From: a virus
Taxonomy: Duplodnaviria > Heunggongvirae > Uroviricota > Caudoviricetes
IMG/VR virus record: IMGVR_UViG_3300029286_001043
Location: 28,228 to 92,227 of that record
Strand: one strand, 5' to 3'
Length of the DNA: 64,000 nt
Shown here: one piece after another, positions 1 through 64,000 of the stretch
Layout of the letters: each line of letters starts with the position of its first letter
How positions within the stretch are numbered: position 1 is the stretch's first letter
Translations under genes and position numbers: made by a program
Notes under the pieces: model-generated
What the model saw: only the letters and a program-made list of their open reading frames with translations
What the model was told of the DNA's origin: nothing
Databases searched by the model: none

Positions 1-361
1 TTAAAGTATCGGTCAATGCAGTCTTGACATCGTTGATTGAATTGACTGTGAATGTACCGACTTCTTCATTCAACATTTGAGACAAATCTATTTTGTTCAA
101 TCCTTCGATCTGCAATACATTCTGATTAAATTCAGCATAGTCTTCTTTATTAATCCCAATCTTTAGAGAATTCTCGAAGGCTACTTCGTAGAGATCCCCT
201 TGATCTAATATCTTTATTCCCCATTCTTTCTTAACCTTGCTTAGTGCTGCTATTGCATTACGTACAGTAGTAAAACCGCCAGGAATATAGGAAATGTTTG
301 CTGAAGTAGTATCTTCATTCAGAACTCTTACTAATTTAGAAACAAATTCGCTTAGGTTCAT
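1..361 (-). CDS. hypothetical protein, 3' end truncated by window edge (N-terminus MNLSEFVSKLVRVLNEDTT...)
   Basis: Hand translation of the minus strand gives an open frame from ATG at 359-361 to position 2 with no stop. The ATG overlaps the TGA of the upstream gene (ATGA coupling). Not in the ORF track because it is incomplete. Confidence 0.45.
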   Translation of the reverse strand, partial: MNLSEFVSKLVRVLNEDTTSANISYIPGGFTTVRNAIAALSKVKKEWGIKILDQGDLYEVAFENSLKIGINKEDYAEFNQNVLQIEGLNKIDLSQMLNEEVGTFTVNSINDVKTALTDTL

Positions 362-1095
362 TCCTGTTCCTCTTCCTTTGGCTCTTCTACTTCAGGTTCT
401 TGTTCTATTTGACTCTTTCCTCGGGTATATGTATTTGCCTGTTCTTTTTCCTTTTTAGCTAAAGCCCCTGCTGCCTTCTTGACCGCCCCTACTTCTTTAT
501 TACTCATTGCTTCAGCTGCCTTGATTTCTTTACTATAGAAATCTCTTAAATACCCAGCAAAATCGCTAGTATATGCCGGTAATACTTTCCATACTGACTG
601 ACCGTGCTTGCACATTGCTCCATATTCTTTAGGATTGTTTCTCTTCGGCGGTCTGTTCTCAGGATTACCGAATTTAGCTTTACGCTGAGTACGAATATAC
701 TCAGATCCAGAGAAGGTGTCCGCCATACAGTCACAATCCTCTTCCATATCTACTCGGTTCAGTACTTCGGCCGCTAACAACTTATAATTTACACGACTTC
801 CATCTTCAAGCCAAATACTTCTATCTCTAACTGCCTTATTAATTACATCTACTATATTTTTAAATGCTACATACACATCATAATCGGCGCCAGGAGTTGT
901 ACCTGAAGCTACAGAAAATCTCCATACCCCAGGTTTCTTTTCTTTCAATCTAATCCCGCCATTTGCTGAAATATCTCTAATTCGTTGAGCAAACTTATCA
1001 GGATTGTACAAACGAGTAACTGAACGTTGTTTGTTTGCAATCTGACCAAACGTAACCTCATTTAATATATGACTAGCAAATTCAGTTATACTCAT
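358..1095 (-). CDS. hypothetical protein in head-gene neighbourhood; acidic Glu/Pro/Lys-rich C-terminal tail
   Basis: 245-aa ORF, same strand, translationally coupled to neighbours. No recognisable family motif. Confidence 0.5.
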   Translation of the reverse strand: MSITEFASHILNEVTFGQIANKQRSVTRLYNPDKFAQRIRDISANGGIRLKEKKPGVWRFSVASGTTPGADYDVYVAFKNIVDVINKAVRDRSIWLEDGSRVNYKLLAAEVLNRVDMEEDCDCMADTFSGSEYIRTQRKAKFGNPENRPPKRNNPKEYGAMCKHGQSVWKVLPAYTSDFAGYLRDFYSKEIKAAEAMSNKEVGAVKKAAGALAKKEKEQANTYTRGKSQIEQEPEVEEPKEEEQE

Positions 1096-1794
1096 TTATA
1101 TTCGGCTCGCTAAAGCAACCCAGCGCCCTTCATTCATCAGCTGTTCTTGAAGATCTTTCATTTCTTCCCGGCCTTCATTATATAAAGTCTGCCCATCATT
1201 GTTTACTCCTATTGCGCTAGACTTCCTTAAAGCATTCCCCTCGGCCTGTTTTACTAATGCCTTTACATATTCTAATATCCATCGTAAAGGTGCTTCATCT
1301 ATAATTTCATCCGTTTCGGTTGCAAGACTAAATCTTCTAGTCCCCAACACATAAATCTTTTGGATATTGCTTGCTTGATTAGAGAGATAAATATTTCCTC
1401 CTACGGTCGGGTCATTCGATCTTTCAAAATGCCATTTAAATCCAGAGGAAATATATCCCTTATAATTCTTAAAGGCTTCAGTCATCATAATCAAATCATT
1501 GTTCACGCCATCTAATATCGAAATACCTAATAGAGACCACTGTGGATAGTTCTGAGTTATCCATTCTTCTGGAGGCGAAGGCAGAACTTTGACCACTGTT
1601 TTAATATTTGCACTTACTTGTATTCGGGTTAATTCAGAAGTAATAGAAATCATTTCGGCATACTTGAATGCCGAGTGAGTATTCAGATAACGAACAGCAT
1701 TATCAATAAACTGGGAGATAGTCTCTTGCCCAGTAATTAATTGTATAGGTTTGAATTCACTTTGTACCCAATTTATTATATCAGTTCTAATCAT
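1096..1794 (-). CDS. hypothetical protein (possible virion/head-associated)
   Basis: 232-aa ORF abutting the next gene (stop/start adjacent). No motif recognised. Confidence 0.5.
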   Translation of the reverse strand: MIRTDIINWVQSEFKPIQLITGQETISQFIDNAVRYLNTHSAFKYAEMISITSELTRIQVSANIKTVVKVLPSPPEEWITQNYPQWSLLGISILDGVNNDLIMMTEAFKNYKGYISSGFKWHFERSNDPTVGGNIYLSNQASNIQKIYVLGTRRFSLATETDEIIDEAPLRWILEYVKALVKQAEGNALRKSSAIGVNNDGQTLYNEGREEMKDLQEQLMNEGRWVALASRI

Positions 1795-1968
1795 TCTCGT
1801 CCTTCTATAGTGTAGAGAGGATCTATTTATCTAATGACTTCAAATAATCTAGTGCTTCACGACCACTTAAAATTCTATTCAACGGCAGCGGATTAGTGTC
1901 CGCCTTCTTCTCTTCTTTCTTTACTTCTACTTCAGGTTTCGGATTTGCTATTCTCTTTTTCAGTCTCA

Positions 1969-2011
1969 TAATTTAAAACTCCAGGAACGGGGGATCGAAG
2001 GCCCCCGTTCC
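1969..2011 (-). terminator. Rho-independent terminator after the MCP/HEG unit
   Basis: GC-rich hairpin GGAACGGGGG(1984-1993)/CCCCCGTTCC(2002-2011), followed on the minus-strand RNA by UGGAGUUUUAAAUU. Confidence 0.5.
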
Positions 2012-2024
2012 ATAGAGTAATTTG

Positions 2025-3041
2025 TTAACTTAAACCAGAAATCGTTCCATGACAGAACGCGCCTGGATTAATTACCTTGTACGCAGCAGAAGAAAGAAAT
2101 CCCTTCTGAGCCTTCAAGTCTGTAGCAGTAATCAGCGTAGGTGTAGTGAACAGAGGAATATCATTTTTGTTACCATCACGAATGATGGGCTTAGTGATTT
2201 CTAGTTCTCCTAAGCTCCTAATATCGCTACTAGGATCAGACTGTACCATATTCTCTTTCGAGATTTGTCGATTACAGTCGTTGAACCTCTTGTCATTATG
2301 AAAATTAACAATCTTTGTTAACAAACTAACTCTATTAGAATCTACTAATTCGGATTCCCAAATAATAAGTAAATCATATCCGTGATCTTTAAAAAATTTT
2401 ATTCGATCAAATTCAGACATAATATTTGGAAATTTATTAGCATCATGCCAATAGTCGCCGAACATATCAATCATTTTGTTATTATTAATTGATATAATAT
2501 CCGGATGTCTATTACCGACTAACTTTCCGCCTTTCGGATAATTTAATTGATAACAGCCAGGTAAAATTGATTCCAAAATATTAATAAGATAAACTTCTTT
2601 ATCATTAGGGAAAGTCTTAGATGCCCGAATTACATTAGTAATACGGGTAGTATTTTTAGCAAGCTTGCTTTTAATCTTAGCACGTACTTCCGGCCTTTTA
2701 GCTGGATTCTTATCCCCAATCATCCTAAGAGGTGTATGTTCTGCACAATAAGTTGAATCACTATATGTTCTTATTTTGCAAACTGGACAATACTGCCAAG
2801 TATCTTTATACTCTTTCCCATCCCTATGTAATATCATATTTGTTATCATTTCTAAAGAATGTTTCTTACCATAAAATGGATTATTTTCACCTGTTAATTT
2901 GTTAACTCGATCATCTGATGTAAATTTAGTTATTCCATATAATTTAGTAGCTTCATCTTCAGTTATTTTATGTTTTCTTAACAAATGTATCTGCAAGAAA
3001 TCATATCTACTATCGCATATAGGACAACTTAATTTACCCAT
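2025..3041 (-). CDS. homing endonuclease-like protein (NUMOD3-like repeats + Vsr/DUF559-like PD-(D/E)xK nuclease domain) with C-terminal 44 aa duplicating the MCP C-terminus
   Basis: Motifs ENNPFYGKKHS and GDKNPAKRPEVRAKIKSKLAK (NUMOD3-like). HPDIISIN...MFGDYWHD...LLIIWESEL matches the PDF / IEVDGxxH / VLRFWE pattern of Vsr/DUF559 nucleases. The last 44 aa (IPLFTTPTLITATDLKAQKGFLSSAAYKVINPGAFCHGTISGLS) are 43/44 identical to the C-terminus of ORF 3183..4502. Confidence 0.7.
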   Translation of the reverse strand: MGKLSCPICDSRYDFLQIHLLRKHKITEDEATKLYGITKFTSDDRVNKLTGENNPFYGKKHSLEMITNMILHRDGKEYKDTWQYCPVCKIRTYSDSTYCAEHTPLRMIGDKNPAKRPEVRAKIKSKLAKNTTRITNVIRASKTFPNDKEVYLINILESILPGCYQLNYPKGGKLVGNRHPDIISINNNKMIDMFGDYWHDANKFPNIMSEFDRIKFFKDHGYDLLIIWESELVDSNRVSLLTKIVNFHNDKRFNDCNRQISKENMVQSDPSSDIRSLGELEITKPIIRDGNKNDIPLFTTPTLITATDLKAQKGFLSSAAYKVINPGAFCHGTISGLS

Positions 3042-3182
3042 TCATAACTCCAATTTGGCTGCTGATTGACCGCACTAAAACATTTTTACTATTTCTAGTA
3101 GTTTTAGATACTCGGTTATTCCAGCAAGTTTCGACATTTTCTATATAAATTTCTTTATATAGCCGCATATATATCCCTTCCT

Positions 3183-4502
3183 TTAGGATAATCCGCTTAT
3201 TGTTCCATGGCAAAACGCGCCTGGATTTATTACTTTATACGCTGCTGAACTTAAAAAACCCTTTTGGGCTTTAAGATCTGTAGCAGTAATTAAAGTACTT
3301 GTAGTAAAAAGTGGAATATACGGGCAGAATGCAAATGCGCCTTGAATAAAACTGTCACCTTTCCATCCAAAGATTATTTCAGCTGCAGATAAGAACGGAT
3401 CATGAACAACAACGCGACCGTCCAGTGTACCTAAAACATAAGGACCTGTAGGTGTAATACCGTCAAGACCGGGAGCGGCTTTAAAGTTCGGAGCCAACTG
3501 ACGAATAAGTCTTGATGTATCGTTACCGGCAATAATCCAAGAACATTGCATCCTTAATGTCTTAGCTAAGATGTTAACGTTTGCTTTTTCAACGAAATCA
3601 AGGAACTGATATTTCTTCCAAATCCATTCTGCGCCAGTAGCAACAGTAGCGGAGAAATCGCCTGGAGTAGTAGCACAGCCAGTACCAGTTGAAGCATCGT
3701 TGATCAAGTCGATACCTAAGTGGTCCATCGTAACACGAACTTCTCCACCTAAATATTTTACTACTTCGTCTTCAAGAGAAAGACCATGAGCCTTCTGAAG
3801 ATCAAATGCAGCAGCTAAGCTGTATTGAGCCATCAGAGGGAAATCCTCGGCAGTTACTGTCTCATAAGTTAAGTCGAAATTAACTGAAGGAACAGCAGCT
3901 GAGGTCTTTGTTTCGTAGTTGTATTTGTATGTTGCGCTACCAGATGTGATCGCGAGGTCATTTGTAATTTCAATTGCACCAGTTGTATAGTTGATTGTAC
4001 CAGCTTCAAGTAAAGAAGCATCGTCAGCAACCAATACATTCGCGCCATTATCTGTATATGTACGAGTACCACCTGCATCTACAATGGTAATAACTGCAGA
4101 ACCGGCAATTACAGGAATATAAGCTAATGTACCAGTTTTAATGTTCGCAGCTTGTCCGACTTTAGTTGTCAAAACAACAACTTCGTCCTGAACTCTCGTA
4201 GAAGCATACCTACGACCAGCCCTTGTTGTATTATGGCCAGTTTTTGCAGCCATCATATTTGAATCTGCAGCAATTGCGCCTTTAGCCTGACCATACTTCA
4301 CGTCAAGATAAAAAACTCCGCCAGATCGGCGGTCTAAAGCCTGAACAATCGCCAACTCGTTTAATACTGTGCTAGGAATAAGAGCAGCTATAATAGGTAA
4401 CTGTCGTTCTGTAATCTCTTCTTTAGAAGAGTGTCGGACTATATCATCATCCTCAAAATATTTACTAATTCTATTTTGGGAGCTGGGCGCTATTTGAAAC
4501 AT
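3183..4502 (-). CDS. gp23: major capsid protein, T4 gp23-like (HK97 fold)
   Basis: 439-aa ORF in the head module downstream of the prohead protease gene. Composition and length are typical of T4-type MCPs. The conserved C-terminal tail is duplicated in the adjacent HEG. Confidence 0.75.
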   Translation of the reverse strand: MFQIAPSSQNRISKYFEDDDIVRHSSKEEITERQLPIIAALIPSTVLNELAIVQALDRRSGGVFYLDVKYGQAKGAIAADSNMMAAKTGHNTTRAGRRYASTRVQDEVVVLTTKVGQAANIKTGTLAYIPVIAGSAVITIVDAGGTRTYTDNGANVLVADDASLLEAGTINYTTGAIEITNDLAITSGSATYKYNYETKTSAAVPSVNFDLTYETVTAEDFPLMAQYSLAAAFDLQKAHGLSLEDEVVKYLGGEVRVTMDHLGIDLINDASTGTGCATTPGDFSATVATGAEWIWKKYQFLDFVEKANVNILAKTLRMQCSWIIAGNDTSRLIRQLAPNFKAAPGLDGITPTGPYVLGTLDGRVVVHDPFLSAAEIIFGWKGDSFIQGAFAFCPYIPLFTTSTLITATDLKAQKGFLSSAAYKVINPGAFCHGTISGLS

Positions 4503-5448
4503 TATTAGACCTTTCGTCTTCAGTTTCTAGTCTCTGCACCTTACAATTACTTAATTTATTGTCCATATTATCTTGTAATTCAGACAATAGAAAGGGTAAC
4601 TGTCTTGGCTCAGGATTACCATAAAAATAATTAAAAATATCTTTAGTATATAAACCATACATTAATCCATTAACCTTGCAATAATCTCTAAGAGCATTTA
4701 ATTTCGTTATCGTTAACTTATCATTTAATAAATGTGAACCTTTTATTTCAATTATTGCAATAGTTTCATTATTCACATTTAAAATTTTAAAATCTGGATA
4801 AGTATTATGCCCGTCATATGGAATAGCAAGTTTACTGCGCTGAACTATTAATAGAGAACCTATTCGGCGTTTAAATCCATGCAAAAATTCAAGTTCTAAT
4901 CCAGAACCGTAGAATACATTATCAAAATATCCACGTTTAACCTTTCCATAAAGTGATAATGAACTTCTAAAATCAATACCTTCTTGTGATGAATTCCATT
5001 CGTTCATCTTTATGGCAGTTCTATCATGATATTCCGGATCTGACCAAATCTTTGTCATTGATTTAGACATTTTTTCTCGTTTTAATATTGCCTTTTCTAT
5101 TCCCATTTGCTCTTCATAAGATCGAGAACTCTTTTCACTTAATTGTTTTCTAATTTGCAAGGCCTTCTGGATACCGTATTGCTGTTCAAAAGTTTTACAG
5201 CGTCTTTTATCGCCAGACACTTTCCCACCAATCTTAGTAAATCCCGTTTCCATTACTGTTTTAATAAGACCGGCTCGTTGTTTAGCTATCTTCTTATTAG
5301 CGTGTTCTTCACCATATCTTTCAATATATGATACCCCAGCTAATAAATGATTCTGATAACTAATATGACAAGACCGACTACAAAACTCGCGTTTCGACGG
5401 TATTTCCTTTGAACATTGTCTACAAATATTTTTAACTTTATTTTCCAT
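4471..5448 (-). CDS. homing endonuclease-like protein (Zn finger, NUMOD-like repeats, PD-(D/E)xK domain)
   Basis: N-terminal CxxC...CxxxC. Repeats YGEEHANKKIAKQRAGLIKTV and YGIQKALQIRKQL. C-terminal YPDFKILNVNNETIAIIEIKGSHLL is a PD-(D/E)xK core. Overlaps the MCP start by 32 nt. Confidence 0.6.
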   Translation of the reverse strand: MENKVKNICRQCSKEIPSKREFCSRSCHISYQNHLLAGVSYIERYGEEHANKKIAKQRAGLIKTVMETGFTKIGGKVSGDKRRCKTFEQQYGIQKALQIRKQLSEKSSRSYEEQMGIEKAILKREKMSKSMTKIWSDPEYHDRTAIKMNEWNSSQEGIDFRSSLSLYGKVKRGYFDNVFYGSGLELEFLHGFKRRIGSLLIVQRSKLAIPYDGHNTYPDFKILNVNNETIAIIEIKGSHLLNDKLTITKLNALRDYCKVNGLMYGLYTKDIFNYFYGNPEPRQLPFLLSELQDNMDNKLSNCKVQRLETEDERSNNVSNSAQLPK

Positions 5449-5507
5449 TAGGCTTCCCTGAATTCACCCAGTTATTAAAATTGGATTACTCCAATTTGGG
5501 ACACAGT

Positions 5508-5768
5508 TTAATTACGCATCCCTAAGAAGTCGATGTTACTAGAATCAGTAGTTTCAAAAAGTTTCGAAACCCTTGATTTACCAGCATTTAACAGAGCGTT
5601 TTCTGCGCAACGAGATATGTTGTGCTTCATATTCTCTGTTAACTCTTTTCCTTGTTTCTTCATATAACCTTCAGCAGCTTTGATAATCGGTGCCCATGCT
5701 TCAGACAACGCGGTTCTCTCTGCATTCTGAGCGGCCATACGCGATTCTAATAATTCGTTGATCTTCAT
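5508..5768 (-). CDS. hypothetical small protein
   Basis: 86-aa ORF on the gene strand between the protease-scaffold gene and the HEG. Confidence 0.4.
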   Translation of the reverse strand: MKINELLESRMAAQNAERTALSEAWAPIIKAAEGYMKKQGKELTENMKHNISRCAENALLNAGKSRVSKLFETTDSSNIDFLGMRN

Positions 5769-5791
5769 TTAAATAATTCTCCTTTAATTTG

Positions 5792-8700
5792 TTATTGCCC
5801 CATTGCTCTAAAAGCGGAAGCAATTTGTTTAGATATTACTGATTCTTCAATCGGCTCGCCAACATTGATCTCGGTCACAGGATTAAAGTGTAATCCATTT
5901 CCTCTAATCATGTCTTGAACCATTTCAATAAGTTTATCTACTTCCGATACTGACTTACATGATTCGAAAAGTGTTCGAACATTGTCAGGAAGCTTCAAAC
6001 CCATTGTTTTGACCTTTGTTTCGGTATATGTCTTAACGAGCCCCATAGCGTGGGACTCTTTAAGCAATCTAATTTGCTTCTCATTTGATTCTTTAAGCTG
6101 CTTTATTTGATCTTCGATATTCTTCAATTGTTTTTCTAATTTAGATTTTATTTCTTCGGCTTTTGCTAATGCAGAAGATTTATCACCTAATTTTTCATTC
6201 AATTCTTTTATTGTCTTCTTCGATTCTTCTAATTCCCCATGCTCTTTATGAAAATTAGCAGAAACTTTCACCAATTCCGCTGTTTTTGCATCCAAATGGG
6301 CAGATACGTCTCTTAGCTTAGAAGACAAATCTGAAACATCATGCGTATAATTTGCGGATACTTCGTTAACTCTCTTCTCTAATACAGTACCTAATTCAAT
6401 TGCCTTATCCCGTTCGGCAATTAGGATTGCTTCAGAAACTTTTGTTTTAGACTCATTATTAAAACCGACCCTTAATAATTCTTTAAAAAATGCGGGGTTT
6501 TCTTTCATAATTCTCTGCATTTCTTCTTTATCTTTTTTATCTGATTCCTCATTCGCTTCCTTAGCCTCTACCGTAGTATTAACCGTCTTGATCTCGCCCT
6601 TACCGTCTTCCCTCTTCTCTTTGTACTCTTCGGCCTTCTTGTCTTTAATATCCTGTTTGTCGATAATATCTTGCTTGACAGTTTCAGGTGTTGTAATTGC
6701 CGCTTCATTCTTCTTTTCATTCATATAAGTCTCGGCTCTCTTTAACGATTCTTTATATTCCCAAACCATTGTTGAACACTCTATAATTTTTTCTTGCCGT
6801 AAATCAATAACTATATCTATCTTTTTGCCCATTTTCTTTTCTAAACTGTCAGTTATTTCAGATATTTGTCCTTGATAATCGGTAGTAAATACATTAGAAT
6901 CTATTGCAACAAAAACATAATTTTCAGGCATAAATATAATATACCCGCCTATTAAATACTTATCCTCTTTTTTATATCCTAATTCAATTAAATCCTTTTT
7001 GCCATCATAATATTCTAATTTAGCAGAGCCAGTATTATATACCCAAGTGCCAATAGGTAAAGCTCCACGTTGTACAATAGACCAGGACCTAGATAAAACG
7101 GTTTGTTTTTTCTGTTCATCAGTTAAGTCTTTAAAGTCTTCAGTTAATCCTACTATTTTAATATATGCTTGATTTAAAATCAGACTCTCACCTATCTTCA
7201 TGATCTCAGCTTCCAATCCACGTCTCTGAATTTCTTTCATCAGTGCATCGACTTCCTTGTTTAATTCTTGATGATCGTCAGAAGCCATTGATTTATACCT
7301 AGTTAATATCTCTTCATTGGACAATTTGGAAAGATCTGCAGATTCAGTAATATCCTTTTTCTCTCCCGGCCCGCCAAATTCATTCTCTAATTCAGCTTCA
7401 GTTTTATCCACCAATTTCTTAAATTCAGCAGGACTGATTCCCCTCTTATCCGCATATTTCTTGGCCAATTCCGGATCGTCTGAACCTGAATTAATATAGT
7501 CAAGAATATCAGCCGGAACTTTCTTACCTTCCACCACCTTCGATTCCTTCATCAATGAATCAGGATAATGTTTAGACATTTTATTTTTGTTATTGGCCCA
7601 GAATAAATCGGCTTGTTTACTATACTTGCCCTTCCACCAATTTGCAGCAGCAACATTCGCCTTATCTTCTGGCCATCCTAATTGAGATTGACATTCAGCA
7701 GATACTGAACCGAAATTATTACCGCCGACTCTACCTGCTATAACACTTATTTGCCAAGCTTCTTTATCGGTCAAAACTAAACTCGCCTCTTCTACCTTGG
7801 CTTCAGTTACTACCATAAAATCCTGAGCCGAATCGTCTGAATCTAATTCAACTATAACCTTATTACCGTCCGCTTTCATATGAATAATATGCTTATTGCG
7901 TAATTCCTTAAACGTAGTCTCATTTGTTTTAGCTTCATTCGACACCTTAGCTCCTATCCACTTTACCTTATTAGATTTGCAAGCCGGACAAATCATTCGA
8001 TCGTTTTGATCTACTGAAACTGCAAATATATCTCCATTCCATCCACAGTCAGGACAGAACATTTTGCAGCTTTCGTCTAACGATTCTTTCAATTCTTCTC
8101 TAGTTCGAGCAATAACCTTAGGCAATAACTCCTTCAGCAATAAAACATTGTTCTCAGGATATTTCTCCCCTATTACTTTAACTATCTCTTCATCAGTATT
8201 GCCATCTATCACCATGTCCTTTACGACCGCTTCAATATCGTCGTAAATACCTTCGTCTAACTCCTTTAATTCATCCTTTAAATCTTTGGTAATGGTTTTG
8301 ATCTTCTCAGTATCATTGTTAATCTTTTGAATATCATCTTTAATGGCCTCATCGACAATTGCAGCATCACAGCATGAACTCTTGTCATCGCCTTGAGTTA
8401 CTCGAGCCCCACATTTAGAACAGACTTTGCCATGGGCGATCTTGTTGTCGTCGTTCTGATAGTCTTCTTTTACTTCAATTTTATTCTTTAATTTCCATAA
8501 TTCACCCGATTCTAATTTAGAAATCTGACCATCGTTTTCAGCCTTTTCTATTTCATCCTCAATTACTGATAATGCCGGTCTATTTATATAATTAGGATTG
8601 GTAATCATATCTACTAATTCATCGTATCTTCTGCTTTCTTTTACTTCGACTTCGTTAGCATGCTCACATCCGCCACTACACTTCTTTTCCCCTAACTTAC

Positions 8701-9379
8701 ATTTACACTCTTTATGCTGCTTGTCTATAGAAATATCTTCTTTCAGCTTGAGTGCCTTCTTCGATCCGGCCTTTTCTAATAAAGCAATAGCAACATTTTT
8801 ATTTATAGCATGAGATTCATAATTAGTCCGTACCGCTTTAACAATATCTTCAGGTTCAGTTTTAGAACAACTAGGATCCCCAGTGTGATCAACTGTAATA
8901 AATTTATATGAATCAGGTATTACTCGACTATACTTCTCGCCCGATTCATCAACTTCTTCTGATAATTCACCATCGGCCCTAGTACTTGCTGGAACTTTTA
9001 CGCCTGCTTCATGTAAAATCCAAATGAACTTTCCAGAATCTGTAGGAAGTATATCAAAATCAGCTTTAACCTCATTAGTAGATTCATCTATAAACATATT
9101 ACTAATAACATGTGAAGTCCGATCTTTATCTAATTTAATTGAAGATTCGGCTGGATGCTCATGCTCGCCTAATATTTGTCTAGCCTTTAATTTACTTTGA
9201 AATTCGGGATCATTAAGAACATTATCCCAGACTTTCCGTCCATAAATCCGTTTATTAGCATTTTTTTCGTCAATTACACAAATAGTCCGACGAATTCTAG
9301 CCAAAATACCGGATGGCAATTTTTTAGGATCGTTCTCTAAAATTTGTGTTTCATCTAAAATTCGTTCATTTAAATTCAT
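5792..9379 (-). CDS. gp21: giant prohead protease-like protein: N-terminal T4 gp21-like prohead core protease domain fused to ~1000 aa of zinc-ribbon and acidic coiled-coil (scaffold-like) sequence
   Basis: N-terminus NANKRIYGRKVWDNVL...ILGEHEHP parallels T4 gp21 NRNKRLYPKRILEKAV...LGELNHP. Several CxxC zinc ribbons (CPDCGW...CPACK, CSKCGARV). Long Lys/Glu heptad-rich C-terminal region. Continuous 1195-codon ORF. Confidence 0.55.
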   Translation of the reverse strand: MNLNERILDETQILENDPKKLPSGILARIRRTICVIDEKNANKRIYGRKVWDNVLNDPEFQSKLKARQILGEHEHPAESSIKLDKDRTSHVISNMFIDESTNEVKADFDILPTDSGKFIWILHEAGVKVPASTRADGELSEEVDESGEKYSRVIPDSYKFITVDHTGDPSCSKTEPEDIVKAVRTNYESHAINKNVAIALLEKAGSKKALKLKEDISIDKQHKECKCKLGEKKCSGGCEHANEVEVKESRRYDELVDMITNPNYINRPALSVIEDEIEKAENDGQISKLESGELWKLKNKIEVKEDYQNDDNKIAHGKVCSKCGARVTQGDDKSSCCDAAIVDEAIKDDIQKINNDTEKIKTITKDLKDELKELDEGIYDDIEAVVKDMVIDGNTDEEIVKVIGEKYPENNVLLLKELLPKVIARTREELKESLDESCKMFCPDCGWNGDIFAVSVDQNDRMICPACKSNKVKWIGAKVSNEAKTNETTFKELRNKHIIHMKADGNKVIVELDSDDSAQDFMVVTEAKVEEASLVLTDKEAWQISVIAGRVGGNNFGSVSAECQSQLGWPEDKANVAAANWWKGKYSKQADLFWANNKNKMSKHYPDSLMKESKVVEGKKVPADILDYINSGSDDPELAKKYADKRGISPAEFKKLVDKTEAELENEFGGPGEKKDITESADLSKLSNEEILTRYKSMASDDHQELNKEVDALMKEIQRRGLEAEIMKIGESLILNQAYIKIVGLTEDFKDLTDEQKKQTVLSRSWSIVQRGALPIGTWVYNTGSAKLEYYDGKKDLIELGYKKEDKYLIGGYIIFMPENYVFVAIDSNVFTTDYQGQISEITDSLEKKMGKKIDIVIDLRQEKIIECSTMVWEYKESLKRAETYMNEKKNEAAITTPETVKQDIIDKQDIKDKKAEEYKEKREDGKGEIKTVNTTVEAKEANEESDKKDKEEMQRIMKENPAFFKELLRVGFNNESKTKVSEAILIAERDKAIELGTVLEKRVNEVSANYTHDVSDLSSKLRDVSAHLDAKTAELVKVSANFHKEHGELEESKKTIKELNEKLGDKSSALAKAEEIKSKLEKQLKNIEDQIKQLKESNEKQIRLLKESHAMGLVKTYTETKVKTMGLKLPDNVRTLFESCKSVSEVDKLIEMVQDMIRGNGLHFNPVTEINVGEPIEESVISKQIASAFRAMGQ

Positions 9380-10047
9380 GTTTTACTCCCAATTAAATTA
9401 TCTATTTCATCTTCCCAAATAAATATAACTTTATAACCGGCAGTTGTAAATGGTAGAGAATCTATCTTCTCAACTGACCGTTTATTTTCCTCAGTAATTT
9501 CTAAACCATATTTACGTAAATGCCAGTAAATACCGTGAAAAAGAGCAACGGTCTTCAATTCTTCAGAATAAGCATCCGGCGATCGACCATTTATTAAAAA
9601 CGTACAATCACCAGTATATTTAAATTTGTTATTATAAATGGTATTTAAATAATTTAAAGCTTTCCCCTCAAATATATTAGGTCTATAACTAGCTTTAAAA
9701 TATGATTGTTTTAACCATTTTTCAAGTCCGATCTTTTTTATTACCTTTTTCATACTAACAGATTTCTTTGCCTTCGAAATTATCGCCTTTTCTTCGCCAA
9801 ATCTTTTATCAAAAGACATTCCTGTTAGCCGTTTACTTTGTATTTCAGCTAATTCTTGTATTCTTTTATCCGTTTCTTTAGACAAGCCCTTATTCCATGG
9901 ATCATTTGGAAAATTATGTTTATTTGATTTCCGTTTTTTTGGACTTTGATTAAAACATATTATTCCACAAACTTGATTCTTTCGATCTTTAGGATGAACA
10001 TATTTTTTGCCACAGACAATGCATATTCGTTCATCTTTTGTGCTCAT
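9376..10047 (-). CDS. homing endonuclease-like protein (NUMOD3-like + Vsr/DUF559-like nuclease)
   Basis: CxxC...C N-terminus. DPWNKGLSKETDKRIQELAEIQSKRLTG and FGEEKAIISKAKKS repeats. C-terminal RSPDAYS...ALFHGIYWH...YKVIFIWEDEI is the same nuclease pattern as ORFs 2025..3041 and 12061..13026. Confidence 0.65.
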   Translation of the reverse strand: MSTKDERICIVCGKKYVHPKDRKNQVCGIICFNQSPKKRKSNKHNFPNDPWNKGLSKETDKRIQELAEIQSKRLTGMSFDKRFGEEKAIISKAKKSVSMKKVIKKIGLEKWLKQSYFKASYRPNIFEGKALNYLNTIYNNKFKYTGDCTFLINGRSPDAYSEELKTVALFHGIYWHLRKYGLEITEENKRSVEKIDSLPFTTAGYKVIFIWEDEIDNLIGSKT

Positions 10048-10069
10048 TTATGTTCTCCAAATTAGTTAC

Positions 10070-10288
10070 TTACTTTTCTACTGCTTTAACCTCAAGTACC
10101 TTAACTTCAGTCGCGACCTTACCCTTAGCACTTTCACCTGGAGTAAACTCAACAGCCTGTCCGTCTAATAGATTCTTGTAACCATCCATGACAATACTCG
10201 TGAAGTGAACAAAATAATCTAATTGATCCTCACCGTTTACAAAACCCCAACCTTTTTGCTTGCTGAACCATTTCACTGTACCGTACAT
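10070..10288 (-). CDS. csp: cold-shock protein (CspA family, cold-shock domain)
   Basis: MYGTVKWFSKQKGWGFV...DYFVHFTSI matches the CSD signature (GxVKWFNxxKGFGFI, RNP-1/RNP-2). 72 aa. Confidence 0.85.
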   Translation of the reverse strand: MYGTVKWFSKQKGWGFVNGEDQLDYFVHFTSIVMDGYKNLLDGQAVEFTPGESAKGKVATEVKVLEVKAVEK

Positions 10289-10314
10289 TGTTGTTTCTCC
10301 TTTACTTGCATATA

Positions 10315-10512
10315 CTACTTTCTAATTACTTCCCCGTTTTCATTTACTGTAAATTCAGTAGCCAATACTTCTCGCAAATTCTTGTACATGCCGAATTCTA
10401 CCATCTTCCTCCGAATGCTGACCGGACTATTGCCGGTCAGCTCAGAGATTTTAGTTACTGTCAACTTCTCATCTATATGTTTCTCGATTAAGTATTCTTT
10501 AGTAAGTTCCAT
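10315..10512 (-). CDS. small helix-turn-helix DNA-binding protein
   Basis: LTVTKISELTGNSPVSIRRKMVEFG is HTH-like. The track ORF runs 10315..10572. The start is placed at the internal Met (MELTKEY...) to avoid a 52-nt overlap with the repeat-protein gene. Confidence 0.4.
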   Translation of the reverse strand: MELTKEYLIEKHIDEKLTVTKISELTGNSPVSIRRKMVEFGMYKNLREVLATEFTVNENGEVIRK

Positions 10513-10520
10513 AGTTCTCC

Positions 10521-11627
10521 TTACGCCTTGGACTGAATCAGACCATTCACAACTGTTATTGTGAAATCCCATCCATCGATGAAGGTACCAGTAAACCCAC
10601 TTACTGCTCCAGAATATCCTGAGAATCCAGAGATTCCAGAGTAACCTGATTTGCCAGAGTACCCACTGAATCCAGAGATTCCTGAATAACCAGAAATACC
10701 TGAGTATCCTGAAATTCCAGAATACCCGCTGAATCCAGAAATACCAGAATAACCAGAGAATCCACTTATACCCGAATAGCCAGAGAATCCAGAGATACCT
10801 GAATAACCTGAAAATCCAGAGATACCAGAATAACCTGAGAATCCACTTATACCACTATACCCGCTATAACCTGAAATTCCTGAATAGCCAGAAAATCCTA
10901 ATGTAGTAGGTTCTCCTGAAATTCCAGAGTATCCGCTGAATCCTGAAATACCGCTATATCCAGAGATACCAGAATATCCTGAAATACCGGAATATCCACT
11001 ATACCCTGAGATACCTGAATAACCAGAATATCCTGAGATTCCTGAGTATCCGGAGATTCCACTATAGCCTGAATATCCTGAAATACCCGAGTAGCCAGAG
11101 TAACCAGAGATTCCAGAATAACCACTAAATCCGGAAATACCTGAGTAACCTGAAGTTCCCGGGCTATCTCCTGAATATCCTGAAGTTCCTACTCCTGAAT
11201 AACCAGAGATACCAGAATAACCTGAGTAACCAGAAATTCCGGAGTATCCACTGAATCCTGAAATACCGCTATATCCTGAATAGCCTGAGATTCCAGAATA
11301 TCCACTGAATCCTGAAATACCTGAGTATCCGGAAAATCCTGAAATACCAGAGTAACCAGAATAACCGCTGATTCCAGAGTAACCACTTATACCACTGTAA
11401 CCTGAAATTCCAGAGTAACCTGAGATACCGGAATAACCAGAAAATCCTGAAATGCCTGAGTAACCTGAAATACCTGAGTAACCTGAGATACCTGAGTAAC
11501 CTGAGATACCGGAATAACCTGAATATCCAGAGATACCTGAATATCCTGATTCCCCGCCGGCTTGACCAGAGATTCCAGAATAGCCGCTTGCTCCTGTACT
11601 GCCTCCACCACCGTGATATATACTCAT
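10521..11627 (-). CDS. hexapeptide-repeat fibrous protein, (G-Y/F-S-G-I-S)n ~55 repeats, with a short non-repetitive C-terminal domain
   Basis: 368-aa ORF made almost entirely of GYSGIS/GFSGYS units. C-terminus AVSGFTGTFIDGWDFTITVVNGLIQSKA. Open through a ~1-kb 18-nt tandem repeat. Other frames of the repeat are also open (the 75/65/74-aa shadow ORFs). Confidence 0.65.
   Translation of the reverse strand: MSIYHGGGGSTGASGYSGISGQAGGESGYSGISGYSGYSGISGYSGISGYSGISGYSGISGFSGYSGISGYSGISGYSGISGYSGISGYSGYSGISGFSGYSGISGFSGYSGISGYSGYSGISGFSGYSGISGYSGYSGISGYSGVGTSGYSGDSPGTSGYSGISGFSGYSGISGYSGYSGISGYSGYSGISGYSGISGYSGYSGISGYSGYSGISGYSGISGYSGISGFSGYSGISGEPTTLGFSGYSGISGYSGYSGISGFSGYSGISGFSGYSGISGFSGYSGISGFSGYSGISGFSGYSGISGYSGISGYSGISGFSGYSGKSGYSGISGFSGYSGAVSGFTGTFIDGWDFTITVVNGLIQSKA
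10575..11600. repeat. tandem 18-nt (hexapeptide-coding) repeat array
   Basis: Imperfect repetition of units such as cctgaaataccagaataa/cctgagtaaccagaaatt throughout. Confidence 0.8.
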
Positions 11628-11663
11628 AGTACTCTCCCTCTTAAGAAATTATATATAAGGCCG

Positions 11664-12107
11664 TTACGCTAATGTTAAATCTACAATCGTAGCATTTGCT
11701 GCATATACTAATATAATAGATGAAACTGCTGTAGCATCGATACACTGCTTGAACCCGTCTCCGGTAATCAAACTAGTTGCCGGAGTATTTGAAGCCGAAT
11801 TGAAGAATACGTCTACCCGCCCAGTTACACAATAAATATCCAGATCTAAAGTGAAGTTTCCAGTAGGTACTGTAATTGTGTCTACTTCAGTATCGTCTCC
11901 AGTATATGATTCTGAAACTATATTGCTATTACTTGCATATGGGGCATCTGAAGTCTTCGTTATCCCCGTAGGCAAAGGAGTTCTGATTGTCTCATATGTT
12001 TCCTTTGATTCCCCGGGTTCTATTCTTGTACTTCCGACTGTTACTACTGTTGCTGTACTGTTAAGATAGGTTGGACACATGTTCAACTCCTTCTTTATGA
12101 AATTCAA
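11664..12107 (-). CDS. hypothetical protein, Thr/Ser/Val-rich (possible structural/beta-rich)
   Basis: 147-aa ORF downstream of a HEG. The start may instead be the internal MCPTYLN Met at 12080. Confidence 0.4.
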   Translation of the reverse strand: MNFIKKELNMCPTYLNSTATVVTVGSTRIEPGESKETYETIRTPLPTGITKTSDAPYASNSNIVSESYTGDDTEVDTITVPTGNFTLDLDIYCVTGRVDVFFNSASNTPATSLITGDGFKQCIDATAVSSIILVYAANATIVDLTLA

Positions 12108-13026
12108 TTAATTTTTGTTTTAATAATATTTTATCTTTTAACTCTTTTTCCCAAACAACTAAAGTTTTATAGCCATACTCACTATATTTTTGTAATCTAT
12201 TATTATCTTTTTCTTCAGAACCTGATATATTATGCCAATAATCTCCATAAAGCTCAACAATCTTCTTTTGACCGTTAATATTTATAAAATCAGGAAAGAA
12301 TCCTCCTATCATAACTTCAAACCCACCTACAAATTTGTAGTTACTAGGAAATAAATTATTTAGTATATCTAATAATTTTTGTTCTGATTTATTAATTTTT
12401 TTATTATGAGAACTAGCTTTAGTCATCATTAACATATGTTCTTTAGAATTAACTTGATTTGTTTTAGCTTCTTCCTTTTTAATTCCAGACATATTTTTAC
12501 ACACTTCATCTCGTTTTTCGGTATGTGACCAATGAGATTTGTCCCTCTTTGCTCGATATTCAGGACTTTTCCACATATTTAATCTGGCAATACTTCTATT
12601 CTGTATAGCTTCAGGAGTAGCATTACCAATTTTTCTTTTCTCTAATAATTTATCTCTTCGGATAGGATCAGACCATATTTGTTTCCAACCGAATAATTTA
12701 TAATTTATAACACACAAATGAGAACAGAATTGTTGATCAGATCGCTTACCTATAAATATATTATTACATGTTAGACATTGCTTTTCTTTTATTTTAGATT
12801 TCACATTTTCTCTATAACATTTTCGAGAACACACTTGTTTATATCCTTTAATTATATGAACAAATTTTGTAGAATTACCACATATTATACAACACCCATC
12901 TAATTCTTTCTTTAAGTATTTATCATAATAAACCCTAGAAGAAAGTTTATGCGTTCTCCATACATGTTTAGATAACCCTATTATAGTATTAAATTGTCTA
13001 TTACATATTAAACATGTACAAATCAA
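12061..13026 (-). CDS. homing endonuclease-like protein (multiple Zn fingers + Vsr/DUF559-like nuclease)
   Basis: Cys-rich N-terminus (CxxC x4). FPDFININGQKKIVELYGDYWHN...YKTLVVWEKEL nuclease core. TTG start preceded by AAGGAGAAAAGG. Confidence 0.65.
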   Translation of the reverse strand: MICTCLICNRQFNTIIGLSKHVWRTHKLSSRVYYDKYLKKELDGCCIICGNSTKFVHIIKGYKQVCSRKCYRENVKSKIKEKQCLTCNNIFIGKRSDQQFCSHLCVINYKLFGWKQIWSDPIRRDKLLEKRKIGNATPEAIQNRSIARLNMWKSPEYRAKRDKSHWSHTEKRDEVCKNMSGIKKEEAKTNQVNSKEHMLMMTKASSHNKKINKSEQKLLDILNNLFPSNYKFVGGFEVMIGGFFPDFININGQKKIVELYGDYWHNISGSEEKDNNRLQKYSEYGYKTLVVWEKELKDKILLKQKLIEFHKEGVEHVSNLS

Positions 13027-13147
13027 CCTTTTCTCCTTGCTTAATTCCTAAAATTATGGGCGGCAAATAATTTGCTGGCGCGCCTTCATTACGAGTATCA
13101 GTCGTAGAAGAGCTGACGTCCTTTTATATAAAGGCCGCCCGAAACTA

Positions 13148-15424
13148 TTATTCTTTCATTGATTCCTGAATCGACTTCAGTATATCTTTATTCTCTACAT
13201 GAACTACTTTTCTCTTCGACTCATATGGCTTCTTGTCGATCTTCATATTCAAATCATTAGCTAATCTTCTGATTTCGCTATCAGCACCTTCCCATGTTTC
13301 CCAAGCTTCAGAAGGAAGATTGTCTACTACATAATCAGTTACTTCAGAATTCCCCTCTAATCCAGCCTTATGAGCCATTCTAACGAGCTCTTTGATCTTT
13401 CCTCTATACTGAGGGCCGATCGTGCGAGCTTCTTTGATCTTCTTTGAATCTCTTTCCTTCTTGCTTAATGGAGTATAAGGATAAAGTGTTCCGGTACCTT
13501 TGTCGCCATCATCCACTTTGTCTTCCTTCTTCGCTTCTTCAGTAACTATATCAGGTTCTACAACTGGAGCTACTTCCTCTTTCTTCTCTTCTCCAGGAAT
13601 ACCAGTTATAGTACGATCGATTGGTTGTACCTCAGGATTTACCGTCGTCACCTGAATTCCACCTTCTGTAGTAACGATGTTAGTTTCCTTATCCTCGTCC
13701 TTTATAATTACCTCGACATCTTCTTTCACCTGTGCTTCATTGGCCTTTTCGGCCTTGATCGGCTCTTGAACTTCTTCCTTTACCTTAGGATTATTTACAC
13801 CTGTTGATGTAATTTTGGCATGTGATAAAGCAGTCAAGACATCTAATATTCTTTTTGCTGGCATTCCAATACTTATAAGTGCTTGATTGATCTGACCCCA
13901 AGTATATGTTTCATTGTTGTCTTCAACAATCTTCTCTTCTCTTACTCCTTGCTGCATTAATACCTGACTTACATAAGGAACCAGTTCGTCATCAGCCTTC
14001 TGCTTTTCTTCAGGAGTAAGATCATTATACTTCCTCTTGAATAAATAATTAGCAATATCATCCATCAACTGCTCAGAAGTTACATTTTTTTCAATAACTA
14101 CCTCTTCTTCAATTTCTTTCTCTTCTGTCTCAGTAGGCTCGGTTGTCGGCTCTTGAGGATTCTTCTCGAGAGCTTCCTTGCGCCTAGTTAATGCGGCCTT
14201 CAACCTAGTCTCTTGTTCGGCAGTAATATCTCCCTTCGTTGCGGTCTTCTCGATTCGGTCCATTACTTCTTCGAGCGACACAGCATCTATAGCTTTGTGG
14301 ATCTTGCGAAGGATTGAAGTAGCAGTTCTAGTTACAGCTGCATTCGCTTCGTCTTCTTTCTTGCCTTCGACTATTGATTCATTAGGATTTACTAAATTAT
14401 TCACGTATTCCTCCGTCTCTCTATTCGACAAAGCACCAGAAACATTATCTAATACCTGTTGATAAATACTATTTGAATCCTTCATTCCGTTCTTCAAACA
14501 TTTATCTACAACTAATCTGATTGCATCCTTTACATTAGGGCTGATCGATTCACTAATCTTTATCTTCACTTTACCGCTCATCTCGGAATGCTCATCATTA
14601 TAATCCTTCAATGCAGCTTCAGCATTCTCTTTCTTTCTATAAGTAGCAATTACTTCTTCGCCTAATACAATCTGGAATACTTTCTCGTTTACTGACTCAT
14701 ATATCGTTAAAATCTTGGCTTCACGATTAAATTTAGCTACTTCCTCTCCTAATACTAAAAATAATATACTATTTCCAGTTTTAGAATCTTGAGTCTCTTC
14801 CCAAGTAATTCCCTTTTCCTTTAATATATCCTTTGCCTCAGCAAAATCATGACAGACTTCGGATTTAGATTCGTTTACTCTCGACTCATTTGGTACTTTC
14901 GGAGTTACTGTATTCTGAGTCGACGGTCCGGTACCTTCAGCCTTGATCTCATCCTTTACTTCAGGTACCTCTTCTTCAGGCTTTACTTCCTCTTCTTCTT
15001 TCAGGAAATACTTCTCGACTATGTCTACAGATACTGACGTCGCCTCGACCTTCTTCATCGCTGCCAATATAAATTCAGGAATGTTTGATATGTCTACACC
15101 GAGCTCAGCTGCATCGGCCAAGGTGTTCTCTGACGCGTCTATAAGTATCAGGTTGTTAACTGTACCACTTGCATCCATGTCCCGCTTCAGATAAAAATAT
15201 TGATCTGCCCCTTTTGCCCCTAAATATTCCTTCTCATCAGGAAGCTCTTCAGTAGGCTCGGTCTCAGGCTTTACTTCGTCAGTCGGCTTCTCGCCAGTAG
15301 GAGGAGTTGAACCTTGAGGATCTTCTGTCCCGCTGTCCTTTTCAAGTGGATCGACAGGCTGCTCGTCCTCAACTTCAAATAGACTCTTCATTTCCAATAT
15401 TAGATTCTTAGTTCGCTTAAACAT
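13148..15424 (-). CDS. large acidic protein (Glu/Lys/Pro/Thr-rich; candidate scaffold/internal head or decoration protein)
   Basis: 758-aa ORF with long E/K/P/T-rich low-complexity stretches in the head-gene block. No enzymatic motif. Confidence 0.5.
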   Translation of the reverse strand: MFKRTKNLILEMKSLFEVEDEQPVDPLEKDSGTEDPQGSTPPTGEKPTDEVKPETEPTEELPDEKEYLGAKGADQYFYLKRDMDASGTVNNLILIDASENTLADAAELGVDISNIPEFILAAMKKVEATSVSVDIVEKYFLKEEEEVKPEEEVPEVKDEIKAEGTGPSTQNTVTPKVPNESRVNESKSEVCHDFAEAKDILKEKGITWEETQDSKTGNSILFLVLGEEVAKFNREAKILTIYESVNEKVFQIVLGEEVIATYRKKENAEAALKDYNDEHSEMSGKVKIKISESISPNVKDAIRLVVDKCLKNGMKDSNSIYQQVLDNVSGALSNRETEEYVNNLVNPNESIVEGKKEDEANAAVTRTATSILRKIHKAIDAVSLEEVMDRIEKTATKGDITAEQETRLKAALTRRKEALEKNPQEPTTEPTETEEKEIEEEVVIEKNVTSEQLMDDIANYLFKRKYNDLTPEEKQKADDELVPYVSQVLMQQGVREEKIVEDNNETYTWGQINQALISIGMPAKRILDVLTALSHAKITSTGVNNPKVKEEVQEPIKAEKANEAQVKEDVEVIIKDEDKETNIVTTEGGIQVTTVNPEVQPIDRTITGIPGEEKKEEVAPVVEPDIVTEEAKKEDKVDDGDKGTGTLYPYTPLSKKERDSKKIKEARTIGPQYRGKIKELVRMAHKAGLEGNSEVTDYVVDNLPSEAWETWEGADSEIRRLANDLNMKIDKKPYESKRKVVHVENKDILKSIQESMKE

Positions 15425-15599
15425 TGTTAGAACCCCTTCTATATTTAATATGATTAGAACAGACGATCAAATCCCCTAATTCTGAATGCGATTCTATTAT
15501 ACAATTCACTAAATCTTCTTTCTTAAACTGTTTGCCACAGACAACACATTGCTCTTTAGCTTTACGATCTAGTAATATTTCCTTTAATACTGCGTCCAT
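15417..15599 (-). CDS. small Zn-ribbon protein (CxxC...CxxH)
   Basis: 60-aa ORF with CVVCGK...CSNH on the gene strand. Confidence 0.35.
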   Translation of the reverse strand: MDAVLKEILLDRKAKEQCVVCGKQFKKEDLVNCIIESHSELGDLIVCSNHIKYRRGSNNV

Positions 15600-15602
15600 A
15601 CT

Positions 15603-15839
15603 TTATTTTAAATCGTAAATTAATTGCCCCAACTTCTCATAAAGATTAGCGACTAAAATCTTGTATTCCTTATTTGTTTCTAATTCGATAAGTGCATGTG
15701 TACAGAGTGAACTGACTCCTATTACCTCTCGTATTGGATCCTTGCACTTACCCAACGAAATTGCTTTCAAGTTTTCGTAGACTGATTTACCCTTCAGTTT
15801 CTCTACCAGATTCTCTAATTGATTTTCAGCTACTATCAT
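15603..15839 (-). CDS. hypothetical small protein
   Basis: 78-aa ORF on the gene strand, tightly packed. Confidence 0.35.
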   Translation of the reverse strand: MIVAENQLENLVEKLKGKSVYENLKAISLGKCKDPIREVIGVSSLCTHALIELETNKEYKILVANLYEKLGQLIYDLK

Positions 15840-16102
15840 CTGAACAATTTCCCCATTAAATTTAAGTCTACACTCTCGATTATCTTAGTACGAACTGAAT
15901 CTTCGACTATCGTCTTCTCTTCCATGGTCTTCGCTCTATTGGTCAGGCATTGTTCGAGCAACGAGCCTTGTGGAGCAATGTCTGAAGTATCTACAATCTT
16001 CGTTTCGACTACGACCTTGGGTTTCAATTGACCGAGTATAGCATCCCGCATGTTCGGACTTGCTACTTCGCCGGTAATATCTCGTTCGTTAGGCGCTTCC
16101 AT
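15836..16102 (-). CDS. hypothetical small protein
   Basis: 88-aa ORF with a 4-nt overlap to its neighbour. Confidence 0.35.
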   Translation of the reverse strand: MEAPNERDITGEVASPNMRDAILGQLKPKVVVETKIVDTSDIAPQGSLLEQCLTNRAKTMEEKTIVEDSVRTKIIESVDLNLMGKLFR

Positions 16103-16198
16103 TCTTACTCCTTCTTACCTTAATACAATATCCACAGTCAGCCATTATGCCATTACTCCTTCACCATCTGAATTATACACTTTTTGTATTCTCCATAT

Positions 16199-16384
16199 CT
16201 ACTCCTTAGTATCATATCTGAAATGCCAAATCTTATCTTGTTTTACATGATGCCCAAAATCTAGTTCTACTGACTTCTTATTACATTTCGGACAACCCAT
16301 TTCATAAATCTTGTCTTGTACATCAATCGTTGCTACATATTGATAATTGCACTTCGTACAGCGAAGCCATAATGTTTCTTTCAT
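16199..16384 (-). CDS. small Zn-ribbon protein
   Basis: 61 aa with CTKCN...CPKCN. Confidence 0.35.
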   Translation of the reverse strand: MKETLWLRCTKCNYQYVATIDVQDKIYEMGCPKCNKKSVELDFGHHVKQDKIWHFRYDTKE

Positions 16385-17092
16385 CTGTTCTCCTTTAGGT
16401 TTGTACTGCGAGTTTCGGACTGCTCACCTAAAGTGTAGATGAGTTAATGGCTGAAATTTATAGGGGAAGGCGTATAGTTTTTTATACTAGGCGAAGACTT
16501 CCCCTGCGCGCTTTTCGATGAGCGCCTCTTTGTCGCCAAATTTATTGAAGTAATTACCTGGACAGGAAGCCTAAGAAGTTCTCGGTTGATAAAAGAAGAA
16601 ACATAACTTGTCTTAGGTCGTTCTCTCTAGTCTTTCGACCATCGAGGTTAGCCTTGCGCGCTTATCCCTTACTGCCTTGACGAATGTAGTTACTAGTTTG
16701 GCACTCAGCCCCACTACAATCTACATTCTTTTAATTGAGCCTATAATACCTTGACTCTTTAGACTTTAGACTTGAGGTTGCAGGCGGTTAAGCCCGAAGG
16801 AATTCAAATTGAGAATAATCTCAATTCTAGTTCTCGTATTTATCTATTATAGATAATCACCAATTCTCCCAAGTTTCGTCTGGCAGAAGTACGCTTCCTT
16901 TTTCCGATTTTTATCTCTGCACATTAATTACTTCTCAAAGAACGATTGAATATGAATATATCCTGTCTATACGGATACCCTAATAAGACATCTGATCCCA
17001 GATGGGTTAGTCTTCTGACTTCTCAGCATACTCACTAAATCTACTAATTGCTGAATATAATAATCTCTATAATACTCTTCTAGACTCTGCAC
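16385..17092. other. ORF-free, GC-elevated ~700-bp region with multiple hairpins (candidate structured RNA / regulatory or origin region)
   Basis: No ORF >=60 aa in any frame. Visibly higher GC than flanks. Duplicated motif cYtGCGCGCTT (16504, 16653). Perfect hairpins AATTGAGAataaTCTCAATT (16809-16828) and TTATCTAttaTAGATAA (16842-16858). Confidence 0.4.
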
Positions 17093-17656
17093 TTACTCTA
17101 GAAGATCTGTCACAGCGTTTACGACTTCCAATTTCCCGTCGATTAATGCTGGCTCGTTACTGAATATATCTAACTTATTGTCTCTTGCCTTAGGATCGTA
17201 ACACCTAACAATCTTTATCTCTGTTACCTGCCCGGTGGATTCTCTTAAACTTATCTCTTTCAATCCACGGTCAGTCAAACCTTTCCAGCTTACTTCTTCT
17301 AGCATTGCCAGATCCTTGCGTCTGTGAATCCATTCAGCAATACATTTTGTTACCTGAACTCCACCTATTTCAATTGTTACTGGAGTTGCTAGATTGGTCT
17401 TCTGAATCCTAATTCTTAGACTTAATAACTCTTTCAAAAGATCGGAGTGTGCTTGAAGCCATTCTGAAACCTGTTGTTTCTGATCTGTATATACAGGAGT
17501 CTCGTTACTTAAATGTGCTGAATGCTTCTGAATCTTTACTCTTATGTCTTCAGCCTTGCGAACTAATTCTTTGCTTGACTTCAACGCTTCAATTATCTTC
17601 ATTTGTCTCTCCTTTTGGTTTGGGTTAACTACTATGTAATCGGCTTCTTCTCCCAT
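17093..17656 (-). CDS. hypothetical protein immediately downstream of the portal gene
   Basis: 187-aa ORF, same strand. Confidence 0.5.
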   Translation of the reverse strand: MGEEADYIVVNPNQKERQMKIIEALKSSKELVRKAEDIRVKIQKHSAHLSNETPVYTDQKQQVSEWLQAHSDLLKELLSLRIRIQKTNLATPVTIEIGGVQVTKCIAEWIHRRKDLAMLEEVSWKGLTDRGLKEISLRESTGQVTEIKIVRCYDPKARDNKLDIFSNEPALIDGKLEVVNAVTDLLE

Positions 17657-17689
17657 TGGTCAAAAGTGTTGACAAATGAGCTACTAAAT

Positions 17690-20600
17690 CTATTTATTAA
17701 AACTTTCTGGAATTATCTTCGCTTTCCCATATTGCTCTTCCCACTTCGTATTCTTTCCTTCGTTCAGCGGTAGTGCCGCCTTCAAATCTGAATTGTCGAT
17801 CCTTGCATTTATACTTGCCTTGAATGGATTCTCTCCTGCACCGGCCGCCATTGGTGCTCCTCCTACTTCGCCCTCTTCTGGAATCTCTGGGGTAGTAAGA
17901 GGCCCTACTTGCTGTTCTACTTCTTTAACGACCTTGTCAAAATCAAAGTCAGACAAGTGCAAGATCTTCTCGTTGAAGTATTTCAGTACTTCTAATTTAT
18001 TGTACCCAGTCTCGCCTAATGTAGTATTCAAAATTTCAACCATCTTAGTAACTACATCGGCTCCACTCGACAGTCCTTCCATCAATTCAGCATTTTCGGC
18101 AGTAGACGTTTCTCCCATCTTTAATTCAAACATCTCTAGATCTGGATCTTTACCTTGATAGGCTAAATGAATCTGCACTAACCTAGTCAATCCTACAATT
18201 AGAGCTCTTTGAATTCTTCGGCATTGACGAGAGAACCTAATATCAAGACGTTCGAAGTTATTACTTCCTATTCCACTGGGTACATCCTTCTGATATCCAC
18301 CTAACAATTGTAACGGTACTCTTAAAGCACAAGAGAGTTGATCTCTCAACTCTTCAATATCCCTTATCCATTTTATATCTACCTCCCCACCTAATTTTTC
18401 TATTCGTACACTATTGACATCTCCCCATACAGGCAGGATTATATCTTCCACGGCTGAATTATGTAAAAATACGCCAGCAGCAACCGGAAAATTATGGTTA
18501 TGTTCTATTTGAATATCATAAGTATCTTCACGTTCAATTAATTGTTCAACTCTAATTACTTTGTGATTCTGAATTACGGCTAAATCAGATTGTACTTTCT
18601 GTTTTCTTTCTGTCCATATCTTTGTAATTGTTTCCCCGATAACTCGGTCATAATGTTCTCTATTTTTATATTTTTGAGTATGTGTTTTTATACATTCGAA
18701 AGTCTCTCCACAACCGCAAGCGCAAGTCCTCGTTTCACGCCGATTTTTATATTCAATTTTAAATTTAGGACCGGATGGACATGAATTGATGTGCGCACCT
18801 AATGATCCGGCAGTTCCTAACCATGTTATATAACATAGCGGACAGGTTAATTGTCTAAGTTTTTTTGCTGATTTTTTCTGTTTAGATTTTATTATTTTCG
18901 CTTTATCTTTACCGTAAATTTTATCGTAAGAACCTAATTTTTTACCTTTATTTTGTTGAATTTGACCGATATGACTAATTGATAACTGTTCCTTTATTTG
19001 TTTCGCTTTATTTTCGCCATATAATTCAATATATGTTTTATTTTTGCGTGTTTTACTAAATGAATGTTTTCGCTGTTTAACTTTTATCTGTTCAGCCTTT
19101 TCTTCCCCATATATCTCTTCATATGTTTTACCAGTACAATGCTCTTTCGACCATTGCCCGCCAAACTTACTATGATAGGCCCAATGATCAATATAATGCA
19201 TCAATTCAAAATTGGTAGGATCATTATTTAATTTATTAAAATCAATATGATGAATAGACATACCGCGTTTTGGCTTTTCGCTATTGCTTTTCTTAAAAAC
19301 TAATCTATGTTCATAATGATATTGATTATCGGCTGGATTATATACTAATCTATACCCAGGTAATCCAGGATTCGTTGCAATTTTAGTATACAATGGCATA
19401 AGACTTTCACTTTGTCCTAAATCCTTAGCCATTTTGTATTCCCCATTCCTCAGCATAAATCGATGATCCGGTGTACAATCTATATATTGTTCGTTGTCTA
19501 AATGGACTCGAATTAATTCGGCATTCAATCGAGTTTTACATACTCCTACTAGTTTATTAGGTTCTAATTCTAAAGTTTGTTCATTAATAGTCCATACTGA
19601 TTTTCCAATATATTCATTTGGTTTTTCTGCCATTTCTTCGATTGTTGGTTCAGTACCATCCAATAAACTTATTTTAGTATTTCCTCTAAGACATAAATTG
19701 TCCATTCTCTCTTTATATGGATTTGGACTAGTTGCTGAAATATCTAATGAATTGTGAACAAAAATACCATCAGTTAATCCAAAATTATGATTTCGTTCTG
19801 TGGTTATATCATAAGTATCTTCTCTAATAACTAATCTTTCTACTCTAACTACCTTATGATTAATAATTGCAGGTTCTAATTTTCTTCTTGCCCATGCCAG
19901 TTTTAGAGATTCAGATCTCCTTTTTAACGTCTCTGGTGACGGTTTAATTCCAAGGTGTCCTTCACTCATATGTTTTTTCGATTCGGCGGAATGAATTGTA
20001 CCTTTATTCTTTACCCCAATCTTTTGTTTATGTTCTTCAGTCATCGGCTTATTTTTTCTATTATGCCCAACTGCATATTGCCATAAAGACGTAATTATAA
20101 CTTCTTTGCTATAACCACATCCACATTTACAAAAACGAATTTCGTGCGGTAATCTTAAATACCGTTTTCCGGCTAAAAAATTGTTTCTGCGTGATTCTTT
20201 TTGTTTATTAATATTTTCAATTGGCCTTTTATATCCAGTTCGTGATTTAGAAATTTTAGCGCAAATATGACTATTCTCTTTAGTTAATCCCTTTGTTACA
20301 TGAGGCTTAACTAATCCTAGAGACTTCTTCACTAAATAGGTTTCAGCTTTCTTTGCTAATCTTTCATCCGTTTCCTTAGTTAATCCTTTACTCCACCCAA
20401 GCTTTAAAGATTTATTATATGTTTTGTATTTACCATCCTTAGAATTTTGAATATTATGTAAAGCTAAATGTCTCCCTCTAAGTTCAAATTTTAAATTAGA
20501 TGGATCATCATCGCATTTTCTAAAATTCTTATGATGAATAACATGTCCTTTCGGCGTTTTGCCGAATAAAAATTCGAATGCAGTTTTAAATACCAATTCA

Positions 20601-23125
20601 TATTTTCCGGATTTAGGATTAAATATATAATTTCGTTGATCCTTATTTCGTCTAGTATATAATGGCATAAGACTTTCACCTTCAATCAGATCTTTAGCTT
20701 CTTTATACTCCCCATCTCTCAGCATAAACCTATGATCCGGAGTACAATCAATATACAATTCGTTATCTAAATGGACTCTTACTAATTCAGCATTCAATCT
20801 AGTCTTCTGAACATTTATTATTTTATCCGGTTCAAAAGCTTTAGTTTCAGTATTAATACTATATACATATTTCCCAATATATTTATTAGGATCATCAGCC
20901 ATTTCCTTAATAGTAGGATTAGATCCACTTAGCAAACTTATTTTTGTATTTCCTCGAAGACATAAATTCTTCTTCAATACTGCGCCGTACTCGTCTAATA
21001 TTGCAGTAACAGCATCGGCATTTGAATTCTTGTCTACTCCAATCAGGAATACTCTCTGTCCCTGTCCTCGTACTACTCTGCTCATCAACAAAGAATCTTC
21101 CGCCATCTTCAATCGTTTGTAAGGAACTAATGCATTATTCAATACACTCGTTCCATATTTACTTGATACTCTTCGAGCATCTGGAGTTAGCATACTCATA
21201 GGGTTATATCCTTGTGTTGCCGAATCTCCAAATATAACTCTTCTCTTCTTCGTACCCAATAATCTGAAGTGGGCAAATGCATATGGAGGCAATAGAGTTT
21301 CAGCTGTATTCACTGACATTCCGGCTTGACCTGGCGTCTTAAAGAATCCGACCAATCTTCCGTCTACGTCTACTCTTGAATAATCTAATGGATGGGCCGA
21401 ATCTTCTACACTTACAATCCCTACTCCTGGAATTGCATTGATCTGGACGAACATATCACCATACAGACAATTATGAACAAATACCCCAGCCCCAACTGAA
21501 AAATTATGATTTTTAGTTGTAGTTATATCATATACATCTTCACGTTCAATTAATCGTTCAACTCTAACTACTTTATGATTCAAATATTCTTTGCGTTTAC
21601 TCAACATTACCAGACAATTAGCCGTTCTAGCTAATCTCTGCTTTTCAGTTATTTCTATTTTAATATGATTTTCTTTACGAAAAGAATTAATTAATGAATA
21701 AGTTGTATTTTGTTTAGTATTATGGCATTCCTCACAAAGTGTTATTCCATTACTTATATCCCAAAATGGTTTCCAAGTCATTGCTAACCTAACCAATATT
21801 TCCTTATCTTCAATAGGAGAAAATTGTGAATAATGTTTAAGAAATTCAGTTAATAATATAGAAAAAGGAATAATATGATGTGATCTAAGATGATGGCCTA
21901 TCTTTCCACATTCCTGACAGGTATAACTATCACGTTCAAAAACTTCCTTTCTCCAAAATTTATATTCTTCTAATTTATGGATAAGACCATATAAATTAAT
22001 ATGAATAAGACCTTTCCAACCGCTTTTCCGAATTGGTATATTAAATCTTCTTAAACGATCAGCTATAACCCCGCCGGGTACATTAATTATATTCGATATC
22101 TGTGGAATTGAAAACATTTGTTTTAAATATAAATCTTCTAAAAGTTCACGAGTAATAATATATTTATATTTTTTCTCTTTAACTATATTTCGGTTTTGAA
22201 CTATTTTTTGAGTTTCAGTCTTTGAACGAAGTGGAATACCGAATTTCCTTAAATAACAATCAACCGATGCACAGCCGATTAACTTGGTTATCCAAAGCAC
22301 AGAAAACTTTTTATTAACATAATTTTCGATCAAAAAATCCTTAGTTAAACTTAATTTTTGTTTTGAATACCAAAGGTTATCCTCAGGATTATAAACTCCA
22401 ATACCACCTTTATAGGCCTTAGTATACAACGGCATAAGACTTTCGCCTTCAACTAAATCCTTAGCTTCTTTGAACTGACCATCTCTCAGCATAAACCTAT
22501 GATTATTCGTACAATCGACATATTCACCATTGTCTAAATGAACGCGAACTAATTCAGCGTTCAGACGAGTTTTATAAACCCCAGCAATAGTATCTACTTC
22601 CAATCTCATAGTTTCAGGATTAACACTCCATAAATACTTCCCAACATATTCTTTCGAATTTTCAGCCATTTCTTTAATAGATGGCTGAGAACCGTCTAAA
22701 AGATTAATCTTCGTATTTCCCCGTAAACACATCGTGTACGCCCAATCGTATATTACTTCTTCTAAATTTATACTATCAAACAGCTTGTCAATCTGGTATT
22801 GATATTCCTTACTCTTTGCATCTGCCCATACAGTAACATTGTTTGTCGTACTCTTGCTCGTGCTGAAGTCTGAATACAGTTCTACAGCTGAACTCATCAA
22901 TGGGTGTTCTACGCTCGCCTTCTCCACTGCTACATATACCGATCGCCGGTCCGTAGCGACCTGGAGCATCTGTTGAATTGCCTTGTTCAGATCAGAGGTT
23001 ACAATCCCAATTCGCTTAAATTGCTCTTTCTCTACTTCTGATGTCTTGATTACTGGTAATTCCTTGGCAGGTATGACAGAAGTACTAGGACTTAACTTCT
23101 TACGCAGATAATTGATAATGTCCAA
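17690..23125 (-). CDS. gp20: portal protein (T4 gp20-like) interrupted by three inteins; 1811-aa precursor, ~575-aa spliced extein
   Basis: Extein segment ...DIKWIRDIEELRDQLSCALRVPLQLLGG... aligns with T4 gp20 ...[20 protein letters not shown].... Located just after TerL. Three insertions each start CLRGNTKI(N/S)LL, contain a TxxH block (DCT(N/P)(N/D)HRFM) and end (V/I)F(V/L)HN followed by C/S/S. TTG start with AAGGAG RBS. Confidence 0.8.
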   Translation of the reverse strand: MDIINYLRKKLSPSTSVIPAKELPVIKTSEVEKEQFKRIGIVTSDLNKAIQQMLQVATDRRSVYVAVEKASVEHPLMSSAVELYSDFSTSKSTTNNVTVWADAKSKEYQYQIDKLFDSINLEEVIYDWAYTMCLRGNTKINLLDGSQPSIKEMAENSKEYVGKYLWSVNPETMRLEVDTIAGVYKTRLNAELVRVHLDNGEYVDCTNNHRFMLRDGQFKEAKDLVEGESLMPLYTKAYKGGIGVYNPEDNLWYSKQKLSLTKDFLIENYVNKKFSVLWITKLIGCASVDCYLRKFGIPLRSKTETQKIVQNRNIVKEKKYKYIITRELLEDLYLKQMFSIPQISNIINVPGGVIADRLRRFNIPIRKSGWKGLIHINLYGLIHKLEEYKFWRKEVFERDSYTCQECGKIGHHLRSHHIIPFSILLTEFLKHYSQFSPIEDKEILVRLAMTWKPFWDISNGITLCEECHNTKQNTTYSLINSFRKENHIKIEITEKQRLARTANCLVMLSKRKEYLNHKVVRVERLIEREDVYDITTTKNHNFSVGAGVFVHNCLYGDMFVQINAIPGVGIVSVEDSAHPLDYSRVDVDGRLVGFFKTPGQAGMSVNTAETLLPPYAFAHFRLLGTKKRRVIFGDSATQGYNPMSMLTPDARRVSSKYGTSVLNNALVPYKRLKMAEDSLLMSRVVRGQGQRVFLIGVDKNSNADAVTAILDEYGAVLKKNLCLRGNTKISLLSGSNPTIKEMADDPNKYIGKYVYSINTETKAFEPDKIINVQKTRLNAELVRVHLDNELYIDCTPDHRFMLRDGEYKEAKDLIEGESLMPLYTRRNKDQRNYIFNPKSGKYELVFKTAFEFLFGKTPKGHVIHHKNFRKCDDDPSNLKFELRGRHLALHNIQNSKDGKYKTYNKSLKLGWSKGLTKETDERLAKKAETYLVKKSLGLVKPHVTKGLTKENSHICAKISKSRTGYKRPIENINKQKESRRNNFLAGKRYLRLPHEIRFCKCGCGYSKEVIITSLWQYAVGHNRKNKPMTEEHKQKIGVKNKGTIHSAESKKHMSEGHLGIKPSPETLKRRSESLKLAWARRKLEPAIINHKVVRVERLVIREDTYDITTERNHNFGLTDGIFVHNSLDISATSPNPYKERMDNLCLRGNTKISLLDGTEPTIEEMAEKPNEYIGKSVWTINEQTLELEPNKLVGVCKTRLNAELIRVHLDNEQYIDCTPDHRFMLRNGEYKMAKDLGQSESLMPLYTKIATNPGLPGYRLVYNPADNQYHYEHRLVFKKSNSEKPKRGMSIHHIDFNKLNNDPTNFELMHYIDHWAYHSKFGGQWSKEHCTGKTYEEIYGEEKAEQIKVKQRKHSFSKTRKNKTYIELYGENKAKQIKEQLSISHIGQIQQNKGKKLGSYDKIYGKDKAKIIKSKQKKSAKKLRQLTCPLCYITWLGTAGSLGAHINSCPSGPKFKIEYKNRRETRTCACGCGETFECIKTHTQKYKNREHYDRVIGETITKIWTERKQKVQSDLAVIQNHKVIRVEQLIEREDTYDIQIEHNHNFPVAAGVFLHNSAVEDIILPVWGDVNSVRIEKLGGEVDIKWIRDIEELRDQLSCALRVPLQLLGGYQKDVPSGIGSNNFERLDIRFSRQCRRIQRALIVGLTRLVQIHLAYQGKDPDLEMFELKMGETSTAENAELMEGLSSGADVVTKMVEILNTTLGETGYNKLEVLKYFNEKILHLSDFDFDKVVKEVEQQVGPLTTPEIPEEGEVGGAPMAAGAGENPFKASINARIDNSDLKAALPLNEGKNTKWEEQYGKAKIIPESFNK
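18458..19693 (-). other. intein 3 in portal (412 aa, HNH + NUMOD-like repeats + Zn fingers)
   Basis: CLRGNTKISLLDG...AAGVFLHN followed by SAVEDII. Contains MSIHHIDFNKLNNDPTNFELMHYIDHWAYH and YGEEKAEQIK / YGENKAKQIK / YGKDKAKIIK repeats. Only 19 extein residues separate it from intein 2. Confidence 0.75.
19751..20962 (-). other. intein 2 in portal (404 aa, HNH-like + NUMOD-like repeats)
   Basis: CLRGNTKISLLSG...GIFVHN followed by SLDISAT. Contains HVIHHKNFRKCDDDPSNLKFEL...HLALHN and WSKGLTKETDERLAKK repeats. Confidence 0.75.
21470..22729 (-). other. intein 1 in portal (420 aa, HNH endonuclease insert)
   Basis: Begins CLRGNTKINLLDG after extein ...YDWAYTM and ends ...GAGVFVHN before CLYGD. 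HNH motif YTCQECGKIGHHLRSHHIIPFS...NGITLCEECHN. Boundary checked at nucleotide level (aat at 21470-21472). Confidence 0.75.
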
Positions 23126-23208
23126 TGATTGATCTCCTTATAGGATTAGAGTGCCCAGATGCACGAAAAGGTCTTTCTGTACTGGTCTCTTAATAATAAA
23201 TAAAATGA

Positions 23209-23865
23209 TTATATTATTTTTTTTCTTAACTCTTTGCCTGCTAAATACTTTCTACATTTGTTTAATACTTCTTCTACCTTCTTTATCGACTTCCAATACG
23301 GAATCCCAATCTTCTTATATAGATCTTTGAATTTAACACGATTTAAGTACTTCTCTTCCAATATATTAAACCCATCTACCTCGGTTCTAAGATCTTCTAT
23401 CATCCTAATTTCATCCAATTTCTCCCTCAGGTCTTCCGTATAGTAGTTTACCGCATTCTTCTCCAACCACTCCATGTCTTCAATACTGATGTTTGACTGT
23501 TCTTTGATCTTTACTCGGTATGAAGCGAGGAGTTCGATCTTCAGATATGACCCAATCCGAAGACAGATCTGAGTTGAATCCCAAGTAACTGGCATTGAGA
23601 TCAGACTCTTATGAAGAGCAATTACACTGATATTGAAGAGTTCTCGGATATCCTCGTCGGCCAGAAAACTCTTGAATTTTCGCTTGAAATAGAAACACAT
23701 TTGAAGAAGGAAGTATTCAAACCGAAAAACTAGAAGACTGAATAATTCAGAACTCTTGGTTTCTTTATACTTCAGAATCAGTTCCTTGACTTCTACCATC
23801 GACAGGTTAAGGAGTATATGGAGTTCCTCGTTCCTAATTCGTGCTTCGTCAGGTCTATTGTCCAA
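23209..23865 (-). CDS. hypothetical protein between TerL and portal
   Basis: 218-aa ORF. The 5' half is noticeably more GC-rich than the very AT-rich 3' half. No confident motif. Confidence 0.4.
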   Translation of the reverse strand: MDNRPDEARIRNEELHILLNLSMVEVKELILKYKETKSSELFSLLVFRFEYFLLQMCFYFKRKFKSFLADEDIRELFNISVIALHKSLISMPVTWDSTQICLRIGSYLKIELLASYRVKIKEQSNISIEDMEWLEKNAVNYYTEDLREKLDEIRMIEDLRTEVDGFNILEEKYLNRVKFKDLYKKIGIPYWKSIKKVEEVLNKCRKYLAGKELRKKII

Positions 23866-25846
23866 TTCTGCGTTTCCTCATAATTTCTGCTAGGTTCTTC
23901 ATTCCTTCGCTAGTCTGAACTTGAATAATCTCTTGCCCATCAGGAGCAAACATCTTCAGATCTATCTTTTCAGTCTTACCTAATAGATTAGAATTCGACC
24001 TCCTGATCAGATCTACCATTAGCCCAGCCGGAATCTGAGGATTTGTATTCAATAGAGCTCGATATATCGACTGGGCAATCGCGTCAGCCATATCCTTGCT
24101 TCCTTCCATTATTACTTCCCTTGTTTCCCCACTATCTAAAAACTCGACATCAGCAATCGTCTCAGGGTGGTCGACCTTTCCGGTAGTTGGGTCCTTCTCT
24201 AAATTGGCTAGCTCGATCAATATCATCGGGTGACGATGGCAGATCCATCTCTTTTCATAAATAAGATTTATTAAATCTAGATATGGCTTCGGATCTTTGT
24301 CTACACTCTGGTACTCAGTCTTTACCCCGGCTGCTGAAAGCAATTGGAATGTATCTTCAGCAGCAAGAGGCAAATCAGATGAAAATTCGGCAATGATAAA
24401 TCCTACGGCTTTCAAATCCAATACTAGTTTCCTAATCTTATGGATCGGAATCCGATCTCCTTCTTTCGCCTTGATCCTCATTACAAAATCGGTTTCTATT
24501 ACCGGCATATTATATTTGACAAATGTCCCGTCTTCCTTTTGAGCTGTTATTTCTTTCCATTCTTTTACACACGACATTGCTAGCGCAGCAGCATCATGAG
24601 TAAAAGCAATGTCGAAACTGACAAACCGCTGAACTGTCCTCGGAACTCTGATCGCAGTCAAATCTAAATACCACATCAAATCTACTTCATCCTTCAGCCC
24701 TATACTTATAGTCTGAACTTTAACAGGATCTCGCTTAGTCTCGTCAAAACATTCTATAATCAGATTCTCAGAAGGAATCAGCTTCGACTTCCTCATTCCT
24801 TCTACGGTAATGCCAGCAGTATCGCGAAGTGATCCAATAATGTCCTGTTGAAATTCAGCTTTGAATTCAACCGGCACTTCAATTATATTGAACCCTTTGG
24901 CCTTATGCTCAACCGCTTCGGACTTATCTATTATCTTTGATGGATTAAAAGCATCGCCTATCGCTATCACAAACTTCTCTCCACAGAAAATATGCTTAGG
25001 TTTTGCTTCCCATAAAGGAATATCAAACACCTTTACCTGTGGGTCATTCTTCATCTTAGTAATAAAGTTATCAATGAAAGACTGTTCGCCTTGCCTAGAA
25101 GCAACCAAGAATAACTTTCCTAAACTATACCCAGTCGAAGCAAAGGTATTTTTAAACCTACGAGCGGTTGCGTCGTAGGCGGCAAGCACTCTAGCCTTCT
25201 GCTTTGCCCCTTCATTAGGAGAATCAACCTCGTCTAGAATTCCGCATACTACATCTGACCCTATAACTGCAAATCCTTTGGCGTAAGGAGAAGCTAGTAA
25301 ATATTCAAACAGACTAAATTCCAGCAGTTCTTCTCCTTTAGACTTAGAAACATAAGAAGCCTGTTTTATAAACCATGGAGATTTAGCAAGAAAAGACTGA
25401 AGTTTAGTAAATCCCCTTGAACTTCCTAGACTCTTAGTCAGATTGAAGAAACTGATTGACATCTTTCCGCCGATCGCCAATGAAAAGTATTTCCATGGAT
25501 CTCTAAGAAGAAGCAGTAGGTACATAATATAACAAATTGAATACAGCGCAATCGTAGATTTCCCAGTTCGAATACCGCCGGTAAATACGATATACAACTT
25601 CGAATTGTCCGAAAATATTTCCTTTAAGGCTTCTTTCCAAATAGGATATACAGCTTTGCCATTATCGGTAACTCTACCTAGATATCTATCATCCGAGATA
25701 AAGGTAATAATATCTACAGGAACTTCTTTATAAATCTTAAGAAGCTCCATCTCTCGGATGGTCCTCATTTCCTTTAATGATCTTTTCTTCTCGGTCATAA
25801 TAAAAAAGCGGCAGCCAAGAGAACAATTTACTGTTCCCTCAACCAC
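23855..25846 (-). CDS. gp17: terminase large subunit (T4 gp17-like ATPase/nuclease)
   Basis: Walker A FTGGIRTGKST, ~660 aa, immediately upstream of the portal. GTG start in the track; alternative Met (MTEKKRS) 16 codons in. Confidence 0.8.
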   Translation of the reverse strand: MVEGTVNCSLGCRFFIMTEKKRSLKEMRTIREMELLKIYKEVPVDIITFISDDRYLGRVTDNGKAVYPIWKEALKEIFSDNSKLYIVFTGGIRTGKSTIALYSICYIMYLLLLLRDPWKYFSLAIGGKMSISFFNLTKSLGSSRGFTKLQSFLAKSPWFIKQASYVSKSKGEELLEFSLFEYLLASPYAKGFAVIGSDVVCGILDEVDSPNEGAKQKARVLAAYDATARRFKNTFASTGYSLGKLFLVASRQGEQSFIDNFITKMKNDPQVKVFDIPLWEAKPKHIFCGEKFVIAIGDAFNPSKIIDKSEAVEHKAKGFNIIEVPVEFKAEFQQDIIGSLRDTAGITVEGMRKSKLIPSENLIIECFDETKRDPVKVQTISIGLKDEVDLMWYLDLTAIRVPRTVQRFVSFDIAFTHDAAALAMSCVKEWKEITAQKEDGTFVKYNMPVIETDFVMRIKAKEGDRIPIHKIRKLVLDLKAVGFIIAEFSSDLPLAAEDTFQLLSAAGVKTEYQSVDKDPKPYLDLINLIYEKRWICHRHPMILIELANLEKDPTTGKVDHPETIADVEFLDSGETREVIMEGSKDMADAIAQSIYRALLNTNPQIPAGLMVDLIRRSNSNLLGKTEKIDLKMFAPDGQEIIQVQTSEGMKNLAEIMRKRRIGQ

Positions 25847-25873
25847 CGCCTCCAGTAATTCTGGTCAGCTTAA

Positions 25874-26053
25874 ATTATTTTTTAATTTCTCTTACTTCCC
25901 ATCTAGCACGTTTAATATTTGGATCTCCTATTCCAGCTATTGCTGGAACTTCAGCTTTATTTAACATAAATTCAATTTCCTTTCCAGTAATACCATCATC
26001 ATAACCATCTGATAGATAAGAAAATCTATTTATTTCGAATTTTTTATTCTTCA
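25874..26053 (-). CDS. small hypothetical protein (59 aa) between putative TerS and TerL
   Basis: Hand-found ORF MKNKKFEINRFSYLSDGYDDGITGKEIEFMLNKAEVPAIAGIGDPNIKRARWEVREIKK with upstream AGGA. Below the track length cut-off. Confidence 0.3.
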
Positions 26054-26184
26054 TAATTTATCCTAACTTCTTTCTCTGTTCAATAATTTCGCCAGACACG
26101 ATCTTCCCATCCTGAACTTTAAGATCGGCAATCAGAGTACCAAATCCTAATTTCTCAGCCTCTTCACTTAACTGCTCAAATATT

Positions 26185-26874
26185 TTATTTTGCTTCAGGT
26201 TCTTGTCCTGGCTGTTCACTTTCAACCTCTAGTTGTTCTAGTTTTAATATTTCTTTAGTGAGATTATCTATAAACCGCTGCCTATCCATAGGAGATAACT
26301 TATCTAAATCCTTAGGCAATCCATCAACTTCATCCTTCCCTTTACCTGTCATTACAATTACATTCTGCTTTCTATTAATTACTACACTAGGATCTTGGGC
26401 TTTAGTATATCCCATCTCTTTAGCAAAAGCAATTAAATGCTTATCCTCTTCTCGAAGTTCAGTCAGCAACTCTTTCTTAATCCGATATATATCCATATAA
26501 CTAGCAATCTCGGTCTCAGCCTTCAAATGACAACCTAAACATTCATACCAATTATCTAATGAATCTTCATGTAATTTAACAGCTGAATGACAGCATACTG
26601 ATACTCGACCCTGTTCAGCACCATCCAGACTTCCTAACATTTCAAGTATTCTAATCCGACGAGCCTTATACCCAACACTGATAAAACTCATAATTGATTC
26701 AGCTACTGCATTTCGTTCAGGCGAAGTCTCGGTCTTCTTTATTTTAGCGATTCTACTTAACACATACTCTTCAGGCAACCCGACCTCTTGCAGTACTAAG
26801 CTTATATCCCCTAAATTACGAAGATATGACTTCTTTATCTGCTCGTCAACTCTAAACTTGTCAAGATTATTCAC
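26185..26874 (-). CDS. hypothetical protein, positional candidate for terminase small subunit
   Basis: 229-aa ORF just upstream of TerL with a CCHS...CLGCH metal-binding motif. No sequence support beyond position. Confidence 0.3.
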   Translation of the reverse strand: MNNLDKFRVDEQIKKSYLRNLGDISLVLQEVGLPEEYVLSRIAKIKKTETSPERNAVAESIMSFISVGYKARRIRILEMLGSLDGAEQGRVSVCCHSAVKLHEDSLDNWYECLGCHLKAETEIASYMDIYRIKKELLTELREEDKHLIAFAKEMGYTKAQDPSVVINRKQNVIVMTGKGKDEVDGLPKDLDKLSPMDRQRFIDNLTKEILKLEQLEVESEQPGQEPEAK

Positions 26875-27598
26875 TCAGATCCTCTCGATCAATAATGGCT
26901 AATACATCAACTTCATGCAAAATAAGTAACTTTTCACCATCCTTGTTTGTAATTGAATTAAACGAATTCTTACTAAATACTACCGTATCACCAACCTTTA
27001 CCGACATAGATGAAATAGTACCATCATCTAAAAGACGACCCTTCCCTACACTAATTACCTTACCCTTCGGCTGTTCTTGTTGAATTGATTCAGGTAAAGC
27101 TATTCCTCCTCGAGATTGCGTCTCAGGAGTCAATTGCTTAACTATAATACGATCCGCTAATGGTTCTATCTCCATATTCTCTCCCCTCGATACCCCCTTT
27201 ATATCCTGATACCCCATATATGGTATTCTATATGACTTGTTATCCGTTCCTTCAACATCATAGCGCCAAGGTATTCCTTTGTCATATACCACTATATCAC
27301 CGACTTCAATTTCAGGTTTAATAAATATCTTTCCGTTTCTAAGATATCCAGGCCCAACTGTTAATACCATACCACAATCACGTTCAATATTTGACTGAAC
27401 TGAATCAGGTATAATAATTAAACTTCGGCTCCTTCGAACATATAGCGGATATATAAATACAATATCCCTTACCGCTTGCAGCGGAAAATTAACGCCGCCA
27501 CACGCCGGACAAACAAATGGGACATTATACTTATTTACATTACCCTTTATCTGAGACTTTACTTTTTCTGAGTCGAGTCCACAAGTATTACAATTCAT
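26867..27598 (-). CDS. groES: co-chaperonin: N-terminal Zn ribbon + two tandem GroES (Cpn10) domains (gp31 functional analogue)
   Basis: C-terminal EIEPLADRIIVKQLTPETQSRGGIALPESIQQEQPKGKVISVGKG...VKVGDTVVFSK...GEKLLILHEVDVLAIID is a canonical GroES. The preceding ~100 aa (LIIIPDSVQSNIERDCGMVLTVGPGY...EIEVGDIVVYDKG) repeat the same pattern. N-terminus has CNTCG...CPACGG. Confidence 0.7.
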   Translation of the reverse strand: MNCNTCGLDSEKVKSQIKGNVNKYNVPFVCPACGGVNFPLQAVRDIVFIYPLYVRRSRSLIIIPDSVQSNIERDCGMVLTVGPGYLRNGKIFIKPEIEVGDIVVYDKGIPWRYDVEGTDNKSYRIPYMGYQDIKGVSRGENMEIEPLADRIIVKQLTPETQSRGGIALPESIQQEQPKGKVISVGKGRLLDDGTISSMSVKVGDTVVFSKNSFNSITNKDGEKLLILHEVDVLAIIDREDLSE

Positions 27599-27993
27599 TA
27601 TTTAGTCTCCGCTGGAGCTTCCATTGCTTTTTCAATATCTTCAACAAACTTCTCTAATACTAGTATATCATCGGCCGACATTCTCAAATTCTTGATATAA
27701 TCGAACTTAATCAGCGGCATATCAATTTCAACCTCAACCTGAAGAAGTTTAATATATTCTTCGTTAAACGCGGCCATATTTTCAGGAGGAACTTGAGACC
27801 CACCTTTTTCATCTTTCTTACCGTATTTATCAATCAAATTAATACGCGCATGCTCCATCGTATTCATTTCGCTATCTAATCTCTTGATCAACCTACTAAC
27901 CCAATATGCAGATTTAAATTCAGCCGGTATACCGGTAATCTTTTTCATTGCATTCTCTGCGCTCTTAATCTCTAATCTTGTAACCTTAATCAT
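27598..27993 (-). CDS. hypothetical protein
   Basis: 131-aa ORF. Confidence 0.4.
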   Translation of the reverse strand: MIKVTRLEIKSAENAMKKITGIPAEFKSAYWVSRLIKRLDSEMNTMEHARINLIDKYGKKDEKGGSQVPPENMAAFNEEYIKLLQVEVEIDMPLIKFDYIKNLRMSADDILVLEKFVEDIEKAMEAPAETK

Positions 27994-28004
27994 TTTAGTT
28001 CCTC

Positions 28005-28238
28005 CTATTTACTCGGTTTCTTTACCTGGTCAACATAAAAATCTACAGGTTTTAATTCTTTTCGCTTTACTGACAACTTATTATTTGGATTGATTACCTC
28101 CTTTTCTCGGCATTTAGTCAAATGACCGTGCCATTTTTTAATTCCTCGTACTTTCTTCTCATAAGCTTCAACCCCCCTCTTCTTCATTGGGGTTTCTCTA
28201 CGCCTTGTACTTGTTTTTACTGTCTTTTCTTTTCCCAC
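28005..28238 (-). CDS. small basic (Lys/Arg-rich) protein, paralogue of ORF 33436..33666
   Basis: 77 aa. C-terminal ...KRKELKPVDFYVDQVKK matches ...YRKELKPLDFYISKIRK in the paralogue. Similar size and charge. Confidence 0.45.
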   Translation of the reverse strand: MGKEKTVKTSTRRRETPMKKRGVEAYEKKVRGIKKWHGHLTKCREKEVINPNNKLSVKRKELKPVDFYVDQVKKPSK

Positions 28239-28247
28239 ATATCCTCC

Positions 28248-28748
28248 TTAATCCCACAAATTAAAATAATACTTCTGAAAGTTCTTCCACCCATCCTCGT
28301 ATTTCTGGACTTCTTCTAGCGTCATTACATATAGACAACTCTTAAATTGTTCCTTTCTTTTATTATATTCTTCAACAGTAAATTCAGAACTAGGAATATA
28401 ATACCAATCAGGATCACCATTTAAAATTTTATCAGCAACTTCAAAACTGTATATCATACTATCCAATATTTTATCCCATGCTTCAGAATTAGCTTTATCA
28501 TCAATATCGTTAGGATCCTGGCCTTCTTTATATACTGTAACTGGATAACCACATTTATTCTTTCTCAAATGTTTTAATCCGCCGAGAATAACGTCAGTTA
28601 AATAATAATCAAATCCCCAAGTATCTGAAACCGCCCAGCCACGCTTACCTCTCTGAATAAATGTTCTAATTGCTCTAGGCCGTTCTTCAACCCAGTTCCA
28701 AATACCATGCCGAAATAACCAATAAATGTGATCTATTCTATTTCCCAT
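28248..28748 (-). CDS. hypothetical protein (Trp-rich)
   Basis: 166-aa ORF. Confidence 0.45.
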   Translation of the reverse strand: MGNRIDHIYWLFRHGIWNWVEERPRAIRTFIQRGKRGWAVSDTWGFDYYLTDVILGGLKHLRKNKCGYPVTVYKEGQDPNDIDDKANSEAWDKILDSMIYSFEVADKILNGDPDWYYIPSSEFTVEEYNKRKEQFKSCLYVMTLEEVQKYEDGWKNFQKYYFNLWD

Positions 28749-29013
28749 TCTTATTCCGCCTCCGTATTTCTTTATCTAATACCCCAGGAGCAAGAAAAGC
28801 CAGCGCTGAATAAAGAGCTGAACAAATAAACAGTGCCTCTTTTACCGTCATCTCTAAATTAAATTTAGACAACATTCCGCGTGAACACAGCCAAATATTA
28901 TCCTTATGAAATTTAGTTGGAGTAATACAGATCCCGGAACAAATAAAATTACCTTGTTTACCCTTTACTATCATACACGACTGACAGTTCTTAATCATTT
29001 TCGGACATTTCAT
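28738..29013 (-). CDS. small Cys-rich protein with C-terminal hydrophobic segment
   Basis: 91 aa with CPKMIKNCQSC...CSGIC and a hydrophobic stretch. Confidence 0.35.
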   Translation of the reverse strand: MKCPKMIKNCQSCMIVKGKQGNFICSGICITPTKFHKDNIWLCSRGMLSKFNLEMTVKEALFICSALYSALAFLAPGVLDKEIRRRNKNGK

Positions 29014-29193
29014 ATTAACTCTGCAGCTCCTTTAAAGTAATAGCTTTAGTATTCGCCATATTATGATTTATAATCTCTTCAACTTTCTTATCTAATGCTT
29101 CAATAAAATCCTTAGAACATCTCTTCTCATTTGCTTTAATTAATTTCTTTACTGATGATACTTTTAAATAATTAGCCATTTTATTCCTCCTTT

Positions 29194-29580
29194 CTATTTT
29201 TTGTCATCAACTTTTACTTGACCACTATCACAAAGTTGCCTTAGTAATTTAGCTACTGCATCACCACAACTAGTAGGAAAATTCTTTATTTTATCCGGGT
29301 CATCTAATTTAGCTTTTGCTCTAGTACAAGCCGGACAAGTAATTAATGTTAATTGATCGATTATCTCCTCTAGAGGTATTTCATATCTAAAGGCTAAAGA
29401 TAATATTCTTCCTATAGATTCTTGATTCGCTCTGCATCCTCCGAGTTTAGAACCATTAAGAAATATCTCATGTATCTTCCCTTGATTATAACCAACGGCA
29501 ATAAATAATGTACCACATCCTACCTTTACTTTCTTTATCCCTCCATCTAACATGTCAGGTCTTGTATGTTTATTCGGCAT
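29194..29580 (-). CDS. TSCPD-domain protein
   Basis: VGCGTLFIAVGY...GGCRANQESIGRILSLAFR...FPTSCGDAV resembles the TSCPD domain, which is often associated with ribonucleotide reductases. Confidence 0.45.
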   Translation of the reverse strand: MPNKHTRPDMLDGGIKKVKVGCGTLFIAVGYNQGKIHEIFLNGSKLGGCRANQESIGRILSLAFRYEIPLEEIIDQLTLITCPACTRAKAKLDDPDKIKNFPTSCGDAVAKLLRQLCDSGQVKVDDKK

Positions 29581-29591
29581 TTTACACTCCT

Positions 29592-30248
29592 TTACAAATC
29601 AATAATTATTGGCTGATTAACTAGTTCATATGTTTCATCACAATTAGAAGCATTGATAAATTGTATGCCTTCTCTTTTAAATATTCCATAACATCCATGA
29701 ATATGTCCAAAACAGTGTACCTTTAATTGTTCTAATTGTTTTAATCTATTTAATAAATCAAAGCAGCCTACTGATTCTCCATTAACCTTTTGATGGTCAT
29801 AATCAAACCTGTCGGCAGTCTTATCTAATATGCCATAAGCTGGGCCATGTGTAATCAATACATCAGTGTCTTTAGGTATCATATTCCAATGTCTTTTAAT
29901 ATCATCCCCTCTATCAGCCATAAACCACCACTCACCAAATCTCGGAGTAAATGGAGAACCCCAAAACGTTATACCGTCAATTGAACACCCGGTGTTTTCT
30001 AAATATTCTGCATTATTTAATACTTTTCTATTCCAGTTATACGAAAACGCGTATAGCGGATAGTCATGATTCCCGGCAATTACTATCTTATGTTTAACTG
30101 GTAGTTCACCTAGCCAATTGTTAAAGTCTACAACTTCCTTTTCTACATTCATACCACACATATCGCCAGCAAAAATTAACACATCACAATCGGGAATTGT
30201 TAATTGCCGGTGTAGATTGTGAGTATCAGATATGACGCAAAGTCTCAT
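29592..30248 (-). CDS. calcineurin-like metallophosphoesterase
   Basis: Motifs ISDTHN, AGDM, AGNHD, GHIHG. Confidence 0.7.
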   Translation of the reverse strand: MRLCVISDTHNLHRQLTIPDCDVLIFAGDMCGMNVEKEVVDFNNWLGELPVKHKIVIAGNHDYPLYAFSYNWNRKVLNNAEYLENTGCSIDGITFWGSPFTPRFGEWWFMADRGDDIKRHWNMIPKDTDVLITHGPAYGILDKTADRFDYDHQKVNGESVGCFDLLNRLKQLEQLKVHCFGHIHGCYGIFKREGIQFINASNCDETYELVNQPIIIDL

Positions 30249-30427
30249 TCATTCTCCTTAATATAATTCTTTATACCTGTTAATATACAAGAATTTATAA
30301 ATTTGTTATCATATTTCTTATGGCGCTTCTTCGCTACTGATTTTAATATTGATTGATCGCTATCATTTAATTCATATACAATAGTAGCTGAACCATTTTT
30401 ATTTTCTTTGATTGATATTACACGCAT
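30245..30427 (-). CDS. hypothetical small protein
   Basis: 60-aa ORF, translationally coupled. Confidence 0.3.
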   Translation of the reverse strand: MRVISIKENKNGSATIVYELNDSDQSILKSVAKKRHKKYDNKFINSCILTGIKNYIKENE

Positions 30428-31005
30428 ATTAAATCTCCTAATTTAATATATTCTTTTTCATACCCCTTTTGCTTTAACCATAATGAATACTTACTAAATA
30501 ATTCTTCAAATGTTATCGGCATAAATTTATGTACATCTACTCCTATATTAATAGCGTCAGTAATCGCCGATCCATTTATAATCCGTTTAAATGCCCAGTT
30601 CTGATGAACATGACCTGTAAAATTAATATCATAATTGAAATCTACCATTTCAGGCTTATGAACTATATTAATCCTTTTACCACCATATCCTATTACTAAT
30701 CGTTCGACTATAGTCTTAAGCGAATTATTGCTATCGTGATTACCTTTAATAAATATCTTATTCCCATATAATTGATTTATATAAAACTCGGCTTTATTCT
30801 GTTCTCCTTCTCCGATCTTACCACCTGGACTATTCTTAAAACAGAAATCACCATTGAAAATTACTACATCTTCAGGTTTTACTCGGCTATTATGATTTCT
30901 AATTAATACCGCATCCATGTGATTTACATCTTTAAACGGCCGATCACAGTATTTAATTATGTTTGCGTGGCCATAATGAGTATCAGCAGTATAGAAGTAT
31001 TTCAT
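30418..31005 (-). CDS. calcineurin-like metallophosphoesterase (second copy)
   Basis: Motifs ADTHYGH, NGDF, GNHD, GHVH. Confidence 0.7.
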   Translation of the reverse strand: MKYFYTADTHYGHANIIKYCDRPFKDVNHMDAVLIRNHNSRVKPEDVVIFNGDFCFKNSPGGKIGEGEQNKAEFYINQLYGNKIFIKGNHDSNNSLKTIVERLVIGYGGKRINIVHKPEMVDFNYDINFTGHVHQNWAFKRIINGSAITDAINIGVDVHKFMPITFEELFSKYSLWLKQKGYEKEYIKLGDLICV

Positions 31006-31014
31006 TGTATAATC

Positions 31015-31224
31015 CTAATCACTTGATTTTATATCCTTATCTACAAATTTAATACATATATCACTCATAAATTGTTTTTGATAATTACTATATCTAATAC
31101 ATTCATCGCAAGTAGTCTTCCCTGTAGTTCCTATTCCACTAATAGCAATACCATAATCTCGAACTCGGCAATCGGATTTCATACAAAAATTTATATTCCA
31201 ACTACCTCTTGATTTATGACCCAT
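31015..31224 (-). CDS. small Cys-rich protein
   Basis: 69 aa with CxxxC...CDEC. Confidence 0.3.
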   Translation of the reverse strand: MGHKSRGSWNINFCMKSDCRVRDYGIAISGIGTTGKTTCDECIRYSNYQKQFMSDICIKFVDKDIKSSD

Positions 31225-31225
31225 T

Positions 31226-31441
31226 TTAGCTTCTAGTCCATACTAATAATTTAGCTTGACATAAAGATTTAGGACAACTATGTTTAATAGTTGACCTAAA
31301 ACACCCAGAAACTGAAGTCATTGGAAAAATCTCACCTTGTTTACCATAGGTCCATTCTAAAAGTTTATCATAGTCATCAATTTTCATACCACCTGCATCA
31401 CAATAATCACAATTAACAATTTCTTTATTAGTTATACTCAT
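31226..31441 (-). CDS. small Cys-rich protein
   Basis: 71 aa with CDYCD...C. Confidence 0.3.
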   Translation of the reverse strand: MSITNKEIVNCDYCDAGGMKIDDYDKLLEWTYGKQGEIFPMTSVSGCFRSTIKHSCPKSLCQAKLLVWTRS

Positions 31442-31672
31442 TTATCCTCCTCATTTAATAACAATCACACCATCTTTCAAATTCACCACAACATACACAA
31501 ACTACTTCACTCATTTTAACACCTCCCAAATATATGCTTAAATGTACTATTACTAATCTTGTACTCGTTTACTGATAACTTAGTTTTATCAACTTCATGA
31601 CCCCATATAATCCAAATATTATATCCTAAATTAGCTAAAAATTCCCGTTTTTGTTCATCATTAGGTAACATA

Positions 31673-32707
31673 TTACATCTCCAACCATTTCTTATTTTCT
31701 GGTTTTAATGACCATTCAATAGTCTTTTTTATAGATTCTTTTAAATCTAATTTCGGTCTAAACCCTAACTTCTTTAATTTACTACCATCTAGTGCATAAC
31801 GCAAATCGTGGCCTGGACGGCTTGAGTGGAAATCAACCATTTTGTAATTTAATTTTTTACCAACTACCTTGGCTATAAATTTAGCCAATTCTAAATTATC
31901 CATCTCTGGACCAACTATATTAATTTTATCACGAGTAACTGGATTTTTATTTAACATAAATAATAAAGCATCTGCTACAGTTCTAGCATGAATCCAACAA
32001 CGTGAACCGGCATGTTTCTTTGTCTTATCAGAATGAACTGACAACATTGTACCTTTAAGTACACAATTAATAACCTTCGGTATATACTTCTCAGGAAATT
32101 GCCGTTCCCCACAAACATTCATTGTGTGGCTAATTAACATTGGTATCTTATATGTATTAGCATAAGCTAAACACAATTCCTCCCCACCGGCTTTAGAAGC
32201 TGAATAAGGATTAGTACTATCATATCTATCCCATTCTTTATAAAACTTACCTCTAGGCGCTGGACCAAATACTTCATCTGTACTAAAGTATACAAATTGC
32301 TTAAATGTTTGAGTAATACCTGAACAACCAATAGAAGGAGAATAAGGTTGATTTAAATATTTAGCATACTCTAACATTCTCATTGTTCCTACTACATTAC
32401 TCATAACAAAGGGTACTGGATCTTCTATTGACCTATCAACATGTGTTTCAGCAGCCATATGTACTATGTAATTTATATCCCTACCTACTTCCTGCTTAAC
32501 ACCATCTGAAATACCAGTAACTAAATCTACATTAAATATCTTTATTCTTTTGTCATCAAAAACATTTATGTCTCTTAATCTATCATAGCCATTGGAGGCA
32601 TAAGTAAGCTTATCAAAAATAACAATATCCCAATCGGTATTCTTTATTAGATGTTCTATAAAGTGGTGCCCAATAAATCCACAGCCTCCAGTAACTATTA
32701 TTTTCAT
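31673..32707 (-). CDS. NAD-dependent NDP-sugar epimerase/dehydratase, dTDP-glucose 4,6-dehydratase (RmlB)-like
   Basis: N-terminal Rossmann IIVTGGCGFIGHH. Catalytic YSASKAGGEEL (YxxxK) as in RmlB PYSASKA. 344 aa. Confidence 0.7.
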   Translation of the reverse strand: MKIIVTGGCGFIGHHFIEHLIKNTDWDIVIFDKLTYASNGYDRLRDINVFDDKRIKIFNVDLVTGISDGVKQEVGRDINYIVHMAAETHVDRSIEDPVPFVMSNVVGTMRMLEYAKYLNQPYSPSIGCSGITQTFKQFVYFSTDEVFGPAPRGKFYKEWDRYDSTNPYSASKAGGEELCLAYANTYKIPMLISHTMNVCGERQFPEKYIPKVINCVLKGTMLSVHSDKTKKHAGSRCWIHARTVADALLFMLNKNPVTRDKINIVGPEMDNLELAKFIAKVVGKKLNYKMVDFHSSRPGHDLRYALDGSKLKKLGFRPKLDLKESIKKTIEWSLKPENKKWLEM

Positions 32708-32946
32708 TATGCCTCCTTAATAATGCTTTCTATATAATCAATAGCGTCTTTAACTGTAATCATTTTCTCAGCGACTTCATCTGATATTTCTATTGCATAT
32801 TCCTCTTCTAATCTCATTACTAATTCAACTGTGTCTAAAGAATCGGCACCTAAGTCCTCAATAAATTCTGCATCATCAGTTACTTTACTTATATCTACCC
32901 CTAAATGTTCAGCTACAATTTCCCGTATCTTTTCCTTTATACCCAT
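32707..32946 (-). CDS. acp: acyl carrier protein
   Basis: 79 aa. [19 protein letters not shown] carries the phosphopantetheine-attachment DSL motif. Confidence 0.8.
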
Positions 32947-32947
32947 A

Positions 32948-33265
32948 TTACCCTCCTAAATTATTTTCAATTAGTACTTGATATAATCCGCATTCTAATC
33001 GTTCAATGTTATCATGTTCTATATTAAGACATAAATGAGAATTAATTACTTCTATTATTTCATGTATAAAAGTACTCTCTACCATTTGTCTGGCAGCTTT
33101 ACGATCAAGAAATATAGTCAAACACTCAGAAACAAAATACCCGAAAAACTCTTTGTCTTTATCTTCTTCTAATAAGTAAGGTTTAATTGCGTTAACAAAA
33201 TCATCCGTTATTAATACCTTATAGTTAATTCCAAGTATCTTTATGTTTTCAGGTATATTTATCAT
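32948..33265 (-). CDS. hypothetical protein adjacent to ACP
   Basis: 105-aa ORF coupled to the acp gene. Confidence 0.4.
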
Positions 33266-33435
33266 AAATGTTTTTTAGCTAACCTATGTGGTTGTATCTT
33301 CATTAATTCATATCTAGTTTTGCTTGTTGCATCTACAAATTTATCTAACTTCTTCAATTGTTCTAATCGTTTCTTAATAATCTTTTCAGCTATTTTACGC
33401 CTTTTCTCTCTATCCATTATTACTCCTAAAGGTTA

Positions 33436-33666
33436 TTACTTTTCGTTTATCTTCCTTATCTTCGAAATGTAAAAATCTAATGGCTTTAATTCCTTTCGAT
33501 AGGATGGAACTTTAGTATTCTTATTTATTATAGCAGGAGTCTCTCTTATCTTTAAAACCCGATTATACCATTTAGTTATACGAGCTACTTTTTTATTGTA
33601 TACAGCAGAACTTCGTTTCTTAACTGGTGTTGACCTTCGTTTAACTAGCGTTTTTTCTTTTTTCAT
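33436..33666 (-). CDS. small basic protein, paralogue of ORF 28005..28238
   Basis: 76 aa, MKKEKTLVKRRSTPVKKRS...YRKELKPLDFYISKIRK. Confidence 0.45.
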   Translation of the reverse strand: MKKEKTLVKRRSTPVKKRSSAVYNKKVARITKWYNRVLKIRETPAIINKNTKVPSYRKELKPLDFYISKIRKINEK

Positions 33667-34165
33667 TCGATCTCCTTTTAAAATAGTTTTGCCAATATTC
33701 TCGTTTTTGATTAGTTTTTGAATGACAAGATTTACAAAGTGTAATTAAATTATCTGAATTACAATTCTCTTTATTATAATCAATATGATGACAACTTGTT
33801 GCCGGTTCTTTCTGGCATAATTGACAAGTATAATGATCTCTTTCACGAATACTTCTTTTAAGAGTTCCAACCCAATCAACAGAATAAAGATCTTTACTTA
33901 TCCCACCTTTCCAATTATAATGATCAGAACCTTTATTTTTATCGCTTAGTCTAACTCCTTCGCTAACTTGTTTTTTGTGATATTCAGAAAGAGATTTACC
34001 TAAATGTCCTTTAGCAATCTGTCTCTTATGATATTTAGAAAGAGGTTTACCAGTACGAGTTTTACTCATTTTCATCCTAGTTTCAGCCGAAGGAAGCAAT
34101 CCTTTATGCGATTCACTTATTTTTCTTCGTATAGCTTTAGTTCTAATATATTCGCCGGGTTTCAT
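33641..34165 (-). CDS. HNH homing endonuclease-like protein with NUMOD-like repeats
   Basis: RDHYTCQLCQKEPATSCHHIDYNKENCNSDNLITLCKSCH. Repeats KPLSKYHKRQIAKGHLGKSLSEYHKKQVSEG. Confidence 0.7.
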   Translation of the reverse strand: MKPGEYIRTKAIRRKISESHKGLLPSAETRMKMSKTRTGKPLSKYHKRQIAKGHLGKSLSEYHKKQVSEGVRLSDKNKGSDHYNWKGGISKDLYSVDWVGTLKRSIRERDHYTCQLCQKEPATSCHHIDYNKENCNSDNLITLCKSCHSKTNQKREYWQNYFKRRSNEKRKNAS

Positions 34166-34167
34166 AT

Positions 34168-34668
34168 TTAAATAGATTTATATTTATGAAAAATCTTTCT
34201 TAATTGATCAACAGTACTTATTCGAGCAATTGGATTTTTAACATGCCTATTGTATTTCCAATCGATCAAAATTATCTTCGAATAATCTTTGAACATTGGG
34301 TAATCTTCTACTAATACTACATCTTTCTTTCGGCATAGAGTCCTGAATTTTTCATGGTGCTTAAAATACTTTATACTAAAGTTCTTGAAATACTTCTTAA
34401 TCCACTTCTCGGTATGTACTTGCCAATCATCGGGTTGAGCTGACCAAAATTCTATATGATTATTATTGCCGTACTTCTGTATTATATCACAATATTTAGT
34501 AGGTTTAGCATTTATTAATACTGAATAATCCTCTCTAACATAATCAAAGATCGTCTTTCCTTTATGATGCCATACCCAATTCTTAACTGGCCGTAAACAA
34601 CCATATCTTTCCTTTATTATCCCCATCAAATCTCTTACTACCCCGTCGATGTCGAAGACAATCTTCAT
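34168..34668 (-). CDS. HAD-superfamily hydrolase, 5'(3')-deoxyribonucleotidase-like
   Basis: N-terminal MKIVFDIDGVV (DxDG motif I), ~165 aa, as in phage NT5C-type nucleotidases. Confidence 0.45.
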   Translation of the reverse strand: MKIVFDIDGVVRDLMGIIKERYGCLRPVKNWVWHHKGKTIFDYVREDYSVLINAKPTKYCDIIQKYGNNNHIEFWSAQPDDWQVHTEKWIKKYFKNFSIKYFKHHEKFRTLCRKKDVVLVEDYPMFKDYSKIILIDWKYNRHVKNPIARISTVDQLRKIFHKYKSI

Positions 34669-35384
34669 TTTCTATAAATTTCAGATATTTTATCCGAATA
34701 AAAATTTTGCCAATATTCTCGCCTATAATTAGCTTTCGAATTACAACTGACACATAGTGTAATTAAATTCGTCGGTTTAATATTCTTTTTATTATAATCT
34801 ATATGATGAACTGATAATCTTAAATTATTAATCAGAACAGATTTAAATTCTGAAATTTTACAATTTTGACAAATATAGACATCTCGTTTTTTAATTTTTC
34901 CAATTAATTCAGTATTAAATTTAACGGGATAATCAGAAATACCGCTACGTCCATCTATATATGTTGGCCATTTAGTAGGGTCTTTAAGATACCGTTTATG
35001 TGCCTTTAATGCTATTAATCTCCTAGTTTTTTCAGAATGCGGGGTATTATGAATATTATTATTCTGCATTCTAATACTCTGTTCTTTATTTTTCCGCCCG
35101 ATTAATGCCCTTTTAATCTTTCTAATCATGGCCTTAGTAATCTTCGGTTTTTTACCGAACATCCCATTAAATTTACCATTTCGAGCACATGACCCGCATC
35201 TTTTAGCCGATAAAGTTACTATCTTTTTATTGCAATCAAGACAATAAACATCTCTATTTAATTCAGGATTAAAATTCCAAGGTTTTCTGCCTTTAGGCGC
35301 GCCCATTTTTCCCTTCAATATAACAAATATGTGATAATAATACATAGTTAAATAGGTCAATAAAAGAATCCTGCACCGATTCAT
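34665..35384 (-). CDS. HNH homing endonuclease-like protein with N-terminal Zn fingers
   Basis: CLDCNKK...CGSCARNGK and SVHHIDYNKKNIKPTNLITLCVSCN. Confidence 0.65.
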   Translation of the reverse strand: MNRCRILLLTYLTMYYYHIFVILKGKMGAPKGRKPWNFNPELNRDVYCLDCNKKIVTLSAKRCGSCARNGKFNGMFGKKPKITKAMIRKIKRALIGRKNKEQSIRMQNNNIHNTPHSEKTRRLIALKAHKRYLKDPTKWPTYIDGRSGISDYPVKFNTELIGKIKKRDVYICQNCKISEFKSVLINNLRLSVHHIDYNKKNIKPTNLITLCVSCNSKANYRREYWQNFYSDKISEIYRK

Positions 35385-35628
35385 TATTCGGAGATTTATT
35401 TCCTTTAGTTAAATTCATTATTCTATCAATTTTTAATACGCACATAAATAGACCATATTCATGAAGATTTGAAAAATCAAACCTATACTCCTTAGCAATC
35501 TTAGTAACTCGCTTGAAATTAATAAGTACATCATCAATTTCAGCATAGTCATGAGACTTAGACTTTAATACATTAGCACTCTTTCCCATAAACTCATCTA
35601 CGATCTTATTGAACTCTTTTCTATCCAT
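35293..35628 (-). CDS. hypothetical protein
   Basis: 111-aa ORF. Its 3' part overlaps the HNH gene and may be shorter. Confidence 0.35.
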   Translation of the reverse strand: MDRKEFNKIVDEFMGKSANVLKSKSHDYAEIDDVLINFKRVTKIAKEYRFDFSNLHEYGLFMCVLKIDRIMNLTKGNKSPNNESVQDSFIDLFNYVLLSHICYIEGKNGRA

Positions 35629-35918
35629 TAGTCCTCCACTTTTTCATATGTCTGTTCAAATATATCAGGTTTACAAGGATAACATTCGCCTTTAACTCCT
35701 CTAATAATCCAATCATATGGCCGTGCTTCCATTACACCTTCAAGTGTTTCAATAAGCAAGGATGTATCATTTTGCTTTAATCTATACAGTCCTACAAACT
35801 CCGCCATTTCCAGTACATTTTGACAATTCCACTGAATAGCTTCTATTACTACAGGTTTCTTCCGGTATTTCATACTATTGCCCAAATTAATGAACCTAAC
35901 CACCCAATAAACGTCCAT
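35628..35918 (-). CDS. hypothetical protein
   Basis: 96-aa ORF. Confidence 0.35.
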   Translation of the reverse strand: MDVYWVVRFINLGNSMKYRKKPVVIEAIQWNCQNVLEMAEFVGLYRLKQNDTSLLIETLEGVMEARPYDWIIRGVKGECYPCKPDIFEQTYEKVED

Positions 35919-36070
35919 CCTGTAAATAGATTAACTAAAAATATTGCTAATGTATCTATATGACACTTTGACATTGCCACTAGTGTAGGAAGGAAATACA
36001 ATCCAATAAGAAAAGCTATAAATCCTACCGCTAAAACTAATAAAAGTATTGTTTCAATAGTACCTTTCAT
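35870..36070 (-). CDS. small two-TM membrane protein, superinfection-immunity (Imm)-like
   Basis: 66 aa. YFLPTLVAMS...LFTGWTFIGWLGSLIWAIV resembles the FLPTIIA...LLGWTGIGWIIALIWA pattern of the Imm_superinfect family. Confidence 0.4.
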   Translation of the reverse strand: MKGTIETILLLVLAVGFIAFLIGLYFLPTLVAMSKCHIDTLAIFLVNLFTGWTFIGWLGSLIWAIV

Positions 36071-36071
36071 C

Positions 36072-36566
36072 CTACCCCTCCTTAACTGCTTCTATTGCAT
36101 TATTAATATGTACAGCAGTACTATCTTTCTTCTCGGCAGTAGTAGCAATCCTATGTGCTTTCCAGAATGGCGATCCCTTTTCCATCTCTTTAAATTCCGC
36201 TATTTCATGAGTAACTACCGCATTAAAGAATGCTGGAGATACTTTACCACTTTTCCGGTTACACCCGCAATCATAATTAGAATTTCGATAATGATGAGTA
36301 CTGACCCATATTTCATGTATCGGAATAAATTCATGAACATATCCATGTCCACCATGTCCATATAGAACACTTAAATTATTTCTAACCCATTCTCCATCAA
36401 CCGCAAATATAGTGAATCCATCTTGCTGTCTAAGATATTTCTTCCAAATACCGTTGACAGAAAAGGTAGTATCTTTATAGTCCGCCCTCTTCTGGACATC
36501 CTTCTCTAATGTTTCACAAAAATTATATCGTTTTACTTTTTTATACGTGCCCATAGTAAGAATCAA
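36072..36566 (-). CDS. hypothetical protein (His-rich, possible metal-binding)
   Basis: 164 aa with HGGHGYVHEF and THEIAEF. Confidence 0.4.
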   Translation of the reverse strand: MILTMGTYKKVKRYNFCETLEKDVQKRADYKDTTFSVNGIWKKYLRQQDGFTIFAVDGEWVRNNLSVLYGHGGHGYVHEFIPIHEIWVSTHHYRNSNYDCGCNRKSGKVSPAFFNAVVTHEIAEFKEMEKGSPFWKAHRIATTAEKKDSTAVHINNAIEAVKEG

Positions 36567-36831
36567 AAGCTCTATATCTTCGTTTAGTTAATTTAACACT
36601 AATATAATTTCCTATTGCACAACTTATACAGTAGAAAAATATCATCCAGGCAGTATCATTACTCTTTATCGCCCAAGCCACAACCGTCAGATTAATTGCT
36701 AAACATAAGAACCCCATTAAAGAAGATAATACAGCTTTACCATCAACCGCGAACAGCGTCCAATTAGTAGCAATATATTGCTCGATCGTCCCAACAAATA
36801 AAACTATAATATAATTAACATAATTTGGCAT
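36541..36831 (-). CDS. small membrane protein
   Basis: 96 aa, three hydrophobic segments. Confidence 0.35.
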   Translation of the reverse strand: MPNYVNYIIVLFVGTIEQYIATNWTLFAVDGKAVLSSLMGFLCLAINLTVVAWAIKSNDTAWMIFFYCISCAIGNYISVKLTKRRYRAFDSYYGHV

Positions 36832-37006
36832 TTTTTATTTTGATCTGCATAAACATAATGTATTAACTATACAGGTATTACAGCTTATCTTACTCGCTTT
36901 AACGCATCCTCTAATATATCCTTTTTCGTACCATACATGATAAAATGGAAATTCTTTACTTATCTGCTTATTAACATCTACTTCAAATCCGTCCTCTTCC
37001 ATTTTA

Positions 37007-38122
37007 CTAATTCTTACTTTTTAAATCAACAGCATAAAAAAATGTTTGCACTCTATTTTCATTAACGCCCCAAACGAGTTGTATAGGATTAGAATATTTA
37101 GCCATACTCTCCGATAACCCATCACCGCCAACAGTAGATGGACCTCTAAACACGCGTATTCCATCGACATCATATAATCCAAAATGGTGCCAATGCCCAT
37201 AAACTATAGCTTTTGCACAATGCTCTTTAGCCCACGCACTAAATTTTACTCGGCCGGACGGAGTATCCGGCTGTTCAGGTGCTAAATGCCGAATAAGATA
37301 ACAGTGTCCTCGGATATCAAACGTCATATAATCTGTCTCAACATATTTAATTTTAAATTTACTATTTTTTAATTCAGCTTTTGACCAGTATTCTAATATC
37401 ATATATATCATTAAATCCCAATTAGCTGTAGGATCAGTATCTTTACCCGTCCGACCGTGATTCCCTTTGACTCCGTAAAAAGTAACTGGTAATTTCCGGG
37501 CTAATAACGCTTTTATCAATTTACCAACAACCTTAACTACTAACATAACTTGTTTAGGCGGCGCTAATTCCTGTTCATAAGCTTGAGTAGCATAAATATC
37601 TTCGCCATTAGCCTGATCCCCGGTTGATATTATCACAACATCAGTAATCGGTACACCTTTACTAATATTATTATCAAGTAACTTTAATATCTGCTTACAT
37701 AATTTATCTAATCGTTCTATAAAAATATTCTCATCATAAATAATCCTGCCCTCTTGATCCTTTACAATTTTTCCGGCATGGAGATCTGACAATTGTATTA
37801 CTAAAGTATCGCCAGACTTAGAAATTTTAAATTCCTTATCGGCATACTGTTCTATTTTACTCAATTCAATCTCTAATAGTTTTATAATAATTTTTGAGCG
37901 GTCAGATGATTTTACTGAAGGATTCGGAGAAAATATATTAGAACCAATAACTTTATTTTTCCGAGTAATGCCAAATCGCCCTAAAGTATGTTCAACTGCG
38001 CTAACAGTAGAACTTAAAGTTTCGGCAATCTTAAAATTATTAAACCCTAAATCAACTAATTCTCTCAATCTCTTTACACGTTCAGGAGGCCACTTACAGC
38101 GGGAATCTTTTTTCTTAATCAT
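37007..38122 (-). CDS. metallophosphoesterase with N-terminal sigma-r4/LuxR-like HTH
   Basis: HTH RVKRLRELVDLGFNNFKIAETL. Phosphoesterase motifs LSDLHAG, GDQANGED, GNHG, GHWHH. Confidence 0.6.
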   Translation of the reverse strand: MIKKKDSRCKWPPERVKRLRELVDLGFNNFKIAETLSSTVSAVEHTLGRFGITRKNKVIGSNIFSPNPSVKSSDRSKIIIKLLEIELSKIEQYADKEFKISKSGDTLVIQLSDLHAGKIVKDQEGRIIYDENIFIERLDKLCKQILKLLDNNISKGVPITDVVIISTGDQANGEDIYATQAYEQELAPPKQVMLVVKVVGKLIKALLARKLPVTFYGVKGNHGRTGKDTDPTANWDLMIYMILEYWSKAELKNSKFKIKYVETDYMTFDIRGHCYLIRHLAPEQPDTPSGRVKFSAWAKEHCAKAIVYGHWHHFGLYDVDGIRVFRGPSTVGGDGLSESMAKYSNPIQLVWGVNENRVQTFFYAVDLKSKN

Positions 38123-38397
38123 TAAAATACCCTTAAGTTATAAAAAGCTTTTGATAATAAGGTTTGAATGCCTGAAAGTTTTGAACCTTTAAGCCTTTTA
38201 TTACTTCTATACCCCAATTTATATAGCACTACAACAAATTTATTAAGTCGGTCTGAATACAACTTACTCAAAGTATCTAACTCTAATTTTTTACACCCGA
38301 TAGACATAGCAGCAAGAAAATTCATTATTTTAATAATATCATCGGTATCGTTAGCAGTAACTTCCGAAATTGCAATTAATATTGAATCATCTTCCAT
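38122..38397 (-). CDS. hypothetical small protein
   Basis: 91-aa ORF. Confidence 0.3.
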   Translation of the reverse strand: MEDDSILIAISEVTANDTDDIIKIMNFLAAMSIGCKKLELDTLSKLYSDRLNKFVVVLYKLGYRSNKRLKGSKLSGIQTLLSKAFYNLRVF

Positions 38398-38895
38398 TTA
38401 TTTACTCCCAGTTTTTATCCTTCGGCAATACTCAGCAATAAGTAATCCATCCGCATCTTTAAACCCTTTAAATTCCACTTTAGGAAATAATCTTTTAGCC
38501 ACATCAAGAGAGGCAATCTTCAATTCCTCTTTATGCAATCCATGTGGGAGTAATTCCTTTTGCCACTCCTTGCTATCCGTAACTTCATATCCAATTTCGG
38601 TTTCTTCTAATGCCAGTATTGTTGCTTCATAAGCCCGTAATGCCGAGGCTGTCGCATTAAACATCGAGGGATTAACAAGTGGTCGTTCAATTAAAGCATT
38701 AATTTTGCAAGCTGAATAACTACACAATAATTCAAATAATTCTTTATAATCTATACGGTTTAAAAACTTCTTTTCTTTAGTATAATTCAAACACTTCTTT
38801 ATCGGAGTATGCAGAAATTTAACTTCTTCATCAGAAGTTATTATCCCAATAGAACCTGAAACTCCGTTATCTATCCCGATCCAAACTGTTATCAT
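38398..38895 (-). CDS. RuvC-like Holliday junction resolvase
   Basis: N-terminal WIGIDNGVSGSIGI (RuvC GIDPG-type catalytic Asp). C-terminal DADGLLIAEY. Confidence 0.55.
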   Translation of the reverse strand: MITVWIGIDNGVSGSIGIITSDEEVKFLHTPIKKCLNYTKEKKFLNRIDYKELFELLCSYSACKINALIERPLVNPSMFNATASALRAYEATILALEETEIGYEVTDSKEWQKELLPHGLHKEELKIASLDVAKRLFPKVEFKGFKDADGLLIAEYCRRIKTGSK

Positions 38896-39509
38896 TCGAA
38901 TAATCTCCGGTGTTCACGGCCAGAATATCTTAGTTCATTAGTTAAACAGTAATTCCAAACATCTCGACATTCAATTTTGTTAAAAGATCCATTTACATCT
39001 GACGGCATAACAATGATTCTAGAGTATTTGGCCGCTTTAAACATATCAATGTTAGTTATATCAAAGAACGTATTAATATGAAGCTGGGTGTCCCGCTCAC
39101 TACCCTGCCATTCAAATTTATAATACCCATTAGAAAATCTATAATTTCTCATCCACCGATAGTTATCATGATTTAAATGTTCTTTATTCGGCTTTATAAC
39201 CAGTGTTGTTTTATCGACCAATGGAATTAAAATCGTTCGATCTAAATCGAGATCAGTCATACGACCTGAGGTTTCAATAATAACATTCTTATTCCCGATT
39301 TTTGTAATCAACTCACAAAGATCTTTTAATTGCCTAAACGGCTTTCCGGTTATAGTAATTACTTCGCCAACACCCTGATGCAATATATCTGCTAATTCAA
39401 ATAAATCAGTAACTTTACCTGCTTCATCCAATTCTAAAACTACAGTAGGAATCCCGGACTTCGGAGACTCTCCTCTTAGAGTAGACTCAATCTTGGCGAT
39501 CTTTAACAT
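38892..39509 (-). CDS. hypothetical protein
   Basis: 205-aa ORF. Confidence 0.4.
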   Translation of the reverse strand: MLKIAKIESTLRGESPKSGIPTVVLELDEAGKVTDLFELADILHQGVGEVITITGKPFRQLKDLCELITKIGNKNVIIETSGRMTDLDLDRTILIPLVDKTTLVIKPNKEHLNHDNYRWMRNYRFSNGYYKFEWQGSERDTQLHINTFFDITNIDMFKAAKYSRIIVMPSDVNGSFNKIECRDVWNYCLTNELRYSGREHRRLFE

Positions 39510-39683
39510 TGTACTCTCTCTTTCATTTTAGTACAGAAGAAATTAACGTATAAGTTTCCCAACCTTCTAAATATTTTTAATTGTTTTCCCCGTATTCCTT
39601 TTACCCCCGATATTCCCTGTATTTCCTTTAGTATTTCGTCCTTACATTTTCTACTCTCGCTCATCATAATCCTCCTGGTGAAA

Positions 39684-42608
39684 TTAAGAATATAAACTAC
39701 TTACTCCGGATCTTTTTATAATGTTTAAAGTCGAATCAGAATACGAACTCAATTCGGGCGTATGGGATATTACAAGAACAACCTTGTCTTGTCCTTCACT
39801 ATGTAACATTGCCCCGATATTTTCTTCGCCTTGACGATCCAAATATGAAAACAATTCATCAAATATTAATAAACCTAAAACCCCAGTCTTTAATCCATGT
39901 CGATTCGCTAACCATTTGTTCAAAGCTAAACAGAGAGATACGTCGCATCGTCTCTTTTCTCCACCACTGAGCGCATCGTATTTTCGGGTATTCCCGTCTA
40001 TATTTATTTCTAGATTTAATTTATTACGATCTTCTCCTGATTTTAAAACCTTAGTAGGACTTACAACGATACTCATATCGCCATTTGACGCACTAGACAA
40101 ATAAGCATTAACTAATAAATTGAACTGATTGCAAAAGCGATCCAATAATAAACCACGAATACCCTTCGAAGAAAAGGCGTGTTTCCAGAAATTAAATATT
40201 TCAATATCACTATTTAAATTATTAACATCTTTTTCTATATTAGAAGATTCTATGACCTGTTCAGCTAAAACCGCAATAATAACTTTCTGATCTCGAACTA
40301 CTTTATCCGCACGATTATTAACATCGGCTATAGTATTTTTGCATTCTCGTATTAACGATAGATAATTATCAATTTGAGAATCGATTGAATTTTTTCTTAA
40401 CTGATTTTCTTGTATTAATTTATCCTGATTCATTTTATCCAGTATTAAGAAATTCTTTTCGTTTTTAATTTCCTTTATTACTTGAGTATAGTTTATTCTA
40501 TTTAGGTTAAAAATTGCAAGTTTATCCTCAAGTTGTTTCTTATTTCCATATAATATAGTTAAGTGATTATGAAGGTCTTTATTGCTATTTCCTAATAATT
40601 GTATCTCTTTATTCTTGTCCTCAACAAACAAAGAAATATTATGCTTTTCAATTGTTGACCCACATTTATCACACCGACTTCCTAAATGACTATTATTCAA
40701 TGAATTAATTTCGCGGTTTAATTCTTCAATTTGATTAGTATTAAATTTAAGTGTATGTTCTAATTCAGTTATCTCAGCCGAAAATTCCTCTTTTTCGGTT
40801 CTAATAACATCTAATTCTTTACTAACGTCTTCAATCATAATTTCATATTTATCTTCACGTTCTTTTAATCCTGATAATTTAACATCAAAATCAATAATTT
40901 TAATCTCTTCTACCGTAACACTGCTCGCCTTTAACTCAGTTATCTTACCTTTATATTCTTCTAACTTAGTATTGTGATCTTTAATCCAATCGTTCATAGT
41001 ATCTAACTCGTTATTGAGAAGTTCAATCTTATTCTTATTATTAGATATTTCATTGTCTACTGTTTGCTTCTGTAATTTTAACTCTTCTTGTAAATCTCCA
41101 TTGTTATTGATCTTATCCACTATTATATCATGTAAATCATCATACGTTTCAAATCCTAATAAATTTGTAATCATATTAGTCTTCTCGGCATCAGAAAAAC
41201 TAGTCAAGGCTTTCAAATTCTCTTGACTAAAATAACAAGAAGATAGGAAAGTATTCTTATCAAATCCTAATATACTATTTAAAATTGCCTGCCTGTCATT
41301 CTGTTTAAGTCCTTCAGTAAGTTCTTGTTCAAATCGGTTCGAAGATATTAATGAAGATTTAAAAATACTTAATCCCCGCTCCCGAGATCTACAAATAAGA
41401 TAATAGTTTTCCGCATCATTAATATCTAAAATAACCTGACAATCCTTTTCACCCCGTCGTATTACGTCGTCGCCAGTTAATCCCTTGGTTGTTTCACCGA
41501 ATAAGCACCAAAATAACGAATCTACAAAACTGGTCTTACCGGACCCGTTACTATCTTTATCTTCATTGTTTCCGGTAATTAAAGTAAACCCATCTTTAAA
41601 GGTATATTTTATTTCACCGATTGACATAAAATCTTTAATACTACACCGAACAATTTTACCTGTAAATATTTTACTTCCTAAATTAGATTTATTTATTAAA
41701 ATTGGTTTTACGATATTAAAATATTCTTCAGATTTATTATTTAATACTATCCATTCCTTTAATATACTTTCAAAATCCTCAGATTTCAATCTCTCATCAA
41801 AAGTCTTAGGAACTATCATACTAACAACATTAGGCAGATTACTCTTCTTATCTGCCCCAACAATCCGGTAATAATTGTAATCGTCGACTACTTCTTCAGC
41901 AGAAACAACGGTTCTGAACTCTGGGTATTTAAGTGGCAGGAAGGTTATTGAATTATCATCGGTGTCTATTAAGTACACACCGCGCGTCCCAGTATCACCG
42001 AAATTTAAATGCATAGGTGATCCAACAATAAAACAATTGTCTGCTAACTTTTCTCTTTGATGAATATGGCCAAAAAATACCATCTTGTTTTGAAGAGATA
42101 ATAATTTCCAATTTACTCCATCCTCAAATGTATAATTGTTTACCTTCGCTCCGATAGGAGTCTGATGAACAACTACTATATCATAATCCTTTATCCTATC
42201 ATAATCTATTTTCTCATTAAACCCGATTAACCTAATTTTTATATCTAAATTTTCGGTAACCGGAACTCGGTCAAAAACATTAGTAGAGAAATGAAACCAC
42301 TCAGGATCAATGCGATTTATCATATCATGATTACCTGGAACAAAGAAGCACGGTACTTTAGACTGATCTAAAGAATTATAAAATTGATGAGCTATATTGA
42401 GTGCTTCGACAGGAATAGAACCTACAGAATGAAAAAGGTCTCCGCCATTAATGAAGACCTTTACCTTATTCTTTACAATTATATCGGTTATTTGTGACAG
42501 AACTTGCTGCTGATCAAATAATCTCTTAGGAAGTAGAGTATCTGAATGCAACCCAAAATTGTTCCATCGATGCAAATGTATATCTGATGCTATACAAATT
42601 TTACTCAT
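39684..42608 (-). CDS. fused Mre11-Rad50 recombination nuclease/ATPase (T4 gp47+gp46 equivalents in one polypeptide)
   Basis: N-terminal phosphoesterase motifs ASDIHLH, GGDLFH, PGNHD, VVHQ, GHIH. Then Rad50 Walker A GNNEDKDSNGSGKTSF, long coiled coil with CDKCGS zinc hook, signature LSGGEKRR, Walker B LLIFDE, H-loop VISHT. 974 aa. Confidence 0.75.
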   Translation of the reverse strand: MSKICIASDIHLHRWNNFGLHSDTLLPKRLFDQQQVLSQITDIIVKNKVKVFINGGDLFHSVGSIPVEALNIAHQFYNSLDQSKVPCFFVPGNHDMINRIDPEWFHFSTNVFDRVPVTENLDIKIRLIGFNEKIDYDRIKDYDIVVVHQTPIGAKVNNYTFEDGVNWKLLSLQNKMVFFGHIHQREKLADNCFIVGSPMHLNFGDTGTRGVYLIDTDDNSITFLPLKYPEFRTVVSAEEVVDDYNYYRIVGADKKSNLPNVVSMIVPKTFDERLKSEDFESILKEWIVLNNKSEEYFNIVKPILINKSNLGSKIFTGKIVRCSIKDFMSIGEIKYTFKDGFTLITGNNEDKDSNGSGKTSFVDSLFWCLFGETTKGLTGDDVIRRGEKDCQVILDINDAENYYLICRSRERGLSIFKSSLISSNRFEQELTEGLKQNDRQAILNSILGFDKNTFLSSCYFSQENLKALTSFSDAEKTNMITNLLGFETYDDLHDIIVDKINNNGDLQEELKLQKQTVDNEISNNKNKIELLNNELDTMNDWIKDHNTKLEEYKGKITELKASSVTVEEIKIIDFDVKLSGLKEREDKYEIMIEDVSKELDVIRTEKEEFSAEITELEHTLKFNTNQIEELNREINSLNNSHLGSRCDKCGSTIEKHNISLFVEDKNKEIQLLGNSNKDLHNHLTILYGNKKQLEDKLAIFNLNRINYTQVIKEIKNEKNFLILDKMNQDKLIQENQLRKNSIDSQIDNYLSLIRECKNTIADVNNRADKVVRDQKVIIAVLAEQVIESSNIEKDVNNLNSDIEIFNFWKHAFSSKGIRGLLLDRFCNQFNLLVNAYLSSASNGDMSIVVSPTKVLKSGEDRNKLNLEINIDGNTRKYDALSGGEKRRCDVSLCLALNKWLANRHGLKTGVLGLLIFDELFSYLDRQGEENIGAMLHSEGQDKVVLVISHTPELSSYSDSTLNIIKRSGVSSLYS

Positions 42609-43356
42609 CTAATTCATTTTCTGTCCATATTAAATATTTCATCGAATTTTCTCGACAGTATTGTTCTCCAGCATTAAACTTTAAAATATTTATAATAGTA
42701 TTTAATTTTTTAGATGGTTTAACTTCAATCAATACTTTACGTTTATCATTATACTCAACTAAAATATCCGGGACATAAATCCGCGCTTCTCCTTTATAAA
42801 TATACGGAATACTAAAATAGCATCGGCCGTACCGCGTAACAGTATAATCATGTTCTAATTTAATGTAAGCTTTTAATTCATACGAAGATTGAAATCTAAT
42901 TTCGCAATTATTTTTATATGATTTAAAATAGCCAGCAATATAACCAATCATTTGATGTTTTTCAACTTTAGATATATATTTAGGATCAGACCAGCATTTT
43001 AAACTACTTATTTTTCTATTTATCTTTAATTTTTTAGCTTTCTTTTTTCCGTGAATATTTTCATATGATCGGTCTTTAAGCTTACTAATTTGATTTAATA
43101 ATAAAATTTTTCGTAAATTATGATATTCTTTAGCGCGTTCAGAACCGTAAATATCTTCATATGTTCTGCCTCGAGTAGGATGATTAGTTGAAAGATTGTG
43201 CCCTAAAAAATATCTCCAAGAATCCTTAGTTTTAACAATTTTAGATTTACCACAGCCGCATAAACAAAAACGGGTCTCTCTCGGCAGCATATGAGTACCC
43301 TTCTTTGCTTTGCTTATATTTCGGCAATGTTTAGCCGTAAATATTATTTTGCCCAT
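42601..43356 (-). CDS. homing endonuclease-like protein (Zn finger + PD-(D/E)xK)
   Basis: CLCGCGK N-terminus. YGSERAKEYHNLRK repeat. VPDILVEYNDKRKVLIEVKPSKKLN core. Confidence 0.6.
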   Translation of the reverse strand: MGKIIFTAKHCRNISKAKKGTHMLPRETRFCLCGCGKSKIVKTKDSWRYFLGHNLSTNHPTRGRTYEDIYGSERAKEYHNLRKILLLNQISKLKDRSYENIHGKKKAKKLKINRKISSLKCWSDPKYISKVEKHQMIGYIAGYFKSYKNNCEIRFQSSYELKAYIKLEHDYTVTRYGRCYFSIPYIYKGEARIYVPDILVEYNDKRKVLIEVKPSKKLNTIINILKFNAGEQYCRENSMKYLIWTENELDE

Positions 43357-43368
43357 TAACCGTATTCC

Positions 43369-43875
43369 TTAATCTATATTAAAATCCTTTAAAAGTAATC
43401 CTGAATCCCGGCCAACAGAATAAACGGATAATACATTTATAATTGGATTAACATTTGCGGTCTCAGCTAATTTTAAATCCAAAATATATCCTTTAACTTC
43501 AAATTTCTCAATTGATTTATCTAATATTTTGATAATACGTAATCTTTTCTTAACATACTTATTCAATACCACCCCATCGACACTATCCTTACATTTATCA
43601 ATTGATTCGCCATATAAATCAGTAACTACAATAGAATCGTCATCAGTCAAATATGCTATAGCAATATACATTGATTCGTTAAAATATTTAAGCATATCAA
43701 CAATTGTTCCATTTTTAAATCCATCCCAGTCCGCAGGAAGATCAACCGTTAACCGGCCTTCATCTTCAGAAACTTTATATTCATTAAATATTTCTAAGTA
43801 AGATGGTGGGGCAGAAACCAGATCAGTCTGCTTTTTCCTAATAACTAATTCAATCTTAAACAATTCTAAAGCCAC
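43369..43875 (-). CDS. hypothetical protein
   Basis: 168-aa ORF. Confidence 0.35.
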   Translation of the reverse strand: MALELFKIELVIRKKQTDLVSAPPSYLEIFNEYKVSEDEGRLTVDLPADWDGFKNGTIVDMLKYFNESMYIAIAYLTDDDSIVVTDLYGESIDKCKDSVDGVVLNKYVKKRLRIIKILDKSIEKFEVKGYILDLKLAETANVNPIINVLSVYSVGRDSGLLLKDFNID

Positions 43876-43883
43876 AACGCCTC

Positions 43884-44186
43884 CTATCTATTCGTCCAGA
43901 TGAAAAGAATATTATCCTTAATCGCAAATTTTATATACGTCTTAATCCCTAAATGCTTAGCAGCAGTCCGGATACCGATCTTTATAGTATTGATCTTGCC
44001 TTTATTCGCGCCAGTAATATCCATTTGAACGCACTTAGAAGAATCAATTATTTTTAGAGTATCGATTATCGGATTGTATTTACTCTTGCTCCTCTGTAAC
44101 ATCTCCAATTCGGCAGTTCTGTCAACTACACATATTCCATCAGGAAGAATCGGTAAAACATTATCTAATTTCTGGCCTTTTCTCAT
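43884..44186 (-). CDS. hypothetical protein
   Basis: 100-aa ORF. Confidence 0.35.
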   Translation of the reverse strand: MRKGQKLDNVLPILPDGICVVDRTAELEMLQRSKSKYNPIIDTLKIIDSSKCVQMDITGANKGKINTIKIGIRTAAKHLGIKTYIKFAIKDNILFIWTNR

Positions 44187-44890
44187 TTCTTCCCCCCGGT
44201 CGTATAAAATTCAATTGTCATGCTCTTACAATTTTCCTTTAATTCACAAGCAATACAGTCTGGGTTAATTGGGTTAAATTTCTGCCCGAAACATTCCTTT
44301 TTAACCGCTGGTTTATCTTCCTTTTTATCAACTTTATTTTGGCCAGTCGGTTCAGAACTTGCACCACTCATCATATCATTAATCCTGGTGGCAGTAGGAA
44401 TTTCAAACTTTGTTTCAAGATCGATAAAATTATCAATCATCTTCTTTTTTAAATCTTCGCTAATCACTTTGCTTTCCTTCATCGGAAGTACTTCATAAGT
44501 AGTATCGAGCTTAGTACCCTTTCTAGTAATTACTATATCATACTCAGTAATCTCGCCGTATTTCTGAACTAAATTCTGAAACTTGCGCTTCAAAGTTATT
44601 CCAAACTTCAAGATCTTAATATTCTCATCCTTTCGGTCAAGAATGTTAATGTAATAATGCAATTTAGGCATATTACCTGCCGCGCATAATGGACAGCCGT
44701 CTCCCATACATAATATATATTTCATCTTCGCTTCAGGAACATAATGAACATTCCTAAATATATATTGGCCTAATAACCGAATTAAATTATCACCCTCATC
44801 GAGAGTTTTAAATTCGTCTTTACCGAAAATCTCTTTCTCCTGTGCTGAATCTTCCCAGGTCTTTGCTTTAAACATATTCTGCTCTGCCAT
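44183..44890 (-). CDS. putative single-stranded DNA-binding protein (T4 gp32-like) with Zn motif and acidic C-terminal region
   Basis: GDNLIRLLGQ...HY...CMGDGCPLC parallels gp32 GQAVIRFLP...H...C...C..C. Weak. Confidence 0.4.
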   Translation of the reverse strand: MAEQNMFKAKTWEDSAQEKEIFGKDEFKTLDEGDNLIRLLGQYIFRNVHYVPEAKMKYILCMGDGCPLCAAGNMPKLHYYINILDRKDENIKILKFGITLKRKFQNLVQKYGEITEYDIVITRKGTKLDTTYEVLPMKESKVISEDLKKKMIDNFIDLETKFEIPTATRINDMMSGASSEPTGQNKVDKKEDKPAVKKECFGQKFNPINPDCIACELKENCKSMTIEFYTTGGKK

Positions 44891-44891
44891 T

Positions 44892-45305
44892 TTACTCCTC
44901 CTTAGTTAATAATTCTGGGTTTTCGTAAATATTACCAATAACTTCGCCATTGTTCGCTATTTCTGAAATATATTTAGTAAAAGGAATCGGAATAAATCTT
45001 CCTTCTTGAAATTCAATAAAAAATATCTTCTTTATTTTTAGTACATCACTTGTAAATTTAATCACATCACCCTCGTAAATCTCCTTGCCATTCTTATCAA
45101 GCAAGCCAGTGAATTGCATAAGTTCTATTTCGTCTAATTTACAGAAATGACCGTTATTATTATCTAACTGAACGACAAAATCTCCTTGAATAGAAACTTC
45201 AGTAGGGGCACTTCCGACAAGAAAAGCACCGAGCCGGGTTAAAACGTCTACTACCCCCAGTATCTTTTCGGTTTTATGCCAAGCTCTAAATTTGATCTCT
45301 CTCAT
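44892..45305 (-). CDS. YopX-family protein
   Basis: N-terminal MREIKFRAW, 137 aa. Confidence 0.6.
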   Translation of the reverse strand: MREIKFRAWHKTEKILGVVDVLTRLGAFLVGSAPTEVSIQGDFVVQLDNNNGHFCKLDEIELMQFTGLLDKNGKEIYEGDVIKFTSDVLKIKKIFFIEFQEGRFIPIPFTKYISEIANNGEVIGNIYENPELLTKEE

Positions 45306-45306
45306 T

Positions 45307-45753
45307 TTAATTATCCGTTTTTGGCGTCGCTAAAAATATATCGACATCGCGCTCAAATATGCTCTTCATAATATAATGACCTGCCATTATATCTTCTCGA
45401 ATATTCCTTAAATAATTGCGATACAACTCACCCTTACGTAATTCATCGCCGATTAAGATATATTCAGTATTGTTCTCAGCAACGCGCTTCTTCCCGGCTT
45501 CAGATGTTTCATTAGATTCACTTAATAATTTTGAATAATTCAATTTCATTTTAGTCTCTATTTCGCGATTATGATTATCAGTACCCATTATACACTCGTC
45601 AATAGAAGATACTAGAGACCAGTACTTAACTGCTAATTTTCGGGCAGATTCATATCCTGAACATTTATCAGTATCTACATCCAGTTCTCTTTTGATATTC
45701 AAAAGACCATTTACTATACTAATTATCTCGTCTAACGGTTTTGTCTTTAACAT
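45307..45753 (-). CDS. hypothetical protein
   Basis: 148-aa ORF. Confidence 0.35.
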   Translation of the reverse strand: MLKTKPLDEIISIVNGLLNIKRELDVDTDKCSGYESARKLAVKYWSLVSSIDECIMGTDNHNREIETKMKLNYSKLLSESNETSEAGKKRVAENNTEYILIGDELRKGELYRNYLRNIREDIMAGHYIMKSIFERDVDIFLATPKTDN

Positions 45754-45800
45754 ATTGTCTCCTCTATTATAGGATATTCTTATTTATAGTATTTTTGCAA

Positions 45801-47108
45801 CTATTTTTTGTCTTCGTTATCAAGAAGCCAGATCGTAAACTTATAGTTTTCAGGCACGGTATCAAAATTACCAGCTCTTAAATAATCAACCTCAGCTTTT
45901 GAAGAGATCTTCGGGCAATAAACCATAGCATAAGTAGTTCGCCTATTTATTAATGCCTTTAACATTTCATAGTGTCTTTCGTAAATATGGAAAGAATCCA
46001 CAAAATGATAATATTCGCCGTACTCTAATTCCGGATATGTATACTTAAGACTAATAAACATCATTTCATGTATAAATGAAAAAGTTGGTAAATCACTACC
46101 TAATCCGAGTATACTGTCTTGGGATCTCATTTTCACAGTCATATTTAATTTATTATTTCGTATTCTAAAACTAATGTTATACGTGCATGGTATTTCCTTC
46201 ATCTTCTCATTCCTAGTATGATAAGGTTGAAGAATAATAATCGCAGCTCTTCTAGAATCTTTATCTTTAATAAGAGCTTTTAAAACATAATCAAATTGGT
46301 TTTCTTGCCCGAAAATATATTGTCCATAATTAGAATTTATCGACCCGTCTTCATTAATAAATTCTTTCCACATTTTAGCATATTCACAAATAGAAATATC
46401 AAATTTATCGCCTTTAAGATACCATAAAAATTCCTTTTTAATATAATTAATATTTAATTTTCGCGGTTCAAAATTAGTAAATCTTACATATGGTGGAAAT
46501 ATATATGAAAAATTCTCAATTTCTTTGACTTTCAATCCTCTAGGAGCAGATTCTTTTCCATATTTATTCAGTACTCTATATATTTTTAATAATAAATTTC
46601 GATGATGTTTTTCGCCATGTAAAAATCCCCATTCTTCATTTTTTCTTTTAACTGTTTCTTTTTGTTTATTAATTGTAAATTCTGATTTTCTTTTACCGAA
46701 CATAGGATTACCCTCCCCAATATTCATTTCTCTAACCTTTATTCGTCCTTCTTCTGTTTTCATCCATGATTTTTCGCCAATTTTCTGTTTACTTTCATCA
46801 GTATGAGTTTTACCGAACATACCATTTTTCGGACCTAATAATGTCGCGCCGAATGCTTCATTCTTAATATTATAAGATTTTATATCGTCAGCCGCATTAC
46901 ATTCCTTTAATAACCGTTCTTCTTCCGTCCTATAGTTTTCCCCAAAATATAAGATCTCTCTTCGGTATTTATCAATTCCATGTTTCTTAATTGCATGATT
47001 AAAAATCCGGCTAGAACTAATATATCCGTCTTCAGGATTGCCGCCATGAGACCCTATATAATATTTGCATGTTTCTATATTAACCCATTTATAAACAAAC
47101 CCAATCAT
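45801..47108 (-). CDS. in-frame fusion: GIY-YIG/NUMOD3 homing-endonuclease module (aa 1-~160) + complete thymidylate-synthase-family domain (TS or dCMP hydroxymethylase-like)
   Basis: GFVYKW...KYYIGS (GIY-YIG). GPKNGMFGKTHTDESKQKIGEKS and GEGNPMFGKRKSEF (NUMOD3). Then LLKIYRVLNKYG..., EFLWYLKGDKF, YGQYIFGQ, DSRRAAIIILQPYH, IPCTYN, RSQDSILGLGSDLPTFSFIHEMM match TS blocks (ELLWFLKGDTN, YGFQWR, SRR, PCH, RSxD..LGxPFN). No in-frame start codon between the modules. Confidence 0.7.
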   Translation of the reverse strand: MIGFVYKWVNIETCKYYIGSHGGNPEDGYISSSRIFNHAIKKHGIDKYRREILYFGENYRTEEERLLKECNAADDIKSYNIKNEAFGATLLGPKNGMFGKTHTDESKQKIGEKSWMKTEEGRIKVREMNIGEGNPMFGKRKSEFTINKQKETVKRKNEEWGFLHGEKHHRNLLLKIYRVLNKYGKESAPRGLKVKEIENFSYIFPPYVRFTNFEPRKLNINYIKKEFLWYLKGDKFDISICEYAKMWKEFINEDGSINSNYGQYIFGQENQFDYVLKALIKDKDSRRAAIIILQPYHTRNEKMKEIPCTYNISFRIRNNKLNMTVKMRSQDSILGLGSDLPTFSFIHEMMFISLKYTYPELEYGEYYHFVDSFHIYERHYEMLKALINRRTTYAMVYCPKISSKAEVDYLRAGNFDTVPENYKFTIWLLDNEDKK

Positions 47109-47390
47109 TTAATCTCCTTTTTCATTTTTTGACCACGCTAATACTTGATACATTGAAAATATATCGTTTTCAGATAACCCAGCAATCTTAGCTAATTTTA
47201 ATAATCTACCCATCATTTCAACTAATTCGTACTTTCGATCTAAATTATCTAATCCACCGGGATTAATACAATCATGATCGAAATTATCACAATTTTGAAA
47301 CATTACTTCCAATTTATTTGTAAAATCACGGTTATCCCAATTAGTTACTGTACTTTTTCGTTCCGCTTCTAATTTGTCAACATCTAACAT
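47109..47390 (-). CDS. hypothetical protein
   Basis: 93-aa ORF abutting the fusion gene. Confidence 0.35.
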   Translation of the reverse strand: MLDVDKLEAERKSTVTNWDNRDFTNKLEVMFQNCDNFDHDCINPGGLDNLDRKYELVEMMGRLLKLAKIAGLSENDIFSMYQVLAWSKNEKGD

Positions 47391-47561
47391 CTAAGAGACT
47401 CCATCTAAAAGGTTATAATAATTACCATTAATCTTATTTATACTCGGCCTAAGCTTCTCAAGTTGTTCAATTGACAACTCTTTAACTATGTCGTCTACAT
47501 TAACTGCTATTTGAACTAATAATTCTCGTTCCTTCAAATTCACTTTAGCCTCGTCAGTTAT

Positions 47562-47598
47562 ATCCTAAATATAAAACTGGGGAGAAATCCCCAGTTTC
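47562..47598 (-). terminator. Rho-independent terminator after the SPFH gene
   Basis: AAACTGGGGAgaaaTCCCCAGTTT perfect 10-bp stem (47573-47596), followed on the minus-strand RNA by UUUUAUAUUU, just 3' of the stop at 47602. Confidence 0.6.
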
Positions 47599-47601
47599 GG
47601 C

Positions 47602-48654
47602 TTATTTACTATCAGATGAAACTAAAACTCCTCCAGCTTGGCCAATTTGAGCAAACGTCTTTTCAGGCAATACTGTAATTCTATTTACTAATTGCGCCAT
47701 CATATCAGCTTTATATTTAGCTACTTCTACTTCAGCACGTCTTCCACCTGATTCACCATCATAAAGAGAAACAGATTCTAATTTCTTAACTTCAGCTCTT
47801 GCTTTACCTACAGCAAGTTCACCACTTGCACGAGCTAAGTTAGAATCTCTTTCTGCTTCTGCATCAAGTACTGTCTTACGCGCTTTAGCTTCTGCATCTG
47901 TAACTTGAGTAATTTTAGACGCTTCAGCAGTTTGTCTTGCTTCTTCTACTTTAGCCTGGCTCATAGCAAAGATACGCTTAGCTTCTTCTTGCGCGGCAAG
48001 GGTTTCTTCAACTTTACGTAATTTTTGCTGCATTGCTATCTGTTTACCTGCTATTTCTTGTTCATATTGAGGATCAAGATAAACTTTGTAAATGATAGTA
48101 TTCTCGATAACTAATCCTCTATCAACTAACACGAGGTTAGATTTAAGAGAATCTTCAATATCATTCTTGAATTTAACAAATCCTTCACCAGAATAGATGT
48201 TTAAGGCTGTTCTGGGCCGCGCAATCTCATTCACTACATCAATAATTTCTCTTTTAAGTACAACTGATTCGTATGTCTTACCAATACCCTGCTTATGAAT
48301 TGTTACTGCTTTATCTGGATTTAAGTGGTAATTGACTGACATTGCTATCCAAGCTTTTTGTCCACCGTTTTCACCAATATCAAGTAAGATTCTCGGATAT
48401 TCTGCTTCCGGGTTAGTAGCAGCATCATCAAAAGTTATCTTTTGAGTACCGATGTTGTAGGTATGTACATCATCAACGAAGTTATTATAGAAGTGCATAC
48501 CCGGTAATAACAATTCGTTCTTAACACCAGCCCAATTCTGTACTACACCTACTTCATTACCTTCTAACTTTACTGCGCCAAAAAACCCAAATAAAATAAA
48601 TAATAGGATTACACCTCCAATGCATACTGCAATTAATTTGCCTAAACTCCTCAT
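47602..48654 (-). CDS. SPFH/Band-7 (stomatin/prohibitin/HflK-like) membrane protein
   Basis: N-terminal TM (LIAVCIGGVILLFILFGFF), SPFH core, then Ala/Glu-rich coiled coil (AQEEAKRIFAMSQAKVEEARQTAEASK...). Strong RBS GGAGGTG. Confidence 0.7.
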   Translation of the reverse strand: MRSLGKLIAVCIGGVILLFILFGFFGAVKLEGNEVGVVQNWAGVKNELLLPGMHFYNNFVDDVHTYNIGTQKITFDDAATNPEAEYPRILLDIGENGGQKAWIAMSVNYHLNPDKAVTIHKQGIGKTYESVVLKREIIDVVNEIARPRTALNIYSGEGFVKFKNDIEDSLKSNLVLVDRGLVIENTIIYKVYLDPQYEQEIAGKQIAMQQKLRKVEETLAAQEEAKRIFAMSQAKVEEARQTAEASKITQVTDAEAKARKTVLDAEAERDSNLARASGELAVGKARAEVKKLESVSLYDGESGGRRAEVEVAKYKADMMAQLVNRITVLPEKTFAQIGQAGGVLVSSDSK

Positions 48655-48711
48655 CTCACACCTCCTGTTTCGGTTTCGCTTCTTGTGTATAGACTCTATA
48701 ATCTTTCATTT

Positions 48712-48816
48712 CTACTCCTTGTTAATTTTCTTTACTATCTTTGTTACAATTTTGTAGATTATCCATAAAAAGAATATTAATATGGCTAAATCTACAAGTA
48801 CTATAAGTCTTCCCAT
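48712..48816 (-). CDS. very small single-TM membrane protein upstream of the SPFH gene
   Basis: Hand-found 34-aa ORF MGRLIVLVDLAILIFFLWIIYKIVTKIVKKINKE with RBS GGAGGGAAAG. Below the track cut-off. Confidence 0.3.
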   Translation of the reverse strand: MGRLIVLVDLAILIFFLWIIYKIVTKIVKKINKE

Positions 48817-48851
48817 CTTTCCCTCCTTTATTTACTTATTCTGTTCTCCTA

Positions 48852-49325
48852 TTATAGTATATTCTTTTTGTCTATCTTTTTGCCAGTCTTTTTTACGTAT
48901 CCTAGTTTCGGGTCTTCTTGTCGTTTTATATTCAGCATCTGTTTCGACTTTACATAATCATAAAAATCCTCAGCTGTCATTCCCCATACTAGAGCCAAGT
49001 CCATAAGGAAACACATCATGTCGGCAATTTCAAATCTACCTTCTACCAAATCGTGCTTAAAGTCTTTAGGATATTGCTTCCATGTTTTCCACCGAATCTC
49101 CTGCCTTAATTCAGCTAACTCATCTGAAAGAGCGATCAGATAGATGTTAGTCCATTTATCACGATCTTCTGGTGAAATATTATCTAAATTATGGAAGCGC
49201 GAAGCAAACCCTTTCTGCAGCGCAAACAATTCATCCAACTTCGGACCTACATTATAATAATGAGATAAATGCTCTTTACACTCCTGCTTCAGTATTGACA
49301 TCTTTCCTCCTCTGATATTTGACAA
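48852..49325 (-). CDS. all-alpha NTP pyrophosphohydrolase (MazG/dimeric-dUTPase-like; candidate dCTPase/dUTPase)
   Basis: LSDELAELRQEI and EIADMMCFLMDLA resemble the paired EExxE motifs of MazG-type NTP-PPases. The true start may be an internal Met. Confidence 0.45.
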   Translation of the reverse strand: MSNIRGGKMSILKQECKEHLSHYYNVGPKLDELFALQKGFASRFHNLDNISPEDRDKWTNIYLIALSDELAELRQEIRWKTWKQYPKDFKHDLVEGRFEIADMMCFLMDLALVWGMTAEDFYDYVKSKQMLNIKRQEDPKLGYVKKTGKKIDKKNIL

Positions 49326-49761
49326 CTTGTATACCGGCTTTAATTAATAATTCAATTCCATCATAATCAACTTTTTCATATACCACCTTCTTTATCCCAG
49401 CTGAAATAATATTTCTGGCACACATTCTGCAGCATCCTTTATTTACATATAACTCTGCCCCAGCCGTTGATATTCCATTCTTGGCGGCCTGAAGTATCGC
49501 GTTATTTTCCGCGTGCTGACAGTCTCCAATCTCATATTTAGTACCAGAAGGAACGTTCCATCGTGAACAATCTTCAGGTTTTTCGCAATGTGAGAATTTA
49601 GGAAGAGTACCATTATACCCGGAACTTATAATCCGGCCTTCTTTAACTAAAACACAGCCGACCTGACTTTTAATACATGAAGATCTTTTCGCTACAACAT
49701 CACAAATTTCTAACATCATTTCATCAATACTAATTCGGTCATCCATTACAGAATTCCTCAA
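49276..49761 (-). CDS. cd: dCMP deaminase (zinc-dependent CMP/dCMP deaminase family)
   Basis: SSCIKSQVGCVLV, CQHAENNAI (H-A-E) and GCCRMCARNI (C..C) zinc-ligand motifs. Confidence 0.8.
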   Translation of the reverse strand: MRNSVMDDRISIDEMMLEICDVVAKRSSCIKSQVGCVLVKEGRIISSGYNGTLPKFSHCEKPEDCSRWNVPSGTKYEIGDCQHAENNAILQAAKNGISTAGAELYVNKGCCRMCARNIISAGIKKVVYEKVDYDGIELLIKAGIQVVKYQRRKDVNTEAGV

Positions 49762-50392
49762 CTTGTGCTAGTGTATTGATAGCTTTGCCATACTTAGCAT
49801 GAAATTCATCATGACATTCTGAACAGAATGTAATACCTTTCTTTAAAAACCAAAAAGGTTTATAATTAATCGCTAATTTAATCAAATGTTGGATATTATA
49901 ATTAAATTTAGAATATTTATTTAGAAAGTTATCTATTAATATTGATAAAGATATTATATGATGTGCTACCAAATAACCAGACTTTCTCTTACATTTTTGG
50001 CAAGTATAATGATCACGTTTAAAAACTGATTTAATCCATTCCTTATTTTGTAATAAATTCCTAATTTTATTTCCTAATGGAGTAATTCCGCCTTTCCAGT
50101 GTGGAGTATTTTTTCCAGTTAAACCCCTTGTCCAACCACATTCAGGCCGGCCCTTTTGGTTTAAACCGTTCAATCTGCATGTTTCTAATTGTTTTTTAGT
50201 TTTAGGCGCCGTCCCCATTCGGCGAACCTGATCAAGTTGTTTCTTAGTCTTAGGCATAGCATTCATTTTCCGGCAGTTGATTAATGAGGCTTCAAGTTGT
50301 TTTTTGGTTCGAGGCAATTTACTAGCATATTCAATAACTTTCAACATATGCTTTCTCCGCCAAACTTTAAGTGATTTAGATCCCTTTTTCAT
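49739..50392 (-). CDS. HNH homing endonuclease-like protein with TKKQLE repeats
   Basis: Triplicated ..PKTKKQLE.. repeats. RDHYTCQKCKRKSGYLVAHHIISLS...KGITFCSECHDEFH. Confidence 0.65.
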   Translation of the reverse strand: MKKGSKSLKVWRRKHMLKVIEYASKLPRTKKQLEASLINCRKMNAMPKTKKQLDQVRRMGTAPKTKKQLETCRLNGLNQKGRPECGWTRGLTGKNTPHWKGGITPLGNKIRNLLQNKEWIKSVFKRDHYTCQKCKRKSGYLVAHHIISLSILIDNFLNKYSKFNYNIQHLIKLAINYKPFWFLKKGITFCSECHDEFHAKYGKAINTLAQVEEFCNG

Positions 50393-52559
50393 CTTTTATC
50401 GGCTTATTAAATACCGTAAACAAATCTTCTAATTTATTAATAAAAAAGAATTCAAAATATTTATCATAATTAACTTCAATTCCATCAGGCAACTTATTAA
50501 TATTTTCATCTATAACTACGGCATCTAATTTTTCTTTTTTTCCTAATCCAAACTTCTCACGATCATTTACAACGACGAATAGCATTTTAACTAAATTACT
50601 TTGCCGGGTATCTTCAGTTATAGGAAGAAATTTTTCAGAGAAATTTAAAGCCCTAAGATGTTGAGGCATTACTTTATACGAATCTTTACTTTTATTGAAT
50701 TTCTTTACCATCGCTAAATCTAATAATGACATATTCCGTAATTCTTTATTATAATATTCAAGATCCACAGGTTTATTATTAAACAGATCCCTAATTATAT
50801 CACGATATTGTTTTCTAATCTTCTTCGGTGTACTATAGACTTCTGTACCGAATCCTTTAATATAGAACTTATCGCTATTCTTCAGTTTAGCAATATAGAT
50901 CTTCTTCTTGCCGAATAGTGCAATACGATCATATTCGTCTTTTAATTCAATCTTTAAATAATTATTTTGTATTTTATATAATTTAATATAATTTACAATT
51001 ATCTCATCGTTAATCTTTCGAATCATTTCTTTCGAATCCATCGCGGTCTGAATAAATAAAGAATCGGTATCTCCGTATATTACGGTTCCATATCCTAATC
51101 GCTCTATTTCTGATTTAAGAACTTTAATAAGCTTTCTTCCCATACTAGTAATACTTTTAGCTATATCCAGATCATATAACCTGAATTTCCTAAAAGCCAT
51201 TACACCATAGAAAGAATTCAATATTGTTTTATATGCGGATTGAACTGTATCTAAATTAATATATTCAATAGAATTTTCATCTTTAATATTTTTTAATTCC
51301 GCTTTCAATCTTAAACGTTCATCGTATAAGAATTTAATAGTCTCAGTAAGAATACCTAACGGCTGAGCTTTAAATCCTACCCCGTCTATAGTATAATCGG
51401 GATTGACTGAAGTCTTAGTATCTGGAGACATATTAAAAGTTAAAATTATACTAGGATAAAGAGAAGCGAAGTCCACCGATATTACATTCTCAAATACTCC
51501 TTTCGGAGGAGAGAATACATATCCTCCTTCATATTCTTCTATTTCAATCTGGTCTTCTAATTTCTTAGATGGGAATACATAATTGTTATATCTCTTTATT
51601 ACCATGGTATCTATTACGGCTGAATTAAAGAATGTATCTCTCATCAATACACCTGAGACATCTTGAATCTTCTTTAAAAATTCAATCATCTGTAACTTCT
51701 CATCTAATTCATGAACTAAATCTACGTCGTTTCTATTATACTTAATCCCTAAAGCCGGATCCTTTTTAAATAACTTGCCGAAGGTCATACCGACCTCAGT
51801 TTTGCCGCGTCCTAAGAAATGAGAAGCTACATTCTGAAGACTCATTCCACCCGTATCTTTCATTACGCTATACCCGATCTTTTTAATTATAATATCCATT
51901 CCATTAATAAACTCAATCATACTGAATTTATCTCTATCATAATTAACACCTAAATTCTTAGCTCTATTAAGTATATAGGTTAAGTCGTAATTAATTACAT
52001 TCCATCCTAATACAATATCTGGAAATACTACATCATTAATAAACTTAAAGAACTCCCGAAGAAAAACCTTTTCAGTAAGATAATCTTGAATATTAAAAGT
52101 CTTTGTAATCCAAACTCCATTATCTTTATATTTCAATGATATTAATAATATAGGAGCAAGAGCTAATTCAGCATTCAAACTATCATCTGTTTCAATATCC
52201 AAATAAGCAACATTATATTCAGTAGACAATTTAACATCCTGAGAATAAAACAAGTATTGATACTCAGCATGATACGAAGATAAATCGTATAAGTATACCA
52301 AATCTGGTCTAGTATTTACTAATTTGTCAAATAAATCATTATGTCTAGGGTCCAATATAGTTACTTTATCTACGGGCTCTTTAGTAAAGAAATGACATTT
52401 ACCGGCATCAGTTACTTCCATTATTCTAGGAACCGACCGCTGAAATCCTTTCTTAACAAAGAATATTCGTTTTAATATCTCACGGTCTATCTCTTTACTT
52501 CCATACCGTTTTATACGTATTTCGCTAGTCTTATAAGTATATTTAAGATTTGTTATCAA
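50376..52559 (-). CDS. gp43: DNA polymerase, family B (T4 gp43-like; exonuclease + polymerase domains)
   Basis: Exo I YLDIETD, Exo II GWNVINYDLTYI, Exo III YNRNDVDLV. Pol motif A VDFASLYPSII, motif B KTILNSFYGVMAF, motif C YGDTDSLFI. Confidence 0.85.
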   Translation of the reverse strand: MITNLKYTYKTSEIRIKRYGSKEIDREILKRIFFVKKGFQRSVPRIMEVTDAGKCHFFTKEPVDKVTILDPRHNDLFDKLVNTRPDLVYLYDLSSYHAEYQYLFYSQDVKLSTEYNVAYLDIETDDSLNAELALAPILLISLKYKDNGVWITKTFNIQDYLTEKVFLREFFKFINDVVFPDIVLGWNVINYDLTYILNRAKNLGVNYDRDKFSMIEFINGMDIIIKKIGYSVMKDTGGMSLQNVASHFLGRGKTEVGMTFGKLFKKDPALGIKYNRNDVDLVHELDEKLQMIEFLKKIQDVSGVLMRDTFFNSAVIDTMVIKRYNNYVFPSKKLEDQIEIEEYEGGYVFSPPKGVFENVISVDFASLYPSIILTFNMSPDTKTSVNPDYTIDGVGFKAQPLGILTETIKFLYDERLRLKAELKNIKDENSIEYINLDTVQSAYKTILNSFYGVMAFRKFRLYDLDIAKSITSMGRKLIKVLKSEIERLGYGTVIYGDTDSLFIQTAMDSKEMIRKINDEIIVNYIKLYKIQNNYLKIELKDEYDRIALFGKKKIYIAKLKNSDKFYIKGFGTEVYSTPKKIRKQYRDIIRDLFNNKPVDLEYYNKELRNMSLLDLAMVKKFNKSKDSYKVMPQHLRALNFSEKFLPITEDTRQSNLVKMLFVVVNDREKFGLGKKEKLDAVVIDENINKLPDGIEVNYDKYFEFFFINKLEDLFTVFNKPIKDEKGI

Positions 52560-53523
52560 GGTTTTTATACAGCTCTTTAACTTCGGTTATTAATATCTTC
52601 TTATATTCGTCTTCGTTTATCTCATCGAGAAATTTCATCTTCTCAGATAATTCTAAAAGATCTGTAAACTTACTGAATTTAGGCATGAAAGAATTCTGAC
52701 TAAATATGATAGTTCCTAGCAAAAGAGATTCAAATATTCTAGGAGCTAAGAAATCAGATTTCAAATATACTGGTTTACTAATCTGTACAGTATAAGGAGA
52801 AGAAGCTAATTGCTCGTATCCATATGCTCGATCTTTCCGTGATATTACTTCATAAATAAATGGATGCTTAATCCAAGTACCCTGAACCTTAATCATCAAT
52901 TCAGGATAATACTTCTTTAACTCTGCAAAACTATCTTGAATACCTTCCTTGAAATATTCATTACCTATATAAGTAAGTTGAAAGGTTAGTTTGGACTTAA
53001 AATAACTATCTATACAGGCTAGAACATCCTCTTCTAATACTGGAATGATTTTAGTTACATCCCCCGTGCCCTTAGGATAATCATATTTGCCATTGAAATA
53101 AGTTACTATATGTTCGTATGGCTTCTTAACCTGTTCATCGGTATCAATTATGATACATTTATCTTTGAACTTATTATATATTTGTTCAAAATCATACGTA
53201 TCGAGACTTCCATCTTTTAATCTACTATAATTTCTAAATCTATTCTTCAAAAACAATATATCGTAATCGGTATCTAACACCTCTTCTAATGATACATTAT
53301 CTTTATCAACTAATTTATCATATAAGTCTTCGCGTATCTCAGGAAGGACATGATATTTAGGAGTCTTATAATCATAAACTGTATCATAATAATGAATATC
53401 AAATTTATCGATCTTATATTCTTTAGCTAACGAATGAAGAAGGAATAATTGATACAGCGGATGAGATGGAATATTTACATCATGGTCGAACATGCGACCG
53501 AAATATCCGAAAAGGGCTTTCAT
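52543..53523 (-). CDS. hypothetical protein (speculative: DNA-modifying glycosyltransferase candidate)
   Basis: 326-aa ORF coupled to the DNA polymerase gene. No confident motif. Confidence 0.35.
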   Translation of the reverse strand: MKALFGYFGRMFDHDVNIPSHPLYQLFLLHSLAKEYKIDKFDIHYYDTVYDYKTPKYHVLPEIREDLYDKLVDKDNVSLEEVLDTDYDILFLKNRFRNYSRLKDGSLDTYDFEQIYNKFKDKCIIIDTDEQVKKPYEHIVTYFNGKYDYPKGTGDVTKIIPVLEEDVLACIDSYFKSKLTFQLTYIGNEYFKEGIQDSFAELKKYYPELMIKVQGTWIKHPFIYEVISRKDRAYGYEQLASSPYTVQISKPVYLKSDFLAPRIFESLLLGTIIFSQNSFMPKFSKFTDLLELSEKMKFLDEINEDEYKKILITEVKELYKNLDNKS

Positions 53524-54176
53524 TTACAAAATTCCTTTATTTTATCCTTCAATGCCATAAACTCCTCAGTCCTTAAATATCGAGTAGCTGATGGATGTGT
53601 TACCTTTATATAGTTCTTAAGTTCTAACCCGTCAATTATCTTATCATATATAGGATAGCTTCCTAAGAAGATTATTCTCTGTCCATCAAAGAATTGCAAC
53701 TCCTTTATAATATCAGGATAATATTGTTTAACCATCTCAACATTATACAAATTTTTAAAGAAATATTCTTTACAGACATTTGTAAAGTACCATTTATAAT
53801 CAAAGCTTAACATCTCATGTAAAGTCTTGCTTGATGGACCGTATTGCCAATTGCTTTCCCCGAAACTGCTCATTGAAAATCCGGGAGCAATTCCTACTAT
53901 AATAATCGACTCTTTACTTACATATCCTCTAGGAGGAGTCATAACCGTTTCATATAATGGTTTATAAATCTTCTCCATATACTTATATACAAAAGTATCA
54001 TTTGAATGTACTATCCCTGGGTATTTAAGAACTAAAGGAATGCGAACATCCTCTTCATTAGGAAGATAAAAGGTTGTCTGCTTATTATTCCTAACAAACA
54101 GTTTATCTTCATCAGATACTTTTGTCAGATCATATTGATGCTGAAATATATATGTAAGTATTGCCTTATCTATCAT
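53520..54176 (-). CDS. uracil-DNA glycosylase superfamily protein (family 4/5-like)
   Basis: IIIVGIAPG...FGESNWQYGP (GEAPG-type motif A with I in place of E) and C-terminal KVTHPSATRYL (HPS motif B). Confidence 0.45.
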   Translation of the reverse strand: MIDKAILTYIFQHQYDLTKVSDEDKLFVRNNKQTTFYLPNEEDVRIPLVLKYPGIVHSNDTFVYKYMEKIYKPLYETVMTPPRGYVSKESIIIVGIAPGFSMSSFGESNWQYGPSSKTLHEMLSFDYKWYFTNVCKEYFFKNLYNVEMVKQYYPDIIKELQFFDGQRIIFLGSYPIYDKIIDGLELKNYIKVTHPSATRYLRTEEFMALKDKIKEFCK

Positions 54177-55132
54177 TAGACTTTATGGCTGCACGTCGGG
54201 CAACAGCCAACTGTCTCCATATTCTGTACATGTAATCCTGCTTCCAATAACTTATATCGAAATCCACCTAATGTCCGATTAGCCATTGAAGTAAGATCGT
54301 TGATTACGTCAAAGAATGTTAATGTCTTGAGCTCTACCTTTTCAGACCATTCCTTCCACTTCTTATTTAATACGCCTTTAGGATATATATGTCCAAAGGC
54401 GCTTGAAATCTCGCGAACATTCTCGATTGGCTGATTTGCTTTAGTAGAAAACCAGCTAGACAATTCCATACCTTGACGGAATATTGAATCAGACTTCAGA
54501 AAATCGAAATCGTCATTATTCCATAGTTCAAATTTCTTAGTTAACCCATTAAGACAAACTAGTCGATTAACCCCACAGCTGATCTTTACACTACCGTTCA
54601 AACTAACAAATACTCCAGCATCAAGGAAATCTCCTTTACGTGCTTCAATCCTTCCTTTAATAGTAGAAAGGAACTGAATCTCGGCATGATCGCCTTCTCC
54701 ACCGATTACCAATTCGTCATAGTCTTTATAGTCGTCTAATTTAACCTTATCAAAAAAATCCTTCAACGTAATATCCTTTTTGTTTGCTTTAAATACAATT
54801 TTATTTCTAAGCGTCAAATCTCCTTCATCAGTATTTATTACATCGAATAAGAATTTAGGATCTGGATTGCCGCTTTCAAGCCAATACGTTTTAATTATAT
54901 CTTTAACTACGTCTATTCTATTATTCTTAATTAACATCCGGCCGATTCGTCCCATCGGGGCAACGATCTCTTTCATGTTTAACTCCGCACTATAATTTTC
55001 GTCGTGAATCAAAATATTCGGTTTTTCATAAATATCAGAATTCAAAAATGTTAATACTCTAGAACCTTTAATTTCAATCGTTGAAAGTCTATCTGTTATT
55101 TCGCTACTTTTACCACGCCACCAATTAACCAT
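54176..55132 (-). CDS. hypothetical protein (C-terminal CCPTCSH)
   Basis: 318-aa ORF. Confidence 0.4.
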   Translation of the reverse strand: MVNWWRGKSSEITDRLSTIEIKGSRVLTFLNSDIYEKPNILIHDENYSAELNMKEIVAPMGRIGRMLIKNNRIDVVKDIIKTYWLESGNPDPKFLFDVINTDEGDLTLRNKIVFKANKKDITLKDFFDKVKLDDYKDYDELVIGGEGDHAEIQFLSTIKGRIEARKGDFLDAGVFVSLNGSVKISCGVNRLVCLNGLTKKFELWNNDDFDFLKSDSIFRQGMELSSWFSTKANQPIENVREISSAFGHIYPKGVLNKKWKEWSEKVELKTLTFFDVINDLTSMANRTLGGFRYKLLEAGLHVQNMETVGCCPTCSHKV

Positions 55133-55697
55133 TTAACACCCCTCCTTTATTTTTAAAATACTCGATCCAATATTCTCTATTAAAATTCGTTTTAACATGA
55201 CATCCATCACATAGGGTAATCAGATTATCAGGATTACAGTTCTTCTTATTATAATCAATATGGTGAACATCAGTCGCTGGCTCTTTACCACAGATCTGAC
55301 AAGTATAATGATCTCGTTCTCTAATACTTCGGCGCAAAGTTTCCGTCCAATCAACCGAATATGGCTCAAATGATATGCCACCTCGCCAACTTGAATTTTT
55401 ATCTCCTCTAGGACATACACGTTTACAAGTTTCACTTATTTTTTTCTTTATTTCATCAGAAAGATATTTTCCTTTATGCGAAATACTTAATTTTAATTTC
55501 GTTTCAGGAGAAACAATCTTTCCCTTATGAATTTTACTTACCATATCTTTATAAGATTTAGTATTACATCTAATTTTATTTTTTTCACTTATTTTGTGTC
55601 TTGTTTCATTAGAACATAAATTACCAATATGCGATAACTTCATATTCTTTAGATGTATTTCAGAAAATTGTTTTCGTTTATAAACTCCACTAGGCAT
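55125..55697 (-). CDS. HNH homing endonuclease-like protein with NUMOD-like repeats
   Basis: RDHYTCQICGKEPATDVHHIDYNKKNCNPDNLITLCDGCH. Repeats SPETKLKLSISHKGKYLSDEIKKKISE. Confidence 0.7.
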   Translation of the reverse strand: MPSGVYKRKQFSEIHLKNMKLSHIGNLCSNETRHKISEKNKIRCNTKSYKDMVSKIHKGKIVSPETKLKLSISHKGKYLSDEIKKKISETCKRVCPRGDKNSSWRGGISFEPYSVDWTETLRRSIRERDHYTCQICGKEPATDVHHIDYNKKNCNPDNLITLCDGCHVKTNFNREYWIEYFKNKGGVLNG

Positions 55698-56739
55698 TTC
55701 TATTTACCTCAAATATGTTTAACTCTCCTAATTTAATATATTCTCTTTTGTATAAATGTTGCATAACATCTTCTCTATCGTCTAAATAAGTAAAAGGTAT
55801 CTTTAAATCAGTTATCATATCAATACAGTATTCCTTGAGTACTTTAGACGATAACCCGATATTCTTGTTATTCCATATATAATAGATAGGCCGGTCAATA
55901 ACACTAACTAACTTTAAGTGTATATAGTCTTCAATTTTTTCTCGGCCAGTTATAATCAGCAATGGTTCATTCAAATTGCCGAGAGAATTAATATAGTTAA
56001 CAACTTCGATTCTCAACTCAGCATTCTTCATTTCGGGATAACCTAACTTCAGAATTGTCCCATCCAAATCTGAAATTATAATACCGTTCTTCTTTTCAAA
56101 TATACTAAGAGTATTCAAATGTTTCGTAAGATACTTTTTTATTCGGCTATCATAATAGTAACAATCAAATCTGCATTCGGCTATCTCGGTACATAAATCA
56201 GAAAAATCGGAAGTACTAAACTTCATACCGTCATCTCGATAGAAAATTTTAACCTCACAACCTGCTAATCTTAATCTGGCTACCAAACATTTAAACTCCT
56301 CATTCACATCTTTTTCCCATTGCTCCTTCATCCCAGAATCCCGCCGAATGAAGATCCAGAACTCCGACATAGGTTTAAACATCTCTAGATAGGCTTCAAG
56401 GTAGGTGTCCATGGTCACATGCCTGATTACCTTAGAATATACGTAACTGGATAGAAAACCACGATCTACGAATAGTATTTTGGAAAGATCTGAAGTCTGA
56501 TTTATGAAGTCAAATAGAATTCTCCAGTCGTGTTTAAGGCTCTCGTCTAAATTAACTTTCTCTCCGGCAAAATCAGAACCCATTTGATAGTTAGAACGAA
56601 AGTAAACGAATGAATTAGGATCGGCATTAATAACTTGCTTTATTTTGGTTGTCTTACCTGCACCATCTGTTCCCGAACAAAAAAGTATCTTACGAAACAT
56701 TTGAATACTCCTTAAATTTTTGTAAATATATTTTATCAA
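55690..56739 (-). CDS. bifunctional P-loop kinase / HAD phosphatase, T4 polynucleotide kinase-phosphatase (PseT)-like
   Basis: N-terminal Walker A FCSGTDGAGKTT. C-terminal IISDLDGTI (DxDGT) and IITGREK (HAD motif II/III region). Confidence 0.5.
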   Translation of the reverse strand: MIKYIYKNLRSIQMFRKILFCSGTDGAGKTTKIKQVINADPNSFVYFRSNYQMGSDFAGEKVNLDESLKHDWRILFDFINQTSDLSKILFVDRGFLSSYVYSKVIRHVTMDTYLEAYLEMFKPMSEFWIFIRRDSGMKEQWEKDVNEEFKCLVARLRLAGCEVKIFYRDDGMKFSTSDFSDLCTEIAECRFDCYYYDSRIKKYLTKHLNTLSIFEKKNGIIISDLDGTILKLGYPEMKNAELRIEVVNYINSLGNLNEPLLIITGREKIEDYIHLKLVSVIDRPIYYIWNNKNIGLSSKVLKEYCIDMITDLKIPFTYLDDREDVMQHLYKREYIKLGELNIFEVNRNA

Positions 56740-57616
56740 AGATTATTAATCCTTTATCTATATATTCTTTAATGACGGCAGAACTATAATTAGGAATATC
56801 TTTCTCAATTATTATAATAAATCGTTTTCCAAATCGTTCTTTCGCCGCATTAAATTTAGCTTTATTATAGGTTGTATTTATTAGTTTTTCAGGTTTTACT
56901 TCTGCTATTTGATCGGTTTTAGGTAAATAAAAATCAGGAGAATAAGTTCTTTTATTTCCAGAAATAGGATCAATATAATCAATTCTATATTTTATAATTT
57001 CAGCTTTATTAAATTGTATTTGTGACTCAGTTAAAAACATCATATATTTCAGCTCTAAAATACTCCTAAAATAAATCCCATTAAATCTTCCCTTCCAACC
57101 GTTCCCCGATTTTTTAGGCGAAGGCTTACCGAACATTGGATTATTTTCGCCGGAAGACGAAATACTTAATTTATGTTTAATCTTATTCGCCTTATCAATA
57201 CCGAATCTCTGTTCCCAAGTTTTACCCTTAGCATCTTCATGACATTTTTCAAACTTACAATATTTACCACCATAATTTGGATTATTTTTCCCACTACTAT
57301 TTTTACTAAATTTTTCTTTAACTAATTTAGCCTTTTCAACACCTAATATTTGTTCAAGAGTTTTCCCGCTTTGCTTTCTACTCCAAATCTGAATACAGGA
57401 AGTTCTTAATCCTAACGTATACGCTATTTCTTGTTTACACCCTCGACATAAATCTTTATTATATTGTCTATAGCCGCTAATGACATTGTAATATTTTCGT
57501 CTATATATCTTCCCACAAGTATCGCACTTCACATCACATGACTGAGTAACGATTATAGTTCCATTACGTATTTTTCCTGTTTCACACTTATTCTTCTTTA
57601 ATTTAGATAATATCAT
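56690..57616 (-). CDS. homing endonuclease-like protein (Zn finger, NUMOD3, PD-(D/E)xK)
   Basis: CDVKCDTCGK. GKNNPNYGGKY and GENNPMFGKPSPKK repeats. YSPDFYLPKTDQIAEVKPEKL core. Confidence 0.6.
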   Translation of the reverse strand: MILSKLKKNKCETGKIRNGTIIVTQSCDVKCDTCGKIYRRKYYNVISGYRQYNKDLCRGCKQEIAYTLGLRTSCIQIWSRKQSGKTLEQILGVEKAKLVKEKFSKNSSGKNNPNYGGKYCKFEKCHEDAKGKTWEQRFGIDKANKIKHKLSISSSGENNPMFGKPSPKKSGNGWKGRFNGIYFRSILELKYMMFLTESQIQFNKAEIIKYRIDYIDPISGNKRTYSPDFYLPKTDQIAEVKPEKLINTTYNKAKFNAAKERFGKRFIIIIEKDIPNYSSAVIKEYIDKGLIIFDKIYLQKFKEYSNVS

Positions 57617-57718
57617 AAAATTTAGGTGGGACTCTCAGTGCCTGCATCTTACACCGTGTCTCGCTTACGCGATTGCCCGCACGATACGCTGTTTCTGGTT
57701 TTCCCGATTTAATTACTG

Positions 57719-57964
57719 TTAAGCCGTTGCCTCTTCTGCAACAACCTTCTTCACTTTCTTTACCTTTACTTCTTTTACCAGTTTAACTTCTGCCGCTGGC
57801 GCACCACCTTTATGTCGATCATAGATAATCTTTAAAGACGCGATCTTGCGATCTACTTTAAATTCAGTTTTAATTCCGGCCGCTACCTCTTCGAAAGTCT
57901 TACCTTCATTCTTCAATACCACAATCTTCGCTATCTCCGCTTCGCTGTACCTTTTCCCTGCCAT
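57719..57964 (-). CDS. hypothetical small protein in a GC-richer island
   Basis: 81 aa with Lys/Val-rich C-terminus. Strong RBS AAGGAGGAAG. Flanking UTRs are GC-elevated with an 11-bp inverted repeat. Confidence 0.4.
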   Translation of the reverse strand: MAGKRYSEAEIAKIVVLKNEGKTFEEVAAGIKTEFKVDRKIASLKIIYDRHKGGAPAAEVKLVKEVKVKKVKKVVAEEATA

Positions 57965-58112
57965 TTTACTTCCTCCTTAGTATTGGTATAAGATCCTAGT
58001 TGTAGTCATTCCAACCCTGCTACAATATCCCTGGGTAGACGATCTTATACCTTGGTTAATTGTTTTCAATATAGTATATTCTGAACTCTGAATTTTTTGC
58101 AACTAAATTTAA

Positions 58113-58331
58113 TTACCCACCGTTTGGATAATCCGAAAATTCTTTAACATATATTACCTTTTTACATTCAGAACAGGTAATTACAACCTTGCCTGTAATT
58201 TCCTGTCCATAACCACACGTTTCACAGCCTTCAGAAGCGGATAGCTCCTCTACTGCTATCATATCGTCAGTCCATTCAGCTTTACAGTATGGACATAATG
58301 GTTTACTCATTTTCGGCTCCATTTCTCGCAT
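58113..58331 (-). CDS. small Zn-ribbon protein
   Basis: 72 aa with CPYC...CETCG...CSEC. Confidence 0.35.
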   Translation of the reverse strand: MREMEPKMSKPLCPYCKAEWTDDMIAVEELSASEGCETCGYGQEITGKVVITCSECKKVIYVKEFSDYPNGG

Positions 58332-58726
58332 AATTCTAAATGTCCTCTATGTGCGTCTTCAGCAGTATTATAACTACCGCTATCAACTGCTTTTGGCACT
58401 TCAATTTCCCATGGACAGCATTTATGTTCAGATTTTTTAGCCATAAATACCATAGTCTCATACTTTCGGCCTAATCCAATATCTTCAAAACCGAATCTTT
58501 TGAAATAAACAGAATCGAACATGTCTCCTAACAAATGTTTATTATTTATTAACCAATCTGGATCGTAAACCTTAGCATGTATTTCTCGGGCCACTCTCTC
58601 TGGCCATAATTCTCCAACTGTTGATACTATATATTTGCCGACATAGGTATTCAAATGAAATCGGCATTTATGACTTAAACAAAAATGTCCAGCATGACCC
58701 ATTTCAATCCATTTATCTTTCTTCAT
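58307..58726 (-). CDS. hypothetical protein (His/Cys-rich)
   Basis: 139-aa ORF. Confidence 0.35.
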   Translation of the reverse strand: MKKDKWIEMGHAGHFCLSHKCRFHLNTYVGKYIVSTVGELWPERVAREIHAKVYDPDWLINNKHLLGDMFDSVYFKRFGFEDIGLGRKYETMVFMAKKSEHKCCPWEIEVPKAVDSGSYNTAEDAHRGHLELCEKWSRK

Positions 58727-58881
58727 CTTACCACCTCCAAATCTTCTTTATTCCAATAGCTATAGCCACCTAATCTCTTATCTAACTTAACACCGCCTTC
58801 AATACCGTCTGCATCAAGCAAGGCTACTATTTCAGCAGTTCGACACTTACCTTTTAATCTTACTATATCACCTTTCTTCAT

Positions 58882-59466
58882 TTAACCCTCCATGATCAAG
58901 TCTAATAATTCTTTAGTAAGTATACTTTTGTGATAATTACCAGAACTAGCATGTTCAGATTCCCACTGACTTATACACTTGATCAGTCCAATGAGATCAT
59001 CCTCATCAGACATTTTATTATTGAGCAACGCATATTGAATAAAGTACGGCAATCCATTACTAGTACTTAATTTGCCTGAAATATTCTCAAGATTACAGTC
59101 ACAGTCGGACTCTTCAAGGACGCCACCTAAAACAGCAGCAATAGCTCGCATAATCATAATTGACTCTTCATTATGACCTAAACTCATCCAAGTTGTCGGT
59201 CCAATAGGATTATCATCGTTATTAGTAATAACAAACATTCGACGTGTACCATGACTGCTTCCATTAATCTCAAAGAAAAAGTTGTAACAATTAGGTTGGT
59301 TGTCGGTAGGTTGAATATCGACTTTCCGTTTTATAGTGTAAAATTTGCCAGCGATATTCTTCTTACGTTTTTTTGTTTCCTTAAGATCAAGATAACTTTC
59401 CATAACATCTTTAATTTGATCTAAACTCCATTTACTGCTTACTACTAGGTGGGTATCAATACTCAT
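58882..59466 (-). CDS. hypothetical protein
   Basis: 194-aa ORF. Confidence 0.35.
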   Translation of the reverse strand: MSIDTHLVVSSKWSLDQIKDVMESYLDLKETKKRKKNIAGKFYTIKRKVDIQPTDNQPNCYNFFFEINGSSHGTRRMFVITNNDDNPIGPTTWMSLGHNEESIMIMRAIAAVLGGVLEESDCDCNLENISGKLSTSNGLPYFIQYALLNNKMSDEDDLIGLIKCISQWESEHASSGNYHKSILTKELLDLIMEG

Positions 59467-59496
59467 CTGCTCCTCCTTCGTTTAGGTCGTCCGACC

Positions 59497-59874
59497 TTAC
59501 TTCTTTAGTTTCTCCAAAACATCCCCAGCTCTAAAACAAAATTTCTTATTATCTACTAGTCTAATTCCTAAAATAGGATATGCTCGACGATTAATTACCA
59601 AACCGCATATTCTATGTACTTCACCTTTCCACATAAACTCTCGGTTCAAATCCTCAGGAGTAAAACCAAAAGTAGTAGCATACTTCTTAAAATCAACAAT
59701 TTTCTTATCTTCAGCTTTACCTTCGGCATTCGGCAAACTTATTTCTACTTTCATAGTTAAAGTAGTATCTAAAAAATTAGCACCACCATAACCGAAACTC
59801 CATTTAGGAAACTTTTCTTTTAAAACAGTTATAACGTCCTGTGTAACTTGTCTTGCTTCCATCTTATCCATCAC
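59497..59874 (-). CDS. hypothetical protein
   Basis: 125-aa ORF. Confidence 0.35.
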   Translation of the reverse strand: MMDKMEARQVTQDVITVLKEKFPKWSFGYGGANFLDTTLTMKVEISLPNAEGKAEDKKIVDFKKYATTFGFTPEDLNREFMWKGEVHRICGLVINRRAYPILGIRLVDNKKFCFRAGDVLEKLKK

Positions 59875-59905
59875 TCCTCCTTTGTTAGGCCATCCAGCCG
59901 TTTAC

Positions 59906-60466
59906 CTATATTAGTATATTCTCTTGTTCTGTGACTTCTGCAAGTTCTTTTTTGAAGTCATCATAACGCTCTTGTGCGTGAAATCTAGAAATCTTAAGTT
60001 TCCTAGCAATCAACCAACGGGTTATCTTACCCTCTTTCATAAACAGATCGTAAAGCCGCTGACTTTTGTTTGAAAGTAAAGGCCGAAGTCTTCGTGGATT
60101 AGTTTCCTTACTTTTATTAACTAGATAATTGAAAGATGGTTTGCTAGAGTCTTCATCATCAGTTTCTTTAACCTCAACAGTTCTCTGAGCGATGTTTACA
60201 GCATGAAAGTATGAATAATAATATCTCGACATCATACGTTCTACCGCAGATTTAAAATAGGTAACAAAACTAGATTTCGTTTTGTCATACTTCATTAAGC
60301 AACGATATAAGCAGATAGTTACTTCTTGTTTTGCATCATTGAAATCTAATACTGAGTGATAACGTCCGTAGAATTGATAGGCAAGCTTTGTTACGAGTGG
60401 ATTGTATTTCTTTAAAATCTCTTCGGTGTTTGATACTTTAAACTTTACTTCAGCCTTTTGCTTCAT
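59906..60466 (-). CDS. putative sigma-factor-like transcription protein (gp55-like late sigma candidate)
   Basis: SSFVTYFKSAVERMM resembles sigma region 2 (T4 gp55 HAYITQACFNAFVQRI). C-terminal basic helix region. Weak. Confidence 0.3.
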   Translation of the reverse strand: MKQKAEVKFKVSNTEEILKKYNPLVTKLAYQFYGRYHSVLDFNDAKQEVTICLYRCLMKYDKTKSSFVTYFKSAVERMMSRYYYSYFHAVNIAQRTVEVKETDDEDSSKPSFNYLVNKSKETNPRRLRPLLSNKSQRLYDLFMKEGKITRWLIARKLKISRFHAQERYDDFKKELAEVTEQENILI

Positions 60467-60604
60467 CTTAACCCTCCATCCTAAAACTGTTTATTAAAAT
60501 TCGTCCGTTTGTTACTCGATCCTGTTACCTCCTTCCATATTACCTCTAACTAAAAGCATTATATACCTAAAACTGCAGTGTGTAAACAGTTATTTTACTT
60601 ATTT

Positions 60605-61165
60605 TCAGTGACACGCAGCAATTTTAGGGGGGTGAGTTTTTTCAAAATAATTAGCCAGACAACATTCAAGCTCGGACTCTATATTAAATATCTCAGTTTC
60701 TAACCTATGATACTTAATTTCATATTCAGAGAATATCTCGAGCACCTTCATTTTATCATAGTATATTTTTAATACTGAATATTTGACTTCTAATAAAAAT
60801 TGCAGATCATCTATATACTGTTTATCAGGATCTATCGGGTCCTCTATTACTTTAATATATTCCTCATATTCCTTTAATGTCTTAGGGAATTCATGAAGAG
60901 CCGAATATTCCTCAATTACCGAGTCTACCGGAATCTTCTTTATATGAGCAATAAAATAAATTAAATCGCCGGATTTCTGGCACGCAAAACAGTGGAATAA
61001 CTTTTTATTTGAATTTATAAAACACGACGGATTTTTGTCAGCATGAAATGGGCAAAGAACTTTATATTCATCACCACCATTGCTATACTGTATCCCTAAT
61101 TGTTTTAATACTGTAGGAACGCTCAGCTTAGAATTTACAAATTTACGTAACTGATTCTTTATCAT
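60605..61165 (-). CDS. DNA primase zinc-binding domain protein (gp61-like ZBD, no TOPRIM domain)
   Basis: CPFHADKNPSCFIN...HCFACQKSGD is a CHC2 primase zinc finger. The remaining ~100 aa lack TOPRIM motifs. Confidence 0.55.
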   Translation of the reverse strand: MIKNQLRKFVNSKLSVPTVLKQLGIQYSNGGDEYKVLCPFHADKNPSCFINSNKKLFHCFACQKSGDLIYFIAHIKKIPVDSVIEEYSALHEFPKTLKEYEEYIKVIEDPIDPDKQYIDDLQFLLEVKYSVLKIYYDKMKVLEIFSEYEIKYHRLETEIFNIESELECCLANYFEKTHPPKIAACH

Positions 61166-61745
61166 TTAGAAATTTAGCTATTTTTATATGTTCATTAATC
61201 GTACCGTCACTTTTTAATCGGTTTGCTCGCCAGGATAAAATTTGTATATTATTTTTAACATAGCCCTTATTATTGTTTATTCGATCAATAGAAACTGAAT
61301 TATCTTTTCGTGAAGTATTAAAATAGTTTAATTTTATCCCTAAAATAGGACAATGTGTTGGATATTTAAGATCTGAAAATTTAAGTGTTATTCTAGATCC
61401 TCTAGCCTTTAAAATACCTCGTAACATTTTAAACTTTCGTAAAATAGCATTTGAAAATCGATCACTTGATATTTTCTTCATTTCATCATAACTAATTCCG
61501 AAACTATGTAAATATTTGCGATTCCGATTTATTTTATTTCTTAATGTATTCTTTTTACATTTATTTCTATGTTTCATATATTTAGTAGTATCAATACCGT
61601 GCCGATTACAAATATTCCAAATGGCCTGTCTACTTACACAATAATGATTAGCGATACTCTGAATTGATTTATGAACCTTGAGTAATTTTTTTATTTTAGG
61701 TATTTGTAAATCCCATTTTCGATATCTTCGTTTATTATGTCTCAT
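61143..61745 (-). CDS. HNH (HNH_3/I-HmuI-like) homing endonuclease-like protein with N-terminal HTH
   Basis: SIDRINNNKGYVKNNIQILSWRANRLKSDG core. N-terminal IQSIANHYCVSRQAIWNI HTH. Confidence 0.65.
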   Translation of the reverse strand: MRHNKRRYRKWDLQIPKIKKLLKVHKSIQSIANHYCVSRQAIWNICNRHGIDTTKYMKHRNKCKKNTLRNKINRNRKYLHSFGISYDEMKKISSDRFSNAILRKFKMLRGILKARGSRITLKFSDLKYPTHCPILGIKLNYFNTSRKDNSVSIDRINNNKGYVKNNIQILSWRANRLKSDGTINEHIKIAKFLNDKESVT

Positions 61746-61783
61746 AGATTAATTATAATCTATAAATTATGAAATGTACATAA

Positions 61784-63070
61784 TTATTTAGCAATCTCAT
61801 ATAAGTGGCATCTTTCTGGAGTAATAAATAACGAAAAATTGAATGGAGCACCATCACGCGATTTAACCGAATTAAAATTCATTAATTTAAGATTAACATC
61901 ATAATGCAATCCTAAAACTAGATCTGCATGATCTGAAATTGATTTACTACCGGCTACATCATAAGAATTAAATCCATCTATTGACGTATCTTTACGCTTC
62001 ATGGCATCCGCTGTAATTTGAGAAGCAGTAATAACACTAATTTGATATCTCTTAGCTATATATTTTAAAGCTAAAGCTACCTCATCTAATACTTCCCAGC
62101 GATCTATATTTCGTTTTAGATGGCTACCGAGTAAACCGATATAGTCAACAATAACAACGTCAGGCTTTACTATAGAAGATAATATATATTCCTCAATCTT
62201 AGTAACCGCCGTTCGTGGAGGAATGTCAATTACTTTAAACATTGTAGTACTTGATTCAATTTCTTTAATCATTGTATCATTAGGCTTTGAATATCCACAC
62301 TTTCTTAATACTTCATAATCGATATTAAGTATTCGGGAATCTAGCCGTCTAAATATCTGCGAAGTTGGCATTTCAAGGGAAAAGAACATTATATTCGTTT
62401 TTGAGGTTATCCAGAGCTGGTAAGCTAAATTTAAAAGAAGAGTAGTTTTGCCAGATCCTGTAGCCCCCATAATTACGGCTAAAGCCGAAGATGAGAACCC
62501 ACCTAATACATTGTCAAAAGCTTTATACCCAGTAATAAATCTTTTCTGATCATCAGCAACTTCCCCGCTATAAATCTTTAACCGCGCTCTAATATCCTTT
62601 ATTTCGGCTTCAGTCTTAACCTGAATTTGAGTCTTACCTAATAACATAGATATAGTTTCGCCGATCACATTAATTGGCCGCAATATATCTATTTCATTCC
62701 CGGATTTTAATATACTCTCATATTCGGTAAGTAATACAGGAATCAGTCTGGACTTTACGTATTCAGTTTTAATCTGATCAGCCAACACCCAGAAATCATT
62801 TCGATTTACCTCGATAGTATTAACTTCATCCACTAGTAAAGATAAATATAGAGAATCAATGCCGAGCGATTTAGCACTTTCTTGTATATAATGCAAATCA
62901 ATCTTATTTCCGGCGAAATATTGAATATCATACATCTTCCGAAGTATCTTCTCGAGATCCGAAGATATAAATCTCAACAGATCAGTAGATAAAAACGTTT
63001 CTCTTAAATCTGGATATTCAATAGTAAGCTTTATCAGCTTTACAATATTATCATTAAAATGTTTACCCAC
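61784..63070 (-). CDS. gp41: replicative DNA helicase, DnaB family (T4 gp41-like)
   Basis: Walker A VIMGATGSGKTT, FFSLEMP, VVIVDYIGLL, ITASQIT motifs. Confidence 0.75.
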   Translation of the reverse strand: MGKHFNDNIVKLIKLTIEYPDLRETFLSTDLLRFISSDLEKILRKMYDIQYFAGNKIDLHYIQESAKSLGIDSLYLSLLVDEVNTIEVNRNDFWVLADQIKTEYVKSRLIPVLLTEYESILKSGNEIDILRPINVIGETISMLLGKTQIQVKTEAEIKDIRARLKIYSGEVADDQKRFITGYKAFDNVLGGFSSSALAVIMGATGSGKTTLLLNLAYQLWITSKTNIMFFSLEMPTSQIFRRLDSRILNIDYEVLRKCGYSKPNDTMIKEIESSTTMFKVIDIPPRTAVTKIEEYILSSIVKPDVVIVDYIGLLGSHLKRNIDRWEVLDEVALALKYIAKRYQISVITASQITADAMKRKDTSIDGFNSYDVAGSKSISDHADLVLGLHYDVNLKLMNFNSVKSRDGAPFNFSLFITPERCHLYEIAK

Positions 63071-63575
63071 CGAGTTCCTCTATTCTTTTCTTTATAAAAT
63101 CTAAATAATAATTAGTAAGACTTTCCTTTTTTACCGCAAATGAGAATATAGCAACCAATCCACGATCTTCAGCTTCTTTTATTATTCTATATAATACTAA
63201 TGAGTTATTCTGAAAGGTTTCTAATCCTAAATTATACACCATTATCCCATCTACCCCGTCATAATTATTTAATGTAAACATATTCACAGAATCTTTTAAC
63301 ACCATATTCTTTCCGTCTTCAACCTCAGACATGAAACGATTAAAAGCCAATGAATCATTCTGAAATATAAAATGTGTTTTCTGACTATATGAAAGTTTAC
63401 AAAAAGAAAAGATATACGAAATCGGAACTCCCAATTCAGTCATTTTGATAATAAAAATATATTGCTTCATACAATTGCAGAATTGAACTTCGGTAGGAGA
63501 CAACACAACAGTACCAGTGCCAGAACAGATTTTACACCCCTTGACAATGTTATCGTACATCAAATCATATCGCAC
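63063..63575 (-). CDS. hypothetical protein upstream of the helicase (positional helicase-loader candidate)
   Basis: 170-aa ORF with CKICSG...CNC. No motif. Confidence 0.3.
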   Translation of the reverse strand: MRYDLMYDNIVKGCKICSGTGTVVLSPTEVQFCNCMKQYIFIIKMTELGVPISYIFSFCKLSYSQKTHFIFQNDSLAFNRFMSEVEDGKNMVLKDSVNMFTLNNYDGVDGIMVYNLGLETFQNNSLVLYRIIKEAEDRGLVAIFSFAVKKESLTNYYLDFIKKRIEELGG

Positions 63576-63581
63576 GATTTA

Positions 63582-63782
63582 TTAGCCCTCAGTCTCTATG
63601 TCGTTTAGTAAATCTTTGAATTCTTGAAGATTACCTAATATAAATCGACTTTCAACTTCTATTAAACATAAATTCGGCTGCATCTTCAAAAAATCAAAAA
63701 TCTCCTGAAGATCGTCCATACACTGGGCATAAACTTCAAAGCACTCATCCTTCTCGGTATCTTTAATATATACTAAATACAT
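63582..63782 (-). CDS. hypothetical small acidic protein
   Basis: 66-aa ORF. Confidence 0.3.
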   Translation of the reverse strand: MYLVYIKDTEKDECFEVYAQCMDDLQEIFDFLKMQPNLCLIEVESRFILGNLQEFKDLLNDIETEG

Positions 63783-63784
63783 AG

Positions 63785-63988
63785 TTACTCCTTCCGTATA
63801 TCTGTCACTTTTGAAACTAACCGCCTATGTCCGTCAATATCTTTTACTACAAATTGTCCTTCTAAATCGCCGGTTACTTTTGTCTCGCAATTATATATTA
63901 CTTTATATCTTTTCCATCCTATTTTAAATATATAACAAAATCTATTTTTAATAATATCCCACAAAGAGGGAACCCAAATTTCAACCAA
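63785..63988 (-). CDS. hypothetical small protein
   Basis: 67-aa ORF. Confidence 0.3.
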   Translation of the reverse strand: MVEIWVPSLWDIIKNRFCYIFKIGWKRYKVIYNCETKVTGDLEGQFVVKDIDGHRRLVSKVTDIRKE

Positions 63989-64000
63989 CCCTTTTGAGTA

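Follow-up and report, generated by a model that had tools for sequence, protein, structure and literature searches.

A predicted single-chain Mre11-Rad50 enzyme encoded by an uncultured, distantly T4-like phage

The DNA analysed here is a 64-kb stretch of a viral genome (64,000 nucleotides, termed the window below). On its minus strand lies an open reading frame with an ATG start, and inspection of the reading frames in the window found no rival long one at the locus. It encodes the Mre11 (SbcD) nuclease followed by the Rad50 (SbcC) ATPase, and is laid out as follows.

39684..42608, minus strand: single-chain Mre11-Rad50 (SbcDC) open reading frame, 974 aa plus stop codon, uninterrupted.
41964..42608, minus strand: Mre11/SbcD phosphodiesterase domain, aa 1-215, with motifs I-V (D9/H11, D57/H60, N93/H94, H148, H181/H183); from Pfam Metallophos, the N-terminal profile and conservation of the catalytic residues.
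41814..41963, minus strand: capping-domain-like beta region, aa 216-265; from AF2 strands and profile alignment to M. jannaschii Mre11.
41697..41774, minus strand: probable Rad50-binding helix-loop-helix (HLH) of Mre11, helices aa 279-289 and 295-304, with conserved E285/W286; from AF2 and conservation.
41658..41696, minus strand: connector of 13 residues, aa 305-317, forming the fusion joint between the HLH and Rad50 strand 1; from AF2, the SbcC starts of split relatives and linker length.
41154..41657, minus strand: Rad50 N-terminal ATPase lobe, aa 318-485 (Walker A K358, Q-loop Q462); from HMMs, conservation and structure matches.
40695..41153, minus strand: ascending coiled-coil arm, aa 486-638, with a break at 560-574; from AF2.
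40647..40694, minus strand: zinc-hook loop, aa 639-654, with invariant C646 and C649 (CDKC); from conservation, AF2 and motif scan.
40176..40646, minus strand: descending coiled-coil arm, aa 655-811; from AF2.
39687..40175, minus strand: Rad50 C-terminal ATPase lobe, aa 812-974 (signature S881-G883, Walker B D917-E918, D-loop D924, H-loop H949); from HMMs, conservation and structure matches.

The N-terminal module has the Mre11/SbcD fold and motifs I-V of that family (DxH, GDxxH/D, GNHD/E, H and GHxH), which occur as DIHLH at residue 9, GDLFH at 56, GNHD at 92, VVHQ at 146 and GHIH at 180. Pfam assigns Metallophos to aa 3-184 (E 1.7e-13), and the SbcD-like family phrog_100 of PHROGs covers aa 1-293 (E 5.6e-38); a match to Mre11/SbcD models had been set as a test by an earlier note on this DNA. 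A profile of the N-terminal part matches exclusively Mre11/SbcD structures in the PDB. The region that follows the catalytic domain resembles the Mre11 capping domain: AF2 places strands at 220-225, 231-234, 246-252 and 261-265 (pLDDT 74-94 over aa 220-265), and profile positions 22-263 align to residues 35-296 of M. jannaschii Mre11. The two helices at aa 279-304 are probably the Rad50-binding HLH of Mre11, as suggested by predicted secondary structure (AF2 pLDDT ~88), a block conserved among homologues (FEERIKS..F..IL.EWL) that spans them, and a weak alignment to the C-terminal region of T. maritima Mre11, whose domain i-E-value of 1.7 is not significant alone.

The remainder of the chain is a split ABC head of the Rad50/SbcC type, interrupted by a long antiparallel coiled coil with an apical CxxC. 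The N-lobe carries Walker A (GSGKTS, residue 355) and the Q-loop (FSQE, 460), and the C-lobe carries the signature (LSGGEKRR, 880), Walker B (LIFDE, 914), the D-loop and the H-loop (ISHT, 947). Pfam assigns AAA_23 to aa 322-535 (E 2.6e-14) and SMC_N to aa 319-969 (E 6.3e-13), both of which pass their cutoffs, and the SbcC-like phrog_77 covers aa 315-972 (E 3.8e-76, 258 bits). SbcC_Walker_B, whose cutoff is 27 bits, scores 23.2. In the AF2 model, helices 486-638 and 655-811 form antiparallel arms of ~150 residues each that flank the loop at aa 639-654, where the hook motif CDKC begins at residue 646. The zinc hook was assigned from this conserved CxxC at the coiled-coil apex because the Pfam Rad50_zn_hook model found no match on the protein.

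Structural comparison gives the same picture. The AF2 model has a mean pLDDT of 83.7 and the order of secondary structure expected for Mre11 followed by Rad50, and its best Foldseek matches are Rad50 chains of MR(N) complexes, with target-normalised TM-scores up to 0.79 for Rad50 heads. Matches to Rad50 in the PDB reach E 1.6e-42. The reading frame, Pfam and PHROGs, conservation, AF2, Foldseek and PDB profile therefore all agree with the earlier note's proposal of Mre11 and Rad50 in one 974-aa polypeptide, and each motif that it had listed (five of Mre11, then Walker A, zinc hook, LSGGEKRR, Walker B and H-loop) was located at a defined position. The NCBIfam Rad50, SbcC and SbcD models give local matches under their full-length cutoffs (best for NF002244, 90.9 bits where the cutoff is 847; TIGR00618 sbcc, 68.9 against 478.5). 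The equivalog level is thus not reached, which places the protein in a divergent viral lineage of the superfamily, outside the cellular equivalogs.

The fused form is widespread. More than 100 homologues with 28-61% identity are collinear with the protein from end to end, and metagenomes hold more than 110 related clusters at 90% identity. Among the best 150 representatives of clusters at 50% identity, ~139 cross the junction. In an alignment of 50 fused homologues, the Mre11 residues D9, H11, D57, H60, N93, H94, H148, H181 and H183 and the Rad50 residues K358, Q462, C646, C649, S881, G883, D917, E918, D924 and H949 are invariant or at least 90% conserved; K358, S881, G883, D917, E918, D924, H949 and both hook cysteines are invariant. 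One relative in NCBI is labelled “AAA family ATPase [Nanoarchaeota archaeon]” and is probably a mis-binned phage contig. Database labels such as this one, “SbcD-like subunit” or “hypothetical protein” conceal the fusion.

In a neighbour-joining tree, which is without support values and was built from sequences recruited by a junction-spanning query with a bias toward fused proteins, 196 of the 212 collected relatives are fused, and the ~185-leaf block that contains the query is uniformly so, except for fragments truncated by contig ends. With no support values and this biased recruitment, the tree is suggestive only as to how often fusion or fission occurred.

The fusion is genuine and no artefact of assembly. 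In principle, adjacent mre11 and rad50 genes could be merged by an error in sequencing or assembly that deleted a stop codon or shifted the frame, since in one split relative the two genes abut with a one-base overlap and a single error would be enough. The earlier note had pointed to aa 330-350 as the place for such a hidden stop or frameshift. This reading fails because contigs from four or more independent samples carry an identical 974-aa product and the homologues, with identity down to 28%, are collinear with it. Moreover, they align through the junction without gap or change of frame, the protein sequence at the joint is conserved, and the query block of the tree is fused throughout. 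The artefact is effectively refuted.

The relatives in which the two genes remain separate suggest how the fusion arose. In one of them (L011), a 363-aa Mre11-like gene is followed by a 647-aa SbcC gene with a TAATG stop/start overlap; in another (L013), genes of 340 aa and 644 aa lie ~870 nt apart. Both resemble the fusion in placing the nuclease first and differ from it in being two separate genes, and both have a RecA-like gene close by. The SbcC of the split relatives begins at a residue aligned to aa 317-319 of the fusion, which for L011 and L013 is aa 319. In the closest split relatives the two genes are neighbours coupled in translation, so loss of a stop codon would explain the fusion: an adjacent nuclease-then-ATPase pair, in an arrangement that persists in the split relatives, may have lost the stop codon between its genes.

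The earlier note had described this gene order as inverted relative to T4. That holds for the comparison with T4 alone, and nuclease-first is the normal order outside T4: the nuclease also comes first in Bacillus phage Nachito and in the nearest split relatives. Nuclease-first is likewise the order of bacterial sbcDC and archaeal mre11-rad50 operons.

Natural Mre11-Rad50 fusions have been known since 2011, and uncultured aquatic phages commonly carry them; the present gene is a new, clean example. The earlier description of such a fusion as rare is therefore overstated, for the class has been published (PMC3175470), occurs in deposited phage genomes and is abundant in metagenomes. Yoshida, Claverie and Ogata reported fusions in Mimivirus R555, Bacillus phage 0305phi8-36, C. 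kluyveri and Deferribacter plasmids and several eukaryotes, together with homologues in the GOS/BIOME viromes that are abundant in aquatic viral fractions and for which a phage origin was suspected (PMC3175470). In the T. maritima complex, the Mre11 C-terminus lies ~28 A from the Rad50 N-terminus, a distance for which a linker of 9-12 residues was predicted, and nuclease-first is the only order that places these two termini side by side (PMC3175470). The HLH is reported to be kept in other natural fusions (PMC3175470).

The protein described here shares the layout of the 2011 fusions, with Mre11 at the N-terminus, a region of capping-plus-HLH length, a linker of ~10 residues and Rad50 at the C-terminus, in one reading frame; its 13-residue connector is in keeping with the 9-12 residues predicted. 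By its published description, Mimivirus R555 is longer (1351 aa compared to 974 aa) and one of its motif V histidines is replaced by Asp (PMC3175470), while the canonical histidines are present here as GHIH. Among viral structural matches, fusion-sized proteins come first, and the Mimiviridae “DNA repair exonucleases” (1200-1400 aa) rank 5-12. In contrast to the 2011 fusions, the present protein comes with a long, distantly T4-like phage context.

Two cultured phages with deposited genomes encode the same architecture at only ~22-23% identity. Rhizobium phage RHph_TM30 gp240 (Kleczkowskaviridae, 959 aa) aligns collinearly to aa 3-961, with its hook CYAC opposite CDKC; an Acinetobacter phage vB_AbaM_3098 reading frame (938 aa) is nearly equal in length. 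Their records read “SbcD-like subunit” or “hypothetical protein” without flagging the fusion, and both fall in a distant part of the neighbour-joining ordering, among split forms. Compared to canonical two-subunit complexes (T4 gp47/gp46, E. coli SbcD/SbcC and archaeal Mre11/Rad50), the fusion has the catalytic motifs, zinc hook and antiparallel coiled coil in common, and differs in being one polypeptide with a divergent sequence and a short coiled coil of ~150 residues per arm.

The fusion gene lies, here and in relatives, in a replication/recombination module. Its neighbours in the window include the following genes.

42601..43356, minus strand: TnsA-like (homing-endonuclease-like) gene, upstream, whose end overlaps the start of the fusion gene by 8 nt.
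38398..38895, minus strand: Holliday-junction-resolvase-like gene, downstream (phrog_1770, E 7.6e-8).
37007..38122, minus strand: second, stand-alone metallophosphoesterase “exonuclease”, 371 aa (phrog_284, E 4e-43; Pfam Metallophos 21.9 bits, just over the cutoff).
44183..44890, minus strand: single-strand DNA-binding protein (SSB; phrog_14578, E 1.7e-14).

By tblastn, the 64-kb window holds no RecA/UvsX homologue and no extra copies of Mre11 or Rad50. In relatives, unlike here, a RecA/UvsX gene adjoins the Mre11-Rad50 gene. A gene similar to the 371-aa metallophosphoesterase sits near the fusion in one relative (L010).

The source is an uncultured, distantly T4-like phage, and the label “T4-type” is partly right. 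In its favor, the genome encodes a T4 gp20-like portal, a gp43-like PolB at ~26% identity and a weak match, under the Pfam cutoff, to the T4 gp21-type prohead protease. On the other hand, a near-identity DNA search with positions 30-50 kb of the window found no match among deposited phages, which indicates a phage without a close cultured relative.

Taken on its sequence, the gene very probably encodes a genuine single-chain Mre11-Rad50 (SbcD-SbcC) enzyme whose activity is predicted. It is highly improbable that it is instead an SMC-like ATPase-nuclease of defence or counter-defence (Lamassu-, Wadjet- or PbeC-like). The ATPase part does match LmuB (E 1.6e-21, 75 bits), mad3 and PbeC in PADLOC, and the Foldseek list includes Lamassu and JetC chains at lower ranks; however, the PADLOC matches score far under the 258 bits of the SbcC-like phrog_77 and are confined to the generic SMC/Rad50 ATPase. 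For the N-terminal domain, only Mre11/SbcD is matched and no defence model, the best structural matches are Rad50 chains from MR(N) complexes, and the CxxC hook is invariant. Moreover, the gene lies in a recombination module that is conserved across relatives, with no Lamassu or Wadjet partner genes alongside.

A different question is whether the fusion extends beyond the gene. Cleavage of the connector, or additional production of Rad50 from an internal start, would restore the usual two-subunit enzyme, and the connector at aa 305-317 is indeed exposed and non-helical (pLDDT ~70-81) in a genome that has the weak, sub-cutoff match to a prohead protease. Such an outcome is nevertheless very unlikely, as no cleavage motif is evidently conserved and there is no conserved Met or start context at the Rad50 boundary, where most homologues have Leu, Ile, Val or Phe in place of Met 329. 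That the frame has stayed fused over the long term also argues that the single chain is what has been selected, while being compatible with processing.

As a single-chain enzyme, the protein would be expected to work much as its two-subunit counterparts. The HLH helices would pack against the base of the Rad50 coiled coil, where the HLH binds in the canonical complex. They would then be in static contact even without the covalent link, which would do no more than secure them. Two chains would most likely dimerise via their Mre11 domains, ATP-engaged Rad50 heads and zinc hooks into the equivalent of M2R2. The stoichiometry fixed at 1:1 had been presented as special, which is overstated: because the canonical Mre11-Rad50 complex is already M2R2, fusion leaves the stoichiometry unchanged. 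ATP binding and hydrolysis would then allow the enzyme to clamp DNA ends or hairpins and to cut or resect them. T4 gp46/gp47 function in end processing and recombination-dependent replication, and a similar role is presumed here, in which the products would feed recombination-dependent replication and break repair alongside the neighbouring SSB, resolvase-like and exonuclease genes.

The fusion is no new type of system, and it overturns nothing known about MR complexes. It is a well-supported natural example of a single-chain MR: its phage context is long, its fused clade is large and conserved, and an origin from a coupled pair is plausible. A more tentative proposal, on balance doubtful, is that the fused clade (contigs of 90-140 kb from distant T4-like phages with gp20-like portal and gp43-like PolB) is the phage source of the “R555-like” Mre11/Rad50 reads that were predominant in aquatic viral-fraction metagenomes in 2011, and that its protein is a minimal, self-contained MR machine. 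Narrow literature searches for such fusions yielded engineered or tagged constructs only. Because the literature searched contains no biochemical or structural study of any natural Mre11-Rad50 fusion, the compact 974-aa single chain might be a handy subject for studies of the MR mechanism. If the proposal is true, an HLH tied to Rad50 might show whether the tether between Mre11 and Rad50 must stay engaged during the transition from the resting to the cutting state, and whether this tether acts in cis or in trans.

The Mre11-Rad50 (SbcD-SbcC) protein, here called the MR fusion, is encoded by a single unbroken ORF with an ATG start; only short spurious ORFs are called opposite it on the other strand. 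The earlier note's reading of a covalent fusion is correct, as one ORF holds both halves and each is matched by Pfam and PHROGs, and every motif it listed is found in the protein. Pfam places Metallophos at aa 3-184 (E 1.7e-13), AAA_23 at aa 322-535 and SMC_N at aa 319-969, and PHROGs add SbcD-like (aa 1-293, E 5.6e-38) and SbcC-like (aa 315-972, E 3.8e-76) matches. Both halves are confirmed by these profile searches, far above chance. NCBIfam gives local Rad50, SbcC and SbcD matches, every one under the full-length equivalog cutoff, which makes the MR fusion a divergent member of the two superfamilies. Its features, with domain limits from a confident AlphaFold2 model (mean pLDDT 83.7; input, an alignment of 50 homologues), are as follows.

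39684..42608, minus strand: MR fusion gene, 974 aa
aa 1-~215: phosphodiesterase domain (model)
aa 9, 56, 92, 146 and 180: Mre11 motifs I-V (DIHLH, GDLFH, GNHD, VVHQ, GHIH)
aa 220-265: capping-like beta region, then a lower-confidence stretch (model)
aa 279-289 and 295-304: two short helices, pLDDT ~88 (model)
aa 305-317: non-regular connector of 13 residues (model)
aa 318: Rad50 strand 1, then the N-lobe (model)
aa 355 and 460: Walker A (GSGKTS) and Q-loop (FSQE)
aa 486-638: coiled coil, with a break at 560-574 (model)
aa 639-654: apical loop with C646 and C649 (model)
aa 646: Rad50 hook (CDKC)
aa 655-811: return helix, then the C-lobe (model)
aa 880, 914 and 947: signature (LSGGEKRR), Walker B (LIFDE) and H-loop (ISHT)

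In Foldseek searches of the PDB, Rad50 chains of MR(N) complexes rank first (top match 7zr1, E 1.7e-18), with target-normalised TM-scores of up to 0.79 against archaeal and Thermotoga Rad50 heads. A profile built from residues 1-317 finds only Mre11/SbcD structures, including T. maritima Mre11 (3qg5_C, E 2.8e-12) and E. coli SbcD, and M. jannaschii Mre11 aligns over profile positions 22-263. The helices at aa 279-304 lie where the Rad50-binding helix-loop-helix (HLH) of Mre11 is expected, with a weak alignment to the T. maritima C-terminal region. We infer that they form this HLH, in accord with the analysis of other fusions (PMC3175470).

The gene lies in ~33% G+C phage DNA, in which all examined genes are on the minus strand. 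It is surrounded by a replication and recombination module comprising a DnaB-like helicase, an exonuclease, PolB, dCMP deaminase, dUTPase, thymidylate synthase, SSB, a Holliday-junction-resolvase-like gene and a second metallophosphoesterase. Structural genes include a major head protein, a collagen-like tail fibre and a T4 gp20-like portal, and a gp21-type prohead protease is matched weakly, under the Pfam cutoff. The PolB is only ~26% identical to T4-like gp43, and a near-identity DNA search with 30-50 kb of the window matches no deposited phage; the lineage is uncultured and distantly T4-like. A replication module also surrounds the gene in more distant fused relatives, where it adjoins a RecA-like gene at one locus (L009) and is near RecA-like, PolB and stand-alone metallophosphoesterase genes at another (L010). 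Neither a RecA homologue nor a second MR copy was found within the 64-kb window.

The portal ORF (17690..23125, minus strand; 1811 aa, Portal_T4 at aa 1557-1736) contains intein splicing domains in three stretches (Intein_splicing, E 1.8e-65), along with HNH/homing-endonuclease domains, and looks from its sequence to be invaded by multiple inteins. In the thymidylate synthase (45801..47108, minus strand; 435 aa), the ThyA domain covers only aa 215-394, and a NUMOD3 motif in the N-terminal ~210 residues suggests a fused or inserted homing-endonuclease-like module. Two free-standing minus-strand genes with TnsA-like endonuclease domains are probably homing endonucleases; one (42601..43356) shares 8 nt with the start of the MR fusion gene, and the other (56690..57616) also carries a NUMOD3 motif. 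The MR fusion is followed, 1.5 kb downstream, by the stand-alone metallophosphoesterase "exonuclease" (37007..38122, minus strand; 371 aa, phrog_284, E 4e-43). A similar 339-aa Metallophos gene (5302..6321 of L010) lies near the fused gene of that relative, which is at 33% identity, and this pairing may be conserved. A 205-aa ORF (38892..39509, minus strand), located between the MR fusion and resolvase-like genes, is matched only weakly by PHROGs (QueE-like radical-SAM, E 5.6e-4) and not at all by Pfam. A 1195-aa ORF (5792..9379, minus strand) has a weak N-terminal match to Peptidase_S77 (T4-type prohead core protease; aa 39-146, under the Pfam cutoff), followed by a long coiled-coil-like region, and no PHROG match.

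An assembly artefact, such as the stop or frameshift hidden near the joint that the earlier note allowed for, is effectively excluded. At least four independent samples (ERZ27250602, SRR8441843, SRR8536342, SRR8536341) gave contigs encoding the identical 974-aa product, and a search of 5.8 billion proteins yields more than 110 clusters (935-1060 aa, 28-61% identity) that are collinear with it end to end, many on contigs of 90-140 kb. In the 50-homologue alignment, conservation is at least 90%, up to full invariance, at every catalytic residue of the two modules and at the two hook cysteines. The junction (aa 265-318) is likewise conserved and aligns without gaps or breaks in frame. Purifying selection acts on both catalytic modules, the hook and the coiled coil, all of which are intact. 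The chain might instead be cleaved post-translationally, or Rad50 made by internal initiation, but the same alignment contains no conserved internal start or cleavage motif. A defence-type SMC nuclease was also considered and rejected: PADLOC matches are generic and weak (LmuB 75 bits vs SbcC-like 258 bits), the nuclease half has no matches other than Mre11/SbcD, and the gene lies in a replication module.

Natural Mre11/Rad50 fusions have already been described as a class (Yoshida, Claverie and Ogata, Virol J 2011, PMC3175470). In Mimivirus R555, Mre11 is N-terminal and Rad50 C-terminal, and 12 more fusions include those of Bacillus phage 0305phi8-36, Clostridium kluyveri plasmids, a Deferribacter megaplasmid and several eukaryotes; homologues (249 in GOS, 288 reads in BIOME) were enriched in viral fractions, and a phage origin was suspected. 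Most fusions keep a region of capping-plus-HLH length. In the T. maritima complex the Mre11 C-terminus is ~28 A from the Rad50 N-terminus, requiring a linker of 9-12 residues (PMC3175470), which the 13-residue connector fits. Among deposited phages, Rhizobium phage RHph_TM30 gp240 (959 aa, labelled "SbcD-like subunit") is collinear with aa 3-961 (E 1e-34), and a 938-aa "hypothetical protein" of Acinetobacter phage vB_AbaM_3098 has both domains. The best matches of the model in a viral predicted-structure library are fusion-sized proteins from Listeria phage LMTA-57, a Rhizobium phage group, Tenacibaculum phages and many Mimiviridae. A 980-aa fused homologue (MBU3913885.1; 37% identity), deposited from a MAG as "AAA family ATPase [Nanoarchaeota archaeon]", probably represents a phage contig mis-binned into an archaeal genome. 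The searched literature does not describe biochemical or structural studies of any natural fusion.

A joint-spanning fragment (aa 150-440), scored against 1.84 billion representatives at 50% identity, has 3,439 matches at E <=1e-3, 369 at E <=1e-10 and 72 at E <=1e-30. About 139 of the 150 best are long proteins matched across the joint. The other 11 are stand-alone: SbcC-only proteins (568-807 aa) start at the residue aligned with Rad50 strand 1, and Mre11-only proteins (319-340 aa) stop before it. Loci of split relatives carry neighbouring gene pairs, nuclease first; in one (L011), a 363-aa Mre11-like gene and a 647-aa SbcC gene share a TAATG overlap, and in alignment SbcC residue 3 falls opposite residue 319 of the MR fusion. 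A coupled nuclease-then-ATPase pair of this kind would acquire the fused architecture by losing its intervening stop codon. In Yersinia phage YerA41, gp117 (1911..4394 of its locus, 827 aa) comprises Mre11, the Rad50 N-lobe and the coiled coil, and the annotation assigns the C-lobe region to another gene (4391..4948, 185 aa) with a 4-nt overlap; the arrangement is a genuine alternative split or else results from a frameshift in the record. A neighbour-joining tree of 212 relatives (Rad50 part), which lacks support values and whose sequence recruitment favours fused proteins, has a block of ~185 leaves that includes the MR fusion and is uniformly fused save for contig-truncated fragments. True split forms lie in a distant part of the tree, interspersed with distant fused lineages, a pattern that fits the recurrent fusion proposed in 2011 (PMC3175470). 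The fusion had been called rare and its order meaningfully inverted relative to T4. Neither description is supported: such fusions are common among uncultured phages, and outside T4 the nuclease usually comes first.

By analogy with the canonical MR complex (M2R2), two chains would dimerise via Mre11, ATP-engaged Rad50 heads and zinc hooks to form its equivalent; ATP binding would clamp DNA, and hydrolysis would reposition the nuclease to cut blocked ends or hairpins. The canonical HLH remains on the coiled-coil base, and a flexible capping-to-HLH linker, whose counterpart here would be aa 266-278, frees the nuclease dimer to move. If the same holds here, tying the HLH to Rad50 should not restrict the working cycle. 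Judging from canonical MR/SbcCD, joining the HLH C-terminus to the Rad50 N-terminus would also leave the 1:1 ratio unchanged. Having one gene probably pays by ensuring that the two functions are expressed, assembled and transferred together, as the 2011 authors also suggested (PMC3175470). The MR fusion is a well-documented further case of a class known since 2011, and it is chiefly valuable as a compact candidate with which to study a natural single-chain MR enzyme.

Follow-up and report, generated by a model that had tools for sequence, protein, structure and literature searches.

A single open reading frame joining a Seg-type GIY-YIG/NUMOD3 nuclease module to a predicted dCMP 5-hydroxymethylase in a Caudoviricetes virus

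The window analysed here is a stretch of 64,000 nucleotides from a Caudoviricetes virus (IMG/VR record IMGVR_UViG_3300029286_001043, positions 28,228 to 92,227), and all positions are counted from its first letter. On its minus strand one open reading frame of 435 codons joins a GIY-YIG/NUMOD3 nuclease module (aa 1-165) to an enzyme of the thymidylate synthase (TS) family (aa 166-435), as a preliminary description of this DNA had proposed; both halves are recognised by Pfam and PHROGs. The peptide blocks quoted there (LLKIYRVLNKYG, EFLWYLKGDKF, DSRRAAIIIL, IPCTY and RSQDSILGLG) are all found in the translation. The ribosome-binding site of the fusion lies within the 3' end of an upstream 93-aa ORF, whose TAA (47109-47111) abuts the fusion ATG. 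The features of the locus are as follows.

47114..47119, minus strand: Shine-Dalgarno AAGGAG of the fusion ORF, 5 nt before the ATG at 47108-47106, as read from the sequence.
45801..47108, minus strand: the whole fusion ORF, 435 aa, with an ATG start and a TAG stop at 45801-45803.
46839..47108, minus strand: GIY-YIG nuclease domain, aa 1-90, with GFVY (Y6), YYIGS (Y17), Y29, E63 and S78-Y79-N80.
46779..46835, minus strand: first NUMOD3 motif, aa 92-110, GPKNGMFGKTHTDESKQKI, the best stretch for Pfam PF07460 being 92-110; N95, G96 and M97 are invariant.
46665..46721, minus strand: second NUMOD3 motif (Pfam), aa 130-148, IGEGNPMFGKRKSEFTINK; G131, N134 and M136 are nearly invariant.
46701..46718, minus strand: candidate internal start at M136 (ATG 46701-46703) with GGGGAGGG at 46711-46718 and a 7-nt spacer, a sequence match only.
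46599..46664, minus strand: helical linker and junction, aa 149-170, ending in KRKNEEWGFLHGEKHHR; its W-x-F-L motif is kept in all fusions.
45804..46613, minus strand: TS-family enzyme domain, aa 166-435, a predicted dCMP 5-hydroxymethylase, delimited from Pfam, PHROGs, 1B49, Foldseek and the starts of standalone homologues.
46248..46253, minus strand: R286-R287, the arginines of the DSRR block, the first invariant and the second present in at least 90% of sequences.
46185..46196, minus strand: active-site stretch E305-I-P-C308 (codons checked); C308 corresponds to the nucleophile (ThyA C146, T4 C148) and E305 to ThyA L143 and T4 D145.
46092..46127, minus strand: R328-S329-Q-D331...G-S-D339; D331 corresponds to ThyA D169, and D339 to ThyA N177 and T4 D179, the position of cytosine specificity.

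The in-frame join of the two modules is real. The 435-aa protein is predicted with identical sequence on 9 contigs, which include ENA, JGI and Logan records; a further 24 full-length fusions, 47-58% identical and aligned over 98-100% of their length, have the same junction and an uninterrupted frame in every case (24/24). The fusion is therefore no product of a frameshift or of assembly, and, judged from these copies, it is old. The frameshift between the modules that the preliminary description had thought of as a threat to its reading was not found. That an unrecognised intron or intein, a frameshift or a mis-assembly joins two genes here is of almost negligible probability, since nothing was found in its support, and the confident single-chain model (pLDDT 92) argues against it together with the copies just named. 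The same holds for the Rfam scan, in which zero families passed their gathering scores anywhere in the window and no intron-like match appeared at E<=1 between 45000 and 48000; a group I intron, for which the preliminary description had advised a look at the flanks, was thus not found. The nuclease module is N-terminal and not internal, and no embedding in a group I intron or an intein was seen. Predicted promoters and terminators in 45000-48000 are no more numerous than in shuffled sequence, and 50,697 phage records gave zero megablast matches to 44000-49000. The architecture is absent from the titles and abstracts by which the hits of our literature search were judged, and the words 'GIY-YIG' and 'NUMOD' are absent from the jumbo-phage survey PMC7824862.

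The N-terminal ~165 aa are a GIY-YIG domain with two NUMOD3 motifs of the Seg type, that is, of the free-standing lineage and not of the intron type. Pfam finds two NUMOD3 stretches (E=6e-8), PHROGs give a homing endonuclease match over aa 1-199 (E=1.7e-16), and the sole fold match of the AlphaFold model of aa 1-165 (pLDDT 92) is the I-TevI catalytic domain (1MK0/1LN0, probability 1.00, TM 0.62), the profile of the module matching I-TevI 1LN0 marginally (E=0.14). The earlier label of an I-TevI-like module is right for the fold and for the NUMOD3 pair, but it misplaces a Seg-type module that has no C-terminal DNA-binding domain. The zinc finger or HTH in which the closest free-standing relatives end is missing, and the enzyme occupies its place. 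In GIY-YIG homing endonucleases this C-terminal domain is the source of affinity and specificity. The key residues of the GIY-YIG domain show little or no variation among the 25 fusions (Y6, E63 and N80 in all of them, Y17 in 24/25, with Ala in P0025) and are kept in free-standing relatives too; E63 is equivalent to I-TevI E75, and N80 to I-TevI N90. For I-TevI R27 no residue aligns anywhere in the subfamily, fused or free, the R27 helix being absent and no substitute being found. An exhaustive search, which was needed as a word-indexed protein search with the N-terminal module alone returned just 5 matches, places the module in a family of 5164 representatives, almost all free-standing and 150-330 aa long. 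Among the fusions the mean pairwise identity of the GIY-YIG region is 56% vs 58% for the enzyme. The nuclease half is under purifying selection, with dN/dS values, taken from one gene pair (P0018 vs P0014, dS ~0.8), of 0.15 for the GIY-YIG region, 0.21 for the linker and 0.075 for the enzyme.

The C-terminal half aligns with the TS-family HMMs, and the family block is complete, as had been claimed: Pfam Thymidylat_synt (PF00303) covers aa 215-394 (E=7e-25), the PHROGs thymidylate synthase families match with E=2.5e-42, and the core features of the family (the fold, C308, R286/R287, R328, S329 and D331) are present, R286-R287 being presumably the Arg pair given across the dimer interface for phosphate binding. 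Standalone homologues of the enzyme begin at aa 163-171, i.e. at the junction. Since the enzyme domain is whole and its standalone homologues begin exactly there, the idea that a homing endonuclease gene had captured the 5' end of td falls away. The proposed comparison of ThyA with the hydroxymethylases leaves the enzyme in the TS family but removes it from the thymidylate synthases. Its best PDB sequence match is T4 dCMP hydroxymethylase (dCH) 1B49 (E=7e-20), Foldseek ranks MilA and T4 dCH first, with every thymidylate synthase coming after them, and the scores for NCBIfam ThyA lie far under every cut-off, the best for the equivalog being 73.8 bits against 327. In place of ThyA Asn177 and Leu143 stand D339 and E305; in the alignment to T4 dCH, D339 falls on D179, C308 on C148, E305 on D145 and D331 on D171. 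D339, C308 and D331 are invariant in 97 aligned homologues, and position 305, Glu here, is Asp in about 90% of the fusions.

According to the residue rules of PMC13326640, N177D marks dCMP as the substrate, L143D/E a hydroxymethyl product, and D169N a 5-hydroxy product. The protein carries D339 and E305 and retains D331, the signature of a dCMP 5-hydroxymethylase, and D331, an invariant Asp, keeps ThyA D169, so the enzyme is not of the 5-hydroxy-dCMP synthase type (RB69 gp48 / DLP3 gp80). It would be logical to suggest, from these likenesses, that the enzyme half is most likely a dCMP-specific member of the family that would form 5-hydroxymethyl-dCMP via methylene-tetrahydrofolate, like T4 gp42; three residues only are the basis for predicting this product and not a different C5 adduct. 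The subfamily to which it belongs is separate, large and mostly metagenomic, with members of ~265 aa when standalone.

At the junction, the model has helix 143-157 continuing into helix 166-183, and an N-terminal remnant with W-x-F-L is found in six nuclease-less proteins (P0028, P0036, P0056, P0064, P0079 and P0090). Between aa 100 and 200 the only in-frame ATG, GTG or TTG codons are those of aa 116, 128, 136 and 192, and none lies in 46590-46680, which bears out the earlier description of a junction without a start codon. Its broader statement, that the TS domain has no separate start, is correct at the junction, but just outside the range then inspected M136 has the strong SD-like string GGGGAGGG. 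SD-like strings stand at the equivalent place in P0009 and P0018, where they are created by the codons for G-x-G-N-P-M; P0009 also has a Met exactly at the start point of the standalone P0079.

The nuclease half is dispensable. About 500 homologues of the enzyme start at the junction and have no nuclease; at locus L009 the GIY-YIG part is broken by two frameshifts with an intact enzyme downstream; and two jumbo-phage contigs, one with the fusion (L016) and one with the W-x-F-L remnant only (L019), have the synteny epimerase, enzyme, TK in common. P0029 is an enzyme that starts at an internal Met after its nuclease part decayed, and another branch of the enzyme family bears an unrelated Cys-rich, zinc-ribbon-like N-terminal extension. 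In the enzyme tree a single monophyletic fusion clade was rejected: fusions are as close to each other (59.8% identity) as to non-fusions (59.4%), and the neighbour-joining trees, being star-like and without support, do not separate gain from loss. No near-identical enzyme genes that differ only by the nuclease were found, the closest fusion/non-fusion pairs being at most 76% identical, and there is therefore no sign of recent homing.

The surrounding genes speak for the enzyme assignment: the fusion has for neighbours an NTP pyrophosphohydrolase/dUTPase_2, a dCMP deaminase, a thymidylate-kinase-like protein and PolB, and its relatives adjoin glycosyltransferases and a dNMP-kinase-like gene. 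The fusion travels as one unit in unrelated genomic contexts. The closest free-standing relatives of the module with inspectable loci (P0122 and P0123, ~50% identical) have a T4-type gene 42 directly upstream of them, as has the seg gene of some Tequatroviruses. The tblastn matches in two pieces to T4-like phages proved to be gene 42 and, after it, seg, each an ORF of its own, and collinearity of these phages with the fusion was rejected.

Taking these data together, we suggest, with a probability for the whole reading of about one half, that a nuclease derived from a homing endonuclease rides here on the translation of a nucleotide-modification enzyme. The polypeptide would have two working halves, the enzyme feeding 5-hydroxymethyl-dCMP into modified cytosine of the phage DNA, and the nuclease, of selfish origin, being a Seg-type catalytic head with a NUMOD3 linker that would have lost its own C-terminal DNA-binding domain and become welded to the enzyme by the conserved helical W-x-F-L linker. 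Seated in frame at the 5' end of an early gene that the phage needs, it would get that gene's transcription and a good ribosome-binding site, and the enzyme, if obligately dimeric, would put two nuclease heads and four NUMOD3 elements on each particle. Such a particle may cut the nuclease-less genomes of related co-infecting phages, at or near the same gene, and cutting may lead to preferential inheritance, by homing or by marker exclusion. The signs of such mobility are indirect ones: the module is present or absent at a syntenic locus, one copy has decayed, and the fusions are scattered in the enzyme tree. Against homing counts the missing domain that gives specificity, and against an active homing nuclease the absence of an R27 equivalent throughout the subfamily. 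Moreover, a purely selfish element is seldom conserved to near the level of an essential enzyme, and such conservation would suit domestication equally well.

Domestication is a possibility to which we give a low probability: the nuclease may nick or cut DNA with unmodified cytosine, of the host or of competing phages, and the nucleotide made by the fused enzyme would protect the phage's own DNA, so that the device would be functionally like T4 endonuclease II (DenA) and gp42 in one polypeptide. T4 endonuclease II, also a GIY-YIG enzyme, leaves hmC DNA intact, which speaks for this, as do a GIY-YIG region nearly as conserved as the enzyme, its dN/dS, a structured and conserved linker suggestive of an integrated architecture, and the persistence of the fusion as one unit across unrelated contexts; the loss of the sequence-specific C-terminal domain fits a relaxed specificity. 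However, the module shares ~50% identity with ordinary free-standing Seg-type genes, it is missing from most family members, its decay is under way in at least one lineage, and nothing in the sequence indicates that modified cytosine is told from unmodified. One may go further and picture a single polypeptide that marks self and cuts non-self, in which a dimer makes 5hm-dCMP and two GIY-YIG heads, no longer homing to a specific site, attack the unmodified-cytosine DNA of hosts or rivals; such a restriction-modification-like logic, acting through the nucleotide pool and built from a domesticated homing endonuclease, we regard as rather unlikely.

Both the homing and the domestication readings are compatible with the proposal that the frame yields two proteins, translation beginning also or mainly at M136, or at the equivalent Met in relatives, and giving an enzyme of ~300 aa that keeps a short NUMOD3 tail, with the full-length protein as a minor product. 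The ATG with its SD-like string, the similar strings in P0009 and P0018, the Met of P0009 and the internal start of P0029 favour it, but we consider it improbable, as the Gly codons of a conserved NUMOD3 motif make the string unavoidable and leave it little weight, the true domain boundary has no start codon, and purifying selection on aa 1-100 shows that the region before M136 is translated and of consequence. It is quite doubtful, too, that the module is an inert appendage, either a dead nuclease that anchors the enzyme to DNA or to the replication machinery, or a passenger being lost. The missing R27 equivalent, the Ala of P0025, the loss or decay of the nuclease in several lineages, and the Cys-rich extension of the other branch, which implies that N-terminal additions are tolerated, would agree with that; a mere tether, however, needs no conservation at catalytic positions, the same motif pattern is kept in free-standing relatives, and a dN/dS of 0.15 speaks against decay.

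Known homing endonuclease genes either stand free or lie within introns and inteins. If the lineage persists in the form described here, the N-terminal domain of a nucleotide-modification enzyme may be added as a further route of lodging. A lineage with no DNA-binding domain of its own, under purifying selection across roughly 45-50% divergence, may be a snapshot of domestication. It may also offer a natural design, a GIY-YIG head on a dimeric partner that does not bind DNA, of relevance to engineered Tev-fusion nucleases. Predicted dCMP hydroxymethylases of environmental and jumbo phages emerge, besides, as a large clade that is uncharacterised, and, since several of its members adjoin glycosyltransferases, DNA with modified cytosine is predicted in these viruses. 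Should the nuclease be no more than a hitch-hiker, the fusion would be a modest addition to the catalogue of homing endonucleases.

Among the known systems, T4 gp42 (1B49/1B5E) and the CMP hydroxymethylase MilA (5JNH) resemble the fusion in the TS fold, the catalytic Cys, the Asp at the N177 position, the acidic residue at L143 and the Asp at D169; identity to them is only ~26-32%, and the 165-aa nuclease module is absent from both. The free-standing Seg-type nucleases beside gene 42 ('SegD' of some Tequatroviruses, P0122, P0123) are 41-50% identical to the module, with GIY-YIG, both NUMOD3 motifs, the conserved residues and the same genomic partner, a dCMP hydroxymethylase gene, in common. 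They differ in being separate genes downstream of the enzyme gene, whereas the fusion module sits upstream, and in ending in a ~75-aa GKTYEEIHG...CPHC...RYHF..C zinc finger (HTH in P0129) where the fusion has the enzyme. Because segD of T4 itself lies between genes 23 and 24 (PMC2988022), the 'SegD' label in the Tequatrovirus records is one by similarity only.

I-TevI of the T4 td group I intron and I-BmoI of thyA have in common with our protein the GIY-YIG fold, a NUMOD3-type linker and a TS-family gene as partner; the fusion, compared with I-TevI, has no intron, is not a separate ORF, and has neither R27 nor the zinc finger/HTH. T4 DenA is likewise a GIY-YIG nuclease of a phage that replaces C by hmC, although it is a separate protein without NUMOD3; it would be a possible functional analogue if the reading of a cut on unmodified DNA is right. 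For a large N-terminal partner on a TS-family enzyme the bifunctional DHFR-TS of protozoa, which is among the fold matches, is a precedent, but its partner is a metabolically coupled enzyme and here it is a nuclease. Finally, seg43(25) in gene 43 and mobE between nrdA and nrdB (PMC2988022) place an endonuclease gene, as in the fusion, at an essential gene of nucleotide metabolism or replication; there the endonuclease is an ORF of its own and the host gene is split or flanked, whereas in the fusion the two make one translated chain.

The fusion is encoded in a single frame that begins with ATG:

45801..47108, minus strand, 435-aa fusion ORF (GIY-YIG/NUMOD3 nuclease module followed by a TS-family enzyme)

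Its ATG directly abuts the TAA of an upstream 93-aa ORF, with AAGGAG 5 nt before the start, and all the peptide blocks quoted in the preliminary description are present in its translation. The in-frame fusion proposed there is real, and a sequencing frameshift is excluded, because 9 contigs, including ENA, JGI and Logan records, encode the identical protein and a search of 5.8 billion proteins gave 24 further full-length fusions with a continuous frame, aligned over 98-100% of their length at 47-58% identity. In the alignment of the fusions the junction …K-x-E-x-W-x-F-L…K-H-H…F-x-K-I-Y is kept and the frame is uninterrupted. Pfam finds two NUMOD3 stretches and Thymidylat_synt at aa 215-394 (E=7e-25), and PHROGs places a homing-endonuclease family across aa 1-199 and thymidylate-synthase families across the remainder, so the C-terminal half does match TS-family HMMs. 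Both halves belong to well-known kinds. The sole name given to these proteins in any source is 'thymidylate synthase'; the fusion architecture was absent from the matches of a full-text literature search as judged by title and abstract, and the terms 'GIY-YIG' and 'NUMOD' do not occur in a jumbo-phage survey (PMC7824862). The window has a GC content of 34%, and its gene-like ORFs of at least 90 aa are all on the minus strand, every plus-strand ORF overlapping a longer minus-strand one.

The earlier observation that no start codon at the junction would let the enzyme initiate separately holds, as in-frame starts between aa 100 and 200 occur only at 116, 128, 136 and 192. M136 (46701-46703), just outside the range inspected then, has GGGGAGGG upstream with a 7-nt spacer, and similar strings are present in two relatives; since such strings are largely dictated by the NUMOD3 Gly codons, we take this as a caveat rather than evidence, and an internal-start product is one of the weaker rival explanations. 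Group I intron structure was looked for with Rfam, and the window holds no introns or other Rfam families; promoter-like sites at 45000-48000 are not enriched against shuffled sequence. A perfect 10-bp GC-containing hairpin (AAACTGGGGAGAAATCCCCAGTTT, 47574-47597), a possible terminator or regulatory stem, lies between the small ORFs preceding the fusion and a gene for a Band_7/SPFH membrane protein (47602-48654, minus strand); a relative that otherwise differs also has such a gene near its TS-like gene (L006, 6726-7553).

The closest solved structure to the enzyme by sequence is T4 dCMP hydroxymethylase (1B49, E=7e-20) with MilA next, true thymidylate synthases being weaker, and four positions are informative.

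Residues of the window protein aligned with T4 dCMP hydroxymethylase and E. coli ThyA
C308: T4 C148, ThyA C146
E305: T4 D145, ThyA L143
D331: T4 D171, ThyA D169
D339: T4 D179, ThyA N177

According to a paper of 2026 on TS homologues of phages (PMC13326640), N177D indicates that dCMP is the substrate, L143D/E identifies the hydroxymethyl-forming enzymes, T4-like and MilA, and D169N the recently discovered 5-hydroxy-dCMP synthases. At the N177, L143 and D169 positions the window protein carries Asp, Glu and Asp, and D339, D331 and C308 are invariant among 97 homologues. An AlphaFold model built on the alignment of these 97 (pLDDT 92.4) ranks MilA and T4 dCH above every thymidylate synthase in Foldseek, and every NCBIfam ThyA equivalog model stays far under its cut-off (73.8 vs 327 bits). 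The enzyme is thus a complete TS-family member, as had been described, but its predicted activity is that of a dCMP 5-hydroxymethylase and not of a thymidylate synthase. We have fairly high confidence, from the signature residues and the context, that this domain would make 5hm-dCMP, which would serve modified phage DNA.

The neighbouring genes agree with this assignment: upstream on the same strand are an NTP pyrophosphohydrolase/dUTPase_2, dCMP deaminase, family-B DNA polymerase and a thymidylate-kinase-like protein, an SSB gene is downstream, and related fusions adjoin glycosyltransferases and a dNMP-kinase-like gene. A UDG-superfamily protein is encoded near PolB (53520-54176, minus strand), and at L006 3108-4004 a UDG-family gene abuts the standalone TS-like gene, with a SAM methyltransferase, dCMP deaminase and dUTPase adjacent; these UDG-family genes may be part of a base-modification pathway. 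Mre11/SbcD and Rad50/SbcC are normally two genes; at 39684-42608 (minus strand) an N-terminal Mre11/SbcD-type metallophosphatase and a Rad50/SbcC-type SMC ATPase form one 974-aa chain. The gene module of the fusion is also unusually rich in homing-endonuclease-type genes, and four further endonuclease-like genes are scattered among replication genes within ~15 kb of it:

42601-43356, minus strand, TnsA-like endonuclease
49739-50392, minus strand, HNH endonuclease
55125-55697, minus strand, HNH with NUMOD3
56690-57616, minus strand, NUMOD3 with TnsA-like domain

When the nuclease half (aa 1-165) is modelled (pLDDT 92.1), the I-TevI catalytic domain is its only significant PDB match (1MK0/1LN0, prob 1.00), and the profile of the module matches 1LN0 only. 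In this profile alignment Y6, Y17, E63 and N80 correspond to I-TevI Y6, Y17, E75 and N90 and are invariant or nearly so in fusions and free-standing relatives; I-TevI R27 has no aligned residue anywhere in the subfamily. Searched exhaustively, 1.84 billion cluster representatives include 5164 relatives of the module, the nearest 44-51% identical, almost all of 150-330 aa and therefore free-standing endonucleases. Free-standing proteins carry a ~75-aa tail after the second NUMOD3 (GKTYEEIHG…CPHC…RYHF..C; one has an HTH instead), whereas in the fusions its place is taken by a short helix that ends in W-x-F-L, with the enzyme after it. Because that tail is missing, the module reads, by sequence comparison, as a Seg-type endonuclease head with its linker, devoid of the usual DNA-binding domain. 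Mean identity among fusions is 56% in the GIY-YIG region, 58% in the enzyme and 40% in the NUMOD3/linker stretch; dN/dS, computed on one gene pair (P0018 and P0014, dS about 0.8), is 0.15, 0.075 and 0.21 for the GIY-YIG domain, enzyme and linker, respectively. From these values the nuclease part is not decaying: it is translated and evolves under purifying selection, with roughly twofold weaker constraint than the enzyme.

The enzyme does not need it. About 500 homologues lack the nuclease, their start codons falling at aa 163-171 of the window protein, and in 6 of them the W-x-F-L remnant is all that is left at the N-terminus. At L009 3650-4000 the GIY-YIG coding region is recognisable with two frameshifts and the intact enzyme begins at an internal Met; coverage of this contig is low, and the same protein is found on three contigs. 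A separate 278-aa NUMOD3 protein is encoded just downstream on the opposite strand (L009, 5115-5951). In two jumbo-phage contigs the gene order is the same, with epimerase, enzyme and, further on, thymidine kinase; the 349 kb one has the fusion and the 291 kb one only the remnant, starting exactly at the position of the internal Met in the fusion. Enzyme-domain identity is 59.8% between fusions vs 59.4% between fusions and non-fusions, the nearest neighbour of many fusions is a non-fusion, and in the nuclease-domain tree a single broad clade holds 24 of the 25 fusions together with free-standing proteins associated with gene 42; both trees are star-like and unsupported and fit repeated loss and repeated gain alike. 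The fusion locus shows a second endonuclease presence/absence polymorphism: in L017 (4327-4965) a gene for a 212-aa HNH endonuclease with NUMOD3-like repeats is inserted directly before the fusion gene, and both L020, otherwise syntenic, and the P0005 contig lack it. The fusion of the 349-kb contig (P0009, 606 aa, L016 5001-6821) is longer by a ~160-aa C-terminal extension that matches nothing in Pfam. A sub-clade of the TS-like family (P0026, P0027, P0030, P0034, P0037, P0039, P0042, P0049, P0099, P0102) has an N-terminal extension of another kind, ~40-60 aa long, Cys-rich (…PFICKICGRQS.ET.L.CD.DDFCIC..G.GC…) and also unmatched in Pfam, which looks like a zinc ribbon.

The nuclease module, which derives from a homing endonuclease lineage resident at the dCMP-hydroxymethylase gene, is kept by selection, yet repeatedly absent. 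It would be simplest to see in it a selfish nuclease which would gain expression and stability through co-translation with a needed early enzyme and could act in trans on related nuclease-less genomes. TS-family enzymes are obligate dimers with an Arg pair donated across the interface, and R286/R287 are conserved, so a dimeric fusion would bring together two nuclease heads and four NUMOD3 elements. To this reading as a whole we give a probability of roughly 0.5, and we are far more confident that the fusion is real and its enzyme a cytosine-specific member of the hydroxymethylase type. The main rival is domestication, the nuclease cutting DNA with unmodified cytosine; loss of the DNA-binding domain and nuclease conservation near the level of the enzyme speak for it, set beside the many homologues that dispense with the module. 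That the module is an inert tether is a weaker proposal, to be read next to its nearly invariant Y6, Y17, E63 and N80.

Relatives of the module occur in T4-like phages as well. Among relatives whose locus was looked up, the closest free-standing ones are P0122 and P0123 (214 aa, ~50% identical to the module), encoded in T4-like contigs right after a 244-aa TS-family gene, which has 57% identity to Tequatrovirus gp42. They are 58% identical to a seg gene annotated 'SegD' after gene 42 in some Tequatroviruses; T4's own segD is between genes 23 and 24 (PMC2988022), so this label is by similarity. The T4-like and window-family enzyme genes are only ~32% identical, and the endonuclease lineage accompanies genes for dCMP hydroxymethylase in two quite distinct ways, as a separate downstream gene in T4-like phages and as an upstream, fused module in the family of the window.
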